Shown: positions 1 through 64,000 of the stretch, piece after piece
Layout: each line of letters starts with the position of its first letter
How positions within the stretch are numbered: the stretch's first letter is position 1
Virus record (IMG/VR): IMGVR_UViG_3300046804_004738
Coordinates: 32,001 to 96,000 of that record
Strand: one strand, 5' to 3'
DNA length: 64,000 nucleotides
Source of the DNA: a virus
Made by a program: the position numbers and the translations under genes
Notes under the pieces: model-generated
Seen by the model: only the letters and a program-made list of their open reading frames with translations
What the model was told of the DNA's origin: nothing
Database searches by the model: none

Positions 1-72
1 TGTTGATAATGAAATTTATGAGCAACTAAGATGGGATAGTAATGTGTATAAATTTAAGGGCGGTTACTGTGT

Positions 73-912
73 ATGAAAATAGCAATTACAAGTGATGTGC
101 ATTTAGAGTTCGGTGATTTGGACTTAACCAATGATGAAAACGCAGATGTATTAATCCTTGGCGGTGACATTTTTATTGCTGATGAACTAAGAGGCTTCAC
201 TACTGATGAAGATGGTTTACTTGTCGCTGCAACATCAAGTGTCCGTGCAAGAGCAGAACGCTATGTAAATTTTGTAACACGTTGCTCCGAAAGCTTTAAA
301 CATGTTATCCTAATTATGGGTAACCACGAACACTATCACGGAGATTTTGCACAAAGTGCAAATACGATCCGTGGTACATTTGGTGATTTACACAATGTCT
401 ATTTCTTAGACAAAGAATGGCGTATCATTAATGGCGTTTTATTCTACGGTGGCACACTATGGACTGACATGAACGGTGAAAATGTTGACACAATGCACCG
501 CATTCGTTTTATGATGAATGACTTTAATTGTGTTAAGAATACTACCGAAGATGGTAAAACGGTGTTCATGCCAGAGGATGCAGTAGAAGATCACTTTGCA
601 TTTCGTCGTGGTCTTGACGATGTATTGGCATTACACCCAGACTTACCTGTTGTAGTAGTTGGTCATCATGCACCAAGCAAGGCAAGTACACATCCACGTT
701 ATAAGAATGAAATTGTAATGAATGGTGCATATAGCAGCAGTTTAGACAATTACATCTTAGACCGTAGACAAATTAAACTTTGGACCCATGGTCACACTCA
801 TGAGGATTTTGATTACATGATTGGTACTACTCGCATTGTATGTAACCCACGTGGTTATATTAATTACGAAGCAAAGGCTGATGATTTTAAACTTAAATAT
901 GTGGAGGTTTAA
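73..912 (+). CDS. Calcineurin-like metallophosphoesterase
   Basis: Motifs DVH, GGD, GNHE, GHH, HGHTH. Confidence 0.9.
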   Translation: MKIAITSDVHLEFGDLDLTNDENADVLILGGDIFIADELRGFTTDEDGLLVAATSSVRARAERYVNFVTRCSESFKHVILIMGNHEHYHGDFAQSANTIRGTFGDLHNVYFLDKEWRIINGVLFYGGTLWTDMNGENVDTMHRIRFMMNDFNCVKNTTEDGKTVFMPEDAVEDHFAFRRGLDDVLALHPDLPVVVVGHHAPSKASTHPRYKNEIVMNGAYSSSLDNYILDRRQIKLWTHGHTHEDFDYMIGTTRIVCNPRGYINYEAKADDFKLKYVEV

Positions 913-1062
913 ATGAGTTTTGTTCTATATGTTTTTATGTTGGTAGGCAATGAGTATAATTGGATTCCAAATGGAGAATTTGAAAATGCTCTGTTATGTA
1001 CAATGGCTGGAAATGAACTTTATAGAAAAGAAAGGTTCAAATGTATACAGACTAGATTATAA
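913..1062 (+). CDS. Small hypothetical protein (49 aa, not in ORF track)
   Basis: ATG directly after upstream stop, GGAGG RBS; MSFVLYVFMLVGNEYNW... Confidence 0.5.
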   Translation: MSFVLYVFMLVGNEYNWIPNGEFENALLCTMAGNELYRKERFKCIQTRL

Positions 1063-1131
1063 CTCTTATAGTGTATTAAATTACTCAACTATTTGTTTTA
1101 AATAGTTGAGTAAAGGAGTTCAATACATAAA

Positions 1132-1353
1132 ATGTCTGATAATGATGAAATAAAAGCAAATTTAAAAAAATTCAAAAAGAAAGCAAAAATAACAGTTCCA
1201 GCAGATTTTTTAGACGGCGCAAAAAGTTATGATGATAAATTAGCTATAGTAAAAGTACTTACAGAAAAAGAAAAAGGTAGGGTAATGTTAATTATTAAAA
1301 AAATGATTGCAGCTGGAATGGAAGAATCCAAAAAGAAAAAAGGACTAAAATGA
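1132..1353 (+). CDS. Hypothetical basic protein
   Basis: ORF with AAGGAG upstream. Confidence 0.6.
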   Translation: MSDNDEIKANLKKFKKKAKITVPADFLDGAKSYDDKLAIVKVLTEKEKGRVMLIIKKMIAAGMEESKKKKGLK

Positions 1354-1898
1354 CTAAAGTTTTTCGTATTACACCTTTAGAGAAAAAAAATGTTGAAGTT
1401 TGTTTTGATGTTTTTGAGGAAACAGATGAAGGTACGATAAGGAGCTGGCATGTAGAAGAACTTTATAGATGGGGTTTAGGATTTAGGCATTTAGACAATC
1501 CTATTAGTGAATGGGAATTAAAAAGTAATGCTATTAATTGCGATACCGATGCTGGTTCTGGGGCAGAACTAGATGACCTAATAAATGTAAGTTTTAACTT
1601 TGATGCATCTTTTTCTGAAGAAGAAAAAAGAGAAATAGAAAATCTTTGGTATGAAGGTGGTGCAGGTTGGTTGTATGATGGTGAACATAATTGGCAAGTA
1701 GATTATGATTCTTTGGTTGTTTATGGGCCTGTCAAAATTGACCTAATTGATGATATTACTAATGAAATTTTTGAAGAAAATATTCAACCAACAAGTGAAG
1801 GCGCTCCAATGGACTGGCAAACCATTAGTGACCAAGAAGTAGCTGTTTGGCCCTTCCCTACACAAAAAAACTTTGGTGAAACTGATAAAAACAGTTAA
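1350..1898 (+). CDS. Hypothetical acidic protein
   Basis: 182-aa ORF overlapping upstream stop. Confidence 0.7.
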   Translation: MTKVFRITPLEKKNVEVCFDVFEETDEGTIRSWHVEELYRWGLGFRHLDNPISEWELKSNAINCDTDAGSGAELDDLINVSFNFDASFSEEEKREIENLWYEGGAGWLYDGEHNWQVDYDSLVVYGPVKIDLIDDITNEIFEENIQPTSEGAPMDWQTISDQEVAVWPFPTQKNFGETDKNS

Positions 1899-1981
1899 CC
1901 AAAATCAGTTGCAACATCTGTAATCTGTGTTATAATGTTATTACGTTGAGCAATCAGCGACATTTTTTATAAGGAAAATAT

Positions 1982-2236
1982 ATGTTGAAAAGCAAACAAG
2001 AACGCCTCCTTGAGGCATTTCAAAAGGGTGAGCAAATGACAGCAGCGCAAATTAAACAGCGTTTTAGTATTGCAAACCCAACTGCAACAGTAAGTGACCT
2101 TCGCTACGAAGGCTTTGCTATCTATGCAAACAAGCATACTGACACCAAAGGTCGCACTACGACTAAGTATCGTTTAGGTAATCCTAGTCGTGAAATAGTT
2201 GCAGCGGGCTATCGTGCTTTAGCACTTGGCCTATAA
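1982..2236 (+). CDS. Winged-HTH-like DNA-binding protein
   Basis: MTAAQIKQRFSIANPTATVSDLR helix-turn-helix pattern; TTGCAA-17-TATAAT promoter and AAGGA RBS upstream. Confidence 0.65.
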   Translation: MLKSKQERLLEAFQKGEQMTAAQIKQRFSIANPTATVSDLRYEGFAIYANKHTDTKGRTTTKYRLGNPSREIVAAGYRALALGL

Positions 2237-2265
2237 AACGTTCAGCTAGTCACTGGCGCAGTTTT

Positions 2266-2300
2266 GGTAGCTCTGTTTAAAAGCTACCTTTTATTTTTTT
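2266..2300 (+). terminator. Rho-independent terminator
   Basis: GGTAGCT/AGCTACC stem followed by T-run. Confidence 0.7.
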
Positions 2301-2306
2301 AGGCGT

Positions 2307-2807
2307 ATGAATATTTTTCACAAGTTAATGAATAAATTTGGTAGGTACAGATTGATCCCTGACCGTAAAACGGGAGCGGATTATATGCACCGTTATTACT
2401 TACTGTGTAAAAATAGAAGCTGGTTTCCATTTAACATTACGTTACATAAAATTGTAAGGAGTGATGATCCAATATTTCATGATCATCCATGGCCATACAT
2501 GACAGTTGTACTTAAAGGTGGATATTGGGAACATGTACCATTATACAATAATGACGGATCTATTTTTGGGGAAGTAGCAAAATGGCGAGGACCAGGCAGT
2601 ATAATTAAACGTAAGTCCACAGACATGCATTGGTTAGAATTAGATGCAGGTAAACCAGCTACAACACTTTTTTTCATGGGGAAACAAGAACGTGAATGGG
2701 GATTTCTTGTAAGAATACGTCAGTCTAAGACACGTTGGATTCACTATAAAACATATTTACAAGATTGGCAAAAGTATCATAACAAATACGTTGTAAATAA
2801 TAAATAA
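2307..2807 (+). CDS. Cupin-like phage protein
   Basis: HDHPW...GGYWE...H cupin metal motif. Confidence 0.7.
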   Translation: MNIFHKLMNKFGRYRLIPDRKTGADYMHRYYLLCKNRSWFPFNITLHKIVRSDDPIFHDHPWPYMTVVLKGGYWEHVPLYNNDGSIFGEVAKWRGPGSIIKRKSTDMHWLELDAGKPATTLFFMGKQEREWGFLVRIRQSKTRWIHYKTYLQDWQKYHNKYVVNNK

Positions 2808-2823
2808 TCAAAAGGGACATCAA

Positions 2824-3183
2824 ATGTTTGAGTTTTTTGTTTTTATTTTATTTGGTATGTTTATGTTTAATATGGGCAGGGCATATCAATTATTCGAAAC
2901 ACGAAAATTTGTTAGACGTATAGCAAATGAAAATGGTATAGATATAGAAAAAATACTCACGGCTCAACTAGAAGAAAAGGAAATAGTTCCAATTCATACA
3001 GAAACAATTGATGGAACGATCCTTTTATATAATGCAGATACAAATGAATTTTTAGGTCAAGCCCAAACACTTGATGAAGCGGCGCAAGTCTTTAATCAAC
3101 GAAGTAAAAATACTAACGCAGAAGTTGTTCACAATGAAAATAAGTTTTTCTTTGTAGACGGTAAACTAACTAAAACATTATGA
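2824..3183 (+). CDS. Hypothetical membrane-anchored protein
   Basis: N-terminal hydrophobic helix. Confidence 0.65.
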   Translation: MFEFFVFILFGMFMFNMGRAYQLFETRKFVRRIANENGIDIEKILTAQLEEKEIVPIHTETIDGTILLYNADTNEFLGQAQTLDEAAQVFNQRSKNTNAEVVHNENKFFFVDGKLTKTL

Positions 3184-3713
3184 AAGTACATATAGGTCCA
3201 TATCCTAGAGGTATGGGAGAACGCAAGGTAGATATAACCATCGACGGGTACGATACTTGGAGTATGTACAACAATTTAGCATTAATCATTTATCCAATGC
3301 TTGTGCAACTAAAAGAAACTAAACATGGTGTACCTGGTGACTTTGCAGAGGTTGGGGGTGACAATCACAGTAGTCAAGATAGCTTTGATTTTTACAAAGA
3401 TACAAATAGAGAATGTTTTGATGAATCATGCAAACGTTGGGATGAAATACTTGATAAAATGATTTGGAGTTTTGGTCAACTAATTGACGAAGATTATGAT
3501 GCAAAATATCATCATGGTGAGGCTAAATTTGAATTTGTTGATACTGAACCTATGTTAAATCCAATAACTAACAAGATGGAAGTCATGCACCAAATGGTAG
3601 ATATAAACCCAGATGATCATTGGTACGATCATGAAGGTCACATGGTTCATGAAGATAGAATTCAAGAAGGTATTAATTTATTTGCAAAATATTTTCGTAA
3701 TCTTTGGGACTGA
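3180..3713 (+). CDS. Hypothetical phage protein
   Basis: DTWSM..LA.II.PML..LK and LF.KYFRNLWD segments recall T4-like phage hypotheticals. Confidence 0.7.
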   Translation: MKVHIGPYPRGMGERKVDITIDGYDTWSMYNNLALIIYPMLVQLKETKHGVPGDFAEVGGDNHSSQDSFDFYKDTNRECFDESCKRWDEILDKMIWSFGQLIDEDYDAKYHHGEAKFEFVDTEPMLNPITNKMEVMHQMVDINPDDHWYDHEGHMVHEDRIQEGINLFAKYFRNLWD

Positions 3714-3725
3714 TAGATACTCATT

Positions 3726-4577
3726 ATGGTTACACCTTTAAATTTTAATAGACATATCATGTTCAGTGACACAGCTGGGCATACAATTGACTTTGATAAA
3801 TCATTTGATTTTTTTAAAAAATGGGATGAGTATACATTAACAGTTGATTCTAATAAAGGCCCATTAACTTTGCGGTGGAAAAATTTACAGACACTGGCTG
3901 CTAACTGGTTTGTTCAAACAGGATCATTAACAGGTCAACCTGTATTACAAAATTTCTTTGAATTTTTTCCTATGTGGGTTAAATGGAACTGGTGGAATTT
4001 CAGCGAAAGAGGTATATACGATCTTCCTAATGATTCAGTTGTAATTGATATTGGAGCAGGAAATAGTGTTCTTGATTTGTTATTGTCGCAATACAATCCT
4101 ACTGCTAAGTTTATTTTAGTAGATAGAAATGAGTTTATAAACACAGAGGCGCAACCAAAATATCCTACTCCAGACAGTCCTTGCTGGCAGCATTCATGGA
4201 GTGTGGTGAATGATGCAATAGATGCATCAGGCATTGAGTCAAATAGATTTACTTTTTTGGATGTTGAAGATCCATGGAACGTTGAGGCTGATTTAATTAC
4301 ATCTCATTTAGCCTGGTGTATGCATTTTCCAAAAGAGGTTTACTGGGATAGAATGTTATCAAGTTTAAAAATTGGTGGCAGATTAGTACTAGATATTAAC
4401 ATAAGTTGGGAACAAGAATATTTGGATGAAATTAGTGATGCATTAAATTGCAGACATACAGTAATTACATCTTTTCCAAACAAACCTATACCTAATTCTC
4501 ATCTACCAGTCAACCAACCTAATAGAGATAAACTTAACGTTGCTGGTTACCGTTGTTCTTGGACAAGACATAAATGA
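3726..4577 (+). CDS. Class I SAM-dependent methyltransferase
   Basis: VIDIGAGNS motif I; LKIGGRLVL. Confidence 0.75.
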   Translation: MVTPLNFNRHIMFSDTAGHTIDFDKSFDFFKKWDEYTLTVDSNKGPLTLRWKNLQTLAANWFVQTGSLTGQPVLQNFFEFFPMWVKWNWWNFSERGIYDLPNDSVVIDIGAGNSVLDLLLSQYNPTAKFILVDRNEFINTEAQPKYPTPDSPCWQHSWSVVNDAIDASGIESNRFTFLDVEDPWNVEADLITSHLAWCMHFPKEVYWDRMLSSLKIGGRLVLDINISWEQEYLDEISDALNCRHTVITSFPNKPIPNSHLPVNQPNRDKLNVAGYRCSWTRHK

Positions 4578-5698
4578 ATGACACCTTGTGTAAGTTTGCA
4601 TGGTCAGGAATTACAAGTACAATTATAAACACATTTCGACCTTGTTGTAGATTTCCACTTGATGATGATAACCAATATCCTACTACAGAACAAATTATTA
4701 ATACAGGTGAAGTAGCGTTTAACAACAATTTTCTTATTCAATTAAGAAAAGATATGTTAAACGGGATACCTAGAAACGAATGTAAAAAATGTTATGTAGA
4801 GGAACATTCTAATACAAAAAGTATGAGGCAAAAAGCTAATGAACTATTATTAGCGGAAGCTAAAGATGTTCGTTTTGAAAAATTAGAATTTCTCGAAATT
4901 AGTTTAGATAATATTTGTAATTTGGAGTGTAGAATGTGTTCAAGTAGATTCAGCACAAAACTTCAAATGAGAGATAGATATTTAAATGAAAATGGAATAA
5001 CTGGTTATTCACCAAATAACATCACACACAAAACTCTTGATTTAATGGATTCTCTTGATTTAAGTCACTTGAGAATGATAAAATTGTTGGGAGGAGAACC
5101 ATTAATTAGCCCTAACTTTTTTAAATTTTTAGACAAAATTCCTCAGCCTCAAAATGTAAATTTACTTATAATAACCAATGCTACAAGCATTCCGTCAAAG
5201 AAAACATTAGATAAACTAATGGACTTTAAATCAATAAGATTTGATTTTAGTATAGACGGCATTTACGGATATAATGATTATCAAAGAGTTGGTAGTAATT
5301 TTGAAACTATTATCGCAAACGTTTTAGAATTGTCAAAACTATCATCCGAAGAACACAGTGTACATTCAGTATATAGTTCACTTAATATATTAGGATTGGA
5401 TGCTAGCACGAAATGGTTTTATAATAATTTACCATTTAGAACCACTATTGATATTGTAAAAAACAATATACTTTCTCCATTTATAGCTCCAAAATGGTAT
5501 GTAGACGAAATTTTAAATCGTGTATCGGACACAAATCCCTACAGGAATTTTATTGTAAATATGTTTAATGAGTATCACACATTTGACGAAAACAAATGGA
5601 ATGAATTTTTAAAATTTGTGACTTTAACTGACCAAATGTATAAAACTGATATCAACAACATAAACCCAATTTTAGGAAAAGTTATACAAAATATTTAA
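4574..5698 (+). CDS. Radical SAM protein with N-terminal twitch/SPASM-like Cys domain
   Basis: CNLECRMC, GGEP, SIDG; N-terminal C...PCC...CKKC. Confidence 0.88.
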   Translation: MNDTLCKFAWSGITSTIINTFRPCCRFPLDDDNQYPTTEQIINTGEVAFNNNFLIQLRKDMLNGIPRNECKKCYVEEHSNTKSMRQKANELLLAEAKDVRFEKLEFLEISLDNICNLECRMCSSRFSTKLQMRDRYLNENGITGYSPNNITHKTLDLMDSLDLSHLRMIKLLGGEPLISPNFFKFLDKIPQPQNVNLLIITNATSIPSKKTLDKLMDFKSIRFDFSIDGIYGYNDYQRVGSNFETIIANVLELSKLSSEEHSVHSVYSSLNILGLDASTKWFYNNLPFRTTIDIVKNNILSPFIAPKWYVDEILNRVSDTNPYRNFIVNMFNEYHTFDENKWNEFLKFVTLTDQMYKTDINNINPILGKVIQNI

Positions 5699-5724
5699 AT
5701 TATTTTTATGATTGATAGATACAT

Positions 5725-6177
5725 ATGAAAGAAAAATTTATAAATTTATACATGGATTGGGCTAAGAGGGTTGCTCAATTAAGTCACGCAAGACGTTTAC
5801 AAGTAGGAGCAGTTATAGTAAAAGACGATTGTGTAATCAGTTACGGGTACAATGGCATGCCAGCAGGTTGGGATAACAACTGTGAACATGAAATGAAATG
5901 GCCAAACGGTGAAATTAGATTTTTAGAAACAAAGTCGGAGGTATTACATGCTGAAAGTAACGCAATTTCAAAACTTGCAAAATCTTCTAATAGTGGGCTG
6001 GGTAGTACAATGTTTGTTACTCACAGTCCTTGTCTTGAGTGTGCCAAACTTATATATCAAAGTGGCATTACTAATATATATTATAATGCAGATTATAGAA
6101 ATAATGACGGTGTTGAATTTCTCAAAAAGTCAGGAGTAAATGTTGTTAGATCAATCGAATCAATTATACCAAACTAA
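5725..6177 (+). CDS. dCMP deaminase
   Basis: GYNG, HAESNAI, SPCLECAK. Confidence 0.92.
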   Translation: MKEKFINLYMDWAKRVAQLSHARRLQVGAVIVKDDCVISYGYNGMPAGWDNNCEHEMKWPNGEIRFLETKSEVLHAESNAISKLAKSSNSGLGSTMFVTHSPCLECAKLIYQSGITNIYYNADYRNNDGVEFLKKSGVNVVRSIESIIPN

Positions 6178-6352
6178 AATAGAATTAGAATATGGTCAAC
6201 TTAGACCAGCTATGGATTGGTGTCACAGAAATTGCACTGACAAATGGTTTGTATCGGAATCAACTGACTATGTAGAACAATTCAATGGCAATTATAAATT
6301 TTTTTTTGAATCAGAGCGTGATTATATTAATTTTTTAGTTTGGAAAAAATGA
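6140..6352 (+). CDS. Hypothetical protein
   Basis: W-C..NC..KW...FFFE..DY..F pattern. Confidence 0.55.
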   Translation: MLLDQSNQLYQTKIELEYGQLRPAMDWCHRNCTDKWFVSESTDYVEQFNGNYKFFFESERDYINFLVWKK

Positions 6353-6600
6353 GTTACATTATTTTTCGTCGTGAATCGGATAACTTTGATGACATAATTA
6401 AAGATCCATCACTCAAAAAGTGGTTAAAATTTAAAGTAAAATTTAAACAAGGCCTTATTATTAAAAGACCTTATAAGGATGAAATCATAAGTTACATAGA
6501 ATTAAAGTATGGAGAATCAATAGTTAATAATATTGTTCCTGACCGTACTCCTATTATTAACGTGGATTACTTACCAAAGGTTGACAAGAGAAACCGTTAA
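6340..6600 (+). CDS. Hypothetical protein
   Basis: ORF in operon context. Confidence 0.55.
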   Translation: MEKMSYIIFRRESDNFDDIIKDPSLKKWLKFKVKFKQGLIIKRPYKDEIISYIELKYGESIVNNIVPDRTPIINVDYLPKVDKRNR

Positions 6601-6687
6601 TTTGCATATCTGTCAAATAAGCAGGTAAATAATAATAAAACAATGCTGTTCTAACAAAAGATTCTACATATATATCAATTATCCAAT

Positions 6688-6999
6688 TCATATTCCTTCT
6701 CCTTCTTTAAGAAGAATCACAATATCTGTTCCAATTGCAAGAACACAAGATGTATCTCCGTGACTATCTAAAATAGTAAAAGTTTCAGTAGCTGGATTTC
6801 CCCATACACTAATTGTGCTTCTAACACTATTAAGATTTTTTCCTGCAAGTATGGGAATTTCTTTAAACTTTTCTTTAAGTTGTGATATAATTACTTCTGT
6901 TTTGTCACAAACTACTCTCACACCTCGAACATCTTCTGCGTGTGAACTTGTGGCAATTAGAGTTAATAACAACAAAATTTTTTTCATGGCTGTACCCAA
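6688..6999 (-). CDS. Hypothetical secreted protein
   Basis: Signal peptide MKKILLLLTLIATSSHA; Cys pair. Confidence 0.6.
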   Translation of the reverse strand: MGTAMKKILLLLTLIATSSHAEDVRGVRVVCDKTEVIISQLKEKFKEIPILAGKNLNSVRSTISVWGNPATETFTILDSHGDTSCVLAIGTDIVILLKEGEGI

Positions 7000-7148
7000 T
7001 CTTTATAAAAATTATACATAATAGAAAATCCAACCAATAATAAAATTGCTATAACTCTAACTAGTGTGAATATTTCAAACAGTAAAACTATAGGTATGTA
7101 ATTTCCTAATTTTTTAATACAATTACACATATTGTATATATCAAAGAA

Positions 7149-7586
7149 TTATAGGTATTCAATACATACTTTTTTGTAAACTGCATTTCTAGCAGTATTA
7201 GGAGTCATAAGTTCAGATTTAAATTCACCAATTTCATAACTTTCAGAATAAACAACTTTATTTTTTTCATTGGTAAACACATCACTAAAAAGATTCATAA
7301 CACGTAAGTCACAATCAAGCATACCATAATTGTATATTCTTTTTACAGAATATCCAAGTTCAGCATATTTAAGTCCATCAGGAGTTATGTACTCAACCAT
7401 CGTGTGAACCAAATACTGTTCAGGTCCAACTTTGAGTACACCACTTCTTATATAGAAATGATATACATCATTTTGATAAATTTTTTCATATTTTGAAATA
7501 TCTTCAATATAGTTCCCATTAGCCGTATCAGATGCACATAAGAAAGGTGTGAGGACCACTAATAAAACTGCAAGTAATTTTTTCAT
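7149..7586 (-). CDS. Hypothetical secreted protein
   Basis: Signal peptide; AAGGA RBS. Confidence 0.65.
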   Translation of the reverse strand: MKKLLAVLLVVLTPFLCASDTANGNYIEDISKYEKIYQNDVYHFYIRSGVLKVGPEQYLVHTMVEYITPDGLKYAELGYSVKRIYNYGMLDCDLRVMNLFSDVFTNEKNKVVYSESYEIGEFKSELMTPNTARNAVYKKVCIEYL

Positions 7587-7830
7587 AAATTTCCTTAATT
7601 TTTATCTTGAGTGGGCTGAGATAATTTGACTTGATCTTTATTAGGATTTATTGGGATAATGGGTGTGTGTGGACTTTTAGGATTAGTCTGTTTTTCTTCA
7701 GATTTTACATGAATCAGATTTGCTAAGGCCTGCTTCAATTTTCACTCCAAAATGGATATGTCCATTTGATAAATATAAAAGTATTTAAAGTTTTAAATTT
7801 ACCGATATAGCTACATATTAAGGAGATAAC

Positions 7831-7974
7831 ATGGCTAAGGCAAAAACTACTACAACTGCAAGAGCGCACACTAGTGTCGTTAAAACCACAAAACAAGGTG
7901 GCAAAATTAAGACAAGTAGCATGAACAAGGATGAACGCAAGTCATATAAAAAATACAGGGGTCAAGGTCGTTAG
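7831..7974 (+). CDS. Small basic protein ending KKYRGQGR (47 aa, not in ORF track)
   Basis: AAGGAG RBS; MAKAKTTTTARAH...SYKKYRGQGR. Confidence 0.75.
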   Translation: MAKAKTTTTARAHTSVVKTTKQGGKIKTSSMNKDERKSYKKYRGQGR

Positions 7975-8204
7975 TGAACGATTTTGTTCAAACTAAGGTG
8001 AATTTAGTGCTTTTTGACGAATACATTTGGGATTTAAGCGATTCGGGAATTATCTTAGATAATAGATTTGAAGTAGAAAAATTAGGTTGGAAACCGGGCG
8101 ATTATTTTAAATTAGTTTTGACTGATTCTGGATTAAAACTAATAAAAATAGATGACTTAGAAAAATTTATAATAAAGGGAAAAAACCATGAAACAAATGA
8201 TTGA
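7974..8204 (+). CDS. Hypothetical AbrB-like small protein
   Basis: LGWKPGD motif. Confidence 0.5.
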   Translation: MNDFVQTKVNLVLFDEYIWDLSDSGIILDNRFEVEKLGWKPGDYFKLVLTDSGLKLIKIDDLEKFIIKGKNHETND

Positions 8205-8745
8205 TAAAGTAACAGGTAAAGTATTAAGTAGAAGTGAAGCTGAGGCTAAAATTAAAGATAAAGCAGGTTGGGTAATCACAGTTATTGCGTTATTACTTGC
8301 TGTAAATACTTACATGGCAAACAGCTTTAGTAGTAAAGTTTTAAACAATACCATTGCAGCAAACAATGTTTGGGCTTTTTATCAAGCAAAAAGTATTAAA
8401 CAAGCACTAGCAGAACAAAATTTAGATGACGCTATTGTTCGCGGGGACAAAGCAAAAGCTGAAAAAATGAAAGCTAAAATTGAACGCTATGAAAGTGATC
8501 CTGAAAAGGGTGAAGGTAAGAAAGAATTAATGGCAAAAGCACAGAAGCTTGAGGCAGATCGTGACCTAGCTAAAAAGCATGGACCTTGGATGACATTTGC
8601 AGGTACAAGTTACCAATTAGCTATTGTTTTACTTTCAGCTAGTATACTTGCAGTAAGTATGAGTATGTTCTATGCTAGTATTGGTGTAAGTTTATTTGGC
8701 TTTTTACTAATGAGCCAAGGTATCTGGATGTGGATGCCAATATAA
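8188..8745 (+). CDS. DUF4337-like membrane protein
   Basis: TM helix, WAFYQAKSIK, coiled coil, two C-terminal TM helices. Confidence 0.7.
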   Translation: MKQMIDKVTGKVLSRSEAEAKIKDKAGWVITVIALLLAVNTYMANSFSSKVLNNTIAANNVWAFYQAKSIKQALAEQNLDDAIVRGDKAKAEKMKAKIERYESDPEKGEGKKELMAKAQKLEADRDLAKKHGPWMTFAGTSYQLAIVLLSASILAVSMSMFYASIGVSLFGFLLMSQGIWMWMPI

Positions 8746-8799
8746 AATAAAATAGTAGTACAATAATAAAAAGATCCCTTAAAGGGACGGTAGAAAAAA

Positions 8800-9579
8800 A
8801 TGGATCCATTAACGCTGTTTGCGCTTGCCAACGGGGCAGTCAAACTCGTCAAAGAGGGTTGCAAACTCTATAAGGACATCAAAGGAGCGGCTGGGGAAAT
8901 CAAAGATGTCCTCAACGACCTTGACGACCAATTTCATAAAAAATTCAAAGATCGACAACCAACCGTTGCGGAAAAAAATCAGTACGTCACTGAACGTAAT
9001 CGTGTCATCGAATTAAACAAAAAAGGTGGCGAGACTACAAACATCTACACAGAAATTGGTCAACAATTAGGTACCTACTACGACAATTATTACAAATGTC
9101 TAGCGGTTTTTGAAGAAGAGGAACGCCGCAGCAAAACAGAAGTATATCACGGTGAAGATAGTGTTGGTAAACGTGCATTACAGCGAGTATTGCTTAAAAA
9201 GCAACTACAGGCAATGGGTGATGAATTACGTGAGATTATGGTTTACCAAAGTCCACCAGAACTGGGTGCATTGTGGACTGAAGTAGAAGCCATGATGAAA
9301 ACTGTGGGCAAGGAGCAGGCAGGTGCAATCGCACTTGAAATGAAAAGGGAAAGAGAGAAGGCTAGAATAAGAGCAAGGAAAAATAAAATTTTCCGTTATA
9401 GATTGACATGTTGGTCTTTAACTAGTATAATATTGGTGTACTTAATATGGTTAATGTGGTCTATTGTCCAAATACGAATAGCGAACCAGCCTGAACTAGG
9501 TGTGTGCCTCATCCCTAAAGGAACTTGGCCCTATCAGCATTACAACAACTTGAAATGGGTCGATTGTGATCCTAAATAA
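8800..9579 (+). CDS. Hypothetical coiled-coil protein with C-terminal TM helix
   Basis: 259-aa ORF. Confidence 0.7.
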   Translation: MDPLTLFALANGAVKLVKEGCKLYKDIKGAAGEIKDVLNDLDDQFHKKFKDRQPTVAEKNQYVTERNRVIELNKKGGETTNIYTEIGQQLGTYYDNYYKCLAVFEEEERRSKTEVYHGEDSVGKRALQRVLLKKQLQAMGDELREIMVYQSPPELGALWTEVEAMMKTVGKEQAGAIALEMKREREKARIRARKNKIFRYRLTCWSLTSIILVYLIWLMWSIVQIRIANQPELGVCLIPKGTWPYQHYNNLKWVDCDPK

Positions 9580-9716
9580 ATACACTATGAAACTTTTTAT
9601 AATAACACTTTTTACAGTTCTACTGACAATAGCAATGAGAATGGGTGATCCATATGCCATGGGATTATGCATTATTGGATTTATGATTATGTTTTACTTT
9701 GTTGAAGATTCACAAA

Positions 9717-10325
9717 ATGAGACTTTTTGAAATAGATTCCCAGCAAAAAGAAGTTAAGAAAATGCCCCATCTATTTTTAGATATGGATGGGGTGCAAGCT
9801 GACTTCTTTACCCAATGGGCTCGTTGGTGGAGTTCCAAAATGAATGATCCTAATATACAATGGTATAAGGACATCGGGGACAAAGAACAGCGTGAAATTT
9901 CAATAGCAGCATTACAGGCGGAAGGGCCTGAATTTGTGTACGAATTCTTTGCTACCCTTCCTGTACTATCAGGTTGCAGTGAAATATTAAGCTGGATAAA
10001 TCAAAACAAAATTCCTTGCACTATCTTATCTGCTCCATTAAGATCACCAAAAGAAGATAAAAGGAAAGTAATTACTCAAGCTAGTATTGAGGGTAAGAAG
10101 TATTGGTTAGCAAATCATAATCCAAATATGCCAGCTATATTTGATGGCAACAAAGATCGTTATGCTACAAAAGGTGGCCAAGCAAACGTGCTAATTGACG
10201 ATCATAAAAAGTACATATCAGGTTGGGAAAATTCAGGTGGTATTGGAATATTACATCGCTGGAATAATACACAAGAAACGATTCAAAAACTAAACGACAT
10301 ATACGGACCCTATATAGATAAATAG
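9717..10325 (+). CDS. HAD-family 5'(3')-deoxyribonucleotidase (NT5C-like)
   Basis: FLDMDGV, ILSAP, K, LIDD motifs; start reassigned to MRLFEID. Confidence 0.8.
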   Translation: MRLFEIDSQQKEVKKMPHLFLDMDGVQADFFTQWARWWSSKMNDPNIQWYKDIGDKEQREISIAALQAEGPEFVYEFFATLPVLSGCSEILSWINQNKIPCTILSAPLRSPKEDKRKVITQASIEGKKYWLANHNPNMPAIFDGNKDRYATKGGQANVLIDDHKKYISGWENSGGIGILHRWNNTQETIQKLNDIYGPYIDK

Positions 10326-10350
10326 TATATTGCCCTTAACTGGATATACT

Positions 10351-12015
10351 ATGACAGATACAAAATTTTTTAGAAAATATTTAGATTTAATTAACGAAGC
10401 AGAAGCCGCTCCCACACCTACCGGAGGAAGAACAGGTTCCCAACAAGATATAGAAAAAATGATGGGGAATTTAGGTGTTAGCCCGGAAGAACTGTCTGCA
10501 AGACAAGCACAGGATGATGCAGCTATCCCTGCTCCAACTACTGTAGGAACTGTAAATCCTAGCGTAAATCCTAATATCACTAAACAAATTGCTGCTGGCC
10601 AAAACGCAGAACAATGGGCGAAGCAAGATTCAGCAGACAAGGCAGCAGCCGCGCAAGAAAGAGGTTCTAATGTTCAAGCAATGCAAAAGGCAGGTATAGA
10701 TCAAAAAACAATTGATATGTATGCAAACGATGATCTTCAAGGAATGGCTAATCAAACTGCCGCAGCACTGAAAAATTTACCGAGCAAAGCCGAAGCACAA
10801 AAAATGATGCGACAAGGAATGGCTAGTAAAGAATTTGCTTCACTTCCAAAAGATCAACAAGACGCATATAGAGCGCAGGCGGCCGAACTAGATGCAATGC
10901 CAGATGATTATCGTGAACAGGGTGCTGCTAGCTTTAAACAAATAGGTGGCATAGCTGCTCAAGATCAAGCAGACAAAAAAGCAGGAAAAGGGATGTATGA
11001 TCCTAAATTAATGCAACCTATTAAGGCAAACTATGAGCCTAGATATACAGAAAAAGACATATATGATTTAGAAGCAAATAAATATTCCCCAAGTGGTTTC
11101 GCAGGTAGAAACATTGCACAAACAGTGGCAGCAAAACCTGTAAGTCCTACTGCACCTACACAAACTACAACTAATTTACAAGTAGCAAAAAATCCAGAGA
11201 CCGGAAATCCAAAATTAGGAAGTCCGTTAGAAGTTGCTCCAACACAACCGACAACAGCAGCACCGGCACCTACAACAACACCAACGCAACCGACAGCAGC
11301 ACCGGCACCTACAACAACACCAACGCAACCACAACCTACTCAACAAAAACCTACAACAGAAGAAAAAGAGGATATGGATGATAGAAAACTAATGAGAAAA
11401 TATATGGATTACTTAGACGAAGCTCCTGCCCAAGCTATTAATCCGAATGATCCTCATGCTGCTGCTTTTGGTAAACAAATAAATGCGCCTGCACCAAATA
11501 CAAACATTGATACTAGGGCCACTGCGCAGAGAGATAAATTAGCACAACAAATGGCATCAGGTAAAATTAACTCTCCAGCACCACAAACAGTAAATCCAAA
11601 TCAGCAATATGGCGGTGGATATGATCCTACTAAGGTTCAATATGCAGCAGGAGCAAAAAGTCAACAACCAGTTAATAATCAAAGTAGCGGATATACAGCG
11701 CAATCACAAGCACAAAAGACGCCAGAACCAGCAGTTAATAATCAAAGTAGCGGATATACAGCGCAATCACAAGCAGTAGCAACAAGAGGGGCAGGTACTC
11801 AATCTACGCCTGAACCAAGTTTAGCAAGTCAATATATTGCAGCAAATCAACCTCAATCTGCTACTGTTACTAAATCTGCTCCCGCACCTGCTACTGAACC
11901 AAGTTTAGCAAGTCAATATATTGCAGCAAATCAACCTCAAACCGTAGCTGAAGAAGGCTTAGATGACAATAGTGACGATATATTAAAAGCAATTATAAGA
12001 TTAATTAAAAAATAA
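10351..12015 (+). CDS. Low-complexity protein, probably virion-internal
   Basis: TAAATA late-type promoter; repeated RKY(L/M)D.(I/L).EA motif; P/T/Q/A repeats. Confidence 0.65.
   Translation: MTDTKFFRKYLDLINEAEAAPTPTGGRTGSQQDIEKMMGNLGVSPEELSARQAQDDAAIPAPTTVGTVNPSVNPNITKQIAAGQNAEQWAKQDSADKAAAAQERGSNVQAMQKAGIDQKTIDMYANDDLQGMANQTAAALKNLPSKAEAQKMMRQGMASKEFASLPKDQQDAYRAQAAELDAMPDDYREQGAASFKQIGGIAAQDQADKKAGKGMYDPKLMQPIKANYEPRYTEKDIYDLEANKYSPSGFAGRNIAQTVAAKPVSPTAPTQTTTNLQVAKNPETGNPKLGSPLEVAPTQPTTAAPAPTTTPTQPTAAPAPTTTPTQPQPTQQKPTTEEKEDMDDRKLMRKYMDYLDEAPAQAINPNDPHAAAFGKQINAPAPNTNIDTRATAQRDKLAQQMASGKINSPAPQTVNPNQQYGGGYDPTKVQYAAGAKSQQPVNNQSSGYTAQSQAQKTPEPAVNNQSSGYTAQSQAVATRGAGTQSTPEPSLASQYIAANQPQSATVTKSAPAPATEPSLASQYIAANQPQTVAEEGLDDNSDDILKAIIRLIKK
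11254..11940 (+). repeat. Three pairs of near-exact intragenic direct repeats
   Basis: Period 39 (11254-11330); 44 bp at 11669 and 11732; 47 bp at 11810 and 11894; all in frame. Confidence 0.9.
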
Positions 12016-13190
12016 TGAGAGCAAAAGAATTTATAGTTGAGGCAAACTCTAAACAACCTGAATCTGCAAGGCAAAAATTTCTAAATAAAGTTATTGGACC
12101 AGAGTCTGGTGGTAATGTTTCTATAAAAAATCCACGAAGTAGTGCAACAGGATTATTTCAATTTATCAAATCAACTTGGGACAATACTGTTGCAAAAGCT
12201 AAACCAGGTGACCCACACTACGGTGTCAGTTTTAATGATATGAAAAAAAATCCAGCAGCACAAAGAGCCGCTGCAGACCAAATTTCACGTGAGTATCAAG
12301 CAGCAATTCAAAAAAATAATTTACCAGATACCCCTGGTATGTATTATCTATTTCATGGGCATGGGGCAAAAGCAATTGATCTTTATAATAACCCTGATAA
12401 ACAATTAAAAGATATTTATGATCCTTACGCTAGAGATAAACAAGGAAAAATAATATACAATCCAAAAACAGGAAAACCAGTTAAATCTATCATTTATAAA
12501 CAAAATCCAAATTTTGACCCTGAAGAAAAAATTTCTACATTTATCGCAGGGAGAGCAGCAGCAGTTGGCGATAATATTACTAATATATATCCTGATAAAA
12601 CTAAATTAGCAGTGGTCACTCCGACAAGTAAAACTACAAAAACAGATACAACTACAAATACTGCCCAAACTACAGATAAGAAAATTACACCATCACCTGT
12701 CGTTGCACAAACAACTAAAGAACCTGATATAGTCTCTCAGTATGTTGACGTAAATAAAGGACCTGGCGTAATTGATAAAGTTAAAAAAACAGTTACAGAC
12801 ATTGTTAGTCCTGCTATAGCACCAAAAACTGCAAAAGCAACAACACCAGAAATTCCTAAAACTAAACCTGAATTTATTCCAGGCACTCCAGAATACGATG
12901 CACGGATGGAAAAGCAACAAATCGCAGCCGGGGAAAAATTTAGTAAAGAACGTGAGGCTAGATTAGCCAAAGAACGTGATTTAATGTCCAAAAAATTACC
13001 TATGTCCCCGCCTTCAACTGACCCTGAATTAGATCCCCAGGGTTGGAAAAAATATGATGATTATATGGAAAAACTTCAAAGTGAAAAAGGTGACAAATAT
13101 CATCAAGAATATATGGACAATGAAAAAAAGTTAAATCAAACTTCATCAGACGATAGCTATTACACCAAATTTAAAAACTTACTGAAATAA
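12015..13190 (+). CDS. Lytic transglycosylase (SLT-like) domain protein, probably virion-associated
   Basis: ESGG...SSATGLFQFI..TW; MRAKEFIVE leader. Confidence 0.75.
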   Translation: MRAKEFIVEANSKQPESARQKFLNKVIGPESGGNVSIKNPRSSATGLFQFIKSTWDNTVAKAKPGDPHYGVSFNDMKKNPAAQRAAADQISREYQAAIQKNNLPDTPGMYYLFHGHGAKAIDLYNNPDKQLKDIYDPYARDKQGKIIYNPKTGKPVKSIIYKQNPNFDPEEKISTFIAGRAAAVGDNITNIYPDKTKLAVVTPTSKTTKTDTTTNTAQTTDKKITPSPVVAQTTKEPDIVSQYVDVNKGPGVIDKVKKTVTDIVSPAIAPKTAKATTPEIPKTKPEFIPGTPEYDARMEKQQIAAGEKFSKEREARLAKERDLMSKKLPMSPPSTDPELDPQGWKKYDDYMEKLQSEKGDKYHQEYMDNEKKLNQTSSDDSYYTKFKNLLK

Positions 13191-13225
13191 TTTATTGGTA
13201 AATTTGTATCGTAATAAGTAACTGT

Positions 13226-13408
13226 ATGCCTAAGCAAAAAAAGAATCGCAATCAATACGAAGTTATTACCCAACAGGATAGTAATGGGGATGTATTGATT
13301 CCGATTCCTCCGGTATTATTGGATTCATTAAATTGGAAACAAGGTGATGAAATAAGTTTTGACTTAGATGATAAAGGCAGATTTATTCTTAAAAAGGTAT
13401 TTAAATGA
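13226..13408 (+). CDS. AbrB/MazE/SpoVT-like DNA-binding protein
   Basis: LIPIP..LLDSLNWKQGDEI. Confidence 0.75.
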   Translation: MPKQKKNRNQYEVITQQDSNGDVLIPIPPVLLDSLNWKQGDEISFDLDDKGRFILKKVFK

Positions 13409-13947
13409 AAAACGATTCAATGGATCATGCATATGCAAAAATTAATTTATCTGATATTTTTAGTGAGGATTATATAACAGTATCGGAGAAAGAAGATATT
13501 CCATCTTTGAGCCTAAGCGGATTAGATACAATCACTTTAGATTCACTATCCGATACATATTATGCTAATCCTATTACTAATGTGAGTATAGCAGGATCAG
13601 GCACAAGCATATATCAAGGATTAACCAGTCAAACAATAACACTTTCACCAAGTCCGTATTCAAACATATCGTCATGGCCATCAATAAACGACACACTCAC
13701 AGTTAATCATGGTAACAATAACGGCATTAAAGTAAAGGGTGATACAGAGATTGAGGGTAGCTTAAAAGTAAAAGGGGTTGATTTAGGTGAAATGTTGTCA
13801 AAAATACAAGATCAATTAGCAATTTATCAACCTGCCCCTGAACTTGAAGAAAAGTGGGAAAAACTACGTGATTTAGCCCGTCAATACAAAGAAATGGTCG
13901 CTGACATTAAAGAAAAAGAAAAGATTTGGGATATTCTTCAAAAATAA
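13405..13947 (+). CDS. Hypothetical protein
   Basis: 180-aa ORF with C-terminal coiled coil. Confidence 0.65.
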   Translation: MKNDSMDHAYAKINLSDIFSEDYITVSEKEDIPSLSLSGLDTITLDSLSDTYYANPITNVSIAGSGTSIYQGLTSQTITLSPSPYSNISSWPSINDTLTVNHGNNNGIKVKGDTEIEGSLKVKGVDLGEMLSKIQDQLAIYQPAPELEEKWEKLRDLARQYKEMVADIKEKEKIWDILQK

Positions 13948-13948
13948 C

Positions 13949-13977
13949 TTGACAATAAATACACACGGTGCTATACT
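13949..13977 (+). promoter_or_regulatory. Sigma70-type early promoter
   Basis: TTGACAATAAAT...TATACT, 17-bp spacer. Confidence 0.75.
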
Positions 13978-14010
13978 ATACTCACTATCAACTCATGTTG
14001 TTATTTTGAT

Positions 14011-14400
14011 ATGACAATGCACCTCGCACACCCTGCACTCACTACCCTTGGCAAACGTAAGGGAAAGAAAAAGTGGGCATCCTCTGAAGCAAAGCAAAAA
14101 GCCGCACAACTTGACCGTGAGTGGCAGGATCTACAGGCTAAGTGGAAAACAGATATCAGTGATCGTAAATGTGATAGAGGTCTTAAGGCTAATGTTTACA
14201 AGCCGCCTGTCAACCCACGTGTTGCAGAAATAAAAAAGTTTGCAAGTGTTGACACAGGTATTAAGGGTGCAGTTACTATCAAACAACCAATGCAATACAC
14301 AGGTGACAAAATAATTGGTATTGGTACCATGCACAAGTCTAATGCTGTACCAATCTTTAATGATGAGGCAGCAAAAGATATTAGCAAAATGAGGAGATAA
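14011..14400 (+). CDS. Hypothetical phage protein
   Basis: C-terminal YTG...GIGTMHKSNAVP motif typical of T4-like phages. Confidence 0.7.
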   Translation: MTMHLAHPALTTLGKRKGKKKWASSEAKQKAAQLDREWQDLQAKWKTDISDRKCDRGLKANVYKPPVNPRVAEIKKFASVDTGIKGAVTIKQPMQYTGDKIIGIGTMHKSNAVPIFNDEAAKDISKMRR

Positions 14401-14410
14401 ATCAAATTAA

Positions 14411-14626
14411 ATGGCAAAAGAAGAAACATTAAAATTAGATGGAGTAGTAACAGACGTTTTACCAAACGCAATGTTTAGAGTTGACCTAGAAACAGGACAA
14501 AATGTTATAGGTTACATTTCTGGTAAAATGCGCCAGCATGATATTAAAATACTGTTAGGTGATACAGTAGAAGTCGAGTTTAGTCTATATGATATGAGCC
14601 GCGGCAGAATAACAAGACGGCGTTAA
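14411..14626 (+). CDS. infA: Translation initiation factor IF-1
   Basis: MAKEE...LPNAMFRV.L...ISGKMR..IKIL.GD.V.VE.S.YD...GRI..R. Confidence 0.95.
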
Positions 14627-14646
14627 ATCTCAATAAATACTCTACA

Positions 14647-15198
14647 ATGATCAGTATTGTAGAGAATCTTTCCGAATCCCGTAAAAAGAATCTTGAGATA
14701 TTACCACTCAAGTATTCTCCTACCGATTTAAGTCCTATAATCAGCAAAGCTACAATCGACTATCACTATGAAGAATTAGCAAAAGGCTACGCAAAACGTT
14801 ATAATAATAACGAAGGTGATAGTGAGTTTAATTATGCAGGCGTTTTCTTGCATAACATTTACTTTGCTCAGTTTCAAAAACCAAAAGAATCAGGAACACC
14901 AAATGGGCCTGTACTCAATTTAATAAAAAGAAGATTTGGTTGGTGGCGTGATTTTAAAGAAAAGTTTAAAGAAGAAGCAATGAAGATACAAGGTAGTGGT
15001 TGGATCTACCTTACATACAATGGTGAAATACGAACTATAGTCAACCATGAGGTTCGTGAAGATATACTAATTTTAGTTGATTGGTGGGAACATGCCTGGG
15101 CACTAGATTACCAATCAGACAAAAAACAATACTTAGAAAATACATGGAAGATTATGAACTGGAGTCATATAAACACACGATGGGGCAAGAATCTTTAA
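14647..15198 (+). CDS. sod: Fe/Mn superoxide dismutase
   Basis: YHY, LHNIYF, GSGW, DWWEHA. Confidence 0.9.
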   Translation: MISIVENLSESRKKNLEILPLKYSPTDLSPIISKATIDYHYEELAKGYAKRYNNNEGDSEFNYAGVFLHNIYFAQFQKPKESGTPNGPVLNLIKRRFGWWRDFKEKFKEEAMKIQGSGWIYLTYNGEIRTIVNHEVREDILILVDWWEHAWALDYQSDKKQYLENTWKIMNWSHINTRWGKNL

Positions 15199-15899
15199 TG
15201 AATCAAAAAATTTGTGTAGTAACTGCTACAAGAGAAAAGACAATTCAAGATTTTAAAAGTAAAACACTATTAGGTCAATCATTAGGAATCCATACTTACT
15301 TTGACATTGAGTTGCAATGTTACAACAATAACACAAATGGCTTAAGCAAATGTTATAATGATGCGATTAAGAAAAAAATAAACGAGGATACGATTTTAGT
15401 TTTTGTCCATGATGACGTTGCTCTTTTAGATTATTATTGGCCGTTGCGTGTAATTGAAAGTTTAGAAAAATTTGATATATCTGGAATAGCTGGAAATATT
15501 AGACATGAGATAAACTTTCCGAGTTGGGCACATAGCCACAGTGACGGTAAAAATGTCATTTGGGATGATGATAAAAATTTGTCTGGATGTATGTTACACA
15601 GCGATACATGGCCTCCTAAAATAGTAACTGTTTACGGAGACCCATGTAAAGAAGTTGTTAATTTAGATGGTGCATTTATTGCATGTAGTACCAAAACTTT
15701 AAGAAATTTTAACTTAACTTTTGATGAACAATTTGAATTTCATTTTTATGATGCAGATTTTTGTAAAGCTGCACACGAAAAAAAATGTAAATTAGGTACG
15801 TTTCCATTAGCTTTAATGCATTCAGGAAAAGGAAGAATGGATACACTTGAGTACAGGACTGGATATTTAAAATATAATGAAAAATGGAGTAAAATATGA
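15198..15899 (+). CDS. GT-A fold glycosyltransferase-like protein
   Basis: VFVHDD, LDG.FI, FDE.F.FHFYDAD; start reassigned to MNQKI. Confidence 0.75.
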
Positions 15900-16225
15900 A
15901 TTTAATTATAACTGAAAGTGCAAAAACAAAACTTTATGAAGTAATTACGGAAGAAAACGACCCTACGTTAAAACTACGTATATTTGTGCAGGGCGGGGGA
16001 TGCAGTGGTATGCAATATGGGTTTACTTTTGATAATGAAACTTCTGAGGACGACTGGAATATTGACGCTGGACCTGTTAATGTTTTGATTGATGTTATGT
16101 CTGCCCAATATCTAGAGGGTGCAGAAATAGACTATGCAGAAGATATCTATGGAGCTAGCTTTAAAATAAAGAACCCAAATGCTCAAACTAGTTGTGGGTG
16201 TGGGTCCAGCTTCAGTCCTTATTGA
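15896..16225 (+). CDS. erpA: A-type Fe-S carrier ErpA/IscA
   Basis: [23 protein letters not shown]. Confidence 0.92.
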
Positions 16226-16248
16226 TAAATACTAGATGGGGGACTAAT

Positions 16249-19200
16249 ATGCCAATACCAGGACAAGAGAATATAAACATTGGCGCAGAAAATGAAGCGG
16301 AAAATAGCGACTCGCTCTTTATTGCGTTTAATAAAACACAAAACAACTTTTCTACACTTTTTGCACAATCAAGCCAATATACTAGCTTTGTAGGTAGTGA
16401 TGGTATCAGCACCACACTTAATAGTAACAACAAACAAGTTATAATTAACAATACAGGTGTCACACGTATTGCTGCAGGAACGGGAATCGCAGTAAATAGC
16501 GCAAATGGCAATGTAGTCATTTCTGTCATAGGATTAAGTAACGGAAACTTAGTCGCAGGTGTCACAAACGTTGGTATTACTAGTTCTACGCTACAAATAA
16601 TAAACAGTCCAGTAGTAAGTTCAGGAACAATAGGAGTTGATTTACCAGTCATAGCAAATATAATTCCAGGAACATACTCTAATCCTCTTATCCAAGTTGA
16701 TAATTATGGTAGAATTACCTCTGTACAAAACACATTCTCGACTGGTACAGTAACAAGTGTAGATATTCAAAATGGTTCAGGTATCTCTGTAAGTGGTGGA
16801 CCTATCACAAGTAATGGAACTATTACTGTAACAAACACTGGTGTGCGTAGGCTTAATCCAGGTCCTGGAATATTACTTACAGACACCACAGGTGAAATAA
16901 CAATCTCAGCAAACTTTTCTACATTCACAGGAACAGTTTCACGTGTTACTGTAGTTAGTAACACATTAACAGTAAGCAATCCTACTGTAACATTGGCTGG
17001 TAACATAAGAGTTGAATTACCTATTAATATTAGCGTAGCAGGAAATGTGACAGGAGGTGGCAATTTTAATGTTGGTCAAAGCGTATTCGTTGATGGTAAC
17101 GTAACCGCTAATGGAAGAATAACAGCAGGTAATATATCAGCAAGCGGTAATATTTTATCAAATGGTAATATTAGTATTAATAGTGCATCACGTTTAAGAA
17201 TACCAGGTGGAACGAATGGACAGGTTTTACAAACAGACGGAGCTGGTAATTTATCATTTGTCACTGTTACACAAAACACTGCTGCTGGGTTAGGTGCACC
17301 AGGCGCAAATACACAAATTTTATTTAATGATGGTGGCATTGTCAATGCAAATGCTAATTTAACTTTTAACAAGGCAACAGGAACTCTAACTGCTCCTAAC
17401 TTTTCTGGTAATATCAATGTAAACACTGCCAATTTTGTTTCTAATGCGATTCAAGCTAACATAACTACTTTGGGTAATTTAACCAGTTTAAGTGTGATTG
17501 GAAATATTATAGGAAACAATAATTTAAATATAAATGGCAACATAACAAGTAATTCATTTATATATGCTTTAACTCCAGCTGCGAATACCTCAAACAATCA
17601 AGTTGCAACAACAGCCTTTGTTGCAAATTATGTTGGTAATGCTCAATTTACTTCTAATTTATATGCACCTATTAATAGTCCTATTTTCACAGGAACACCT
17701 CAGGCGCCTACTTTAGATCAGACGTTGCCCGGAAGTAATGCATTAGCAACAACTGCATTTGTGAAATCTGCACTTGGTAATGCTAACATAAGTGGATATG
17801 CACCTATTAACAGTCCAGCATTTACTGGAATACCAACTGCACCAAATCCATCTGCTAATACAAGTTCTAATCAGATTGCCACAACATCGTTTGTTCAAAG
17901 TTTATTAGCGAACGCTAATATTGGTGGAAGTGGCACTACAGAATATGCAGGTACCATTCAACTATGGGCTGCAACAACACCTATGCCAGATAATACATGG
18001 ATGGTATGTGATGGTACAGAAGTCAGTAGAACTACATATGCAACATTGTTCAGTAGGATTGGAACTACATATGGTGCAGGTAATGGCACAACTACATTTA
18101 ATCTTCCTAACTTTACGAACAGATTTCCAGTTGGTGCAGGAAATCTCTATGCATTAGGTTCAACAGGTGGTTCAAAAGATGCTGTTGTAGTAAGCCATAC
18201 GCATTCGGTTACTGACCCCGGCCATCCTCACATTCTTCGCATTGGACAATCCGCCGGGACTTTGACACCTCAAATTGGCGGATGGAATTTTGCAGGAACA
18301 TTTAATGCCACAGCGTACTCTAATCATGTACAGTCTGCAAATACAAATATATCTATTGATAGTACAGGTGAACCGGGAACTAATAAAAATTTACCACCGT
18401 ATTTAGGTTTGATTTATATAATTAAAGTCACTGATACAGTTGGAAGTGGCGGGAGTAGCGGAGGTGGTAATGTTATTGTTACGGGATCAACCACTGCAAC
18501 TGCAGAAATATATCAATGGAACGCAACACAACCAGCCATACCAAGTGTTACATCTACTTACACTTGGGCTACAAGTTTATTCTCTCCAGTACCGTCAGGT
18601 TGGAGTACTACTCCCGGAACAACTGTAACACCTGGTGCAACTTTATGGGTAATACGTGTTACAGTTACAAAAACAGGCAGTGAGACAACAACAACGTTTA
18701 CATGGTCTGGTGGAACAATATCAGCATCAGGATATAACGGAACGAATGGAGTTGATGCTACCAAAACTGCAACAATTTCATTATACCAATGGTCTACTAC
18801 ACAACCAGCGAATCCTTCTGGAAATTCAACATATACTTGGTCTACAACTGTCAACACAGGCTACACAGGTGGAGCAGGTTGGCAAGTTAGTGTACCTGTA
18901 AATCCAGGTACAGCTGGATTACAATTATGGTCAGCTTCGAAAGGCATCACCGCAGCATCTAGTGTCACAAGTTCTACAGTAGATTGGTCATCAGGCTTTA
19001 CTGTACGTGCTGTAAGTATCAACGGTGAGGGTGGCCCAGGTGGCACACAATACGCAACACCAGAAGTTTATCAATGGGCAATTACAATACCAGCAGGGCC
19101 AACTGGTACATCGGTGTACACATGGAGTTCAGGATCATTCACTCCAGTTCCCTCAGGTTGGAGTACTTCAGGTGGCGCAGCACCTAGTCCTGGATTTACA

Positions 19201-22035
19201 CTTTACGCAGCGACAGTAAGATTAGCAGATTCAACGACAGTAAGCACAAGTAACATAAATTGGACGACAGCAACCATTGGAGCTATTGGATACGCAGGTC
19301 AAAATGGAAGTCCAGGTACCGCTGCTAAAGTTGTAACCCTTACATCGAACGGAGAATCAATTACTTTTGACGGTTCAGGTAATGCTGATCCAGCAAGCCA
19401 AACAATTACATTTACTGCATTATTAGAAAATATAACTGGTAATGCAACATTTACATGTGAAGCATTTAATTCGACAAATACATCACTTGGTAACATTACT
19501 TTAGGTGGAACAGTACCATCTAACATTAGAACACTTACTAACACACAATTTGTAACTTATCCAAATACAGCCTATGTTCGTGTTACAGCGACAGCAGACT
19601 CACGTAGCGACATAATTACAATTAATAGAATACAAGACGGTGCCGACAGTATAACTGGTTATTTGACAAATGAATCTGTAACATTGTCGGCTTCATCAGA
19701 TGGAACTGTAACAAATTTTGCTCCAGCTAATGGTGAGTTTAGAGTATTCGCAGGCTTACTAAACGTAACAACGTCTGCTACTTTCTCAGTAGTTTCAAGT
19801 ACGGGATGTACAGTTGCAATTAATACGTCTGGTGCCATTACCGTAAGTGCAATGACAAGCGATACTGCTACAGCAAATTTAAGAGCAGTATACAATAGCA
19901 TTACAATAGACAAAGTTTTATCACTCAGTAAATCACTAGCTGGTGCTGGAGGTGGTCCAGGAGTAAATGGTACACGTACTGCTATACTTGACATGTACAG
20001 AGTTGGTACTGCAACCCCTACTATTTTCCCATCAGGAACATCAACATATACTTGGGCTACTGGACAATTCACAGCTCCAGCAACACTTAATGGATGGTCT
20101 TTAACACCACCTGCACCAAGTGCTGGTCAAACCTTATACATCGTTAGACAGGTTTATGCTGATAATAACACAACACTTACGTCAAGTGTTACATGGAGTG
20201 CTGCTTCAGCTTTAATTTCTACTGTGTCAGGAATAAATGGTCTTCCAGGTACTAATGGTACAAGGACTGCAGTTTTAGAGGTTTATTTATGGGCAGCAAG
20301 TACCCCTACTAATTTCCCATCAGGAACATCAACATATACTTGGGCTACTGGTGCGTTTACTGCTCCTACTACTCCAAATGGTTGGTCTTTATTACCAGGT
20401 TCATCAACACCAGGATTTAATTTATATGCATGTAGCGTAACTTTTGCAGATACTAATACTACTGCCACATCTAGTGTAACATGGAATACAGCAACTGCCT
20501 ATGTCGTAGGATACGCAGGTACGAATGGTTCAAGTAGTCCTGGAGCGGAAGGTGCATCAGCAAGAATTTGTTACACAAAAACTACATTATCAAGTTTAGC
20601 ATCAACTCCAACAACAATTACTACAACAGGAAATTCTTCGTTCCCGCCTGCAAGTTCATGGGGCACAGGAACAAGTTGGCAGGGAACACCTCCTGCACTA
20701 AGTGCAGGTGAGTCACTATATCAATCAGATGGTATATATTCTCCTAGCACAGGAAATACTGTATGGAATGTTCCGTACCTATCATCATTAAAAGTTGGCT
20801 CACTATCAGCTATAACAGTTAACACAGGTGCATTAAGTGTTACAGATATTTTAACTGTTGGAACTACAGGAAAAATACAAGGTGGTCAAACAGACTATAA
20901 TACTGGAACAGGATTTTTCTTAGGATATTCAGGCGGAGCTTATAAATTTAGTATTGGTAACACTAGTCAAGGTTTGACTTGGAGCGGTTCTGGTTTAAGT
21001 ATTGGTGGTGGAACATTAACAAGTACCGCAATTTCGGGTGTATCAATAGACGGTAGTACATTTACAGGTGGAACCATAAGAACGTCTGCAACTAATCCTA
21101 GAGTTGAAATGAGCGCAGCAAGTAATGATTTCCGAGTTTATAACAGCAGTGGTACAGTATCAGTTAGAATGGGCGGAACTAATAATTTTGGTGCCACTTT
21201 AAGTGCTTTAGGTACAGCAAGCCAAGGTCCAACTATTACTGGTACGAATGATGGCGCTCCTGGTGTTCGTGGTAACGCTACAGGATTAGGCGAAGGTGTT
21301 TATGGATCATCTGTTAATGGTTATGGTGTTTTAGGTGAATCAAGTAGTAGTGAAGCTGTTCGAGGAGTTGCTACGGTAAAGGGTGGAGGGAATCATGGTG
21401 TTCGTGGATTAAACACTAATGGTTACGCTGCTGGTCAGAATTCGGCTGGTTTAGTTGGGGCTGCCAATGGATACAACTTTTATGCTGATGGAGCATCTCC
21501 ACTAGATTACGGTACATTTACAGGAGTTCATGATGCTTTATCTGAGTTAGCAGATACTTTTACAATAGGTGACATTGTGATAGATATAGAAATAATTGTA
21601 CATAGTTCGGTTTCATCGACTATTTCATTGGTAAAAACTAGCACTACGCCAAATCAAAGGGCTGCACTTGGAGTAGTATCTATGGAACCTAGGCCTTTAT
21701 CTGATTTTGCACCTAAAGCTTACATTCAAGGCTGGGGCGAAGATCCAATTACTAAAAAATATGGACAAATTATTCTTCCATGCTACAAGGATCATTCTAA
21801 AATTTATAATTTACTTGCAGTAAATGCATTAGGTGAAGGACAAATAAATGTTTGTGGAGAAAACGGGGATATTGAAGCAGGTGACTTAATTGTTACAAGT
21901 TCAATACCTGGTAAAGGTATGAAGCAGGCCGACGATATTGTTAGATCATATACTGTTGCAAGATCAAGAGAAGCAGTTACATTTAGTAGCCCAACTGAAG
22001 TAAAAATGATAGCTTGTATATTCTTATCGGGTTGA
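16249..22035 (+). CDS. Giant tail-fibre/baseplate-attached protein with collar domain and C-terminal chaperone/peptidase-like domain
   Basis: N-terminal DSL..AF.K.QNNF anchor; tail collar W..CDG.EVSRTTYA.LF..IGTTYG.G.G.TTFNLP; GEGQINVCGENGDI..GD.I C-terminus. Confidence 0.8.
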   Translation: MPIPGQENINIGAENEAENSDSLFIAFNKTQNNFSTLFAQSSQYTSFVGSDGISTTLNSNNKQVIINNTGVTRIAAGTGIAVNSANGNVVISVIGLSNGNLVAGVTNVGITSSTLQIINSPVVSSGTIGVDLPVIANIIPGTYSNPLIQVDNYGRITSVQNTFSTGTVTSVDIQNGSGISVSGGPITSNGTITVTNTGVRRLNPGPGILLTDTTGEITISANFSTFTGTVSRVTVVSNTLTVSNPTVTLAGNIRVELPINISVAGNVTGGGNFNVGQSVFVDGNVTANGRITAGNISASGNILSNGNISINSASRLRIPGGTNGQVLQTDGAGNLSFVTVTQNTAAGLGAPGANTQILFNDGGIVNANANLTFNKATGTLTAPNFSGNINVNTANFVSNAIQANITTLGNLTSLSVIGNIIGNNNLNINGNITSNSFIYALTPAANTSNNQVATTAFVANYVGNAQFTSNLYAPINSPIFTGTPQAPTLDQTLPGSNALATTAFVKSALGNANISGYAPINSPAFTGIPTAPNPSANTSSNQIATTSFVQSLLANANIGGSGTTEYAGTIQLWAATTPMPDNTWMVCDGTEVSRTTYATLFSRIGTTYGAGNGTTTFNLPNFTNRFPVGAGNLYALGSTGGSKDAVVVSHTHSVTDPGHPHILRIGQSAGTLTPQIGGWNFAGTFNATAYSNHVQSANTNISIDSTGEPGTNKNLPPYLGLIYIIKVTDTVGSGGSSGGGNVIVTGSTTATAEIYQWNATQPAIPSVTSTYTWATSLFSPVPSGWSTTPGTTVTPGATLWVIRVTVTKTGSETTTTFTWSGGTISASGYNGTNGVDATKTATISLYQWSTTQPANPSGNSTYTWSTTVNTGYTGGAGWQVSVPVNPGTAGLQLWSASKGITAASSVTSSTVDWSSGFTVRAVSINGEGGPGGTQYATPEVYQWAITIPAGPTGTSVYTWSSGSFTPVPSGWSTSGGAAPSPGFTLYAATVRLADSTTVSTSNINWTTATIGAIGYAGQNGSPGTAAKVVTLTSNGESITFDGSGNADPASQTITFTALLENITGNATFTCEAFNSTNTSLGNITLGGTVPSNIRTLTNTQFVTYPNTAYVRVTATADSRSDIITINRIQDGADSITGYLTNESVTLSASSDGTVTNFAPANGEFRVFAGLLNVTTSATFSVVSSTGCTVAINTSGAITVSAMTSDTATANLRAVYNSITIDKVLSLSKSLAGAGGGPGVNGTRTAILDMYRVGTATPTIFPSGTSTYTWATGQFTAPATLNGWSLTPPAPSAGQTLYIVRQVYADNNTTLTSSVTWSAASALISTVSGINGLPGTNGTRTAVLEVYLWAASTPTNFPSGTSTYTWATGAFTAPTTPNGWSLLPGSSTPGFNLYACSVTFADTNTTATSSVTWNTATAYVVGYAGTNGSSSPGAEGASARICYTKTTLSSLASTPTTITTTGNSSFPPASSWGTGTSWQGTPPALSAGESLYQSDGIYSPSTGNTVWNVPYLSSLKVGSLSAITVNTGALSVTDILTVGTTGKIQGGQTDYNTGTGFFLGYSGGAYKFSIGNTSQGLTWSGSGLSIGGGTLTSTAISGVSIDGSTFTGGTIRTSATNPRVEMSAASNDFRVYNSSGTVSVRMGGTNNFGATLSALGTASQGPTITGTNDGAPGVRGNATGLGEGVYGSSVNGYGVLGESSSSEAVRGVATVKGGGNHGVRGLNTNGYAAGQNSAGLVGAANGYNFYADGASPLDYGTFTGVHDALSELADTFTIGDIVIDIEIIVHSSVSSTISLVKTSTTPNQRAALGVVSMEPRPLSDFAPKAYIQGWGEDPITKKYGQIILPCYKDHSKIYNLLAVNALGEGQINVCGENGDIEAGDLIVTSSIPGKGMKQADDIVRSYTVARSREAVTFSSPTEVKMIACIFLSG

Positions 22036-22096
22036 TTTAATACGACTTATTTTTGCTCCATTTTTGCTAAATACAGTATAAAGGAGCAAAAAGAAA

Positions 22097-25000
22097 ATGG
22101 CTATACCTACACCAGCACAAACTATAATCGACACAAATTCTGATCCAGCATTGACAGTATATGGAGATAGTGTTCCTGGAGTAATTACTTCAGGAAACGT
22201 TACAGTCAACATTACAAATGTTGAGGAAATAACGCAAACCTCTGTTATTAATCAAACATTAAACAACGCTGCGGGGGGAACCAACTCAAGTGTCCAATTC
22301 AACATAAACAATCAATTAGTAGGTGACTCAGGTTTAACATACGATCCTAACACTGATAATTTAACTGTAGCTGGAAATGTTACGGCAGGCAACTTTGTTG
22401 GCAGTGGCTCACAATTAAGAAATTTACCTGCAGGAAATATTATAGGCTCAGTCGCAGTTGCTCAATTTGCATCAACTGCTGAGACAGTTTCTAATAGTTC
22501 ACAACCTAATATTACAACAATTGGTACATTAAATTCTCTAAATGTATCTGGAAATGCAGCGATAAACACAGTTAAAACAAATAACTTACAATACGCTAAC
22601 GGAGAACCTTGGATATTTGACTTAGGTACAGGTAACATACTTTTTGCTGGCAGTACAATTTATAGTGAATCAAATAGCACCATATTAATCAGCCCAAGTT
22701 ACTCTCAAAATGCTTCAGCAACGATTTCGGTTCCTAGTGATGCTGATGCGGTTGGTAACAATCTATCAATCACAAATCAGTTAAACGGGGTGACAGTTAC
22801 AACAGGAAACGGTAATGCAACATTTAATTACAACTTTTCAAATACAGGATCATTATCTATTCCTGGTAGTATAAATGTAACAAATGCAGCGTTTACACTA
22901 TCAACTAACACAGCAAACAATATAACCTTAGCAACACAGAATGGAAATGATGCAAATAGTGTTACGGTTCAATTAGATAACGGCAATGGATTAAACTTAA
23001 AAACAGCAAATGGTACTTATGTTTGGAGTTTCGATGACACCGGTAATGTTACTTTGCCTTCAGGTAACCCTACAATAATTGGTGGAGGCAATACTGGAAT
23101 TGACGGTTATGGAATACTAAATTTAATTCCAGATTCAACGGTAGGTCTAGTAGCAAACAATCAAACAATAATTATTGATCCAGTAGGGACAGATGAAATT
23201 CATATTAGAGCAGGTGGCACACCAGATGCCAGTGGATCAGAATTATATTTAGGAGCGCAAAACACTTTTGTAAGATTATCTGACACAACAGGTGCAGTTA
23301 CATTAAGAAGTAATGATTTAGTTGGAAACACGTTTGATTTTGCGTTTTCTAACACAGGTAATTTAAATGTTCCATCTAATTTTAGCGCAGTAGGAAATAT
23401 CATAGGTGGAAGATTACAAGTATCTGGTAATGTAAACTCAACAAATGTATTATCCACTGGTATTGTTAGTGCAACAGGTAATATAAGTGGTGGTAATTTA
23501 AGCATAACTGGTAATATTAATGCAGGTAATTTAATTGGTAACGGTAGTAACTTAACAAACTTGCCATCACAATTAGGTAACTTCCAAATTAGCACAAGTA
23601 CATTAACAGTAAACGACAATTCACTAGACATTACTATCACAACTGGTAGTGCTAATGCAGGACAACCAAATGGTCAAGATATTAATATCAATACAGCAAA
23701 TGGATTCAATACTGGCAATGGTGGTGTAATAAATGTTGTAGCTGGAAACTCAGGTCCTAATGGTACAGGGTCAGGTGGAACACTTAATCTTTCAGCTGGT
23801 CAAGGATTTGTATCGGGTGCAGGTGGTAACCTAAGTATCAGTGCAGGTTCAAGTAATGGATCAGGCAATGGTGGAATGTTAATGATTCAATCTGGTTCAA
23901 GTTCAACCGGAGATGGCGGCGATATTGAAATTACATCTGGCTCAGGTGATGCAGGTGGAAATATTACGATTGAAGCATCTACAGGCGCAAATACAAATGG
24001 AATCATTTCATTAATTTCTAACGGTAATAGTACTTACACCTTTAACGATAATGTGTTAGAATTACCAAACACAAATGGTGAAGCATACATTCAGATAGGA
24101 AATGAATATCCTGTTATTATGTCATATGGATCAGGCTCTCATGGAGGTCCTGAGATTAGCTGGTTAAATGCTGATGATCCTATAACTGATTACGGTAACG
24201 TATCTGTAATTAGAAATACATTATACTTAAATAATCAACAATTTTATGTAGGTTTCAATGAGAACGGAAATGTAACTCCTGGATTCAATGGCGCATTTAC
24301 AATGGCTGCTGCTGATGGATTAGTTACTGCTCCTGCTGATATGAGTGTAATAGGAAACTTAGCAGCAGGTAACATAACAACGATTGGATCAGGTGGAAAT
24401 ATAAGTGGTGCCAACGTAGTGTCCGCAAATCTGTTTCAAGGTAACTTAAGCGCATTAGGTAACATTGAGGGCAATATTGTTGTAGGTAACTTTTTGTATG
24501 GCGACGGTTCAAACATTGTGAACGTAACAAGTACTGGCTTCTCAAATGGCAATAGTAACATCGGTATCATAAACAATGCTAATATTACATTCTCATCAGC
24601 AGGCAATGCCAATGTATTAGAAATTAATGGCGCTGGGGCAGTGTTTACCGGTTACCTAAGTGTTACAGGTGATATAAGTGCGGCAAACTTAGTTGGTCCA
24701 CATACAGCTGGTAACAGTAATATAGTAATCACTACAAATGGTAATATTACATTTACCTCAAACAGTAATGCTACAATGGTTGTTACTAATACTGGTGCAA
24801 ATGTAACTGGTTATGTTGATGCAACATATTTTGTAGGTGATGGTGCTAACTTGACTGGCATCACACTTGCTAATTTGGATAACGGTAACAGTAATGTTGT
24901 AATTACGGCTAATGCAAACGTAACTGTTTCATCAAATGGTAATGCAAACGTAGTTGTTGTGTCTGGTCAAGGTGCTAACGTAACTGGATGGGTAGATGCA

Positions 25001-25582
25001 ACTTACTTTGTAGGCGATGGAGCTAACTTAACTGGTATTACTTTAGCTAATTTAGATAATGGAAACAGTAATGTAGTTGTATCTGCTAACGGTAATGTAA
25101 CTATTACTAGTGTAAGTAACGCTACAATGACAATTACTGATACTGGTACTAACGTATCTGGTTATGTTGATGCAACTTACTTTGTAGGTGATGGGGCTAA
25201 CTTAACAGGTATTACTTTAGCCAATTTAGATAATGGTAATAGTAATATCGTTATCACTGCTAACGCTAACATAACATTTACTAGTTCAGCAAATGCTACA
25301 ATGGTTATCACTGACCTTGGTGCTAACATTACTGGATATGCGAATGTTAGTGGTAATGCTAATATTGGTAATATTGGAACAGGTGGTATTGTATCGGCTA
25401 CAGGTAACATTACTGGTGCAAAAGTTTCTGCTACAGTAGCTATTCAGTTACCAGTATACGCTGATGGCACTGCACGTGATGCTGCAATTACAAGTCCGGC
25501 AGCTGGTATGCTTGTATTCAGCACGGCAGACGGCTTCCAAGGTTACGACGGAAGTGCTTGGGGTAACATAACGTTAACATAA
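22097..25582 (+). CDS. Tail fibre/structural beta-repeat protein
   Basis: G/N/T-rich GN(I/V) repeats; three C-terminal ~60-aa repeats; late-type promoter and AAGGAG RBS. Confidence 0.75.
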   Translation: MAIPTPAQTIIDTNSDPALTVYGDSVPGVITSGNVTVNITNVEEITQTSVINQTLNNAAGGTNSSVQFNINNQLVGDSGLTYDPNTDNLTVAGNVTAGNFVGSGSQLRNLPAGNIIGSVAVAQFASTAETVSNSSQPNITTIGTLNSLNVSGNAAINTVKTNNLQYANGEPWIFDLGTGNILFAGSTIYSESNSTILISPSYSQNASATISVPSDADAVGNNLSITNQLNGVTVTTGNGNATFNYNFSNTGSLSIPGSINVTNAAFTLSTNTANNITLATQNGNDANSVTVQLDNGNGLNLKTANGTYVWSFDDTGNVTLPSGNPTIIGGGNTGIDGYGILNLIPDSTVGLVANNQTIIIDPVGTDEIHIRAGGTPDASGSELYLGAQNTFVRLSDTTGAVTLRSNDLVGNTFDFAFSNTGNLNVPSNFSAVGNIIGGRLQVSGNVNSTNVLSTGIVSATGNISGGNLSITGNINAGNLIGNGSNLTNLPSQLGNFQISTSTLTVNDNSLDITITTGSANAGQPNGQDININTANGFNTGNGGVINVVAGNSGPNGTGSGGTLNLSAGQGFVSGAGGNLSISAGSSNGSGNGGMLMIQSGSSSTGDGGDIEITSGSGDAGGNITIEASTGANTNGIISLISNGNSTYTFNDNVLELPNTNGEAYIQIGNEYPVIMSYGSGSHGGPEISWLNADDPITDYGNVSVIRNTLYLNNQQFYVGFNENGNVTPGFNGAFTMAAADGLVTAPADMSVIGNLAAGNITTIGSGGNISGANVVSANLFQGNLSALGNIEGNIVVGNFLYGDGSNIVNVTSTGFSNGNSNIGIINNANITFSSAGNANVLEINGAGAVFTGYLSVTGDISAANLVGPHTAGNSNIVITTNGNITFTSNSNATMVVTNTGANVTGYVDATYFVGDGANLTGITLANLDNGNSNVVITANANVTVSSNGNANVVVVSGQGANVTGWVDATYFVGDGANLTGITLANLDNGNSNVVVSANGNVTITSVSNATMTITDTGTNVSGYVDATYFVGDGANLTGITLANLDNGNSNIVITANANITFTSSANATMVITDLGANITGYANVSGNANIGNIGTGGIVSATGNITGAKVSATVAIQLPVYADGTARDAAITSPAAGMLVFSTADGFQGYDGSAWGNITLT

Positions 25583-25583
25583 T

Positions 25584-26282
25584 ATGGGAATTTTTGTAGG
25601 TGGCGGAATTATATTAGGCGCAGGAGTAACACTTACGTCACCTACTCCCCCAGTACCTGGTAGTATAGAATTTTCAAATGGTGCCACAGACGGATTAACA
25701 CTTCCTGCAGTGTTAGACCTAACTGACACAAACACATTTACAGTTGAAGTTTGGATATATCCAACTGTTTATAATTCAACAACAGTTATTATAGGGGACA
25801 TATCAGGAGGAACTACTGATTGGCATTTATCTATTCAGTCAGACGTTTTAGTTTTTTATTGGACTGACGGCATAGGTAGTCTTACAAGCACAGGCGATAC
25901 TGAAATTTTAGTAGATGAATGGACTCACGTTGCACTAAGTGTAAATAGTAATTACATAAGAATGTTTGTCAATGGGGCAATACAAGGTATAACAGGAGAA
26001 TCATTTTTTACTAATACTGCGAGTACAACAAATCAATTGGTTATTGGTAATCAATCATTTAATGCATATGATGCATTTTTAGGTTATATGACAAATGTAA
26101 GAATAAATAACACAACATCATTGTATAACGATAGTTTTACTCCAACAATACCACTTATAGATGTTGTCGGTACGCAATTATTGTTATTGGCAAATAGCAC
26201 TGCACCATTTACGGATTCCAGCAATACAGGAACAATTGTAACGAATTTAGGTAGTGTCGCTTATAACGTAGCATATCCATAA
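25584..26282 (+). CDS. Concanavalin A-like lectin/LamG domain protein
   Basis: FTVEVWIYP, W.HVAL, F.GYMTNVRI. Confidence 0.8.
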   Translation: MGIFVGGGIILGAGVTLTSPTPPVPGSIEFSNGATDGLTLPAVLDLTDTNTFTVEVWIYPTVYNSTTVIIGDISGGTTDWHLSIQSDVLVFYWTDGIGSLTSTGDTEILVDEWTHVALSVNSNYIRMFVNGAIQGITGESFFTNTASTTNQLVIGNQSFNAYDAFLGYMTNVRINNTTSLYNDSFTPTIPLIDVVGTQLLLLANSTAPFTDSSNTGTIVTNLGSVAYNVAYP

Positions 26283-26306
26283 AAAAAGCCCCTGAGGGCT
26301 TTTTTT
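26281..26306. terminator. Bidirectional terminator at convergence of + and - blocks
   Basis: AAAAAAAGCCC-CTGA-GGGCTTTTTTT. Confidence 0.85.
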
Positions 26307-26310
26307 ATTT

Positions 26311-26529
26311 TCATTTTAACTGTTTCAACATATAATCAGCATATTTACTATCACACATAGAAACAACATCGCTGTGAGGCCATTCTAAATAGAATGGACA
26401 TCCATTTTCCCATCTAAAATTTTCTTTAAAATGTTTAAATGCTTCTAAATCTTCACGTTTGCTAGGATCAAAATAACGCCTACGTTGAGCGTATCTATGT
26501 AAAATAGTTATGCTATCGTAGGAATTCAT
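26311..26529 (-). CDS. Hypothetical protein
   Basis: W.NGCPFYLEWP motif. Confidence 0.65.
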   Translation of the reverse strand: MNSYDSITILHRYAQRRRYFDPSKREDLEAFKHFKENFRWENGCPFYLEWPHSDVVSMCDSKYADYMLKQLK

Positions 26530-26717
26530 TAAGTGCGTTCCATTGATGTAGCTTCAGTAATTAATTTAACAACTTGATCCAAATCGCTACACAGAATTTT
26601 TACGCCAGACCAATCGTCATTATCATTACGCCCATTTACTTCAAAGAGAAAACCATTGTCGTACATGCGAATATTCATATCCTCATCTACTTTGGTAAGT
26701 TTATCAGAAATTTTCAT
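26529..26717 (-). CDS. Hypothetical protein
   Basis: AAGGA RBS. Confidence 0.65.
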   Translation of the reverse strand: MKISDKLTKVDEDMNIRMYDNGFLFEVNGRNDNDDWSGVKILCSDLDQVVKLITEATSMERT

Positions 26718-26731
26718 AGTTATCCTTTAAC

Positions 26732-26758
26732 AAAAATAGGACACCCTAAGGTGTCCTG
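26732..26758 (-). terminator. Rho-independent terminator
   Basis: AGGACACC/GGTGTCCT stem with T-run on minus strand. Confidence 0.75.
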
Positions 26759-26767
26759 TACCTTAAA

Positions 26768-27103
26768 TTACGCAGCAACTTTTGATTTGCCGCGTTGCTT
26801 AATGCTATCAAGACTAGGCTTAGCTGCCTTGACTTTTACTTCGCTCTTAGGAGCTTTTTCACGATCAGCAATTGCATCACCGATCAACGATTGATCAACA
26901 GGATTCTGAAAATCCGAATGTGCCTGAAGATATTTAAGTGCATCCAACTTAGTCATTGCACTAGGCAATTCCATCAAATCGATGCGAGTCGCACCACCCT
27001 TAGTAAACTGCTTAACACGGCGAATCAAATCATCAGTAAAGCGAACCTTACTGTTACCGTTGTGAGTAGTGATACCTGCTACTTTGAACAATTGTTCAGT
27101 CAT
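26768..27103 (-). CDS. Hypothetical protein
   Basis: GAGG RBS; upstream TTGACA promoter near 27182. Confidence 0.7.
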   Translation of the reverse strand: MTEQLFKVAGITTHNGNSKVRFTDDLIRRVKQFTKGGATRIDLMELPSAMTKLDALKYLQAHSDFQNPVDQSLIGDAIADREKAPKSEVKVKAAKPSLDSIKQRGKSKVAA

Positions 27104-27207
27104 AATTACCTCATAAGGTTGTTAATAAAAAGTTGTGTTGTCACACAGTTATAATGATAACACCGGTCATAGTTATTGTCAATAACCGGTGTTACCAAAA
27201 TTCTAAT

Positions 27208-27621
27208 TTACTTCTCCAAAACGTAGGGCTTGTTCCAACGACCAATGTTAACATCGATGTACCAGCCCACATCAAAGTAATCAACCATTGCATCCGAATT
27301 GTCATGATTACCCGCATTCATTGCCTCAATAAGTTCTTTAAGACAATTTCTTGCCACACCATCAAAGTGTTCCTTATACCAATAAGGGTTAACATCAATG
27401 TAATCTTTTGCAGGAGTAAAGCCACCATATGATGCGTAACGTGGGTTATCAATATTGAAACTATTGTAGTTACCAATAAAATCAACTGCACCCGACTTAA
27501 TGGTCAAGCAAAGGGTCATGTGATTACGCACAGACAAAGTGCCCCTAACACCATAATTCTTAAGAATTGCCTTGATGACTGGGGCGATCTTTGCTTTCTT
27601 TTCCTGAGACATGTATGCCAT
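27208..27621 (-). CDS. Conserved-looking phage hypothetical protein
   Basis: D.SD.M.DYF..GWY..VNIG.W.KPY motif; AAGGAG RBS. Confidence 0.75.
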   Translation of the reverse strand: MAYMSQEKKAKIAPVIKAILKNYGVRGTLSVRNHMTLCLTIKSGAVDFIGNYNSFNIDNPRYASYGGFTPAKDYIDVNPYWYKEHFDGVARNCLKELIEAMNAGNHDNSDAMVDYFDVGWYIDVNIGRWNKPYVLEK

Positions 27622-27632
27622 TTCGTTGCTCC

Positions 27633-27899
27633 TTAAGCAAATTCATAAAATTTTACAGACGGATCAAGTTGTTGTAATTCTTTAGCAACCTTAATCAGTG
27701 CCTTATATCTTGTTTGCACCTGTGCGCGGCTTAATTCTCCATCGCAGGTAAGATTTTCTGGACTGAGTTCGGCATCAATACTGTTGGCAATCTTTTGACG
27801 ATCGGCTGCATTACTAAGATTCAACTCAGCACTACCAAACATTTTGGACCAAGAATTTTTTCGTTCTACATATGATTCAAGATTAGAAAAATTGAACAT
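27633..27899 (-). CDS. Hypothetical protein (LSPENLTCDGE motif)
   Basis: Start reassigned downstream of promoter, AAGGAG RBS. Confidence 0.7.
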   Translation of the reverse strand: MFNFSNLESYVERKNSWSKMFGSAELNLSNAADRQKIANSIDAELSPENLTCDGELSRAQVQTRYKALIKVAKELQQLDPSVKFYEFA

Positions 27900-27929
27900 T
27901 TTGTGCTCCTTGTTATTGACTATACCGAT

Positions 27930-27958
27930 ATTATATCGCCAAATCCATTTATTGTCAA
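27930..27958 (-). promoter_or_regulatory. Conserved early promoter
   Basis: TTGACAATAAAT..., 17-bp spacer, TATAAT. Confidence 0.85.
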
Positions 27959-28185
27959 CCTTTTCTTTTTGACAAGTTTCTTGAGGGAAACTTTTTGCAC
28001 CAGATACATTTTGTACTAGAAACACCGTAAAAATAGAGGCCTGTGTTCGGAAATTGCACTTTACATGCACTACAGATAAATGTAGTCATTTCTGGCTCAG
28101 AATTATCAACTTTCGTTGGTTTCTTCGTTGTTTTTTTGGATGTGGATTTTTTTGGTAAGGGCATGTAGTCTATCCGCGCAATCAC
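27955..28185 (-). CDS. Small zinc-finger-like protein
   Basis: CSAC...CIWC. Confidence 0.5.
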   Translation of the reverse strand: MIARIDYMPLPKKSTSKKTTKKPTKVDNSEPEMTTFICSACKVQFPNTGLYFYGVSSTKCIWCKKFPSRNLSKRKG

Positions 28186-28429
28186 GTATATCCTCGCTAA
28201 GTTTGCCTACACCAATATTGGATTCGACAAACCTAGCGATATCATGTAGTTGCATTACTGGGTCATTAATTGTATCCAACGGTGTAATCCTCAGGTTCTA
28301 GCATATCCGCTTCAAGCACTGCATCTTGATAATTGGATGCATTTAGCACAATTACTTGCCCTTCTGCAAAACAAGCCATGTAATTTCCAGATACAGGATC
28401 AGTTTCAACACTTACTAAAAAATTACCCA

Positions 28430-28615
28430 TTACAGTTTCTCCTTGATAAAATTAATAACATCATTTGCTTGTTTTAAATCACTTTTATCCAAAGCTTCAT
28501 CAATCATGTCCAACTGCATTGTATGCAATTCATTTACCATTGCATCAATAATTTGTCGTTTGCGATTCGCACTATTAAAAGTCACACGGTAATTAAAATT
28601 TTTGTAACTGTTCAC
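28430..28615 (-). CDS. Hypothetical protein
   Basis: ORF in operon. Confidence 0.5.
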   Translation of the reverse strand: MNSYKNFNYRVTFNSANRKRQIIDAMVNELHTMQLDMIDEALDKSDLKQANDVINFIKEKL

Positions 28616-28758
28616 TCTTTATCCTTTTTTTCCTGAGTTTTTTCAGGCATCATTCCCTTTGTGTACTCAGCGGTACTTTGTATGTCTTTTCCTAATCCAC
28701 CAATTGTATTACAGGCAGTTAATGCAAACATTACGATTAATGTCATTACAATTTTCAT
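28612..28758 (-). CDS. Entericidin EcnA/B-like lipoprotein
   Basis: Lipobox LTAC followed by NTIGGLGKDIQ; start reassigned to MKIVM. Confidence 0.75.
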   Translation of the reverse strand: MKIVMTLIVMFALTACNTIGGLGKDIQSTAEYTKGMMPEKTQEKKDKE

Positions 28759-28759
28759 A

Positions 28760-29011
28760 TTAATCCCACTCCTTATGATCACCAAATTTTTCATTGTCAT
28801 CAAACCCTGCCATATATTCTGCAATTTCTTCCTCAGTCAAATCGGTGATCCTAGCACCATGACCAGTGCCCTCGGGGTACCAGTGTGGTTGACGACCTCT
28901 GCGATAATAACTATCAGCACTACCGCGATCAAACAAACCACCATGTCGGTTACGATCAAACTGTGGTTCGTCTTTAAGAATTTTTACAACTTTCTCTTTA
29001 GTAACTTCCAT
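28760..29011 (-). CDS. Hypothetical protein
   Basis: HGG.FDRG.ADSYY.R motif; AGGAG RBS. Confidence 0.75.
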   Translation of the reverse strand: MEVTKEKVVKILKDEPQFDRNRHGGLFDRGSADSYYRRGRQPHWYPEGTGHGARITDLTEEEIAEYMAGFDDNEKFGDHKEWD

Positions 29012-29012
29012 A

Positions 29013-29228
29013 TTAATCTCCTAAATAAACACTAGTACGGCGCTCAGATGCCCAACGCTTGTGTAACACTTTGGTCAACCAAGTTGTAAAATCTTTAGCA
29101 GCACCAAAATCTTGTACACATACCTTGTGACGCTGGCGAATTTCTTTTTCCTGCGTAGAATCAAAACCTAGTAACTTGAACAAACCTTGTTGTTTATTTG
29201 TTAACATGTTTATCTCCGTGTCAATCAA
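29013..29228 (-). CDS. Hypothetical protein
   Basis: ORF after promoter; true start probably internal. Confidence 0.55.
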   Translation of the reverse strand: MIDTEINMLTNKQQGLFKLLGFDSTQEKEIRQRHKVCVQDFGAAKDFTTWLTKVLHKRWASERRTSVYLGD

Positions 29229-29239
29229 TCAATACCGTT

Positions 29240-29268
29240 ATCATATGCCCAAACGGATTTATTGTCAA
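29240..29268 (-). promoter_or_regulatory. Conserved early promoter
   Basis: TTGACAATAAATCC..., 17-bp spacer, TATGAT. Confidence 0.8.
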
Positions 29269-29274
29269 CCGTTA

Positions 29275-29481
29275 TCATTTTGACAACACCTTAGCAAGAT
29301 AGTTGTGGATTTCATCCATTTCTTCCTGCTCAACATAAAAGTCGGTTAGTGGATCCCAATACTGACCTTGTTTTGGATCATAATACAGTACACGACCGTC
29401 TGAGTAGAAGAAAGGCCCCTCAAGTCCTTTACGGGGTTGAAATTTGTTGTCACGCTCACCAAGAACTTTATAGCCCATCAT
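29275..29481 (-). CDS. Hypothetical protein
   Basis: GLEGPF...GRVLYYDPK.G.YWDP motif. Confidence 0.7.
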   Translation of the reverse strand: MMGYKVLGERDNKFQPRKGLEGPFFYSDGRVLYYDPKQGQYWDPLTDFYVEQEEMDEIHNYLAKVLSK

Positions 29482-29678
29482 TCAACTCCAAAATGTTTTA
29501 GTACATAAGTACCAGGTGTTTGATATTGGTGTGCATTTATTGATGCGATATCCGCACATTCTTTTACTATTAGTTTGGCGAACCTTAGTATAGCCTCTCT
29601 ATTATACTCATCCATCTCATCCCAACAGCCTTGGGCTGTGAGTCCTGCTTCATACATAAGGTCGTCAAATATTGTCAT
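29478..29678 (-). CDS. Hypothetical protein (FA.LIV.EC...KHFGVE type)
   Basis: Recurrent small phage protein motif. Confidence 0.65.
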   Translation of the reverse strand: MTIFDDLMYEAGLTAQGCWDEMDEYNREAILRFAKLIVKECADIASINAHQYQTPGTYVLKHFGVE

Positions 29679-29902
29679 AGTTTTTGTTTTATATTTGCAA
29701 TTACTTCCTCTGCTAAATCGGTAGTATCAACACTATCAGCAAAGGCTAATTGCATCATTTCAATAAGGCTGCGGCAATCACGCTGGTCTTTAGCTGGAAG
29801 TGTTGAGATAAAACTTTCTACACCTTCCATTGTTTCAATAGCCCACATAATATCACATAGTGCCATTTGTTTTTCAGTCAAGCCTTCTAATTGAATAATC
29901 AA
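29675..29902 (-). CDS. Hypothetical protein
   Basis: TTG start after GGGGGA RBS. Confidence 0.6.
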   Translation of the reverse strand: MIIQLEGLTEKQMALCDIMWAIETMEGVESFISTLPAKDQRDCRSLIEMMQLAFADSVDTTDLAEEVIANIKQKL

Positions 29903-29903
29903 C

Positions 29904-30095
29904 TTAAATCCCCCAATAGCAGTTACATAAAAAATCTGCTGTTTCGTTATCATACAAATAACTTAAAGATTTCCATACAGAATCTTCAACATTATTGTAC
30001 TCGCGGAAACCTGTGTAAAGGTTTTTAAAAAACATCTCATCACCACGGGCTTCGGTATATCGCTCGGCTCGTTTTAAGAATTCTAGTGTGTACAT
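29904..30095 (-). CDS. Hypothetical protein
   Basis: GAGGA RBS. Confidence 0.6.
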   Translation of the reverse strand: MYTLEFLKRAERYTEARGDEMFFKNLYTGFREYNNVEDSVWKSLSYLYDNETADFLCNCYWGI

Positions 30096-30106
30096 TTTTA
30101 TTCCTC

Positions 30107-30247
30107 TTATACCATCTGTAAGGGGTTACGGCGACGCAAGTGTGCAAGTGCCTGCTCTTTACTATCAAACCTTCCTGAGATCGGTGTTTGATGACGACCA
30201 CGCACAATGTACCATCCGTTCAGTAATTTATTGAATACGACTTTCAT
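30107..30247 (-). CDS. Small hypothetical protein (46 aa, not in ORF track)
   Basis: MKVVFNKLLNGWYIVRGRHQTPISGRF...; fills the gap in the operon. Confidence 0.6.
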   Translation of the reverse strand: MKVVFNKLLNGWYIVRGRHQTPISGRFDSKEQALAHLRRRNPLQMV

Positions 30248-30249
30248 AA

Positions 30250-30522
30250 TTACATGCTCCAATAAGATTCGCTCGACGGGCTGCAAAAGTAAGGAGTGTC
30301 ATAACGCTCCTGAAACTCTTTACCGCCCATAAGATTTTTGCGGGTGACATAAGTTTCAAAAACTTCAACAATAAAACCCAACTTACGCTTGCCTTCAGCA
30401 ACCGCTTGAATGTAATCTTTAGTGCTAGGAGCAAAATCTTGTTTTGCATACAAGCGGCGACCTTCTTTGGTACGCTTGTCAGACTTGTAAATCTCAAGGG
30501 TATATTCAGTAAGCTTAGACAT
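30250..30522 (-). CDS. Hypothetical protein
   Basis: C-terminal NLM.G..F.E..DTP..CSPSSESYWSM; AAGGAG RBS. Confidence 0.75.
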   Translation of the reverse strand: MSKLTEYTLEIYKSDKRTKEGRRLYAKQDFAPSTKDYIQAVAEGKRKLGFIVEVFETYVTRKNLMGGKEFQERYDTPYFCSPSSESYWSM

Positions 30523-30552
30523 TTGAATCTCCTTATCAGTGACTATAACGAT

Positions 30553-30581
30553 AGTATATCGCCAAACGGATTTATTGTCAA
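30553..30581 (-). promoter_or_regulatory. Conserved early promoter
   Basis: TTGACAATAAATCC..., 17-bp spacer, TATACT. Confidence 0.85.
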
Positions 30582-30774
30582 ATTTCGGGCAAAGATTTTT
30601 TGTGTTTTTGTTGTCTTTTGTACAACATTTTGCTTTTGACAACTTTTGGTTTGAATGGGAGGTCGTTATCAAAAAGAACACGGTGTGCCCTAGTTTTGAC
30701 GGGTGTTACAAAACTGATAATTTCTCTTTTCATGATAGTAAATTAGTAACAATATTTATTATACCATTATTGTA

Positions 30775-31143
30775 CTAGAATATGGAATTATTGTCAAATC
30801 TTACAATTTTGACAAGGGTATTATTTTTGTAGTAAAGCTTGCCTTTAAAATCAAAGTGTGCCTCACGTTCTATACCTTCCTCTGTTATAGTTTCCCTAAC
30901 GTAATTAGGATAACCCCAAACGTTTGCTCTTTTGCATTCTTGTTCGGTCATCCCTAATTGTGGTTCAACTGCAACATAAGGAGAATTTTTTTTAATTTCT
31001 TCTATTTGTTTTTTTAATACATAACTTTCATATTGGTCATGTAAAATTAAACCAATTAAAATCAAGGGAAAGATCCACATCCAATGCCAAAAAAATCCTA
31101 GAAAAAATCCTATAATTCCCGTAATTACTAAAAAACCTGCCAT
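30775..31143 (-). CDS. Hypothetical membrane protein
   Basis: Two N-terminal TM helices. Confidence 0.65.
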   Translation of the reverse strand: MAGFLVITGIIGFFLGFFWHWMWIFPLILIGLILHDQYESYVLKKQIEEIKKNSPYVAVEPQLGMTEQECKRANVWGYPNYVRETITEEGIEREAHFDFKGKLYYKNNTLVKIVRFDNNSIF

Positions 31144-31442
31144 TATAGTTCAAACTCAAATTCTTTTACACTTTTGATAATAAAACTACGCCACGCTTTG
31201 ATATCAGTATCATATACTGCTATGTAATCTTTTTCTTTATTTTTTTCTCTTTTATCCTGAGTACTCTCCAATAAAGGTATAACTTCAGGATTTAATGTAC
31301 AATTCATTACACGTTCAGTACCGTCTTTTTTAGTAAAAGTTATTTTAACATTACGTTCCTGCAATAAAACTTTTATCCAATGATTAAATCTTTCCCAATC
31401 ATTGTCATTCCAGTCTTTCGTAAGGTTTTTACTAGTTGTCAC
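31143..31442 (-). CDS. SH3/Sm-like beta-barrel (WYL_2-like) protein
   Basis: FTKKDGTERVMNCTL...WRSF. Confidence 0.75.
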   Translation of the reverse strand: MTTSKNLTKDWNDNDWERFNHWIKVLLQERNVKITFTKKDGTERVMNCTLNPEVIPLLESTQDKREKNKEKDYIAVYDTDIKAWRSFIIKSVKEFEFEL

Positions 31443-31750
31443 TGTTCGACTCCTAAAATTTCTGTCGCTTCATTAACCTTTACCATGTCATCAAAAAATC
31501 TATAGCCATCTTCAATTAATCTTCTTGTATAAAATTTATTAAAGAAAAAAGCCATCATAATTTGAACAGGTAACCATGTGAGTGTAATTACTCCAAACAA
31601 CCATATTAAAAAATGCATCAGTGCTAATGAGTAATGTCCACGAAATACAGGAACCCAAAAGCCGAAAAACAAATAGGTCCAACTGAACCCATAAAAACCT
31701 CTTTTAATTATACCCGTTGTAGGGTGTCTCATTCTTATTGATTTTGCCAT
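31439..31750 (-). CDS. Membrane protein
   Basis: GFSWT..FFG.W.P.FRG...NK.Y...L. Confidence 0.7.
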   Translation of the reverse strand: MAKSIRMRHPTTGIIKRGFYGFSWTYLFFGFWVPVFRGHYSLALMHFLIWLFGVITLTWLPVQIMMAFFFNKFYTRRLIEDGYRFFDDMVKVNEATEILGVEQ

Positions 31751-32187
31751 TATTCTTTCATAGGAGTAAAAAATGCGTCCTTGATTTTTTCAGGTGTCCA
31801 TGACTTTAAATAGTCATTGTCATCGTAACACAGTTTTATTGCATCTTCCTCTGAAACAACACGGTGACTAGAAATTGTCTCGCCTAAATGTAACTGACTA
31901 AACTCTTTTGCTTCTTCCATAGTAACTGTATCAAGTGCCCATTCTGACTTTCCAACTGGTACTTGCACACAATATCTATGCCTAAACATTTGAACAGTTT
32001 CAACCAAGACCCACTCTGTATTTACACTTTTTTCTACTTTTGATAGGATTACACTTCCGTTTTCTTTGATATCCCAATTTAGTTGGTCACCCTCTTTTAA
32101 ATTAAGATCCTGAATAATTTCATCTGTTAATTGTATAGCAGGTTCACCATCTTCATTTAGAAAGACTTCCATTTGTCCGTATATCAT
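31750..32187 (-). CDS. AbrB-like N-terminal domain protein
   Basis: LNLKEGDQLNW. Confidence 0.65.
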   Translation of the reverse strand: MIYGQMEVFLNEDGEPAIQLTDEIIQDLNLKEGDQLNWDIKENGSVILSKVEKSVNTEWVLVETVQMFRHRYCVQVPVGKSEWALDTVTMEEAKEFSQLHLGETISSHRVVSEEDAIKLCYDDNDYLKSWTPEKIKDAFFTPMKE

Positions 32188-32316
32188 TTTATATAACTCT
32201 CCGCATAGTGTAGGGCTAAATCATAGTTTTCAAAATTCGTAACAAAACTATGTCCCATATCATTAGTTACAACAACAAAATATTTTTTGTCATTTTCCTT
32301 AAAAATAATACTTCTT

Positions 32317-32580
32317 TTAGTACTCGTCTGAAATATCTGTAGAGGTTTCATTATCTTCCAACATAGTTTGCCAATCTAAACCAACATAGTATTCAAGCAT
32401 AATTTCCATTGCTTTTTTATATCTTTTATTGGCTTTCAAATCCTCTTTCTGATAAGCTTGTAGATTTGGCTTTTTGTCTTTCAAACGCTTAATGTCTTCC
32501 TTAAGGCTTTTATAGTCTTGAATCAAAACGTCACGAAAAATGCTGTCAACTGCATCACTGCTTAATTCAACCTTCATCAT
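32317..32580 (-). CDS. Hypothetical protein
   Basis: ORF. Confidence 0.6.
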   Translation of the reverse strand: MMKVELSSDAVDSIFRDVLIQDYKSLKEDIKRLKDKKPNLQAYQKEDLKANKRYKKAMEIMLEYYVGLDWQTMLEDNETSTDISDEY

Positions 32581-33185
32581 TTGTTTTCCTTCCCTTCGTT
32601 TAACATCAACTGATCAAATTCATCCTTAAGTTCTTGTAGTGCAGCCTCCATATCTTTTAGGGATGCTTCATCATCTTCTTCCTCTTCTTCCCATTTTTTA
32701 CGCCATTCTTGATCTTCTTTTTCTTTCTGAATTCCATGCTCAGTTAATTCTACATCACTTTCACAATAAGGGCAAATCTTTCGGGGATCCTCAATTTCAT
32801 TACCCTCTTTATCTGTCCAACACCATTCTGCATCATAGCTCTGTCCGTTCCATTTACATTTTGTGCATTTGTGTGTTGGCTCTGGTGGAGGAGGTTCGTG
32901 ATGCCAGCTATCTTCATCGCCGTATTCATAAGTTATTTCATAACCACCCTTACGGTCAGTCCACCAATCATCATACTGACGATCCCATTCTAACTCAACA
33001 TCATTATCCCATGCATCTTGAATTATAGAATCGATATCTGCTTCACCTTGTTCTACCTCTTGCCAAAGTTTTTCTAATTCATCTTCATCCATGTTTGGAT
33101 AAATTTCTTCCAACATATCTTTGGTAAATTCAAGTGCAAATTGGCTATCAACTTGATGCCATTCATGTTTAACTAATGTAACCAT
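32577..33185 (-). CDS. Acidic protein with zinc ribbon
   Basis: CTKC...CPYC. Confidence 0.7.
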   Translation of the reverse strand: MVTLVKHEWHQVDSQFALEFTKDMLEEIYPNMDEDELEKLWQEVEQGEADIDSIIQDAWDNDVELEWDRQYDDWWTDRKGGYEITYEYGDEDSWHHEPPPPEPTHKCTKCKWNGQSYDAEWCWTDKEGNEIEDPRKICPYCESDVELTEHGIQKEKEDQEWRKKWEEEEEDDEASLKDMEAALQELKDEFDQLMLNEGKENK

Positions 33186-33192
33186 TTTTTCC

Positions 33193-33504
33193 TTAAGCAA
33201 TAAACCATTCATCCTGGTGTTCTGTCACAATTGTTTCTGAGCCATCATATTCATCAATACGAAACTTTGTGCCTTCGGGTATCCATTCTATACCTAATCC
33301 TACTACACCACCATAAAAATAATCTTTTCCGTAAAATTTTTCACAATGGGTTTTTATTGTTTCATGCGGCCAATCTAATTCAATCATCTTTACTACGTCT
33401 GGATCAAACAACAACTCTGGAACATGATGCCAGGTATACCAACCAGCACCAAATCCTGCTGAAACTAGAACAGCAACTTTTCCGTCCCTTACTAACTTAT
33501 TCAT
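33193..33504 (-). CDS. Hypothetical phage protein
   Basis: VAVLVS.GFGAGW...F.I.EYDG.E. Confidence 0.75.
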   Translation of the reverse strand: MNKLVRDGKVAVLVSAGFGAGWYTWHHVPELLFDPDVVKMIELDWPHETIKTHCEKFYGKDYFYGGVVGLGIEWIPEGTKFRIDEYDGSETIVTEHQDEWFIA

Positions 33505-33713
33505 TTTCTTGTTTCTTTTAATCTAGCACACTTTGCCTTAACTTCAATTGGTGTGCTTTCTAGTTTTTCAGCAAGGTCGCAATCATATGTCACACTATAC
33601 TTTTCTATATCATTGAGCCTATGCCAACTATAAACACCAAAGCCGAAAAACATCAGCCACGATATAATTAGGGCAATAGTAGTAAGGAACAACTGCATTT
33701 GTAATCTACGCAT
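33501..33713 (-). CDS. Hypothetical membrane protein
   Basis: TM helix, YDC.LAE...C. Confidence 0.6.
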   Translation of the reverse strand: MRRLQMQLFLTTIALIISWLMFFGFGVYSWHRLNDIEKYSVTYDCDLAEKLESTPIEVKAKCARLKETRK

Positions 33714-33733
33714 AATATTAGTATAACTTATTT

Positions 33734-34048
33734 TTATTTAAATGTATTCAGTTTTGGTGAATATTTTTTGATAAGTTCAACCTCACGCTGATGGGCAAAT
33801 GATTTGCCACGTACAATTTCAACTACCCCATAATTAAAAACATCAGTACCATATTTGCGAATGCTGTTATACAATGCCCAATCTTTGTTTTCTGCAAATG
33901 CACGTTGGACATGTTTGCGTATGCGTACATGTAGTGATTTTTTGACCGTACTATTCTTTTGTGTAATACCAATATACTGCTCATTTGTTGCAGTATTAGT
34001 AATTACATAAATGATATGATTACGATCTGATCGACGTTTCCTCAGCAT
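33734..34048 (-). CDS. GIY-YIG nuclease-like protein
   Basis: IIY.ITN...YIGIT...R...H...E..I...LN. Confidence 0.8.
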   Translation of the reverse strand: MLRKRRSDRNHIIYVITNTATNEQYIGITQKNSTVKKSLHVRIRKHVQRAFAENKDWALYNSIRKYGTDVFNYGVVEIVRGKSFAHQREVELIKKYSPKLNTFK

Positions 34049-34054
34049 GCCATA

Positions 34055-34083
34055 ATTATAGCACTAACTGGATTTATTGTCAA
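34055..34083 (-). promoter_or_regulatory. Conserved early promoter (probably leaderless transcript)
   Basis: TTGACAATAAATCC..., 17-bp spacer, TATAAT; ATG 7 nt downstream of the -10. Confidence 0.8.
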
Positions 34084-34531
34084 GTTTGGCTAAATGTTTC
34101 TCTTTTGCTAATAAAAGGCATTCTGTTAACAATGTGTCAACACGATTTTCTACATCTATTTCCCACGGGCAATTTTTGTAATCTTCATAACTCATTTCTT
34201 CTGGCAATTTATTTCCATAAGGAATGTTTCTCCAGTAGTAATGCCCACTTTTTATATCTAACATTCCAATATGCCTTTGGTGTATATGAATTAATTCATG
34301 TACAACGATTTTAGGGATCTGGTCTAAAGAAAGATTTATGTTTATTCCAAATCTATTTTTGACACGCTGATCTATTCCACCATATACATTTTCTAAAAAA
34401 GGATATAAACAAACTTGTAGTTTATTTGGAAGCTGAATAAGGGAACCCAATGCAATAGCAAGCGATCTAATCATTTGCTCATGCACTGGGCTTTTAGGTG
34501 TATTTTGATAATAAAAACTTACTTCAATCAA
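34064..34531 (-). CDS. Zincin-like metallopeptidase
   Basis: HELIH...PWE. Confidence 0.7.
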   Translation of the reverse strand: MIEVSFYYQNTPKSPVHEQMIRSLAIALGSLIQLPNKLQVCLYPFLENVYGGIDQRVKNRFGININLSLDQIPKIVVHELIHIHQRHIGMLDIKSGHYYWRNIPYGNKLPEEMSYEDYKNCPWEIDVENRVDTLLTECLLLAKEKHLAKLDNKSS

Positions 34532-34830
34532 TGTAAAGTCCTGCTATCAACAAAGTCATAATATTGATGTACTTGATCAATGATGTCATCTTTATTGTAT
34601 CCCAACTGTGCTAGTAAAGGCAATATTTCGACCAACACACCAAATGTTGCAGTACCGTATATATAATATTCATCTTCATTACCAAAATCAAACTCATGTA
34701 GTAACGGCATAATTTGTTTTTCTATAAACTCACTTGCCATTACTCCACTTGTTTCATATTGCCAATCTTCATAAATTTCTTCTTCTAATTCTTCTTCTAC
34801 CTCAGTTATTTTGCTCATGATTGGACTCAC
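34528..34830 (-). CDS. Hypothetical acidic protein
   Basis: ORF. Confidence 0.6.
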   Translation of the reverse strand: MSPIMSKITEVEEELEEEIYEDWQYETSGVMASEFIEKQIMPLLHEFDFGNEDEYYIYGTATFGVLVEILPLLAQLGYNKDDIIDQVHQYYDFVDSRTLH

Positions 34831-34852
34831 TAGTTAAGCACTACACATTTAT

Positions 34853-35704
34853 TTATATCTGAATACTTTTAAGACTTCTTTCAATTAGATGTTTTCGTTC
34901 CTGACTTGATCTTGCTCCTAATATAACTAAATTATATAGTTTATCTTGTTTACTTACAAGCATAGTAATGCAAAATCCTGCTGCGTTTGTAAACCCGGTT
35001 TTTAGTGTTACTATACCCTCTTTACCAAAGAAATTAATAGTTGGTCTAGCAGTGATTGTAAATGTTTTCTTACCTTTGGTTGCTTTAACTTTATAATCTT
35101 CACTTTGCGCAGCTTGCCTGACAATGCTAAATTGACTCACTGCATTTGTTAAAAAAATTATATCTTTAGTAGAACTTACATTACCTGAATGTAATCCTGT
35201 TGGATCATAAAATACTGTACTTTCCATCAATAAATCTTTTGTATTTCTATTCATCTGTGCGATAAACGCATCATATCCACCAACATAATTATCAGCCAAT
35301 GTTTTTGCTGCTAAATTGTCGCTATGTATTAAAGAAAGCATAATTAAATCTTTTCTCGTTAATTTCATACCTCTACTTAATCTTGTGTGATTAGATAAGG
35401 TACTAGTAACAGGAACAATTTCGTTAAGGTCTTGCTTAGCTGCCAAAACAGTATACACTGTCATTAATTTGCTAATACTTGCAATGCTACCACGGTGTTC
35501 TGGCAACGTATTTTCTAAAATATTATTATCAGTGACATTAACCAACAATACATTAGGACTTGTTTGAATTATTGAACTTCTTTTTTTGTAATGTTTTGTG
35601 ACCTGCTGTTTATTGTATCTTTTTGCTTTTTTAATTTTGTGTGGTTTAGCTTCCACACAAGTTGTTGCAAAAAATAATAGGGTCAATAATAGTAATTTCT
35701 TCAT
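34853..35704 (-). CDS. D-alanyl-D-alanine endo/carboxypeptidase (peptidase S11, PBP7-like)
   Basis: Signal peptide; SISK (SxxK), SDN, KTG motifs. Confidence 0.88.
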   Translation of the reverse strand: MKKLLLLTLLFFATTCVEAKPHKIKKAKRYNKQQVTKHYKKRSSIIQTSPNVLLVNVTDNNILENTLPEHRGSIASISKLMTVYTVLAAKQDLNEIVPVTSTLSNHTRLSRGMKLTRKDLIMLSLIHSDNLAAKTLADNYVGGYDAFIAQMNRNTKDLLMESTVFYDPTGLHSGNVSSTKDIIFLTNAVSQFSIVRQAAQSEDYKVKATKGKKTFTITARPTINFFGKEGIVTLKTGFTNAAGFCITMLVSKQDKLYNLVILGARSSQERKHLIERSLKSIQI

Positions 35705-35781
35705 ATAGTATTTAACTCGTATGTTGCAGTGTACAATATACACAGTTAAAATACTAGTGATTAGGACTATAGAATATAGCC

Positions 35782-35808
35782 AAAAAAATAGACCCCTAAG
35801 GGTCTATT
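35782..35808 (-). terminator. Rho-independent terminator
   Basis: AATAGACCC/GGGTCTATT stem with T-run. Confidence 0.75.
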
Positions 35809-36380
35809 TACATAACAGGACCGTTTCCGTTCCTAAATCCTACAGTACCGCCTTCTTCTTTAATACGTTTAATAACTTCTTCAAACAATATAGGACGGTA
35901 GTCTGTGTGTTCTACACATACACAATGATATCTTGGATCAATTTCGTACTCGCCAAAAATTTCTGCTTTTACCCTATTATAGTGTAAATGTCCATGAATA
36001 TTAGTACCAAAACGTCCTAAACTTTCTGAATGAACTGGAATGTGGCTCAATATCATTCCATTCATTACATGATATCCACGTACATCACGAAAATATTTTG
36101 TATATTCTTCAAGTTTAAAAATATCATGATTGCCTTTAATGAGGACCTTGTCTCCATTAAGCCGTTCAAGAATTTTTAGTGCTTTACGGTTAATCACAAC
36201 ATCACCGAGATGATATACTTTATCATTTGGTCTTACTGTTTCGTTCCAACGACGAACCATTTCTTCATCCATTTCTTCTGGATCATCCCATGGTCTTAAT
36301 TTAGTACCATCATCACGCAGGAATTTACATACACCAGCGTGACCAAAGTGTGTATCAGAAACTAAAAAATTTGCTGGCAT
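35808..36380 (-). CDS. Calcineurin-like phosphoesterase
   Basis: SDTHFGH, HLGD, GNHD, HGHLH; start reassigned outside tRNA-Pro. Confidence 0.88.
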   Translation of the reverse strand: MPANFLVSDTHFGHAGVCKFLRDDGTKLRPWDDPEEMDEEMVRRWNETVRPNDKVYHLGDVVINRKALKILERLNGDKVLIKGNHDIFKLEEYTKYFRDVRGYHVMNGMILSHIPVHSESLGRFGTNIHGHLHYNRVKAEIFGEYEIDPRYHCVCVEHTDYRPILFEEVIKRIKEEGGTVGFRNGNGPVM

Positions 36381-36397
36381 ATTTACCTTTCTATAAA

Positions 36398-36474
36398 TGG
36401 TCGGAGTACAAGGATTCGAACCTTGGACCCCCTGCTCCCAAAGCAGGTGCACTACCGGGCTGTGCTATACTCCG
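36398..36474 (-). tRNA. tRNA-Pro(UGG)
   Basis: Cloverleaf, CCTGC-TT TGG GA-GCAGG, CCA. Confidence 0.93.
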
Positions 36475-36478
36475 AAAT

Positions 36479-36552
36479 TGGTTGCGGGACCCGGAATCGA
36501 ACCAGGAACTGGAGCTTATGAGACTCCCGAGATGCCGTTTCTCTATCCCGCG
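36479..36552 (-). tRNA. tRNA-Met(CAU), initiator-like (C1:A72 mismatch)
   Basis: CGCGGGA/TCCCGCA-ACCA; CT CAT AA loop. Confidence 0.85.
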
Positions 36553-36558
36553 CTTGAA

Positions 36559-36831
36559 TTAACCTGTTCTATGAATTATGTGATAACCAAAATTTGTTTG
36601 CACTGGCTCACTTAATTGCCCTATGTCTAATGCAAAAGCAGCCTCTTCAAATGGCTTTACCATTTGCCCACGTGTAAAAGTGCCTAAGTCTCCGCCTTGT
36701 GATCCACTTGGACATGTTGAATTCGCTCTTGCAACATCTTCAAATTTTCTACCTGATATAATATCATTTCTTAAACCTGCAGCCCTTTCAAGGCTTTCTA
36801 CTAAAATATGACTTGCACGTATAGTTTGCAT
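36559..36831 (-). CDS. ppiC: Parvulin peptidyl-prolyl isomerase
   Basis: ASHILV, S.CPS...GGDLG.F..GQMV.PFE, T.FGYHII. Confidence 0.92.
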   Translation of the reverse strand: MQTIRASHILVESLERAAGLRNDIISGRKFEDVARANSTCPSGSQGGDLGTFTRGQMVKPFEEAAFALDIGQLSEPVQTNFGYHIIHRTG

Positions 36832-36852
36832 TTTATAATCCTTTAAAATTGT

Positions 36853-37050
36853 AAGGCTACTTATTCCCATAAGCCCCTCACTGAGCGGTTACTCTGTCCA
36901 CTACGTTTCTCTTATGGTAAGGTTGTAGTTCCGACCTACGATTTTTCTATCACCCATGTAAGCGGGCTTTGAGGCAGTTGATCGTAAGCGCCCTGACATT
37001 ATGGTGAAGTCAATTACCCCCTTTAATAACGTAGCAGGGACTACGGGATA
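36853..37050 (-). ncRNA. Candidate structured ncRNA (~195 nt)
   Basis: Relatively GC-rich non-coding tract; long-range CTACGTT/AACGTAG pairing and 3' hairpin. Confidence 0.45.
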
Positions 37051-37068
37051 CTTGTACTAAATAACTAC

Positions 37069-37329
37069 ATGTTACAATACATTATAGCACTTACTGTTGC
37101 GCTTAATGCAAATGATTTGTCCATTCCAGAACTTGAAAAGTATTATTGGGATTGCGATACACTATTTATGAAAAATGAAATGGGGCCTGATGTAATGAGT
37201 TGCCTCGCTATAACAGATGCATTCATCTTAAAAAAATTTAAAAACGACAATAAACAATTCAAAGAATATTGGAATAAAAATAAACACAAAGAATGGCAGA
37301 AACGCGGCTACATTCAAAAGACAACCTAA
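37069..37329 (+). CDS. Hypothetical secreted protein, antisense to the tRNA array
   Basis: TAAATA late-type promoter; signal-like N-terminus. Confidence 0.6.
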   Translation: MLQYIIALTVALNANDLSIPELEKYYWDCDTLFMKNEMGPDVMSCLAITDAFILKKFKNDNKQFKEYWNKNKHKEWQKRGYIQKTT

Positions 37330-37330
37330 C

Positions 37331-37408
37331 TGGAGCAACGGGTCAGATTCGAACTGACGGTTTTAGGGTTTTGCAGACCCTTGCATTGGGCCTCTCTGCC
37401 ACCGTTGC
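37331..37408 (-). tRNA. tRNA-Cys(GCA)
   Basis: AGGGT-CT GCA AA-ACCCT. Confidence 0.92.
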
Positions 37409-37414
37409 ATTGTT

Positions 37415-37488
37415 TGGCGTCCCGGCAGGGATTCGAACCCCGACCAACGGTTTTGGAGACCGGTATGCTGCCGTTACACTACCGAGAC
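37415..37488 (-). tRNA. tRNA-Trp(CCA)
   Basis: CGGT-CT CCA AA-ACCG. Confidence 0.92.
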
Positions 37489-37497
37489 ATTTATACA

Positions 37498-37701
37498 TTA
37501 TTTAAGCTTTTTTAGATACTCTTTTGGACTTAGTAGTCCTTTTTCAATTTCTTCTAATGCAGTCATTGTTGTACCATTTTTTGTTACAATTTTTGGTGCA
37601 TGTTTATTCTTTAGTTCACGTACTCTAGCACTTGCTATTAGAACTAAATTATAAATTCCTCCTACATTTTTTGCTGCTTTCTCACTAGTTTTATCACTCA
37701 T
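37498..37701 (-). CDS. rpoZ: RNA polymerase omega subunit-like protein
   Basis: VGG.YNLVLIASARVREL...TALEEI.KG; start reassigned to MSDKT. Confidence 0.8.
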   Translation of the reverse strand: MSDKTSEKAAKNVGGIYNLVLIASARVRELKNKHAPKIVTKNGTTMTALEEIEKGLLSPKEYLKKLK

Positions 37702-37715
37702 AACATTTCCTTTAT

Positions 37716-37790
37716 TGGTAGGAGATAACGGGGTCGAACCATTGACCTTCGCCTTGTAAGGGCGCTGCTCTACCACTGAGCTAATCTCCC
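37716..37790 (-). tRNA. tRNA-Val(UAC)
   Basis: CGCC-CT TAC AA-GGCG. Confidence 0.9.
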
Positions 37791-37799
37791 ACATACTTT

Positions 37800-37882
37800 T
37801 GGTGCGCATAGAGGGACTTGAACCCCCACCTCGTAAGACCAGAACCTAAATCTGGCGCGTCTGCCAATTTCGCCATATGCGC
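37800..37882 (-). tRNA. tRNA-Leu(UAG)
   Basis: CCAGA-TT TAG GT-TCTGG, variable arm. Confidence 0.92.
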
Positions 37883-37890
37883 ATTATACT

Positions 37891-37976
37891 TGGTACCCGG
37901 AGCCGGACTCGAACCGGCACGCCCTATCGAGCATTGGATTTTAAGTCCAAGGTGTCTACCATTCCACCACCCGGGC
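37891..37976 (-). tRNA. tRNA-Leu(UAA)
   Basis: TTGGA-CT TAA AA-TCCAA. Confidence 0.93.
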
Positions 37977-37985
37977 ATTAAAACT

Positions 37986-38059
37986 TGGAGCGGGGTAAGA
38001 GAATCGAACTCTCAGCTTTAGCTTGGAAGGCTAAGGTATTGCCATTATACGAACCCCGC
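37986..38059 (-). tRNA. tRNA-Gly(UCC)
   Basis: TTAGC-CT TCC AA-GCTAA. Confidence 0.93.
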
Positions 38060-38062
38060 ATT

Positions 38063-38139
38063 TGGTGCCTCCGACAGGACTCGAACCTGTAACCAACGGA
38101 TTATGAGTCCGCTGCTCTGACCAATTGAGCTACAGAGGC
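38063..38139 (-). tRNA. tRNA-CAU (Ile2 or elongator Met)
   Basis: GCGGA-CT CAT AA-TCCGT. Confidence 0.88.
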
Positions 38140-38147
38140 AATTTAAC

Positions 38148-38202
38148 TTTTTAAAGAACAATTCAATCTTTGTACTATACTGCCTAATGCTTTTACTGTC
38201 AA
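38148..38202 (-). promoter_or_regulatory. Sigma70 promoter plus rrn-type boxA
   Basis: TTGACA-17-TATAGT then TGTTCTTTAAAAA. Confidence 0.75.
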
Positions 38203-38205
38203 CTG

Positions 38206-38430
38206 TTAAACAAAGTCATCTGACCCAAAATACTCTGTTACTTTTTGCCTTGCCTCTTTTCTATTAAGTGCAGGAATCTTTACAGTAGCAATATTATTTT
38301 TTATTTTAATGTTAAAAGGCACTATGCCATTTGGCAACCAATTATCTTCAACACGAACCTTAACAGTAAACTCCTTAAGGCGCATTAGTCTTTCAATTAC
38401 TTGTTGCGTAAGATCGGATGGGTTTGACAT
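38206..38430 (-). CDS. Hypothetical protein
   Basis: Start reassigned outside tRNA-Thr. Confidence 0.6.
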   Translation of the reverse strand: MSNPSDLTQQVIERLMRLKEFTVKVRVEDNWLPNGIVPFNIKIKNNIATVKIPALNRKEARQKVTEYFGSDDFV

Positions 38431-38442
38431 AATTAAATTAAT

Positions 38443-38517
38443 TGGTGCTGGCAGTAGGAATCGAACCCACAACCTACGGATTACAAATCCGTTGCTCTAC
38501 CGTTGAGCCATGCCAGC
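38443..38517 (-). tRNA. tRNA-Thr(UGU)
   Basis: ACGGA-TT TGT AA-TCCGT. Confidence 0.93.
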
Positions 38518-38527
38518 GTATTCTGTA

Positions 38528-38689
38528 TTACTTATTCCTACTTGCTATTGCTCGTTCAATTTTACCTTTGTGCTTTGGTCTACAAGTTTCTAGCATTTTG
38601 GTAAGTTGTTCTACATTAAGAGGTCCTAATCTAATCTTACCTGTTTTTGTTTTCATTGGATCACGTTTTGAATCTTTTTTTACACTCAT
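38528..38689 (-). CDS. Small basic protein (53 aa, not in ORF track)
   Basis: GAGGA RBS; MSVKKDSKRDPMKTKTGKIRLGPLN... Confidence 0.65.
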   Translation of the reverse strand: MSVKKDSKRDPMKTKTGKIRLGPLNVEQLTKMLETCRPKHKGKIERAIASRNK

Positions 38690-38708
38690 ACAATCCTCAT
38701 TATAAATT

Positions 38709-38784
38709 TGGCTGTCTAGGTAGGGATCGAACCTACGACAGGGTGATTAACAGTCACCTGCTCTACCGACTGAGCTACTAGACA
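38709..38784 (-). tRNA. tRNA-Asn(GUU)
   Basis: GGTGA-CT GTT AA-TCACC. Confidence 0.93.
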
Positions 38785-38792
38785 ATAAAACT

Positions 38793-38884
38793 TGGCGGAG
38801 CGTATTAGATTCGAACTAATGGTACACATTTCTGTATACGACGGTTTAGCAAACCGCTGCCTTCGACCTCTCGGCCAACGCTCC
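38793..38884 (-). tRNA. tRNA-Ser(GCU)
   Basis: TT GCT AA loop, long variable arm. Confidence 0.92.
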
Positions 38885-38894
38885 TTATAAATAT

Positions 38895-39092
38895 TTACTT
38901 ACTTACAATGTCCTCAACTTTTTTATCAAACTCTAACCGACTAAGCAATAGATTATATACTAAATAAAACATACCTGCAACTAACATTCCACCTAAAACA
39001 TAAACTGGTAGCAAGTTGGCTAATGATGCAGATAGAATACACACAATAAAAAATCCAATTGTTTGTAACAATGCTTTTAATTTTATATTCAT
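38895..39092 (-). CDS. Small membrane protein
   Basis: Two TM helices; early promoter at 39115-39143. Confidence 0.65.
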   Translation of the reverse strand: MNIKLKALLQTIGFFIVCILSASLANLLPVYVLGGMLVAGMFYLVYNLLLSRLEFDKKVEDIVSK

Positions 39093-39158
39093 GATATACC
39101 TTTCACAAAATATAATTATACTACTAATAGGATTTATTGTCAAGTCTTAAAATGTTGT

Positions 39159-40304
39159 CTAAATTTTAACTTTATCCAAAAATCCGTACATACTTTGTAA
39201 TACGGTGTCCCAATCTCCTATTACTGGTTGACGAAATATTCTAGCACTATTATACCAAGGATGCAAGCTAGTATCTAACAAATATCTCCAATCAACAGCA
39301 AAGTTATTCAGTGGAATCCATAATGGTTTTCCCATTGCACCTGCTAAATGTGCGATTGCAGTATCTACACTTATTATTAAGTCTAAATGATACAGTAATC
39401 CTGCTGTATCTCCCCAATGTTTTATACTATTAGGAAACACTCGCAGGGGAGAATTAAGTATATAAGGTGTTTCTTCTTCAGTTGCATCTGCTACTAAATT
39501 AATCCATTCAATATCAGGCCTAGCAAACACTAGAGATAGCATTTTAGATACATGCATTCCTTTGTGTTGATTAATCCAACTATCTTTTCTTCCACTCCAA
39601 CATACACCAACACGCATTTTAGTTTTAGGACCTAATTTTTCACGCCACGGTTCAATATACTTTGGTATCGCTTCAATATATGGTCTGCTGTCTAAATTAT
39701 CAAGTGTAATGTTTAATACCCTTGCGAGAGACATTGTAGTGATGTAATAATCAAAATCAGTTAAATCCTCACGATTGTGAGAGATTTGATATACATATGG
39801 ATTGTTTTCAAACAGTTCAGGCATACCCATGTGTGTATGAAATAAAACTTTACCACCTAATTCATGTATGTTTTTAAAAAAACGAACAAATTGAATTGTA
39901 TCCCCTAACCCTTGTTCCCATAGAACTAATAACTTTTTATTACGTAAGTCTTGTCCTTCCCACATAGGTTTGCCTAACTGTGGCAGTGTGCCTGCAAGAT
40001 GTTCGTATTGCCAACGCCATTCATATTGTTTGAAGCCTCTTTCAAAATCTCCAGCTAACAAATATGCTACACTTAAATTAAATTGGGCGGTTACATAATT
40101 TTCATCTAATGCGACCGCGTGTTGTAAGAAAGGTATCGCACGTTTAGGTTCACCCATTTCACGTAGTACGTTACCATAATTGTTCCATGCATGAATATTT
40201 GTTGGGTCTTTCGTAAAAGCCTGTGCATAACATTCTAAAGCCTTATCAGGCTCTGTGCTATTTCTGTAGTTGTTTCCTATATGTACTAATTCGTCTGATG
40301 TCAT
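39159..40304 (-). CDS. TPR-repeat plus GT9-like glycosyltransferase domain protein
   Basis: N-terminal TPRs; EQGLGD.IQF.RF; LDL.ISVDT..AHLAGAMG; WY. Confidence 0.85.
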   Translation of the reverse strand: MTSDELVHIGNNYRNSTEPDKALECYAQAFTKDPTNIHAWNNYGNVLREMGEPKRAIPFLQHAVALDENYVTAQFNLSVAYLLAGDFERGFKQYEWRWQYEHLAGTLPQLGKPMWEGQDLRNKKLLVLWEQGLGDTIQFVRFFKNIHELGGKVLFHTHMGMPELFENNPYVYQISHNREDLTDFDYYITTMSLARVLNITLDNLDSRPYIEAIPKYIEPWREKLGPKTKMRVGVCWSGRKDSWINQHKGMHVSKMLSLVFARPDIEWINLVADATEEETPYILNSPLRVFPNSIKHWGDTAGLLYHLDLIISVDTAIAHLAGAMGKPLWIPLNNFAVDWRYLLDTSLHPWYNSARIFRQPVIGDWDTVLQSMYGFLDKVKI

Positions 40305-40312
40305 ATTTAATT

Positions 40313-40403
40313 TGGCGGAAGCGGACGGAGTCGAACCCTCAAGGCGCTATTAACGCTCAACTGTTTTCAAGACAGGTACCATCGCCATTTGGTTTGCGCT
40401 TCC
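40313..40403 (-). tRNA. tRNA-Ser(UGA)
   Basis: CTGT-CT TGA AA-ACAG, long variable arm. Confidence 0.9.
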
Positions 40404-40629
40404 TTTTTATAATCATTGCTACATAAGTACCTGCAAATGCACCAAGCAATGCAGGAATTAAAAGGTATAAATCTTTTACAAAACTAACTAAAGCAAAACT
40501 ATAAATTAACATTACAATCGCTGCAAGTGTACTGGCAATTAAAGGTTTATCTTCAGCAATAGCTTTGATATAATAGGTATTTACTATGTCAGTAAAGAAC
40601 ACCGCAAAAAATGTTAGTATATAGTTCAT
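40357..40629 (-). CDS. Small membrane protein (3' end inside tRNA-Ser)
   Basis: Three TM helices. Confidence 0.65.
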   Translation of the reverse strand: MNYILTFFAVFFTDIVNTYYIKAIAEDKPLIASTLAAIVMLIYSFALVSFVKDLYLLIPALLGAFAGTYVAMIIKRKRKPNGDGTCLENS

Positions 40630-40630
40630 A

Positions 40631-40705
40631 TGGTTAGTCCTGCAGGAATCGAACCTGCATCATTGCAATCGGAATGCAGTATCTTATCCATTAGACGAAG
40701 GACTA
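40631..40705 (-). tRNA. tRNA-Arg(CCG)
   Basis: TGCA-TT CCG AT-TGCA. Confidence 0.88.
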
Positions 40706-40920
40706 ATTTCTACTCTTTGTTGGTAGTATGGGTATGCTAGCACAAAATAGACATAATCTTTTTCGTCGTGAAAAAGTATATATCTTGAATTTTCGGACGT
40801 TTCAAATTTACAGTTAGGATGTTGTTCATGCCATTCAAATAATCTTTTTCTATGAAAGCGAACTTTGGCTGTCATAGCAAAATACGGATATGATGTTTCA
40901 CAAATTTCAACTGTAATCAT
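40684..40920 (-). CDS. Hypothetical protein (stop inside tRNA-Arg)
   Basis: F.DEKDY..F.L motif. Confidence 0.55.
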   Translation of the reverse strand: MITVEICETSYPYFAMTAKVRFHRKRLFEWHEQHPNCKFETSENSRYILFHDEKDYVYFVLAYPYYQQRVEISPSSNG

Positions 40921-40924
40921 AAAT

Positions 40925-41000
40925 TGGAGCGGGTGATCAGGTTCGAACTGACGACATTTACCTTGGCAAGGTAACGCTCTACCAACTGAGCTACACCCGC
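40925..41000 (-). tRNA. tRNA-Gly(GCC)
   Basis: TTACC-TT GCC AA-GGTAA. Confidence 0.93.
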
Positions 41001-41008
41001 TTGAAACC

Positions 41009-42919
41009 TTAATTAGTTTCTTTTACTTCTGCATCTACTACTGTAGGATCACCGGGCTTTACTTCAGCATTTGGATCACCATTTGGCATTTCTTTATTGC
41101 GTTTTTCTGCTTCATACTTAATAGTTTCACGATATAGTTCACCTAACTCCTCAGTGGCTTTATCCATATCTTCTTTACTATCGCCTTTAGCAGTTTCTTT
41201 GTGTTTAGTTATTGCATCAACTAGTTTAGTTTTTTCATCTTCAGGAATATATCCTTCAAGATTTGTAATTTGATTTTCTAAATTAGAAATGCTACCATCT
41301 AAACTATTTCTTGCCTGTACAAGTTCAACTATTTTTTTATCTTCTTCTGCATTGGCTTCTGCGTCTTTAACCATACGGTCAATTTCATCTTCGCTTAATC
41401 CAGAATTAGCCTTAATTGTAATTTGTTTTTCTTTATTGGTTTTCTTATCAACTGCCTTTACAGAAAGAATACCATTTGCATCAATATCAAACGTAACTTC
41501 AATTTGTGGCATTCCTCTTGGTGCTGGATCAATGCCTTCTAAATTAAACTCGCCTAATGCCTTGTTACCAACTACAACTTCACGCTCACCTTGGAAAACT
41601 TTAATAGTTACTGCAGGCTGATTATCATCTGCTGTACTGAAAGTTTGGCTTGCCTTAGTAGGAATCGTAGTATTCTTTTTAATCAGCTTACTCATTACTC
41701 CGCCTAATGTTTCAATACCAAGGCTCAATGGTGTAACATCAAGTAACAATACATCTTTACGATCACCACCTAATACCTGACCTTGAATTGCGGCACCAAC
41801 TGCAACTGCTTCATCAGGGTTTACATCTTTACGTGGTGCTTTGCCGAAAAACTTTTCAACAGCTTCTTGCACACGTGGCATACGTGTCATACCACCAACA
41901 AGAATAACTTCATCAATGTCATTTATATTGACACCTGCATCACGCATTGCAATTTCACATGGCTTAATACTACGTTGAATCAAATCTTCAACAAGCCCTT
42001 CAAATTTAGCACGTGTGATTTTAACATTCAAGTGTTTTGGTCCACTTGCATCCGCAGTAATGTATGGCAGACTTACATCTGTCTGTGTAGAACTTGACAA
42101 TTCAATCTTTGCACGTTCTGCCGCATCTTTAAGTCTTTGTAATGCTAATACATCTTTGGTTAAATTAACTCCCGTTTCTTTTTTAAATTCTTCAACAAGG
42201 TAATCCATTATACGTTGATCGAAATCTTCACCACCTAAGAATGTATCGCCGTTGGTTGATAAAACTTCAAATTGTTTGTCACCTTCGACTTCTGCAAGAT
42301 CAATAATAGACACATCAAAAGTACCACCCCCTAAGTCATAGACAGCAACCTTACGGTCCTTCTTGTCCTGTTTATCCACGCCGTATGCTAACGCGGCAGC
42401 TGTGGGTTCGTTAATAATACGCAATACTTCCAGACCGGCAATTTTGCCCGCGTCTTTAGTTGCTTGTCTTTGACTGTCATTAAAATACGCTGGTACTGTG
42501 ATGACTGCTTGTGTAACTTCTTCACCTAAGAAATCTTCAGCGGTCTTTTTCATTTTACGAAGGACTTCAGCACTGATTTGTGGAGGTGCCAATTTCTTAT
42601 CGTTTACCTCTACCCATGCATCACCATTGTCAGCTTTGATGATTTTGTATGGTATTAAATCTATATCTTTTTGAACTGCTTCCTCAGTGAACTTACGACC
42701 AATAAGGCGCTTAGCAGCGTAAATTGTGTTTTTTGGATTAGTAATAGCCTGACGTTTAGCTGGAGCACCTACCATTATTTCACCATCATTTATGTATGCG
42801 ATGATACTTGGGGTAGTTCTTGCACCCTCACTATTTTCTATTACTTTTGGATTTTTGCCATCTATGATAGCAACGCATGAATTTGTGGTACCCAAATCAA
42901 TACCGATAATCTTTGACAT
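41009..42919 (-). CDS. dnaK: Molecular chaperone DnaK (Hsp70)
   Basis: [15 protein letters not shown], full-length Hsp70 motifs. Confidence 0.98.
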
Positions 42920-43023
42920 AATTTTTTCTCCTTTAATAAGCAAGATTACTATCAGTGCCCATTAGGCGCATCTGATATATATATTTATACATGTATTTCC
43001 GAAAAAAAACAACATAACTGGAT

Positions 43024-43710
43024 CTAATCCAAATACCCAAAACCCCAAATGCGTTCTTTGCACCACCAACAACTACCACAATGACGATCATTTACAATAG
43101 TGCTTTCGCAGGATCTTGTGATTTTGTATAAATCTTCTATACCCAATTCTCTATATAGCAAAGCAATTTTTTGTTTGTTTATATTAATAAACGGAACATA
43201 ATAAGATTGTGTAAACTGCGGGTAAGAAAACTCAGTGTCTTGAAAAAAATGCCAAGGTGCTTTGGACAAATCATCATAATATGTATCTAACACAAGTTTG
43301 TGATCTACACCACCTTGTGCGGCAACATTAGTTGTATCAAAATCAGTTATTGCATCGACTGGGGGAGGCCTTGTAAATCCAAAATACACAGTGTCAACTT
43401 TAACTGTTTGCATGTATTCAGCTAACATAACATTATCAGTTGTTTTATGTTTTGTCCAATGTGTGTAGAATCGTAGATTGTTAGGGTCAAATCCTGTCAT
43501 GCCCATAACTTTATTAATTACTTTTAATGCATTAATAGGTTCACGATAATTACTTTTGCCATTGGCAGCTGAAAAAATATGCAAAGGTTGATTAATATTA
43601 GACATCAACATGTACAACATTAAAGCACTATCGGCTCCGCCTGATACAAAAGCTCCTAAGTTGCCATCGTAAATATCAAATGTAAAATCGTTATATTGTA
43701 TGTATTTCAT
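43024..43710 (-). CDS. QueC-like PP-loop ATPase
   Basis: SGGADS; TRSC...CGSCWWC.ER. Confidence 0.7.
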   Translation of the reverse strand: MKYIQYNDFTFDIYDGNLGAFVSGGADSALMLYMLMSNINQPLHIFSAANGKSNYREPINALKVINKVMGMTGFDPNNLRFYTHWTKHKTTDNVMLAEYMQTVKVDTVYFGFTRPPPVDAITDFDTTNVAAQGGVDHKLVLDTYYDDLSKAPWHFFQDTEFSYPQFTQSYYVPFININKQKIALLYRELGIEDLYKITRSCESTIVNDRHCGSCWWCKERIWGFGYLD

Positions 43711-43748
43711 AAAATTATTTAAATAGTAGTGTAACATTTAAGATATTT

Positions 43749-43823
43749 TGGTAGCAGGAGAGGGATTCGAACCCCCGATAGCTTCCGTATGAAGGAAGTG
43801 CATTACCACTTTGCTATCCTGCC
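43749..43823 (-). tRNA. tRNA-Met(CAU), elongator-type
   Basis: CTTCC-TT CAT AC-GGAAG. Confidence 0.88.
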
Positions 43824-43825
43824 AT

Positions 43826-44113
43826 TTAATCTTCGTCTTTATAAAATTTATCCTGTTTTAATTTTTTTTCTTGGATCGTATCTTCTCCAAAAAATTTGCG
43901 GGGATTACCGCACATGTAACACTTTGGATCACCGCAATTAAAAATATTCATTTTTAAATTTCTATGCGGTTGTTTCATATTACGCCAGTTGTGCATTGCA
44001 CTACTTAATTTGTGATATCCATAATTTTTCGCTAGTTGTAGTTGCTTTTTAATTCTATTTTCTTTTTGGTGTAGTCTTTCACTGTGCTTTTTCTTTACAA
44101 CTTCATCTGACAT
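43826..44113 (-). CDS. Basic hypothetical protein with CG.P.C..CGNPR zinc motif
   Basis: GAGGAG RBS. Confidence 0.7.
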   Translation of the reverse strand: MSDEVVKKKHSERLHQKENRIKKQLQLAKNYGYHKLSSAMHNWRNMKQPHRNLKMNIFNCGDPKCYMCGNPRKFFGEDTIQEKKLKQDKFYKDED

Positions 44114-44128
44114 AATTACTCCTCTTAT

Positions 44129-44206
44129 TGGTGGAGAGTCTAGGAATCGAACCTAGTTCAACGGCTCTTCAAACCGTCGCTGAATGACCACACTAGCTCA
44201 CTCTCC
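44129..44206 (-). tRNA. tRNA-Phe(GAA), atypical D-arm
   Basis: ACGGT-TT GAA GA-GCCGT. Confidence 0.82.
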
Positions 44207-44226
44207 TATATATTTAAGTTTTTTTA

Positions 44227-44838
44227 TTAAGGTTTTTTATAAATTACAATTTTATGATTTGGCAATGGATAATCATATTCCACTAAGTTTTGAAATTTAC
44301 TGTTTAAATACTTAAAAATGTCAAAATGATCATCAAACCATATTACACTTTTATCTTCACGCCAATCACCTGGCACCAATCTTTGTTTAAAATTATTAAG
44401 ACAAACCAAATATCCGTTCAATTTTAAACTATTGTAAATATTTTCAATTTCTTCAATAGGATTTTCAACATGTTGTAAAACAAATGATGCTATACATACA
44501 TCAAAAACTTTAGTGTATGTTACTTTATTACATGTAACAAAATTTTTAGGATTATTTACGTACTGAGTGGCATAGACTAGCATGTTAAGACTAATATCAG
44601 TACCGACAATTTTACAATTGAAATCATCAATAAGTTCTTTACTTACTCTTCCCATACCAACACCAAAATCTAAAACAATGCTACTTTCATTTATTAGATT
44701 TTCTTTTTTTATAACGTCAACAAAATATTTTGTTGCTTCCGTAAACCTATTAGGATCATTATCATCTGGTGTTAAAACAATATCTTTTGCATGTTCTAAA
44801 CTTATAGGATCAAAAATTGCAGATTGATAACCTTTCAT
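44227..44838 (-). CDS. Class I SAM-dependent methyltransferase
   Basis: VLDFGVGMGR, VLQHV, LK.NG. Confidence 0.85.
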   Translation of the reverse strand: MKGYQSAIFDPISLEHAKDIVLTPDDNDPNRFTEATKYFVDVIKKENLINESSIVLDFGVGMGRVSKELIDDFNCKIVGTDISLNMLVYATQYVNNPKNFVTCNKVTYTKVFDVCIASFVLQHVENPIEEIENIYNSLKLNGYLVCLNNFKQRLVPGDWREDKSVIWFDDHFDIFKYLNSKFQNLVEYDYPLPNHKIVIYKKP

Positions 44839-44853
44839 ACTTTATTTATCCTT

Positions 44854-44930
44854 TGGGGTGAAGGATGGGACTCGAACCCACGACCAACGGAATCACAATC
44901 CGCGACTCTACCAACTGAGCTACCATCACC
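44854..44930 (-). tRNA. tRNA-His(GUG)
   Basis: GCGGA-TT GTG AT-TCCGT, G-1. Confidence 0.92.
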
Positions 44931-44935
44931 ATAGA

Positions 44936-45115
44936 CTATTCTGCACGCCATTCAACACGACCATGTTGGTCAATATGTGCTATACTCTGCATACGTTTAA
45001 TCTCAACATAATCTCGTTTTTCAGTAATGATTGTTCCGCCTCGTTTTACAAGCTCATCAATCTTAATTAGTGCAACACTGCTAATTGGCATAAATTTTTT
45101 AAATGTGTACTCCAT
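44936..45115 (-). CDS. Hypothetical protein
   Basis: AAGGAG RBS; start reassigned to MEYTF. Confidence 0.65.
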   Translation of the reverse strand: MEYTFKKFMPISSVALIKIDELVKRGGTIITEKRDYVEIKRMQSIAHIDQHGRVEWRAE

Positions 45116-45133
45116 TTTATATCTCCTTGTAAC

Positions 45134-45210
45134 TGGTACCCCAGGAAGGATTCGAACCTCCGACTCCTGCGTTCGTAGCACAGTACTCTAGTCCACTGAG
45201 TTACTGGGGC
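45134..45210 (-). tRNA. tRNA-Arg(ACG)
   Basis: CTGTG-CT ACG AA-CGCAG. Confidence 0.9.
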
Positions 45211-46310
45211 ATAAATTTTATTTCTTTTGTATTAGCATTAGTTAGTCGCTGACCTTGCCACCACCCTTTTTTCCATCCATCACGTAAAATTGCTTGAAGT
45301 AAAAAAGTACCAAATGTATGAGGTATGAATTGAGCATAAGGTCCCATATACATGTAACTCGTATCTAATGACTTTGCAGTTGCCCAGTGTATTATCTGTA
45401 TGATAATATTATTGTCTAGTACAACACCGATATGGTATGGATTACTTCCTATGTTTGAATGTTTTCCAAACGACAGTCCTAATTCATTTGCAACTTCTGT
45501 TAACCAATCATATATTTCACTAGCAAAAATTTCTTTATCTTGTTCAAACGGAATACCAATTTGCGAGGGTGATCTTACACAAAAATTATATGGCAATCTT
45601 CCCTGAGACTTTAACCAAATCATCTTTTCAACAGCATATCTTACTTGCTGTTTTGATTCTACTGTAAAGCTTAATTGTGCAATCATTATACTTGATTCTG
45701 CAATATTTTGCAAGGCTTGGTCAACTTTTTTCCATACTGCTGCATTATGATACTCTGGATTGTGTATACTCATGCTTATCAAATTTAAACCAGAATCAAC
45801 TAGTGATTGTAAATATTCTTTATCTCTAATTTTTAGACCATTAGTATACATCATGACTTTTGTTTTCGGAACAGCAGCTGGTCTATTACAAATTTCTTTA
45901 ATAATATATGGTAAATCTTTTCGCATCGTAGGCTCTGCTCCCATAAAGCATACTGTTGATGTAGGTACAGCTAATGCTCTTGCGATGATTAACTCTGCTG
46001 GCAAATCCTCAATTTCGTTATCAGGCGAGTGATAACAATGTTTGCATTGTACATTACACCTATCAGTAACTTCAATAATAGTAATATCATTGTAGGCGTT
46101 CCAAGTGTCATTAGTTGGATCAGTTTGTAACGCAGTATCCCAAAACTTATAATCTCTTTCTACCATTGCCTCTTCATATCCATGAGTAGGACAAGTTTTA
46201 ACAATATAGGCAGAGCCATCATCTCGGTATTCAATTGTTGCAGGCAATTCCATGTAGCACGTACCGCATAATCCACGTGTTGTATAACTGTTTATCATTG
46301 ATTTCTCCAT
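45201..46310 (-). CDS. Radical SAM protein with Tes/MJ0619-like N-terminal metal-binding domain
   Basis: LCGTC..ELPATI...KTCPTHG; IEVTDRCNVQCKHCY; GAEPTMRKDL; TNG. Confidence 0.85.
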   Translation of the reverse strand: MEKSMINSYTTRGLCGTCYMELPATIEYRDDGSAYIVKTCPTHGYEEAMVERDYKFWDTALQTDPTNDTWNAYNDITIIEVTDRCNVQCKHCYHSPDNEIEDLPAELIIARALAVPTSTVCFMGAEPTMRKDLPYIIKEICNRPAAVPKTKVMMYTNGLKIRDKEYLQSLVDSGLNLISMSIHNPEYHNAAVWKKVDQALQNIAESSIMIAQLSFTVESKQQVRYAVEKMIWLKSQGRLPYNFCVRSPSQIGIPFEQDKEIFASEIYDWLTEVANELGLSFGKHSNIGSNPYHIGVVLDNNIIIQIIHWATAKSLDTSYMYMGPYAQFIPHTFGTFLLQAILRDGWKKGWWQGQRLTNANTKEIKFMPQ

Positions 46311-46352
46311 TGAAGTAATATTTATATTATAAATATAACCTTACTTAACAAT

Positions 46353-46430
46353 TGGCTGGGGACCTAGGATTCGAACCTAGGAATGCCGGAATCAAAATCC
46401 GGTGCCTTAGACCAACTTGGCGAGTCCCCA
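46353..46430 (-). tRNA. tRNA-Gln(UUG)
   Basis: CCGGA-TT TTG AT-TCCGG. Confidence 0.93.
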
Positions 46431-46431
46431 A

Positions 46432-46581
46432 TTAACTTGCTATAATCTTCGGAAGATATGGCACATTCCTAGGACCATGTCTTTGTTCAAAAAGCATACG
46501 TGCTTCTTGTAAATCTTTTGCATACACCCTATCTTTTATTTCACCTTGAGGTGTTCTTACTGTAGTTTCAAACATTGGCAT
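46432..46581 (-). CDS. Small hypothetical protein
   Basis: GGAGAG RBS; MPMFETTVRTP... Confidence 0.6.
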   Translation of the reverse strand: MPMFETTVRTPQGEIKDRVYAKDLQEARMLFEQRHGPRNVPYLPKIIAS

Positions 46582-46600
46582 AACAAACTCTCCAGAGGTA

Positions 46601-46625
46601 AGAAAAGGTAGCAACGCTACCCTTT
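46601..46625 (-). terminator. Terminator downstream of pqqA
   Basis: GGTAGC-GTT-GCTACC-TTTT. Confidence 0.7.
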
Positions 46626-46654
46626 CACGCTACATGTAAATTGTAAATCAGCTA

Positions 46655-46726
46655 TTAGCGATTTGCAATGTACATGGTGATTTCAAATCCAAAACGCATA
46701 TCAGTTGCACTTGGTGTTGTCCACAT
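46655..46726 (-). CDS. pqqA: PQQ precursor peptide PqqA (23 aa, not in ORF track)
   Basis: MWTTPSATDMRFGFEITMYIANR with E-x3-Y core; GAGGAG RBS. Confidence 0.93.
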   Translation of the reverse strand: MWTTPSATDMRFGFEITMYIANR

Positions 46727-46847
46727 GTTACTCTCCTCTATTTAAAATATACATGTACTGCACATGTATTTAAGAGAGTATACAACACAAAAATGGTACT
46801 GAATATACGCAATGTAATGAACGATAGCTAGTTAAAATCATTAAAAT

Positions 46848-46936
46848 TACCATATAGAAACACATTCCTGGACTCTCGTAACAGCAGTCCATAGCCCCGG
46901 GCGCCATTATGTGTTTGAATGTGTTTTTATATGGTA
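46848..46936 (-). other. Long hairpin element abutting tRNA-Lys CCA
   Basis: 20-bp arms TACCATATAGAAACACATTC / GAATGTGTTTTTATATGGTA. Confidence 0.7.
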
Positions 46937-47007
46937 GGGGCACCAGGGATCGAACCTGGGACACATAGATTAAAAGTCTACTGCTCTGCCAACTGAGCTA
47001 TACCCCC
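46932..47007 (-). tRNA. tRNA-Lys(UUU)
   Basis: GTAGA-CT TTT AA-TCTAT. Confidence 0.93.
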
Positions 47008-47034
47008 ATCATCTTTCGAGGTTTGTCACTTTCC

Positions 47035-47202
47035 TTATTCATCTTTTTCACCTTTATTTTTCATACTTCTTGCCTTAGCATTTCTTTCTGAGGATCTAAC
47101 AGCCTCACGAATAAAATGTCTACCGCGTTCTTTGTCGAAACAAAGGATAGCGATTGCCTTTTCTGCTTTTTTAATCTTTACTGCTCTTGCATCGTAACCC
47201 AT
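47035..47202 (-). CDS. Small basic hypothetical protein
   Basis: GGGAG RBS; MGYDARAVKI. Confidence 0.6.
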   Translation of the reverse strand: MGYDARAVKIKKAEKAIAILCFDKERGRHFIREAVRSSERNAKARSMKNKGEKDE

Positions 47203-47290
47203 ATTATACTCCCTATTTAAAATTTCTGTCAATTAAAACTAGTAACCAAATAACTCCTATACACACTGCCATTGCCCCATTGTAGTTCTC

Positions 47291-47479
47291 CTATTTGTTG
47301 ATTGAGGTTGAGAATTTCTCTGACTCAATTTCTAGTTGATCTGTTTTATCATTCATATTCTTAATGTCACTGACAATAGACGCTACAGTAGCCTTTTCAT
47401 TTCTTAATTTGGCAAATTCAGCTTCATATTTTGCAAGAAGGTCTGAATTAACATGTTTACGAATCCAATCAGTAGTCAT
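47291..47479 (-). CDS. Hypothetical protein
   Basis: TATAAATA upstream. Confidence 0.55.
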   Translation of the reverse strand: MTTDWIRKHVNSDLLAKYEAEFAKLRNEKATVASIVSDIKNMNDKTDQLEIESEKFSTSINK

Positions 47480-47494
47480 TCAATATTTATAATT

Positions 47495-47579
47495 TGGTGG
47501 GGATGGAAGGATTCGCACCTACTCACCCGAAGGAACGGATTTACAGTCCGCCGCCGCTCTCTAACTCAGCCGCATCCCC
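47495..47579 (-). tRNA. tRNA-Tyr(GUA), atypical T- and D-loops
   Basis: GCGGA-CT GTA AA-TCCGT; T-loop GTGCGAAT. Confidence 0.85.
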
Positions 47580-47581
47580 AT

Positions 47582-47786
47582 TAGGTGCTTCCTCTCTGCG
47601 GCGGTAATTATACTGCATCAAGCACCAAGTAGTCCTAGCACCATCACACACAGCCTCCACCCGCTCCCCGACCAGAGAGGATTCTCGTATAGCCAACGCA
47701 CTTTCGGTTAAAAGTGTACCACCCGTAGCTATCACACTACTTCTCATCGTGCGGGTCACACTATCTGTTGATTAGACAGAACGTTC
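47582..47786 (-). ncRNA. Candidate structured ncRNA (~200 nt) between tRNA-Asp and tRNA-Tyr
   Basis: Several helices, including CCTCTCTG/CAGAGAGG and a G-U-rich hairpin that pairs on the minus strand only. Confidence 0.6.
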
Positions 47787-47863
47787 TGGCGACACCAAGG
47801 GGGTTCGAACCCCTGACCTCCGCCGTGACAGGGCGGCGTTCTGACCAGCTGAACTATGGTGCC
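47787..47863 (-). tRNA. tRNA-Asp(GUC)
   Basis: CCGCC-CT GTC AC-GGCGG. Confidence 0.93.
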
Positions 47864-48029
47864 AATGTTCTACACTCTGCTACTAACTTACTTTTTACAA
47901 TTGTTAATCTTTTATTCCAAACATACTCACTATCTCTACATTCTTTTTCTGTAGCATATTTTGAGTATTGAGTATAGTTGTCAGGAAACTGTAGCCAAAA
48001 TACTAATATCCATGTCATACAATTTCCCC

Positions 48030-48154
48030 TATATTAGTTTTGTAGCCTGCACTATATGCCTAACTCAACAGCTTTACACGTGATTACTGTTTATTGTTTC
48101 GGTTACATAACGCCTGCGCCTGCCTCTGTGCTTACAGGCTACAAAACTAATATA
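48030..48154. repeat. Perfect 20-bp inverted repeat enclosing 85 nt
   Basis: TATATTAGTTTTGTAGCCTG / CAGGCTACAAAACTAATATA. Confidence 0.85.
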
Positions 48155-48157
48155 AAA

Positions 48158-48256
48158 CATATTGAAACACACTAGGGGATTCGAACCGCCTCACTGTCGG
48201 CATCGGACAGCATTACCACCCGTCGTGCGCCCTTCGGCTTAGTGTGCTTCATTATG
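48158..48256 (-). other. Hairpin element enclosing a degenerate tRNA-like sequence, abutting tRNA-Ile CCA
   Basis: 17-bp arms; internal GGTTCGAATCC. Confidence 0.65.
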
Positions 48257-48331
48257 GTGCCTGTTCCTGGACTTGAACCAGGGACTCCCACCTTATCAAG
48301 ATGGTACTCTGACCAACTGAGTTAAACAGGC
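48255..48331 (-). tRNA. tRNA-Ile(GAU)
   Basis: CCATC-TT GAT AA-GGTGG. Confidence 0.92.
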
Positions 48332-48335
48332 AATT

Positions 48336-48411
48336 TGGCACACCCAACCGGATTCGAACCGGTGTTGCTACCGTGAAAGGGTAAAGTCCTAGGCCTCTAG
48401 ACGATGGGTGC
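48336..48411 (-). tRNA. tRNA-Glu(UUC)
   Basis: TACC-CT TTC AC-GGTA. Confidence 0.92.
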
Positions 48412-48423
48412 ATAAAACTTAAA

Positions 48424-48479
48424 TTGTTAAAGAATCAAAAATAATCAGACATTGTATCTCGTTTTGGATTTAATGTCAA
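48424..48479 (-). promoter_or_regulatory. Sigma70 promoter plus rrn-type boxA
   Basis: TTGACA-17-TACAAT then GATTCTTTAACAA. Confidence 0.75.
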
Positions 48480-48483
48480 CTAT

Positions 48484-48840
48484 TTAAAGTGTTACCCAGA
48501 AGAAACCGTTCCAGCATTCTACTTTATCGGTATCTTCATTGTATCTGATCTCATTGATGTTAAGTGTTTGTGGGATAGAATCTTTTTCTTTTAGGTAACG
48601 CATATGTGCAGTTTTTGAATTATGTATTTCATACATTTTCTTATTTACTTTTACAGTATAAAGATTTTTGCCCATAAGTGTACAACCTCGGCCCCAGATG
48701 CATAGACCGCTACCATATTCGTCCACAACTACTTTCATAACTCTCCCGCGTTCGTGACCTGATCTGGGAAATTTTTGATGATAAACAAAATGATATCCCT
48801 GTTTCATTAAATTATCAATTTGTGCAAGTGTCATCTTCAT
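48484..48840 (-). CDS. Hypothetical protein
   Basis: Start reassigned outside tRNA-Ala; promoter near 48870-48899. Confidence 0.6.
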   Translation of the reverse strand: MKMTLAQIDNLMKQGYHFVYHQKFPRSGHERGRVMKVVVDEYGSGLCIWGRGCTLMGKNLYTVKVNKKMYEIHNSKTAHMRYLKEKDSIPQTLNINEIRYNEDTDKVECWNGFFWVTL

Positions 48841-48904
48841 GACTAATGACCTATCAATAAAGAAATATGAAGTATAGCACCGAAATGATTTAATGTCAAA
48901 TGTT

Positions 48905-48980
48905 TGGTGGAGGTGACAGGGATCGAACCCGCGACCTACGGCTTGCAAAGCCGCCGCTCTCCCAACTGAGCTACACCCCC
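48905..48980 (-). tRNA. tRNA-Ala(UGC)
   Basis: GCGGC-TT TGC AA-GCCGT; G3-U70. Confidence 0.93.
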
Positions 48981-48984
48981 AAAC

Positions 48985-49059
48985 TGGTCCGGCTGCCAGG
49001 AATCGAACCTGGATCAGAGGCTTAGAAGGCCACTGTACTATCCATTGTACTACAGCCAG
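48985..49059 (-). tRNA. tRNA-Arg(UCU)
   Basis: GGC-CT TCT AA-GCC. Confidence 0.88.
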
Positions 49060-49098
49060 ATAATGCAGAGTATATCAATACTCTGCATTTTTGTCAAC

Positions 49099-49659
49099 CT
49101 AAGACTGTAGAATCCTACTATGCTTCGGCACCCCACTTATCAAGTATTCCATTTGGTCAGCTAGAATGTTTCTATTTTGCAAAATCATACTTTCAAAGTG
49201 ATTTGGTTCATAAGGCACATAAAGTAATTCCATTCTTGCTTCCTTTAGTGTCTTATTATCTTTTTTGTTATTGCAACTAGTACATGCAGTAACAACATTC
49301 ATCCAAATGTTTACGCCACCTCTGCTTTTAGGCAGAATGTGATCACGGCTCAAATGACTACTATTACTGAAATGTCCACCACAATATGCGCAAACATGAC
49401 GATCACGACCAAACAATGTTTTGTTTGTTAATGCAACTTTGCCGTGTCTGCTAGGATCAAAACCATGTCCCTTGATAGCAATAATACTAGGCGTTTCAAT
49501 GTAACTCATGCGTCCATCATTTTGGACACCACCACGAAACTTAGCTACTACTTCACCTAGCGACCATGCAACCATATCTTTCGCATGATATGTAATTGCA
49601 TTTTCGTGCGAGATCCACTGTCTAGGGATTCCGCCGATATCTAACGCTAGAACCGACAT
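49099..49659 (-). CDS. HNH endonuclease (McrA/HNH_5-like)
   Basis: RD...CAYCG...DHILPKSRGG...W.N.VTAC..CN..K. Confidence 0.9.
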   Translation of the reverse strand: MSVLALDIGGIPRQWISHENAITYHAKDMVAWSLGEVVAKFRGGVQNDGRMSYIETPSIIAIKGHGFDPSRHGKVALTNKTLFGRDRHVCAYCGGHFSNSSHLSRDHILPKSRGGVNIWMNVVTACTSCNNKKDNKTLKEARMELLYVPYEPNHFESMILQNRNILADQMEYLISGVPKHSRILQS

Positions 49660-49711
49660 GATACTCTCCTTATAAGTTTAATGTATTTAGACACTCTAAA
49701 ATTTAAAGTGT

Positions 49712-49885
49712 ATGATAAAGCAAACTAGTACCGCCTTATCGGTGCGATTCATATTATTAAGCTAATTTGCTTTATCATTCCCGTTTTACTATGCTGTTAC
49801 CGCCAGCGTTTTCATCAGGGGCTCCGCCCGTTTACGGCATGTTTTAAGTGCGCCGTTGAGACCTCGTTTCTCTCACACCTAAACG
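49712..49885 (-). ncRNA. Candidate structured RNA or leader upstream of the HNH gene
   Basis: GC-rich hairpins (GAGA/TCTC, ACGGC/GCCGT, GGGC/GCCC, GCTG/CAGC) plus a 17-bp stem at 49712-49778. Confidence 0.45.
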
Positions 49886-49887
49886 TG

Positions 49888-50037
49888 TTAAGATTCTAAC
49901 ACGTTATCATCTTTATTGTCAACCTTTTCAGTAAAACCATAGAATTCTCTAATTCTTTCAAACTTTTCAGTTATCAATTTATTAAGTTGTTCATCTGATA
50001 ATATATGGTTGTCAATAGTATCTTTTTGATAATTCAC
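49888..50037 (-). CDS. Small hypothetical protein (49 aa) immediately downstream of the attenuator
   Basis: GTG start after GGAG/GAAAG. Confidence 0.45.
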   Translation of the reverse strand: MNYQKDTIDNHILSDEQLNKLITEKFERIREFYGFTEKVDNKDDNVLES

Positions 50038-50053
50038 CTTTCGTTCTCCATAT

Positions 50054-50092
50054 AAAGTAAAAAACCCTGGGACTTTTTGAGTACCAGGGTTT
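50054..50092 (-). terminator. Attenuator terminator hairpin
   Basis: AAACCCTGG...CCAGGGTTT followed by TTTACTTT. Confidence 0.85.
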
Positions 50093-50112
50093 AGATAATC
50101 TTACTATGAAAC

Positions 50113-50238
50113 TTACTTACCTAAACCCCCACAGCCCTCAATAATATTACGGTCACTTGTTAAGGCATAAAACCCTACAGGTAGCCATGCCAATATCATT
50201 GACTGTTTTCTGGTTATATGCGTACAAAAGTTTTTCAT
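50113..50238 (-). CDS. Putative attenuator leader peptide (41 aa) containing all 20 amino acids
   Basis: MKNFCTHITRKQSMILAWLPVGFYALTSDRNIIEGCGGLGK*; last codons form the antiterminator strand. Confidence 0.7.
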   Translation of the reverse strand: MKNFCTHITRKQSMILAWLPVGFYALTSDRNIIEGCGGLGK

Positions 50239-50267
50239 AGTAATTCTATTTAGTCCTGTAATTTAAA

Positions 50268-50296
50268 AGTATACTTTTTATAGTAAAAAATGTCAA
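50268..50296 (-). promoter_or_regulatory. Sigma70 promoter for the leader/attenuator
   Basis: TTGACA-17-TATACT. Confidence 0.8.
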
Positions 50297-50298
50297 TA

Positions 50299-50799
50299 TT
50301 ATATTTGCCCACTAATTTGTTTCAATTCTTTTAACATTTTTGTAACCGAACCTACTATATTTAAATCATCCTCTGAAATAAACTGTATTATATCTTTATC
50401 ATCAACAATACACAATACTCTTGTTAACCTATCCTCAGTAAAAGCTAGGTCTAGTTTGTTTGCTAAACTTACATGAGGCTGTGGATTATCAGTAAAAATA
50501 TACAAGCTTGGGGTACCTGCTTTCTGACTTATAATACTCCAAGCTGCATCAGCAAAACCTCTATCTGTAGAGCCAATAAATAGAATAATTCCGTTCTTTG
50601 CTAATAATTGAGATATATTGTGGAAACCTATTAATTCTTCAGGATGTACATATGTAAAATTATTTGGATAAAAAACAAAAATTTTCCATACGCCCTCAAA
50701 GGTTTTTTCATTCACTAGTTTTCTAGCATTAGAATTGGACTCATTTGGTTTAGTGCAATTGATTGCATATGGTCCTACGACATCACCTGTATTTTTCAT
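50299..50799 (-). CDS. Degenerate AhpC/peroxiredoxin-like protein
   Basis: FYPNNFTYVHPEE vs canonical FYP.DFTFVCPTE; GSTD; R. Confidence 0.65.
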   Translation of the reverse strand: MKNTGDVVGPYAINCTKPNESNSNARKLVNEKTFEGVWKIFVFYPNNFTYVHPEELIGFHNISQLLAKNGIILFIGSTDRGFADAAWSIISQKAGTPSLYIFTDNPQPHVSLANKLDLAFTEDRLTRVLCIVDDKDIIQFISEDDLNIVGSVTKMLKELKQISGQI

Positions 50800-50807
50800 A
50801 AAAGTAT

Positions 50808-50990
50808 TTATTCAGATATTTTTCCCCAGTTCAGTTTTAACCACGCACGTTCATGTATGTAATGAGCGATTGTCATGAAGATATTAATTACAATTGCTCC
50901 GCTCAGTCCTGTCCAAATTGCTGTAACTAATGTTGCTACTATTCTCCATGTTATTGCTCTTATAATTGTTCTTTTGTGCGTTTCGGTCAT
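50808..50990 (-). CDS. DUF2061-like membrane protein
   Basis: ET.KRT..RA.TWR...Y.HERAW..L.WG. Confidence 0.8.
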   Translation of the reverse strand: MTETHKRTIIRAITWRIVATLVTAIWTGLSGAIVINIFMTIAHYIHERAWLKLNWGKISE

Positions 50991-51382
50991 TTTGTTAATA
51001 TTCCTAATTGTCTATATCCACGATATGTTGGATGTACCTTATCCGGTGATAGTTCTGGTATAATAATAAATGTATCGCCATAATGCCTAGCAATTTTTTT
51101 TACTATTTCTTGTTTTTCTGGTTTAATGGCAGGAACTATCCAAAATATTTGATCTGAATTTACGAAACTTCTTAGGGCAACAAGTTCTATTTCAGTGTTT
51201 AGATTTTTAAAATCATTACTACCTAAACTAATAATTGTAGTTTTAGCAGGTTTAATTTTCTTAACGTAGGAATCATTCCAATCACGACTATTAATACCGC
51301 TTTGAGCATAAGCTACACATTCTGTACGAATTTGGCTTATTCCTTTTGCTATACTATCACCAAGAATAAGGCACTCTATCAT
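50987..51382 (-). CDS. SGNH/GDSL hydrolase-like protein
   Basis: GDS, G, GSND, D.VHP. Confidence 0.8.
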   Translation of the reverse strand: MIECLILGDSIAKGISQIRTECVAYAQSGINSRDWNDSYVKKIKPAKTTIISLGSNDFKNLNTEIELVALRSFVNSDQIFWIVPAIKPEKQEIVKKIARHYGDTFIIIPELSPDKVHPTYRGYRQLGILTK

Positions 51383-51810
51383 TGTTCGGACAAATATTTG
51401 TCTAGGGCTTTTTGATAACGATTCGCATGTGATCTTTCTGCTTTTGCTAAAGTTTCAAACCAATCAGCAATTTCATCAAACCCTTCATCACGTGCAGTTT
51501 TTGCCATACCTGGATACATGTCAGAATACTCATGTGTCTCACCTGCAATTGCTGCTTCTAACATTTGTCGTGCAGACTTTGCTGGCATATCGGTACCAGG
51601 TTCACCTGCCCCACCTTCAATTAAATATTCCATATGACCATGTGCGTGACCAGTCTCACCTTCAGCAGTAGAGCGGAATAGTGCAGCAAGATCATTTTCA
51701 CCCGCAATGTCGCATTGATTTGCAAAATATAGATAACGTCGGTTTGCCATTGATTCTCCTGCAAATGCTTCTTTTAAACATAATGCTGTTTTAGATCCTT
51801 TGATATTCAT
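51379..51810 (-). CDS. Rubrerythrin (ferritin-like domain only)
   Basis: AFAGES.ANRRY, E..HA.GH, GETHEY..MYP, AE..HA. Confidence 0.92.
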   Translation of the reverse strand: MNIKGSKTALCLKEAFAGESMANRRYLYFANQCDIAGENDLAALFRSTAEGETGHAHGHMEYLIEGGAGEPGTDMPAKSARQMLEAAIAGETHEYSDMYPGMAKTARDEGFDEIADWFETLAKAERSHANRYQKALDKYLSEQ

Positions 51811-51904
51811 ACATTCTCCTTTGATAAAAATACTGTATATTATAATCTAGGTATTTATATTTTTGAAATTGTTTGGGAAAAATAGTATACATGTAAATAG
51901 TATT

Positions 51905-52816
51905 ATGAACACTTTTGTATTAAATCCAAACGTTTACGATGTGGTATTTCTTAGTTATGACGAACCAAACGCAGACGAAAACTATGGACATCTGTTATCA
52001 ATTAAACCAAAAGCCAAAAGAATACATGGGGTAAAGGGTAGTGATGCTGCGCATAAAGCGGTTGCAGAAATAACAAAAACTGATAGAGTCATTATAATTG
52101 ACGGTGATAACAAAATTAATCCAAACTTTTTTGGTAATAATGTTTACACAAAACCACACTTTGACTGGACTGATTATGTTTTTAGCTGGAGCAGCTACAA
52201 CCCAACAAATGGAAATTGTTACGGTAATGGCGGTATTAAATGTTGGCCAGTTCACCTACTTAAAGAAATGCGTACTCATGAGGTAGGTGATAGTGTTGAC
52301 TTCCAATTAGATAAATATCTTGAATTAAATAAAATAGGAAGTGACACAATAATAAATGCTAGTCCATTACAAGCTTTTCGTGCAGGATTTCGTGATGGCA
52401 TGAAACTATTAGAGAGTGGTGACAAAGATTTTGAAAAGTTAGATTGGCGAAACCGCGAAAGACTTTATAATTGGATGCACATAGGTAGTGATGTAAAATT
52501 TGGGTTATGGGCAATATATGGTGCAAGATTGGGTGCATTCATGTTATTACGCGGGCATGACATAAAAATATTAAATGACTTTGACAAAATAAATGAAGTG
52601 TTTGAAACATATAGTGGTATTGCAAATGTAAATTTAATGGAAGAATGCAATAAGATAGGTAGAACTTTTATTAGCAAGTATGTACATGATGTACTATTCC
52701 CTGATCAAAGTATAGAAGTAAAGGCAAATTATGAGCCTCCAATTCGTAGTGCAGAAGAATTCTTAGCAGGTAAAACAAAGGAAGATATTGACAAATTTTA
52801 TGCAAGTCCCGTTTGA
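51905..52816 (+). CDS. Glycosyltransferase-like (DxD) phage protein
   Basis: FLSYDEPNA, G.D.AH, IDGD, YGNGG.K, AFRAGFR. Confidence 0.65.
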   Translation: MNTFVLNPNVYDVVFLSYDEPNADENYGHLLSIKPKAKRIHGVKGSDAAHKAVAEITKTDRVIIIDGDNKINPNFFGNNVYTKPHFDWTDYVFSWSSYNPTNGNCYGNGGIKCWPVHLLKEMRTHEVGDSVDFQLDKYLELNKIGSDTIINASPLQAFRAGFRDGMKLLESGDKDFEKLDWRNRERLYNWMHIGSDVKFGLWAIYGARLGAFMLLRGHDIKILNDFDKINEVFETYSGIANVNLMEECNKIGRTFISKYVHDVLFPDQSIEVKANYEPPIRSAEEFLAGKTKEDIDKFYASPV

Positions 52817-53771
52817 AAAAATAGTGAGATTTGGTCAGCGCACTATGTTACAAGATCCACTATTTTCAGTGAGTTGGATACTTGGAAGATTTTGTAATTA
52901 TAAATGCAGTTATTGTTGGCCTTACGCCAATTCAAGTACTCCAGATTACGAATCATTAGACGTATACAAACACGCAGTAAATCAAATAAAATTACAAGCT
53001 AGACAAAACAAATTTACTAAATTTCATTGGTCATTCAGTGGCGGAGAGCCAACTGCTTATAAACATTTACTTGAATTACTGAAACATTTGGAAGATGGTA
53101 TAACTCCTTACCAAAGCATACATATGACTACTAATCTAAGTCCAAGTAAAAAATGGTGGAGTAACTGGAATATGGCTACTGAATTATTTCAACGTAAATC
53201 GATCACTGCAAGTTTTCACAGTGAATTTGCAGATGAAAATCAATTTGCTGAAAAATGTTTACATTTAATGAGTGAAAATGTTTATGTAACCATTAATCAA
53301 GTAATGGTTCCTAGTCAGTTTTACCAATTATATGAAAGATGTCAAAGATTTGTAGACAAAGGAATTAACGTAACATTGAAGCCACAAAGCAATGAAACTG
53401 CAAGTGCAATTGTTGAGGGGTATACAAATGAAATGATTGAGATAATGCAAAACGGATTCCCACAGAGAATAAATGAACAAGATTTGTATCAAATTGCATT
53501 ATATGACAAGTACGACAATGAATATCTTTTTGATCAGGCTGAAAGATTTAATGCATATGGATTTAACCAGTTTAGAGATTGGCATTGTAATGGTGGCTAT
53601 CAAAGTGTTATAATAAGAGGCTCAGAAGTAAAGCGTGGGTACAGTTGTAATGAAAAAAATTTAGGCACACTACAGAAAGGTTTTAGTTTATTCACTAAGC
53701 CTGTTTTATGCATAACAAATAGATGCGTCAGTAGTGCTGATAGTAAAATACCAAAAATAAAATATGAATAA
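52800..53771 (+). CDS. Radical SAM protein
   Basis: CNYKCSYC, GGEP, C-terminal Cys cluster. Confidence 0.88.
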   Translation: MQVPFEKIVRFGQRTMLQDPLFSVSWILGRFCNYKCSYCWPYANSSTPDYESLDVYKHAVNQIKLQARQNKFTKFHWSFSGGEPTAYKHLLELLKHLEDGITPYQSIHMTTNLSPSKKWWSNWNMATELFQRKSITASFHSEFADENQFAEKCLHLMSENVYVTINQVMVPSQFYQLYERCQRFVDKGINVTLKPQSNETASAIVEGYTNEMIEIMQNGFPQRINEQDLYQIALYDKYDNEYLFDQAERFNAYGFNQFRDWHCNGGYQSVIIRGSEVKRGYSCNEKNLGTLQKGFSLFTKPVLCITNRCVSSADSKIPKIKYE

Positions 53772-55146
53772 AATACCTGAGTATATCAAGCTTATAGAAG
53801 AAAAAACAGGATCACCTACGTTTTGTGTTTTACCTTGGATACATTTAGCTACAAGACCAAATGGCGACGCTAGATTATGTTGCGGTAGCAACGCAAGTCA
53901 AGCAACTAAAGGTATATTAGATGCTGGTTTAGTAAGAAAAGAAAACGGAGAAGTTGCTAATTTTGGAAAAGACACATTGCAGCAGGCATTCAATAATGTA
54001 TACATGCGTGATGTGAGAAAAACCATGCTTGATAAAAAGATTCCTTCTAGTTGTACAAAATGTTTTGAAGAAGAACAAAATGGAATCTTAAGTAAAAGAA
54101 TTTGGGAAATGTATGAATGGGATAAAGATGGATTAGATTTTAAGCAGCTTATCAATGACACGAAAGAGGACGGCGAAGTACCCAATACAATACGATATTT
54201 TGATATTAGATTAGGACATACTTGTAATTTAAAGTGTGTCATGTGTACACCACACGACAGTTCTAAATGGGTACAAGACCATAAAAAATTAATACCAATT
54301 ACAAAAAGTAATATAGTTTTACAACAAATAACATGGGATCAAAAATCTTTTGACAACACATGGTATGAGAAGTCTGATTTTTGGGATGAGGTTTTTGAAC
54401 AAATACCAAATATACAGCAGATGTATTTTGCCGGTGGTGAACCATTAATGATAAAAGAGCACCATAGATTTTTGGAAGAAATTATTAAACGAGGTTATGA
54501 AAAGCAAATTACTCTTAGATATAATAGTAACGGAATATTTGTTGATGATTATATTATTGAAATGTGGAGCAAATTTAAAAAAGTAAAGTTTGCATTTAGC
54601 ATTGATGCAGTTGGTGATAGAAATAAGTACATAAGATATCCTGCAGATTGGGACATTATTGTTGAAAACTTAAACAAACTAGATAACACACCAGATAATA
54701 TCCATATTGGAATAGCCTGTGCTGTACAAATTTTAAACATTAAACACTTAGTTGATTTTGCAAAATGGAAAATTCAACAAAATTTTAAAAAAATCAATAA
54801 GTATAAAGCAGAAAATTACCTAGTTGGAGGCGGAATATTAAACATGCATATGTTATACATCCCTACTTTCTTAAGTGCCAGGCTACTTACAAAAAAAGAT
54901 AAAATTGATTTAAGAAATCAATTTATGGAATTCAAAAAATGGTTGTGGGATAATTACACCCAAGATGATGTATTCTGGCATTCTAGTCCATATGGTTGGC
55001 AGCGTTGGGAAGGAATTCTTAAATTTGTTGAATCAGAAGATCATAGTAATTTATTACCAGATTTTAAAGAATATATTTCTAATTTAGACAAAATTAGAGG
55101 GGTTGATGCCACATCCGTATTTCCTGAATTAAAACATTTGCTCTGA
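53764..55146 (+). CDS. Radical SAM protein with N-terminal twitch domain
   Basis: FC.LPW.H...CC; CNLKCVMC; GGEP. Confidence 0.9.
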   Translation: MNKIPEYIKLIEEKTGSPTFCVLPWIHLATRPNGDARLCCGSNASQATKGILDAGLVRKENGEVANFGKDTLQQAFNNVYMRDVRKTMLDKKIPSSCTKCFEEEQNGILSKRIWEMYEWDKDGLDFKQLINDTKEDGEVPNTIRYFDIRLGHTCNLKCVMCTPHDSSKWVQDHKKLIPITKSNIVLQQITWDQKSFDNTWYEKSDFWDEVFEQIPNIQQMYFAGGEPLMIKEHHRFLEEIIKRGYEKQITLRYNSNGIFVDDYIIEMWSKFKKVKFAFSIDAVGDRNKYIRYPADWDIIVENLNKLDNTPDNIHIGIACAVQILNIKHLVDFAKWKIQQNFKKINKYKAENYLVGGGILNMHMLYIPTFLSARLLTKKDKIDLRNQFMEFKKWLWDNYTQDDVFWHSSPYGWQRWEGILKFVESEDHSNLLPDFKEYISNLDKIRGVDATSVFPELKHLL

Positions 55147-56099
55147 TGAAAATTATAAAAATTGAAAATTTCTCGACAGAATACTTAAGTGTAGAATTCG
55201 TGTTGGGCAACGTTTGTAACTATAAATGTCATTATTGCTTTCCAGGATGCAATGAAGGGACACACAGATGGCCTGATCACGATGTCATATTAAAAAATAT
55301 GCAATCTCTTTTTTCTTATTATAGAAATAAAGGAAAAACTTTTATTGACCTAAAAATTATTGGTGGCGAAACAACTCTTTGGCCTTACTTAGAAGAATTT
55401 GTCAATGATATAAAATTAAAATCTAACGTGTTCGTAAGAATCAGCACAAATGCAAGTAGAACGATTAACTATTGGGAAGACAAATCGCACCTTTTTGATG
55501 AAATTACAATAAGTGTACACAATGAATTTGCAAATTTAGATCATATTATAAAAGTAGCAAATCTTATTCATCAAAAACAGCAGAGTAATTTATATGTTTA
55601 TGTTTTAATGGATCCCTTTAACTGGCAAAAATCTAAAGATTGTTTTACATATTTGCTAGAAAATAGTCACGGATGGTTTTTATCTACGCAGCCTGTCTTG
55701 TTTGACAATAGCACTATATATTCTGACGAACAATTAGAATACTTAAAAACTATTAAAAAGAGACAAAGTAAAGATGTCAAAAAAATAAAACCAAATCTTA
55801 CTGTGATGTTTATGGAAGATGGAACTGTAGAGCCTTATGATTACAAAAAAATAGTTTTAAACAACGCAAATAATTTTTATGGTTATAAATGTAATCTTGG
55901 TATTGATAGACTTTATATAAACATAGAAGGTGATATACAAGGAGCATGCGGAGAAAAGGTATTTAATGGAATTCTAAATGTTAAAGATGAAGAATTTGAA
56001 GAAAAAATAAAATCATTAGGCGAGCTAGAACCTGTTATATGCACCAAAAATATCTGTGGTTGCGGGGCAGAAATAATTTTAAACAAAGAACTTAAATGA
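55146..56099 (+). CDS. Radical SAM protein
   Basis: CNYKCHYC, GGET, C-terminal C...CGC. Confidence 0.88.
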   Translation: MKIIKIENFSTEYLSVEFVLGNVCNYKCHYCFPGCNEGTHRWPDHDVILKNMQSLFSYYRNKGKTFIDLKIIGGETTLWPYLEEFVNDIKLKSNVFVRISTNASRTINYWEDKSHLFDEITISVHNEFANLDHIIKVANLIHQKQQSNLYVYVLMDPFNWQKSKDCFTYLLENSHGWFLSTQPVLFDNSTIYSDEQLEYLKTIKKRQSKDVKKIKPNLTVMFMEDGTVEPYDYKKIVLNNANNFYGYKCNLGIDRLYINIEGDIQGACGEKVFNGILNVKDEEFEEKIKSLGELEPVICTKNICGCGAEIILNKELK

Positions 56100-56692
56100 A
56101 AATTGACACAGAACATTTACATCATTGGATGCAAGCTATACGTATGAGTTCGAATCCAATGCGAACAATGGATGCTTTTTGGAGAGGTCAAGTTAAAAGT
56201 AAAGAATGGTTGTTAAATCAATTAATTTCTCATATTTATGCTCCTGCTTCTATTGAAATACATGGTGGGTGGGTAGGAGTTTTGGCAAGTATGTTTTTTC
56301 AAGATGAAAGATACAGTATAGAAAAAATAATCAGTGTGGACATTGATTCAACCTGTAAATCTATTGCGGAAGAAATGAACCGAATAGAACACTCTGCGGG
56401 AATTTTTCAATCTATAACAGAGGATATGTGTAATAGATATCCTATTACAAATACTATTATTAACACAAGTTGCGAACATATAGATCAAGAACAATATGAT
56501 ATTTGGCTTAGCCACATGTTTGATAATCAGTTATTGATTTTACAATCTAATAATTATAATATACCTGAACATATTAGAATCAGCAATAGTATTGATGAAT
56601 TTGTAAAACAATCAAATCTTTCAACCGTACTGTATTCAGGTAAATTAGAATTGCCTCTTTATGATAGATACATGGTTATAGGGTACAAATAA
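56096..56692 (+). CDS. Methyltransferase-like protein
   Basis: GGWVG, SVDID, INTSCEH, R.MVIG. Confidence 0.65.
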   Translation: MKIDTEHLHHWMQAIRMSSNPMRTMDAFWRGQVKSKEWLLNQLISHIYAPASIEIHGGWVGVLASMFFQDERYSIEKIISVDIDSTCKSIAEEMNRIEHSAGIFQSITEDMCNRYPITNTIINTSCEHIDQEQYDIWLSHMFDNQLLILQSNNYNIPEHIRISNSIDEFVKQSNLSTVLYSGKLELPLYDRYMVIGYK

Positions 56693-57792
56693 TGTTTAAA
56701 TTTTCCGAATTAAAATCCATACACTTAGAAATAAGCACACGTTGCCAAGCAAGTTGTCCGATGTGCCCTAGAAAATATCATGGAGGTGTTGAAAACAAAA
56801 ATCTTAAAATAGCAGATTGGACATTTGAAGAATTTAAAAATATATTTACAGATGATCTCATTAAACAATTGGATATGATTTACTTTTGCGGCAATTTTGG
56901 TGATCCAATCATGAATGATGATTTAATTCCAATGTGTCAATATATAAAAGATAAAAAACCTAATATGCAAGTTAGAATACATACTAATGGGGGCGCACGT
57001 TCCACTAAGTGGTGGGTCGATCTATATAATAGCTTAAATGAAAAACATTTAATTTATTATGGTATTGATGGACTTGAGGATACAAATCATATATATAGGA
57101 TTGGGGTAAATTTTGAGTTGACCATTCGTAATGCGCAAGCGTTTATTGATGCAGGAGGCAAAGCTGAATGGGTTTTTATAAAATTTAAGCACAATGAACA
57201 TCAAGCAGAAGTAGCTGAACAGCGTAGCAAAGAATTAGGTTTTGTAAGTTTTACTGTAAAAAACACCACTAGATTTATAGGAGAAAAAAGATATAGTGTT
57301 GTTGATTCTAATGGAAATATTTTATACTACTTAGAACCACCAAACGACAATCAAGTTATATTAATATCACCAAACCAAATAAAAAGATCAGGCGAAATTG
57401 TGAAAAGTTCTAAAATAAGTTGTTATGCGCAGAATTTAAAAGAAATTTATATTGATGCTCACAAAAATGTTTTTCCTTGTTGTTTTTTAGCGAGCGCACC
57501 TTATCATTATCAGAAAACAGAGGAACCCACTGATGAATTTAAAAAAATGATTTACAACTTTCATCAAACAGTATTATCTCAATATCATAATTTAATTGAT
57601 TCATTAGGAGGTATAGATAATATAAATGCCCTAAATAAATCAGTTAGGGATATAATTGATAGTAATGAATGGCAATCAATTTGGGATCATTATTGGAACG
57701 TAGAAAAATTATACACGTGCGCTAGAGTATGTGGTAAGACACGATTATCCAAACCAAAAGATCAATTTGTTAAAAGAGTTCAAAATGACTAA
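56692..57792 (+). CDS. Radical SAM/SPASM protein
   Basis: CQASCPMC, GNFGDP, FPCC...C..VC. Confidence 0.88.
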   Translation: MFKFSELKSIHLEISTRCQASCPMCPRKYHGGVENKNLKIADWTFEEFKNIFTDDLIKQLDMIYFCGNFGDPIMNDDLIPMCQYIKDKKPNMQVRIHTNGGARSTKWWVDLYNSLNEKHLIYYGIDGLEDTNHIYRIGVNFELTIRNAQAFIDAGGKAEWVFIKFKHNEHQAEVAEQRSKELGFVSFTVKNTTRFIGEKRYSVVDSNGNILYYLEPPNDNQVILISPNQIKRSGEIVKSSKISCYAQNLKEIYIDAHKNVFPCCFLASAPYHYQKTEEPTDEFKKMIYNFHQTVLSQYHNLIDSLGGIDNINALNKSVRDIIDSNEWQSIWDHYWNVEKLYTCARVCGKTRLSKPKDQFVKRVQND

Positions 57793-58861
57793 TTTTGATA
57801 CTATTAAAAACAATGATTCACAATCATTCGTAATTACATGGGATTTAGGCAGACGTTGTAATTTTGATTGTAGTTATTGTCCTGCACACAGACACGATAA
57901 TTTTAGTGAACATGCCAGTTTTACAGAGTTAAGACACTCATGTGATTTTTTGTATGAGTATATTACATTAATCTCACAGGTTAGGACCAATAAGTATTTT
58001 TATATAAGTTTTACTGGTGGTGAACCAACAGTAAATCCAAATTTCATAATGTTCGCTGAATATTTAAAAAATGAATGGAAAAGCAAATTTTCTACTGATA
58101 TAAAAATTAAACTAGATTTAACCTCAAATGGTGCTATGAGCGAAAAAACTGCCAATAGTATTATCGAGAACTTTGACCACGTGACAATTAGTTATCATGC
58201 CGAGTCAAATGAAATCATAAAAAATAATGTATTAGATAGAATTTTTCAATTTCATAGTAGTCTCATTAATATGAAAATTAATGTAATGATGCATGCCAAA
58301 CATTTTGATGAGTGTGTAAACATATGTAATATTTTAAAAGAAAAAAATATCAAATTTATACCTAGACCCATTGGAGAAGATCCTGATAGTATGCTCACCA
58401 CGGCGCACAAATATTCTGAACAGCAAAAACAATGGTACAGTAATTTTTTTGAAACTCCAATTACTCCTACATTAAGACCTTGTTGTGGTGGACGCAGTTT
58501 TACATTATGCAATAATGAAAAAACAGTAGAAACAAAAGTAATTGGATTTAGAAATTTTAAAAATTGGTATTGTAGTGTCAATTGGCATTTTCTACATATT
58601 GAGCAACAAACAAATTTGATCTATCATCATCAAACATGTCAGGCTACTTTTGATAAAAAAAGAGGTAGTATTGGAACTCTAGCAAATTATGTAGACATTA
58701 TAGAAAATTTAAAAAATACTATTAAAAATAAACAAATGCCTACAATAGTCTGTCCAAACAATCTATGCGGATGCGGGTTGTGTGTACCAAAAAGTAAAGA
58801 CAAACAAGAATATTTAAACACAATAAGTCAATTAATTAATTCTTCAATATTACAATCATGA
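57785..58861 (+). CDS. Radical SAM protein
   Basis: CNFDCSYC, GGEP, CCGGR, C...CGCG.C; start reassigned to MTNFD. Confidence 0.88.
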   Translation: MTNFDTIKNNDSQSFVITWDLGRRCNFDCSYCPAHRHDNFSEHASFTELRHSCDFLYEYITLISQVRTNKYFYISFTGGEPTVNPNFIMFAEYLKNEWKSKFSTDIKIKLDLTSNGAMSEKTANSIIENFDHVTISYHAESNEIIKNNVLDRIFQFHSSLINMKINVMMHAKHFDECVNICNILKEKNIKFIPRPIGEDPDSMLTTAHKYSEQQKQWYSNFFETPITPTLRPCCGGRSFTLCNNEKTVETKVIGFRNFKNWYCSVNWHFLHIEQQTNLIYHHQTCQATFDKKRGSIGTLANYVDIIENLKNTIKNKQMPTIVCPNNLCGCGLCVPKSKDKQEYLNTISQLINSSILQS

Positions 58862-59574
58862 AAATTAATGCCGAACAAATTATTAATGAAACACACGATG
58901 TTTTCACAAAAGCTGGATTCAAAGAAATACTTGAAAATAGTGTAACTATTTCTGAAAAAGATTATTATGATTTGCACACTGATTTTTTAGTTCCAACATC
59001 AATTACAATTGATATTGACCTGTTCAAAATACAAATACAAAAATTTAAATTTCATCAGTGGGGTAAAAATCACACACATTTACCTAGATATGGATTAGCG
59101 TTAGTAAATCAAACCGGTGAGTTAATTGAAGATGATCCAATAAATGGTAGTCTAATGACATTTAATAAAAACAATCCTAATAATCCTGTTATTGAAACTG
59201 ATTGTGTAAAGCCTACGCAAGTAATGAATATATCATCTCTTGAACCACTAAGAATATTTGACGATCATTGGACAAGAAGTAATGTGCTTAAATGGGATAA
59301 TGGTGCTATGTTTTTACCTCACATTGATACTGTCGTACCAAGTATGTGGCTACGGTTATGGATGAGTACTGAGGGTCTAGTAGTTAGATACTATGATGAG
59401 ATTTCACAAGAATTAAAAGAAATTGAATATCAACCCGGCAGAGTTTATCTTATAGATACCTCAAGAATTCACGATGCATATACAACAAATAATGATGTCT
59501 ATCAATTGTTTTTGAGTGTTTTTACGACCGCATCTCATTTAATTTCTTCTGTAATTCTTCCCAAGCAAGTTTAA
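58858..59574 (+). CDS. 2OG-Fe(II) oxygenase/cupin-like protein
   Basis: PHID...YLIDT.RIH facial triad. Confidence 0.6.
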   Translation: MKINAEQIINETHDVFTKAGFKEILENSVTISEKDYYDLHTDFLVPTSITIDIDLFKIQIQKFKFHQWGKNHTHLPRYGLALVNQTGELIEDDPINGSLMTFNKNNPNNPVIETDCVKPTQVMNISSLEPLRIFDDHWTRSNVLKWDNGAMFLPHIDTVVPSMWLRLWMSTEGLVVRYYDEISQELKEIEYQPGRVYLIDTSRIHDAYTTNNDVYQLFLSVFTTASHLISSVILPKQV

Positions 59575-60373
59575 CTTTATCTTCTCTATACACAGTTTTA
59601 TCTTCAATTCCCAATTTAGCGAAGGCATCATAACGTTGCTGACAATTAAAACAAGTTCCACAATGTATATGATCTTCTCTTATAGAATTAGTCACACATG
59701 AATGAGTTTTATGTGCTAAATCTAAATATCCTAATTGAGTATATAAATCAATAACCTCACTCTTATTAAGAGTATCAAAAGGTCGTAACGTTACTTTTTG
59801 ATTAAAACCCGATCTCAACATTGGATAAACCACACCCGGTATTTCTAAATCTTTTATGTATTCTGTAAATGTACCTGTTGGTAAATGAAATTCTTCAATA
59901 ACATCTCTATACTTTTCATAATTGCTGTAGCACTTTGCTACTATACTCTCATGCGTTGAATTTTTATCCTCTTTAAATTCTGCTACATTGAAAAACAATT
60001 TAGTAAAACCCCACATTGTAAATTCAATGTTGTGTAAATTTTTCATATACTCAAATACTTGATAACTCCATGCCTGAATATCTTTTTTATGTAGTTCAAT
60101 ATCGACAGGAATATAATGCACTGGCTGGCCCAAAATTTCGCTTGCATTATCAACATTTATTTTCACATTTTTATTTGCTTCTGGATTGCTGACAGTAAAC
60201 ATATCATCAGAATATAATAACACAACATTTTCTGATCCGTATTTGTTTAGTGCGATTTTTGCAATTAATGTAGATTCAAGACCCCCACTTATTGCTACGC
60301 CCGCTTTACCCCATGTTAAATTTGGAAAATGCTCATCAATATTATATTCAGTGTTCGTTGGCTTAAGTATCAT
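59522..60373 (-). CDS. QueC-like PP-loop ATPase
   Basis: SGGLES; K.EV; THSC...CGTCFNC..R. Confidence 0.7.
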   Translation of the reverse strand: MILKPTNTEYNIDEHFPNLTWGKAGVAISGGLESTLIAKIALNKYGSENVVLLYSDDMFTVSNPEANKNVKINVDNASEILGQPVHYIPVDIELHKKDIQAWSYQVFEYMKNLHNIEFTMWGFTKLFFNVAEFKEDKNSTHESIVAKCYSNYEKYRDVIEEFHLPTGTFTEYIKDLEIPGVVYPMLRSGFNQKVTLRPFDTLNKSEVIDLYTQLGYLDLAHKTHSCVTNSIREDHIHCGTCFNCQQRYDAFAKLGIEDKTVYREDKVKLAWEELQKKLNEMRS

Positions 60374-61098
60374 TTTTTAAAAACCTTTTCTAATATGTAG
60401 CCTAGCACATCATATTTATGGAATCGCACATTGCCGGGATATCTATGATGATTTTCATGATATGCTTCTCCCCCTATAAAAAAATTTACTAGAAATTTAT
60501 TAGAAGGAATATCACGACTCCAATCATGAGTCCATGTATTAATAAAGCCCTCAAAGTGAAACACTATGGCAATAGGTGCCCAAAAAATTGCCAACGCTAA
60601 ATTAAAAGGCAATATAAACAATGAACCAATAATTATAGGCAAGTAAATCCAATAATAATAACGATGAAATAATACATGATAAGTTCGTAATAAACTTCCT
60701 GCAAATCTAGGGTCTATTTTGCTAAAGCTATATCCAAATAATTGAACGTACCATGTACCCATTAATTTTGGGCTATGAGGATCTTTATCTGTTCCTTGAT
60801 ATTTGTGATGTTGTCGATGAGTTGCAGTCCAACTTAATGCACTGCCTTGCATACTAAATCCTGCAATAAAGCACCCTACTATTTCTAACCATTTTGGAAC
60901 CTTAACCGCTTGATGTGAAACTATCCTATGATAAAATGTGCTTATTCCTAAAACAGCAACAATATAGTGTACACCTAAAGCAATTATTAACATTTGCCAT
61001 TGTAACGTTGCAATTAAATAAAATAATGCAACATGTCCTAAGACTATCCAAAAGTATCCATACAATCTACTTAAATTTACTTCTTCAAATTTTTTCAT
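60370..61098 (-). CDS. Delta-9-like membrane fatty-acid desaturase
   Basis: HRIVSH, HRQHH, DPHSP, HENHH. Confidence 0.88.
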   Translation of the reverse strand: MKKFEEVNLSRLYGYFWIVLGHVALFYLIATLQWQMLIIALGVHYIVAVLGISTFYHRIVSHQAVKVPKWLEIVGCFIAGFSMQGSALSWTATHRQHHKYQGTDKDPHSPKLMGTWYVQLFGYSFSKIDPRFAGSLLRTYHVLFHRYYYWIYLPIIIGSLFILPFNLALAIFWAPIAIVFHFEGFINTWTHDWSRDIPSNKFLVNFFIGGEAYHENHHRYPGNVRFHKYDVLGYILEKVFKK

Positions 61099-61819
61099 TT
61101 GTCCAACCTAATTTAGTTATTAAATATCCTGCAGGATCGTATTTCGTGTAATTTAATTTTGGACATGAATGGTGATTTGCATGGTATATACCATCTGAGA
61201 ATATTAAAGGCCAATAAAATTTAGAAATATTTCTTGCTTGTCCGTTTTTGTGACTGACTACATTAACAAAATAATTTGTATTAAAAATCATAAATCCTAC
61301 AGGGATAGCCCACAATGTCATAAACCAAACGAATGGTAATAACAAAAATAATGTTAAATTCCCTAATGCAATAAAATAAATTTCGTACTTACTTAAAAAT
61401 AAAAAATAATTATCTCTTAGTCTATCTAAACCTCTTTTTAATTGTGCCTCATGAAAACGAGCCAAAAACACAATGTAAAACCATGATTTGTATTTTGGGC
61501 TATGTGGGTCCCTTTCCGTATCCGCATAATGATGGTGTGTTCTATGCCATGCAGCCCATGATATTGGGGTACCAATCAGTGCTAATACGCTAATAGTTGC
61601 CAATACATTCTGTACCAATTTAGGTGGATTCCATAGATTGTGACTAGCCCAACGATGACAAAACAAACTTTGCACTACATCAATCATAAACCAGTAGCAT
61701 ATATAACCTATTATTAATTGATACCAAATTGCATTAAAGATCCAAACTGGAAACAACAATATGTATGTTATAAGTAAAAACGTCGATATGTACTTAGGCG
61801 TCATAATTTGAGAAATCAT
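61085..61819 (-). CDS. Delta-9-like membrane fatty-acid desaturase
   Basis: HRWASH, HRTHH, DPHSP, HANHH. Confidence 0.88.
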   Translation of the reverse strand: MISQIMTPKYISTFLLITYILLFPVWIFNAIWYQLIIGYICYWFMIDVVQSLFCHRWASHNLWNPPKLVQNVLATISVLALIGTPISWAAWHRTHHHYADTERDPHSPKYKSWFYIVFLARFHEAQLKRGLDRLRDNYFLFLSKYEIYFIALGNLTLFLLLPFVWFMTLWAIPVGFMIFNTNYFVNVVSHKNGQARNISKFYWPLIFSDGIYHANHHSCPKLNYTKYDPAGYLITKLGWTNEKI

Positions 61820-62574
61820 TTTTTAATTAACCAAATAATAACTGCAGGTAAGTCCCATTCATACCATTTTTCCCAATTACTCCAGTTGTATGGTTTAGCA
61901 TGATGATTATTGTGCCAACCTTCACCTAAAGCTAAAATATTTGCAATCCAACTATTTCTGCTTTCATCATGTTTTAGATCATACGTTTTATATCCATGCC
62001 TATGAGCAATTACAATTATAGAGCTGGTAGAATGCAAAACTATACATGCAGGAATACTATATACGAATATAACCAGCCATGGATTTATAAAAAATAGAAT
62101 AGCACAGTACAACAAGATAATTTGAAGATAATAATTGTGTAAAAACTTTTGAAATTTATCTTTTCGTAAATCTCTAACAAGCTTCAAATCTAATTTTACT
62201 AAATTCCATAATCCAAACCATGCTCTAAAGTTTCCTAACAAATGAGGACTGTGTGGATCACCTAATTTTTCACAGCTACGATGGTGTTGTCTATGAACGG
62301 CGACCCAAGCTAGAGGACTTCCTATTGTAGTGATTACACCTATTATACTTAATGTTTTTTCCCAAAATTTTGATGTTCGGAAACTTTTATGAGATAGATA
62401 TCTGTGATATCCAACTCCTATGCCCATAGGACCAATTATAAGCCAAGTTATTAGGGAAATTAATAAGTAAATGTATTGTCCTGTTATCAATACGTAGGAA
62501 AACCCAACCATTAACAATAAATGATTTATTAGTTGCATCCCTCTTACTAATTGATTGTGTGTTATTTTATACAT
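61816..62574 (-). CDS. Delta-9-like membrane fatty-acid desaturase
   Basis: HRYLSH, HRQHH, DPHSP, GEGWHNNHH. Confidence 0.9.
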   Translation of the reverse strand: MYKITHNQLVRGMQLINHLLLMVGFSYVLITGQYIYLLISLITWLIIGPMGIGVGYHRYLSHKSFRTSKFWEKTLSIIGVITTIGSPLAWVAVHRQHHRSCEKLGDPHSPHLLGNFRAWFGLWNLVKLDLKLVRDLRKDKFQKFLHNYYLQIILLYCAILFFINPWLVIFVYSIPACIVLHSTSSIIVIAHRHGYKTYDLKHDESRNSWIANILALGEGWHNNHHAKPYNWSNWEKWYEWDLPAVIIWLIKK

Positions 62575-63195
62575 TTACATTCCAGGATCTAACATTTTCC
62601 ATTCTTCATGATTTATTAACTTTGGATTCCATTGTTTAAAACTATTAGGAACTACCTCATAGTACAAATAATTTTGCCAACATTTTTGCACTTCAAACGG
62701 ACAAGTTTGAATATAATTCTCTCCTATTTTCCATTCGGGTGCAACTGATGAAATTGCTTCACTAAATATTTTCCAGTAACCTTTTGTCTGTTTTTTTTCT
62801 CTATTTTGCATTGCTATAATATAGCAGTCAAAATTGTTAATTTCAATTAACGGTTTTACTAAATGTTCATTGTATAATGTTGGAACCAAAATATACCCTT
62901 TACGAGAATTTTGTCTAAATTTGGGAAACAAATATTCTCTATGTAAATGTCTAGCAACATTTTTAGGGTACCTGCCGTCATTAAAAATGCCCCCCATTCC
63001 AACAGGCTCATGGGTTTCCTTTGTAAAAACTACTGCAAAGCCTTTATGATTTTCTATCTTTAAATTTTCACGGGTGTATAAATGTTTCAACCAATTATCT
63101 TCTAATAAACATATTTCACGAATTTCTTCAAATTCTTTACAAGGTTCTGTATAAATTCTATGATAAAAGTCAGCTACATTAGACGTTGATAACAT
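62575..63195 (-). CDS. Hypothetical protein (possible GNAT-like fold)
   Basis: PVGMGG...R.YLFP.FR. Confidence 0.6.
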   Translation of the reverse strand: MLSTSNVADFYHRIYTEPCKEFEEIREICLLEDNWLKHLYTRENLKIENHKGFAVVFTKETHEPVGMGGIFNDGRYPKNVARHLHREYLFPKFRQNSRKGYILVPTLYNEHLVKPLIEINNFDCYIIAMQNREKKQTKGYWKIFSEAISSVAPEWKIGENYIQTCPFEVQKCWQNYLYYEVVPNSFKQWNPKLINHEEWKMLDPGM

Positions 63196-63253
63196 ATTTA
63201 TATTTATTATGTCTTATTTTTACCAAATAAATATAAGATACACTTAAATAACC

Positions 63254-63772
63254 ATGCTCAAAGAAAAATTTATAGATAATCTAATTAACAATTGGCAAAT
63301 TATATTAGATGAATACAATCAAGTTAAAAAAACAATTCCATTGTATGATTTTGATGAAAAACCTAAATATACCCCTGATTGGCGGGCTATCACACTTTGG
63401 TGGAATTATAAATCATTACCTCCTTTTCAAAAACAACTGCCTAAAACTACTGAATTAGTAAGAAATGGACCCAGTCATCGTGCTACAGGATGGTTAATTT
63501 TAAATCCACATTCAAGAACTCCTGAACACAATCATTATGATTGGGGACATAAAATTATTGTTCATATTCCAACATATATACCTGAAGGTGATGTAGGTTT
63601 TCATGTAGGGGGCAAATTATATCGTTGGAAAATGGGAGAAGTCTTTGCGTTTGATTGTTACAAAAATCACTATGGGTATAACAATACAAATGAAGCTAGA
63701 TCAATAATGGTAATGGACTTTGAGTACGACGAATGGATTGATGTACTGAGACCTTATATGCGCACAGAATAA
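63254..63772 (+). CDS. Aspartyl/asparaginyl beta-hydroxylase-like oxygenase
   Basis: L.P...PEH, W..GE..AFD...H...N....R. Confidence 0.75.
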   Translation: MLKEKFIDNLINNWQIILDEYNQVKKTIPLYDFDEKPKYTPDWRAITLWWNYKSLPPFQKQLPKTTELVRNGPSHRATGWLILNPHSRTPEHNHYDWGHKIIVHIPTYIPEGDVGFHVGGKLYRWKMGEVFAFDCYKNHYGYNNTNEARSIMVMDFEYDEWIDVLRPYMRTE

Positions 63773-64000
63773 TGAAGTTTATAGAAAAAATCAATTTTAC
63801 TGCTAATCACGATCAAATGGTTAAAGATTTAAATTTATTTTTAACTAGAAATCCTTGGCCAGATAGTACATTTATGCTAAATGATAAAAAGTATCATGCG
63901 AATCAATTAGGTCTTACCTATAGAGTGAATGCAGATTATCCTTTGGGTGATGCTGGTGGTAGTCTTTACGATCCTACAACAAATTCATTTATTAGCAGTG
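63772..64000 (+). CDS. Hypothetical protein, truncated by window edge
   Basis: ATG overlapping upstream stop; open to the end. Confidence 0.55.
   Translation, partial: MKFIEKINFTANHDQMVKDLNLFLTRNPWPDSTFMLNDKKYHANQLGLTYRVNADYPLGDAGGSLYDPTTNSFISS

Follow-up and report, generated by a model that had tools for sequence, protein, structure and literature searches.

A putative ribosome-dependent attenuator with a leader peptide of all 20 amino acids ahead of a phage tRNA array

The tRNA array of a large phage is headed by a short open reading frame (ORF) which contains all 20 amino acids and whose end can pair with the 5' arm of an intrinsic terminator. Judged from comparative sequence analysis, this element is probably a ribosome-dependent leader-peptide transcription attenuator that would gauge overall decoding capacity. 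Comparison of its relatives has shown, at the level of sequence, that the open frame and the 20-amino-acid composition are under selection, that the architecture is conserved and that the element is linked to tRNA arrays; from these features we infer translation of the ORF as well as the direction and the size of the response.

The window analysed in this work is a stretch of 64,000 nt which forms part of a 106-kb IMG/VR viral contig (G000:C1:32001-96000). The completeness of this contig is estimated at 30%, indicating that the source is a large phage. The phage is uncultured and of freshwater origin, and a blastn search of 50,697 phage records with the locus and two distant relatives gave no match, and hence no cultured relative was found. 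An original prediction made from this DNA had described a promoter, a 41-codon ORF, a terminator and an alternative helix on the minus strand and had interpreted them as an attenuator. The coordinates and sequences which it gave for all four were correct, and the interpretation as a putative attenuator is supported by the comparative evidence from relatives.

Results

Organization of the locus

The element is composed of the following parts, listed in the order of transcription.

50268-50296, minus strand: promoter TTGACA-17-TATACT (TATAAT in close relatives), with 11 of 12 consensus matches; kept in the close clade
50236-50258, minus strand: conserved 5' leader and start region CAGGACTAAATAGAATTACTATG, with the AUG at 50238-50236; a single copy in the window, with a core identical in all close-clade variants
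50113-50238, minus strand: leader ORF of 41 codons plus stop containing all 20 amino acids, identified by open frame, composition and conservation
50116-50130, minus strand: seg2, the antiterminator 5' strand GGGGGTTTAGGTAAG, formed by the last ORF codons, with the stop codon at 50115-50113; stops of all three frames lie within or adjoin seg2
50100-50119, minus strand: complement of the start-codon region TAAGTAAGTTTCATAGTAAG, located in the loop between seg2 and seg3 and predicted to form a long-range helix with the AUG region; individual significance weak to moderate
50085-50100, minus strand: seg3, the antiterminator 3' strand GATTATCTAAACCCTG, overlapping the terminator 5' arm; assessed by duplex energy against shuffles
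50059-50092, minus strand: intrinsic terminator, hairpin AAACCCTGGTAC...GTCCCAGGGTTT followed by a U-tract; stem covariation in 22 sequences

The leader ORF starts 30 nt past the -10 hexamer. The original prediction had cautioned that the ribosome binding site is weak, and this is right in so far as the closest motif resembling a Shine-Dalgarno (SD) sequence is an AGGA placed 15 nt 5' of the AUG, which is not a functional distance. The objection is softened, however, by two observations: a 4-nt SD motif is likewise absent before the first ATG, not necessarily the genuine start, in 62 of the 90 long ORFs of the contig, and the identical 21-nt start motif heads an ORF of 136 aa at one of the distant loci (L140). 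In nascent transcripts the start region is predicted to be mostly unpaired.

The terminator hairpin AAACCCTGG...CCAGGGTTT occupies positions 50092-50062 and is followed by a T-run which extends to 50059. The sequence basis for the claim that this hairpin and the alternative helix exclude each other was reproduced: GGGTTTAGGTAA (50128-50117) is complementary to TTATCTAAACCC (50098-50087) with one G-U pair and TTATCTAAACCC overlaps the 5' arm of the terminator. The alternative helix sharing this arm is uninterrupted over 12-13 bp. The energy of the seg2:seg3 duplex is -17.8 kcal/mol, compared with -10.1 +/- 1.9 in dinucleotide shuffles of the upstream 160 nt, and only 4 of 2000 shuffles reach the observed value. 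Folded as local hairpins, antiterminator (-14 to -17.5) and terminator (-15 to -17) have about the same stability in all close relatives.

Scanning of positions 36000-52000 with the covariance models of Rfam 15 identified tRNAs only, and on 50054-50296 there was no match at E <= 1, T-box models included. A hammerhead-like CUGAUGA/GAAAC in a GC-rich stretch, which is without Rfam support, was dropped. The transcript of about 200 nt folds better than shuffles (z = -2.99) into a rod which is closed by an AUG-containing helix. The internal structure of the rod was rejected, given that the alifold consensus for 4 sequences differs from that for 9 and that a hypervariable triplet (codon 20 of the aligned ORFs, codon 19 of the window's ORF) breaks predicted pairs. 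Small parts of the locus are present in two metatranscriptome runs (Logan contigs); one 360-nt contig spans 49803-50164 across the terminator and may be DNA carry-over, and the lack of coverage over the 5' half is uninformative.

Leader composition compared with chance

In the leader ORF all 20 amino acids are present by codon 34 and 32 different codons are used, two figures of the original prediction which were both obtained again here. The leader shows neither enrichment in nor runs of any one to three amino acids, most of the 20 being present once or twice. The question of chance which the original prediction had raised can be answered from the phage itself: only 0.4% of the 41-codon windows in its long ORFs contain all 20 amino acids. 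Under strict wobble rules the codons of the leader engage 24 of the 26 phage tRNA species; the mean over 12,239 gene windows, counted with the same rules, is 16.6 and the maximum 23. The probability of engaging at least 24 species is 2.5-5 x 10^-4 (Markov nulls, random open frames and the element's own dinucleotide composition). Among the 431 small ATG ORFs of the 106-kb contig the leader ties for the top tRNA-species count and is the shortest of the three which reach 24.

Searches of Pfam, NCBIfam and PHROGs with the leader peptide returned 0 families, and its AF2 model is a single low-confidence helix with a mean pLDDT of 60.7. Two types of known short product were ruled out, namely a type I toxin, as there is no hydrophobic stretch of transmembrane length, and a RiPP precursor, as there is neither a family match nor a maturase in an operon with the leader.

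Close relatives

Close relatives were collected with three anchors, which were the upstream AhpC-like gene, a 20-nt core of the ORF and the downstream 49-aa ORF. These anchors yielded ten distinct nucleotide variants, to which a protein search added further peptides; a profile search with the close-clade peptides returned close relatives only. All close-clade variants have an open frame of 40-42 codons and all 20 amino acids, and their leaders sample 23-25 of the 26 tRNA species with 31-33 different codons. Among the close-clade variants the signal for coding is weak (pN/pS 0.59 vs 1.73 and 0.75 in the other frames) and no double compensatory changes were found in the helices. Column permutation gave P = 0.5 for the persistence of all 20 amino acids, which is explained by conserved singletons. 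A test for compensation among tRNA species gave a mean of 24.1 against 23.5, with a P of 0.0014 that is inflated by relatedness. Between close variants the reading frame changes at the 3' end of the ORF, while seg2 is preserved at the nucleotide level and stops are present in all three frames.

From the promoter to the HNH gene the module is 80-95% identical among close variants, whereas the gene upstream of it is only 50-70% identical. This high identity of the module next to a diverged upstream gene fits an inheritance of tRNA regions driven by homing endonucleases, as has been reported for T4 SegB; inheritance of this kind is discussed in PMC8421152.

Distant groups: leader peptide

More distant relatives were identified by scanning IMG/VR with the 5' leader and start motif GGACTAAATANANTTACTATG, an anchor which is independent of ORF composition. 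It should be noted that, as the distant groups were found through the start region, the conservation of this region among them is by construction. The scan gave 25 further loci, with leaders of 44-59 codons, which belong to six more groups; in the other groups the sequences upstream of the leader differ from the promoter region of the window. The distinct leader peptides collected from IMG/VR and metagenome contigs number 26, and identity between groups is 14-60%.

The original prediction asked whether the ORF, its composition and the hairpins persist while the peptide drifts. This is the pattern observed: the frame is open in 26/26, all 20 amino acids are present in 24 of the 26 distinct peptides, and Trp and Cys have changed position. 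The terminator stem shows covariation, and the antiterminator still pairs although its sequence differs between groups. Each of the 24 complete elements has a frame free of stops between the conserved AUG and seg2 or a point past it (40-59 codons), compared with 2-6 stops in the other two frames (averages 4.6 and 3.8), and the probability of a random 41-codon open frame of this composition is 3-5%. Taken together, these figures indicate that the ORF has been kept open by selection, which argues for translation.

The composition was evaluated by fixing the family-conserved columns and redrawing the other positions from the family pool, and the probability of obtaining all 20 amino acids was then 0.6-18% per representative. 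The product over ten representatives, about 10^-13, is too small because the groups are related; were there five independent lineages, with 5% for each, the figure would still be about 3 x 10^-7. Individual cases illustrate how the composition is retained. In L124 the Trp of the conserved 'LW' site has been lost and Trp is present instead in 'IEWG', and in L134, where the N-terminal Cys is absent, a Cys is present in 'FACTYP'. The sole lineage with 19 amino acids (L141 and L144, without Cys) is also the sole lineage whose hairpin lacks the U-tract, having GGGTTAACC instead. This joint loss of the U-tract and of one amino acid, which is a single event, points in the expected direction.

A motif, N..C..K.H..LW...Y.TSIRG, is retained across the peptides. 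The leaders are not tailored to the tRNA repertoire of their own phage, with a coverage of 0.87 for their own set vs 0.86 for the sets of other phages. Since foreign tRNA sets are covered equally well, it is breadth which appears to have been selected and not the match to a particular repertoire.

Distant groups: RNA switch

Over 22 aligned sequences, 98.9% of the cells of the terminator stem are paired. Two compensatory pairs were detected (A-U/C-G in 7 sequences and U-A/C-G in 3), and none of 500 shuffles reaches the observed score. The energies of the terminator hairpins across the elements range from -15 to -20 kcal/mol. A seg2:seg3 duplex is found in 24/24 elements, with an energy of -11 to -18 kcal/mol that is comparable to that of the element's own terminator and a value which is reached by 0-22 of 300 shuffles. 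In every element seg3 overlaps the terminator 5' arm and its partner strand is located at the end of the ORF. The sequences which form the antiterminator are specific to each group, being GGGUUUAGGUAA/UUAUCUAAACCC in group A, to which the window's clade belongs, GGGGAGUUUCAUA/UAUGAAACCCC in group B and CCGGGGAUUAAGUAAAC/GUUUAUUUAGGCCCUG in L130; in L126, a near relative of L130, the antiterminator has changes on both strands. In group A the stop codon is located within or 1-3 nt past seg2, and in groups C-F it overlaps seg2; in group B it is in the loop before seg3, 16-35 nt past seg2.

No upstream partner for seg2 scored better than shuffles, and there is thus no clear helix equivalent to the 1:2 helix of trp. 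The start-codon region pairs with the stretch between seg2 and seg3 (inside seg2 in group B), a pairing which is conserved in position and weak in individual sequences. This helix covaries, with AUGAAA/UUUCAU in some elements vs AUGAUGA/UCAUCAU in those encoding 'MM' peptides, and wobble-compatible changes keep the pairing. It may act as an anti-antiterminator when the start site is without a ribosome.

The tRNA array and the genes downstream of the leader

Downstream of the leader terminator the window carries the following features on the same strand.

49888-50037, minus strand: conserved ORF of 49-50 aa, the first gene past the terminator, with a GGAG ribosome binding site and no promoter of its own
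49099-49659, minus strand: HNH endonuclease gene between the leader and the first tRNA, present in the window's clade
36398-49059, minus strand: array of 27 tRNA genes for all 20 amino acids, with interspersed protein genes and internal promoters, identified by tRNA gene calls
35782-35810 (approximate), minus strand: strong intrinsic terminator just past the last tRNA, one of only two on this strand between 35,500 and 51,000, the other being that of the leader

The 27 tRNA genes of the original prediction were all found, at 49059-36398 and on the strand of the leader. A further putative terminator at 43894 was discounted, as it is inside a 95-aa ORF. The product of the 49-aa ORF is modelled by AF2, with low confidence, as one helix (mean pLDDT 65.5) and matches no family in Pfam, NCBIfam or PHROGs.

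A co-directional tRNA array is present downstream in every locus with enough flanking sequence, 250-1100 nt from the terminator. In the window's clade the array begins about 1 kb past the terminator, behind the 49-aa ORF and the HNH gene. In many groups the gap between terminator and tRNA is 250-500 nt, leaving no room for an HNH gene, and the constant partner of the element is therefore the tRNA array. Relatives of the HNH protein in Ralstonia phage RsoM2USA and Salicola phage SCTP-2 have no tRNA genes annotated within 6 kb, an observation which is uninformative.

Near-consensus promoters occur within the array unit at 49922, 49097, 48899, 48479 and 47232, in line with the earlier caveat that control may be partial. 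In L137 there is no strong promoter between the terminator and the first tRNA and a promoter with 12/12 matches follows the first tRNA, and in L126 a 10/12 site is located ahead of the first tRNA. Internal promoters would make the array independent of read-through, so that control by the leader would be at best partial. Besides tRNAs, the array unit encodes Hsp70, a parvulin-type prolyl isomerase, a TPR protein, a radical SAM protein, a QueC-like protein and a methyltransferase. The presence of Hsp70 and of a prolyl isomerase in the array suggests a wider module for protein-synthesis capacity.

Discussion

Proposed mechanism

In the mechanism which we propose, transcription from the promoter would yield a short RNA in which the 41-codon ORF terminates inside seg2 and seg3 doubles as the terminator 5' arm. 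A ribosome keeping pace with the polymerase would, once at the stop codon, cover seg2 and most of the loop as seg3 emerges, the footprint of the ribosome on seg2 being taken from general values. With seg2 masked in this way, seg3 would pair with the 3' arm, the terminator would form and the polymerase would stop at the U-tract. If instead the ribosome lagged, its A site being no further along than about codon 33, seg2 would be free and would capture seg3, the terminator would be blocked and transcription would read through, in the window's clade into the 49-aa ORF, the HNH gene and the tRNA array and in other clades directly into the first tRNA. A ribosome can complete the ORF only if each of the 20 amino acids is supplied, so that a lack of any one charged tRNA could hold it back. 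The leader could in addition report the cleavage of tRNAs by host anticodon nucleases. Whether phages with near-complete tRNA sets gauge the whole decoding capacity of the cell through one leader of all 20 amino acids, which would feed back on the transcription of a module of tRNAs and chaperones, is a proposal on which we are evenly divided.

Alternative explanations

An attenuator of the same architecture might read not each charged tRNA but general translation status, such as the availability of ribosomes, host shut-off, or toxins and antibiotics that target the ribosome, or it might depend on sequence-specific arrest by the peptide. Known ribosome-mediated attenuators do respond to translation inhibitors, and both the peptide motif conserved across groups and the lack of tailoring to the phage's own tRNA set would agree with such a reading, as would the tylosin-dependent stalling of ribosomes which has been reported (PMC6851288). 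We nevertheless regard it as unlikely, as it leaves unexplained why all 20 amino acids are retained in 24 of 26 diverged peptides, with Trp and Cys changing place, and why the element is constantly positioned ahead of a tRNA array.

It is quite improbable that the ORF encodes a trans-acting small protein of 40-59 aa, or the precursor of a modified peptide, with the hairpin being the ordinary, somewhat leaky terminator of a small gene expressed at a high level. In favour of this reading, the ORF is conserved and its variants have a motif in common, it was predicted by gene callers in metagenomes, radical SAM genes are nearby, and leader peptides of Sinorhizobium can act in trans (PMC7298713). 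Such a protein would, however, be one that matches no Pfam, NCBIfam or PHROG family, that is modelled with low confidence, whose C-terminus changes frame between close relatives while the nucleotides are kept and whose rare residues change position; moreover, the covarying helix which excludes the terminator and the fixed placement of the stop codon would remain unexplained.

The least probable explanation, that the functional product is the RNA of about 200 nt (a phage small RNA or a protein- or ligand-binding leader) and the open frame incidental, would account for a fold better than shuffles and for an AUG-containing closing helix kept through wobble-compatible changes, and released attenuator RNAs can act as sRNAs (PMC6614838), but it is opposed by the lack of any Rfam match at E <= 1, by an internal rod that is not conserved, by a frame that is open in all variants vs 2-6 stops in the other frames, and by an amino-acid composition under selection.

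Comparison with known systems

What purpose tRNA genes serve in phages, and how their expression is controlled, is a long-standing question. Phage tRNAs have been linked to escape from host defences that target tRNAs (PMC10264068, PMC10802454), and in full-text literature searches no published account of leader-peptide or attenuator control of phage tRNA genes was found. If the ribosome-dependent attenuator proposed here is real, the array would have a built-in demand sensor that increases tRNA transcription when decoding is slow, and textbook attenuation would come to include tRNA genes and to cover all 20 amino acids in place of one. As a compact readout of general translation speed, such a sensor could also serve as a tool.

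The leader-peptide attenuators of enterobacteria comprise trpL, hisL, pheL and leuL together with the multivalent thrL and the ilvGMEDA leader. Leaders of the trpL/hisL type share with the phage element a short leader ORF, an intrinsic terminator and an antiterminator which has one strand in common with the terminator; in both, the stop codon is located where a terminating ribosome can mask the antiterminator, and the codons of the leader correspond to what the downstream genes supply. They differ in that leaders of the trpL/hisL type have runs of one to three regulatory amino acids, whereas the phage element has all 20 and no runs, and in that the phage ORF is long (40-59 codons), is followed by tRNAs and not by biosynthetic enzymes, and is viral. 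With respect to the trp leader in particular, the phage element has no significant 1:2 helix and its start-codon region pairs instead with the antiterminator loop. The likeness is one of architecture, and no sequence homology is implied.

Inhibitor-sensing attenuators act as general reporters of slowed translation, and to our knowledge none has been reported which contains all 20 amino acids or which is located ahead of tRNA genes. In those which precede resistance genes (Bacillus subtilis, PMC6851288) a stall in the leader ORF switches the terminator off, as is proposed for the phage element; unlike it, they have short leaders with drug-specific arrest motifs. T-box riboswitches are also terminator/antiterminator switches and read tRNA charging, but they bind one uncharged tRNA directly and independently of translation, and the phage antiterminator is without the T-box bulge.

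A further parallel is the trn operon of Anabaena sp. PCC 7120, which comprises some 26 tRNA genes, is silent in standard culture and is induced under translational stress (PMC8421152). It is controlled by the repressor TrcR (PMC10272220), and terms for leader, attenuation or terminator are absent from both papers. Like the phage array, it is an accessory tRNA array with homing endonuclease genes alongside; the Anabaena operon is cellular and under the control of a transcriptional repressor, whereas the phage array is viral and would be controlled in part by the attenuator proposed here.

Organization of the tRNA array

Between 36559 and 46310 on the minus strand the tRNA genes are interspersed with protein genes, which are as follows:

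36559-36870, minus strand: parvulin-type prolyl isomerase, among tRNA genes
39159-40304, minus strand: TPR protein, among tRNA genes
41009-42943, minus strand: Hsp70/DnaK, among tRNA genes
43024-43737, minus strand: QueC-like protein, among tRNA genes
44227-44838, minus strand: methyltransferase, among tRNA genes
45201-46310, minus strand: radical SAM protein with an HMPTM-type zinc ribbon, among tRNA genes

After the last tRNA there is a strong terminator (AATAGACCCTTAGGGGTCTATT followed by a T-run, at about 35782-35810, minus strand) and, besides the terminator of the leader, this is the only strong one on the minus strand from 35,500 to 51,000; the array may therefore be transcribed as a single long unit, with further promoters inside it. 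At the promoter before tRNA-Arg a palindrome (TGCAGAGTAT-TGAT-ATACTCTGCA, 49069-49097, minus strand) overlies the -10 region; it might serve as an operator, or else as a hairpin for processing.

Variation among related leaders

Three of the loci that share the leader start motif carry tRNAs which read stop codons:

L122, 1311-1383: tRNA with anticodon UUA (reads UAA), within the array
L133, 8492-8564: tRNA with anticodon UUA (reads UAA), within the array
L126, 1454-1528: tRNA with anticodon CUA (reads UAG), upstream of the leader at a distance of about 4 kb

Leaders of the distant group B, including those of L122 and L133, end at UAA, and their next in-frame stop codon lies within seg3, the antiterminator strand overlapping the 5' arm of the terminator. 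Given the UAA-reading tRNAs of these two loci, suppression of the stop codon could alter the attenuator switch.

Only in the lineage of L141 (4161-4400) and L144 (1-240) does the leader have no Cys, and thus 19 amino acids; here the hairpin is intact and is followed by GGGTTAACC in place of the U-tract. The attenuator of this lineage may thus be decaying. The 21-nt leader/start motif, GGACTAAATAGAATTACTATG, also heads an ORF of 136 aa, belonging to no known family, in a further locus (L140, 86-511); for this reason the motif may serve these phages as a translation start region in general.

Conservation and possible spread of the module

A GC-rich structured stretch (49764-49890, minus strand; fold z-score -2.86) separates the 49-aa ORF from the HNH gene, and the Rfam scan of 36000-52000 gave no match to it. 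In metagenome contigs the stretch is present at high depth and flanked by unrelated sequence, showing that it recurs in other contexts; it has a blastn match in locus L136, and in L144 a similar motif (AACGAGG...GCAC...AAACGGGCGGA) comes after the leader.

Across seven relatives the module from promoter to HNH gene (49350-50320) shows 80-95% identity, whereas the adjoining AhpC/TSA-like gene (50330-50800) reaches just 50-70% in the same comparison. This difference fits spread or preferential inheritance of the module through the HNH homing endonuclease, inheritance of the kind for which SegB is the comparison case (PMC8421152).
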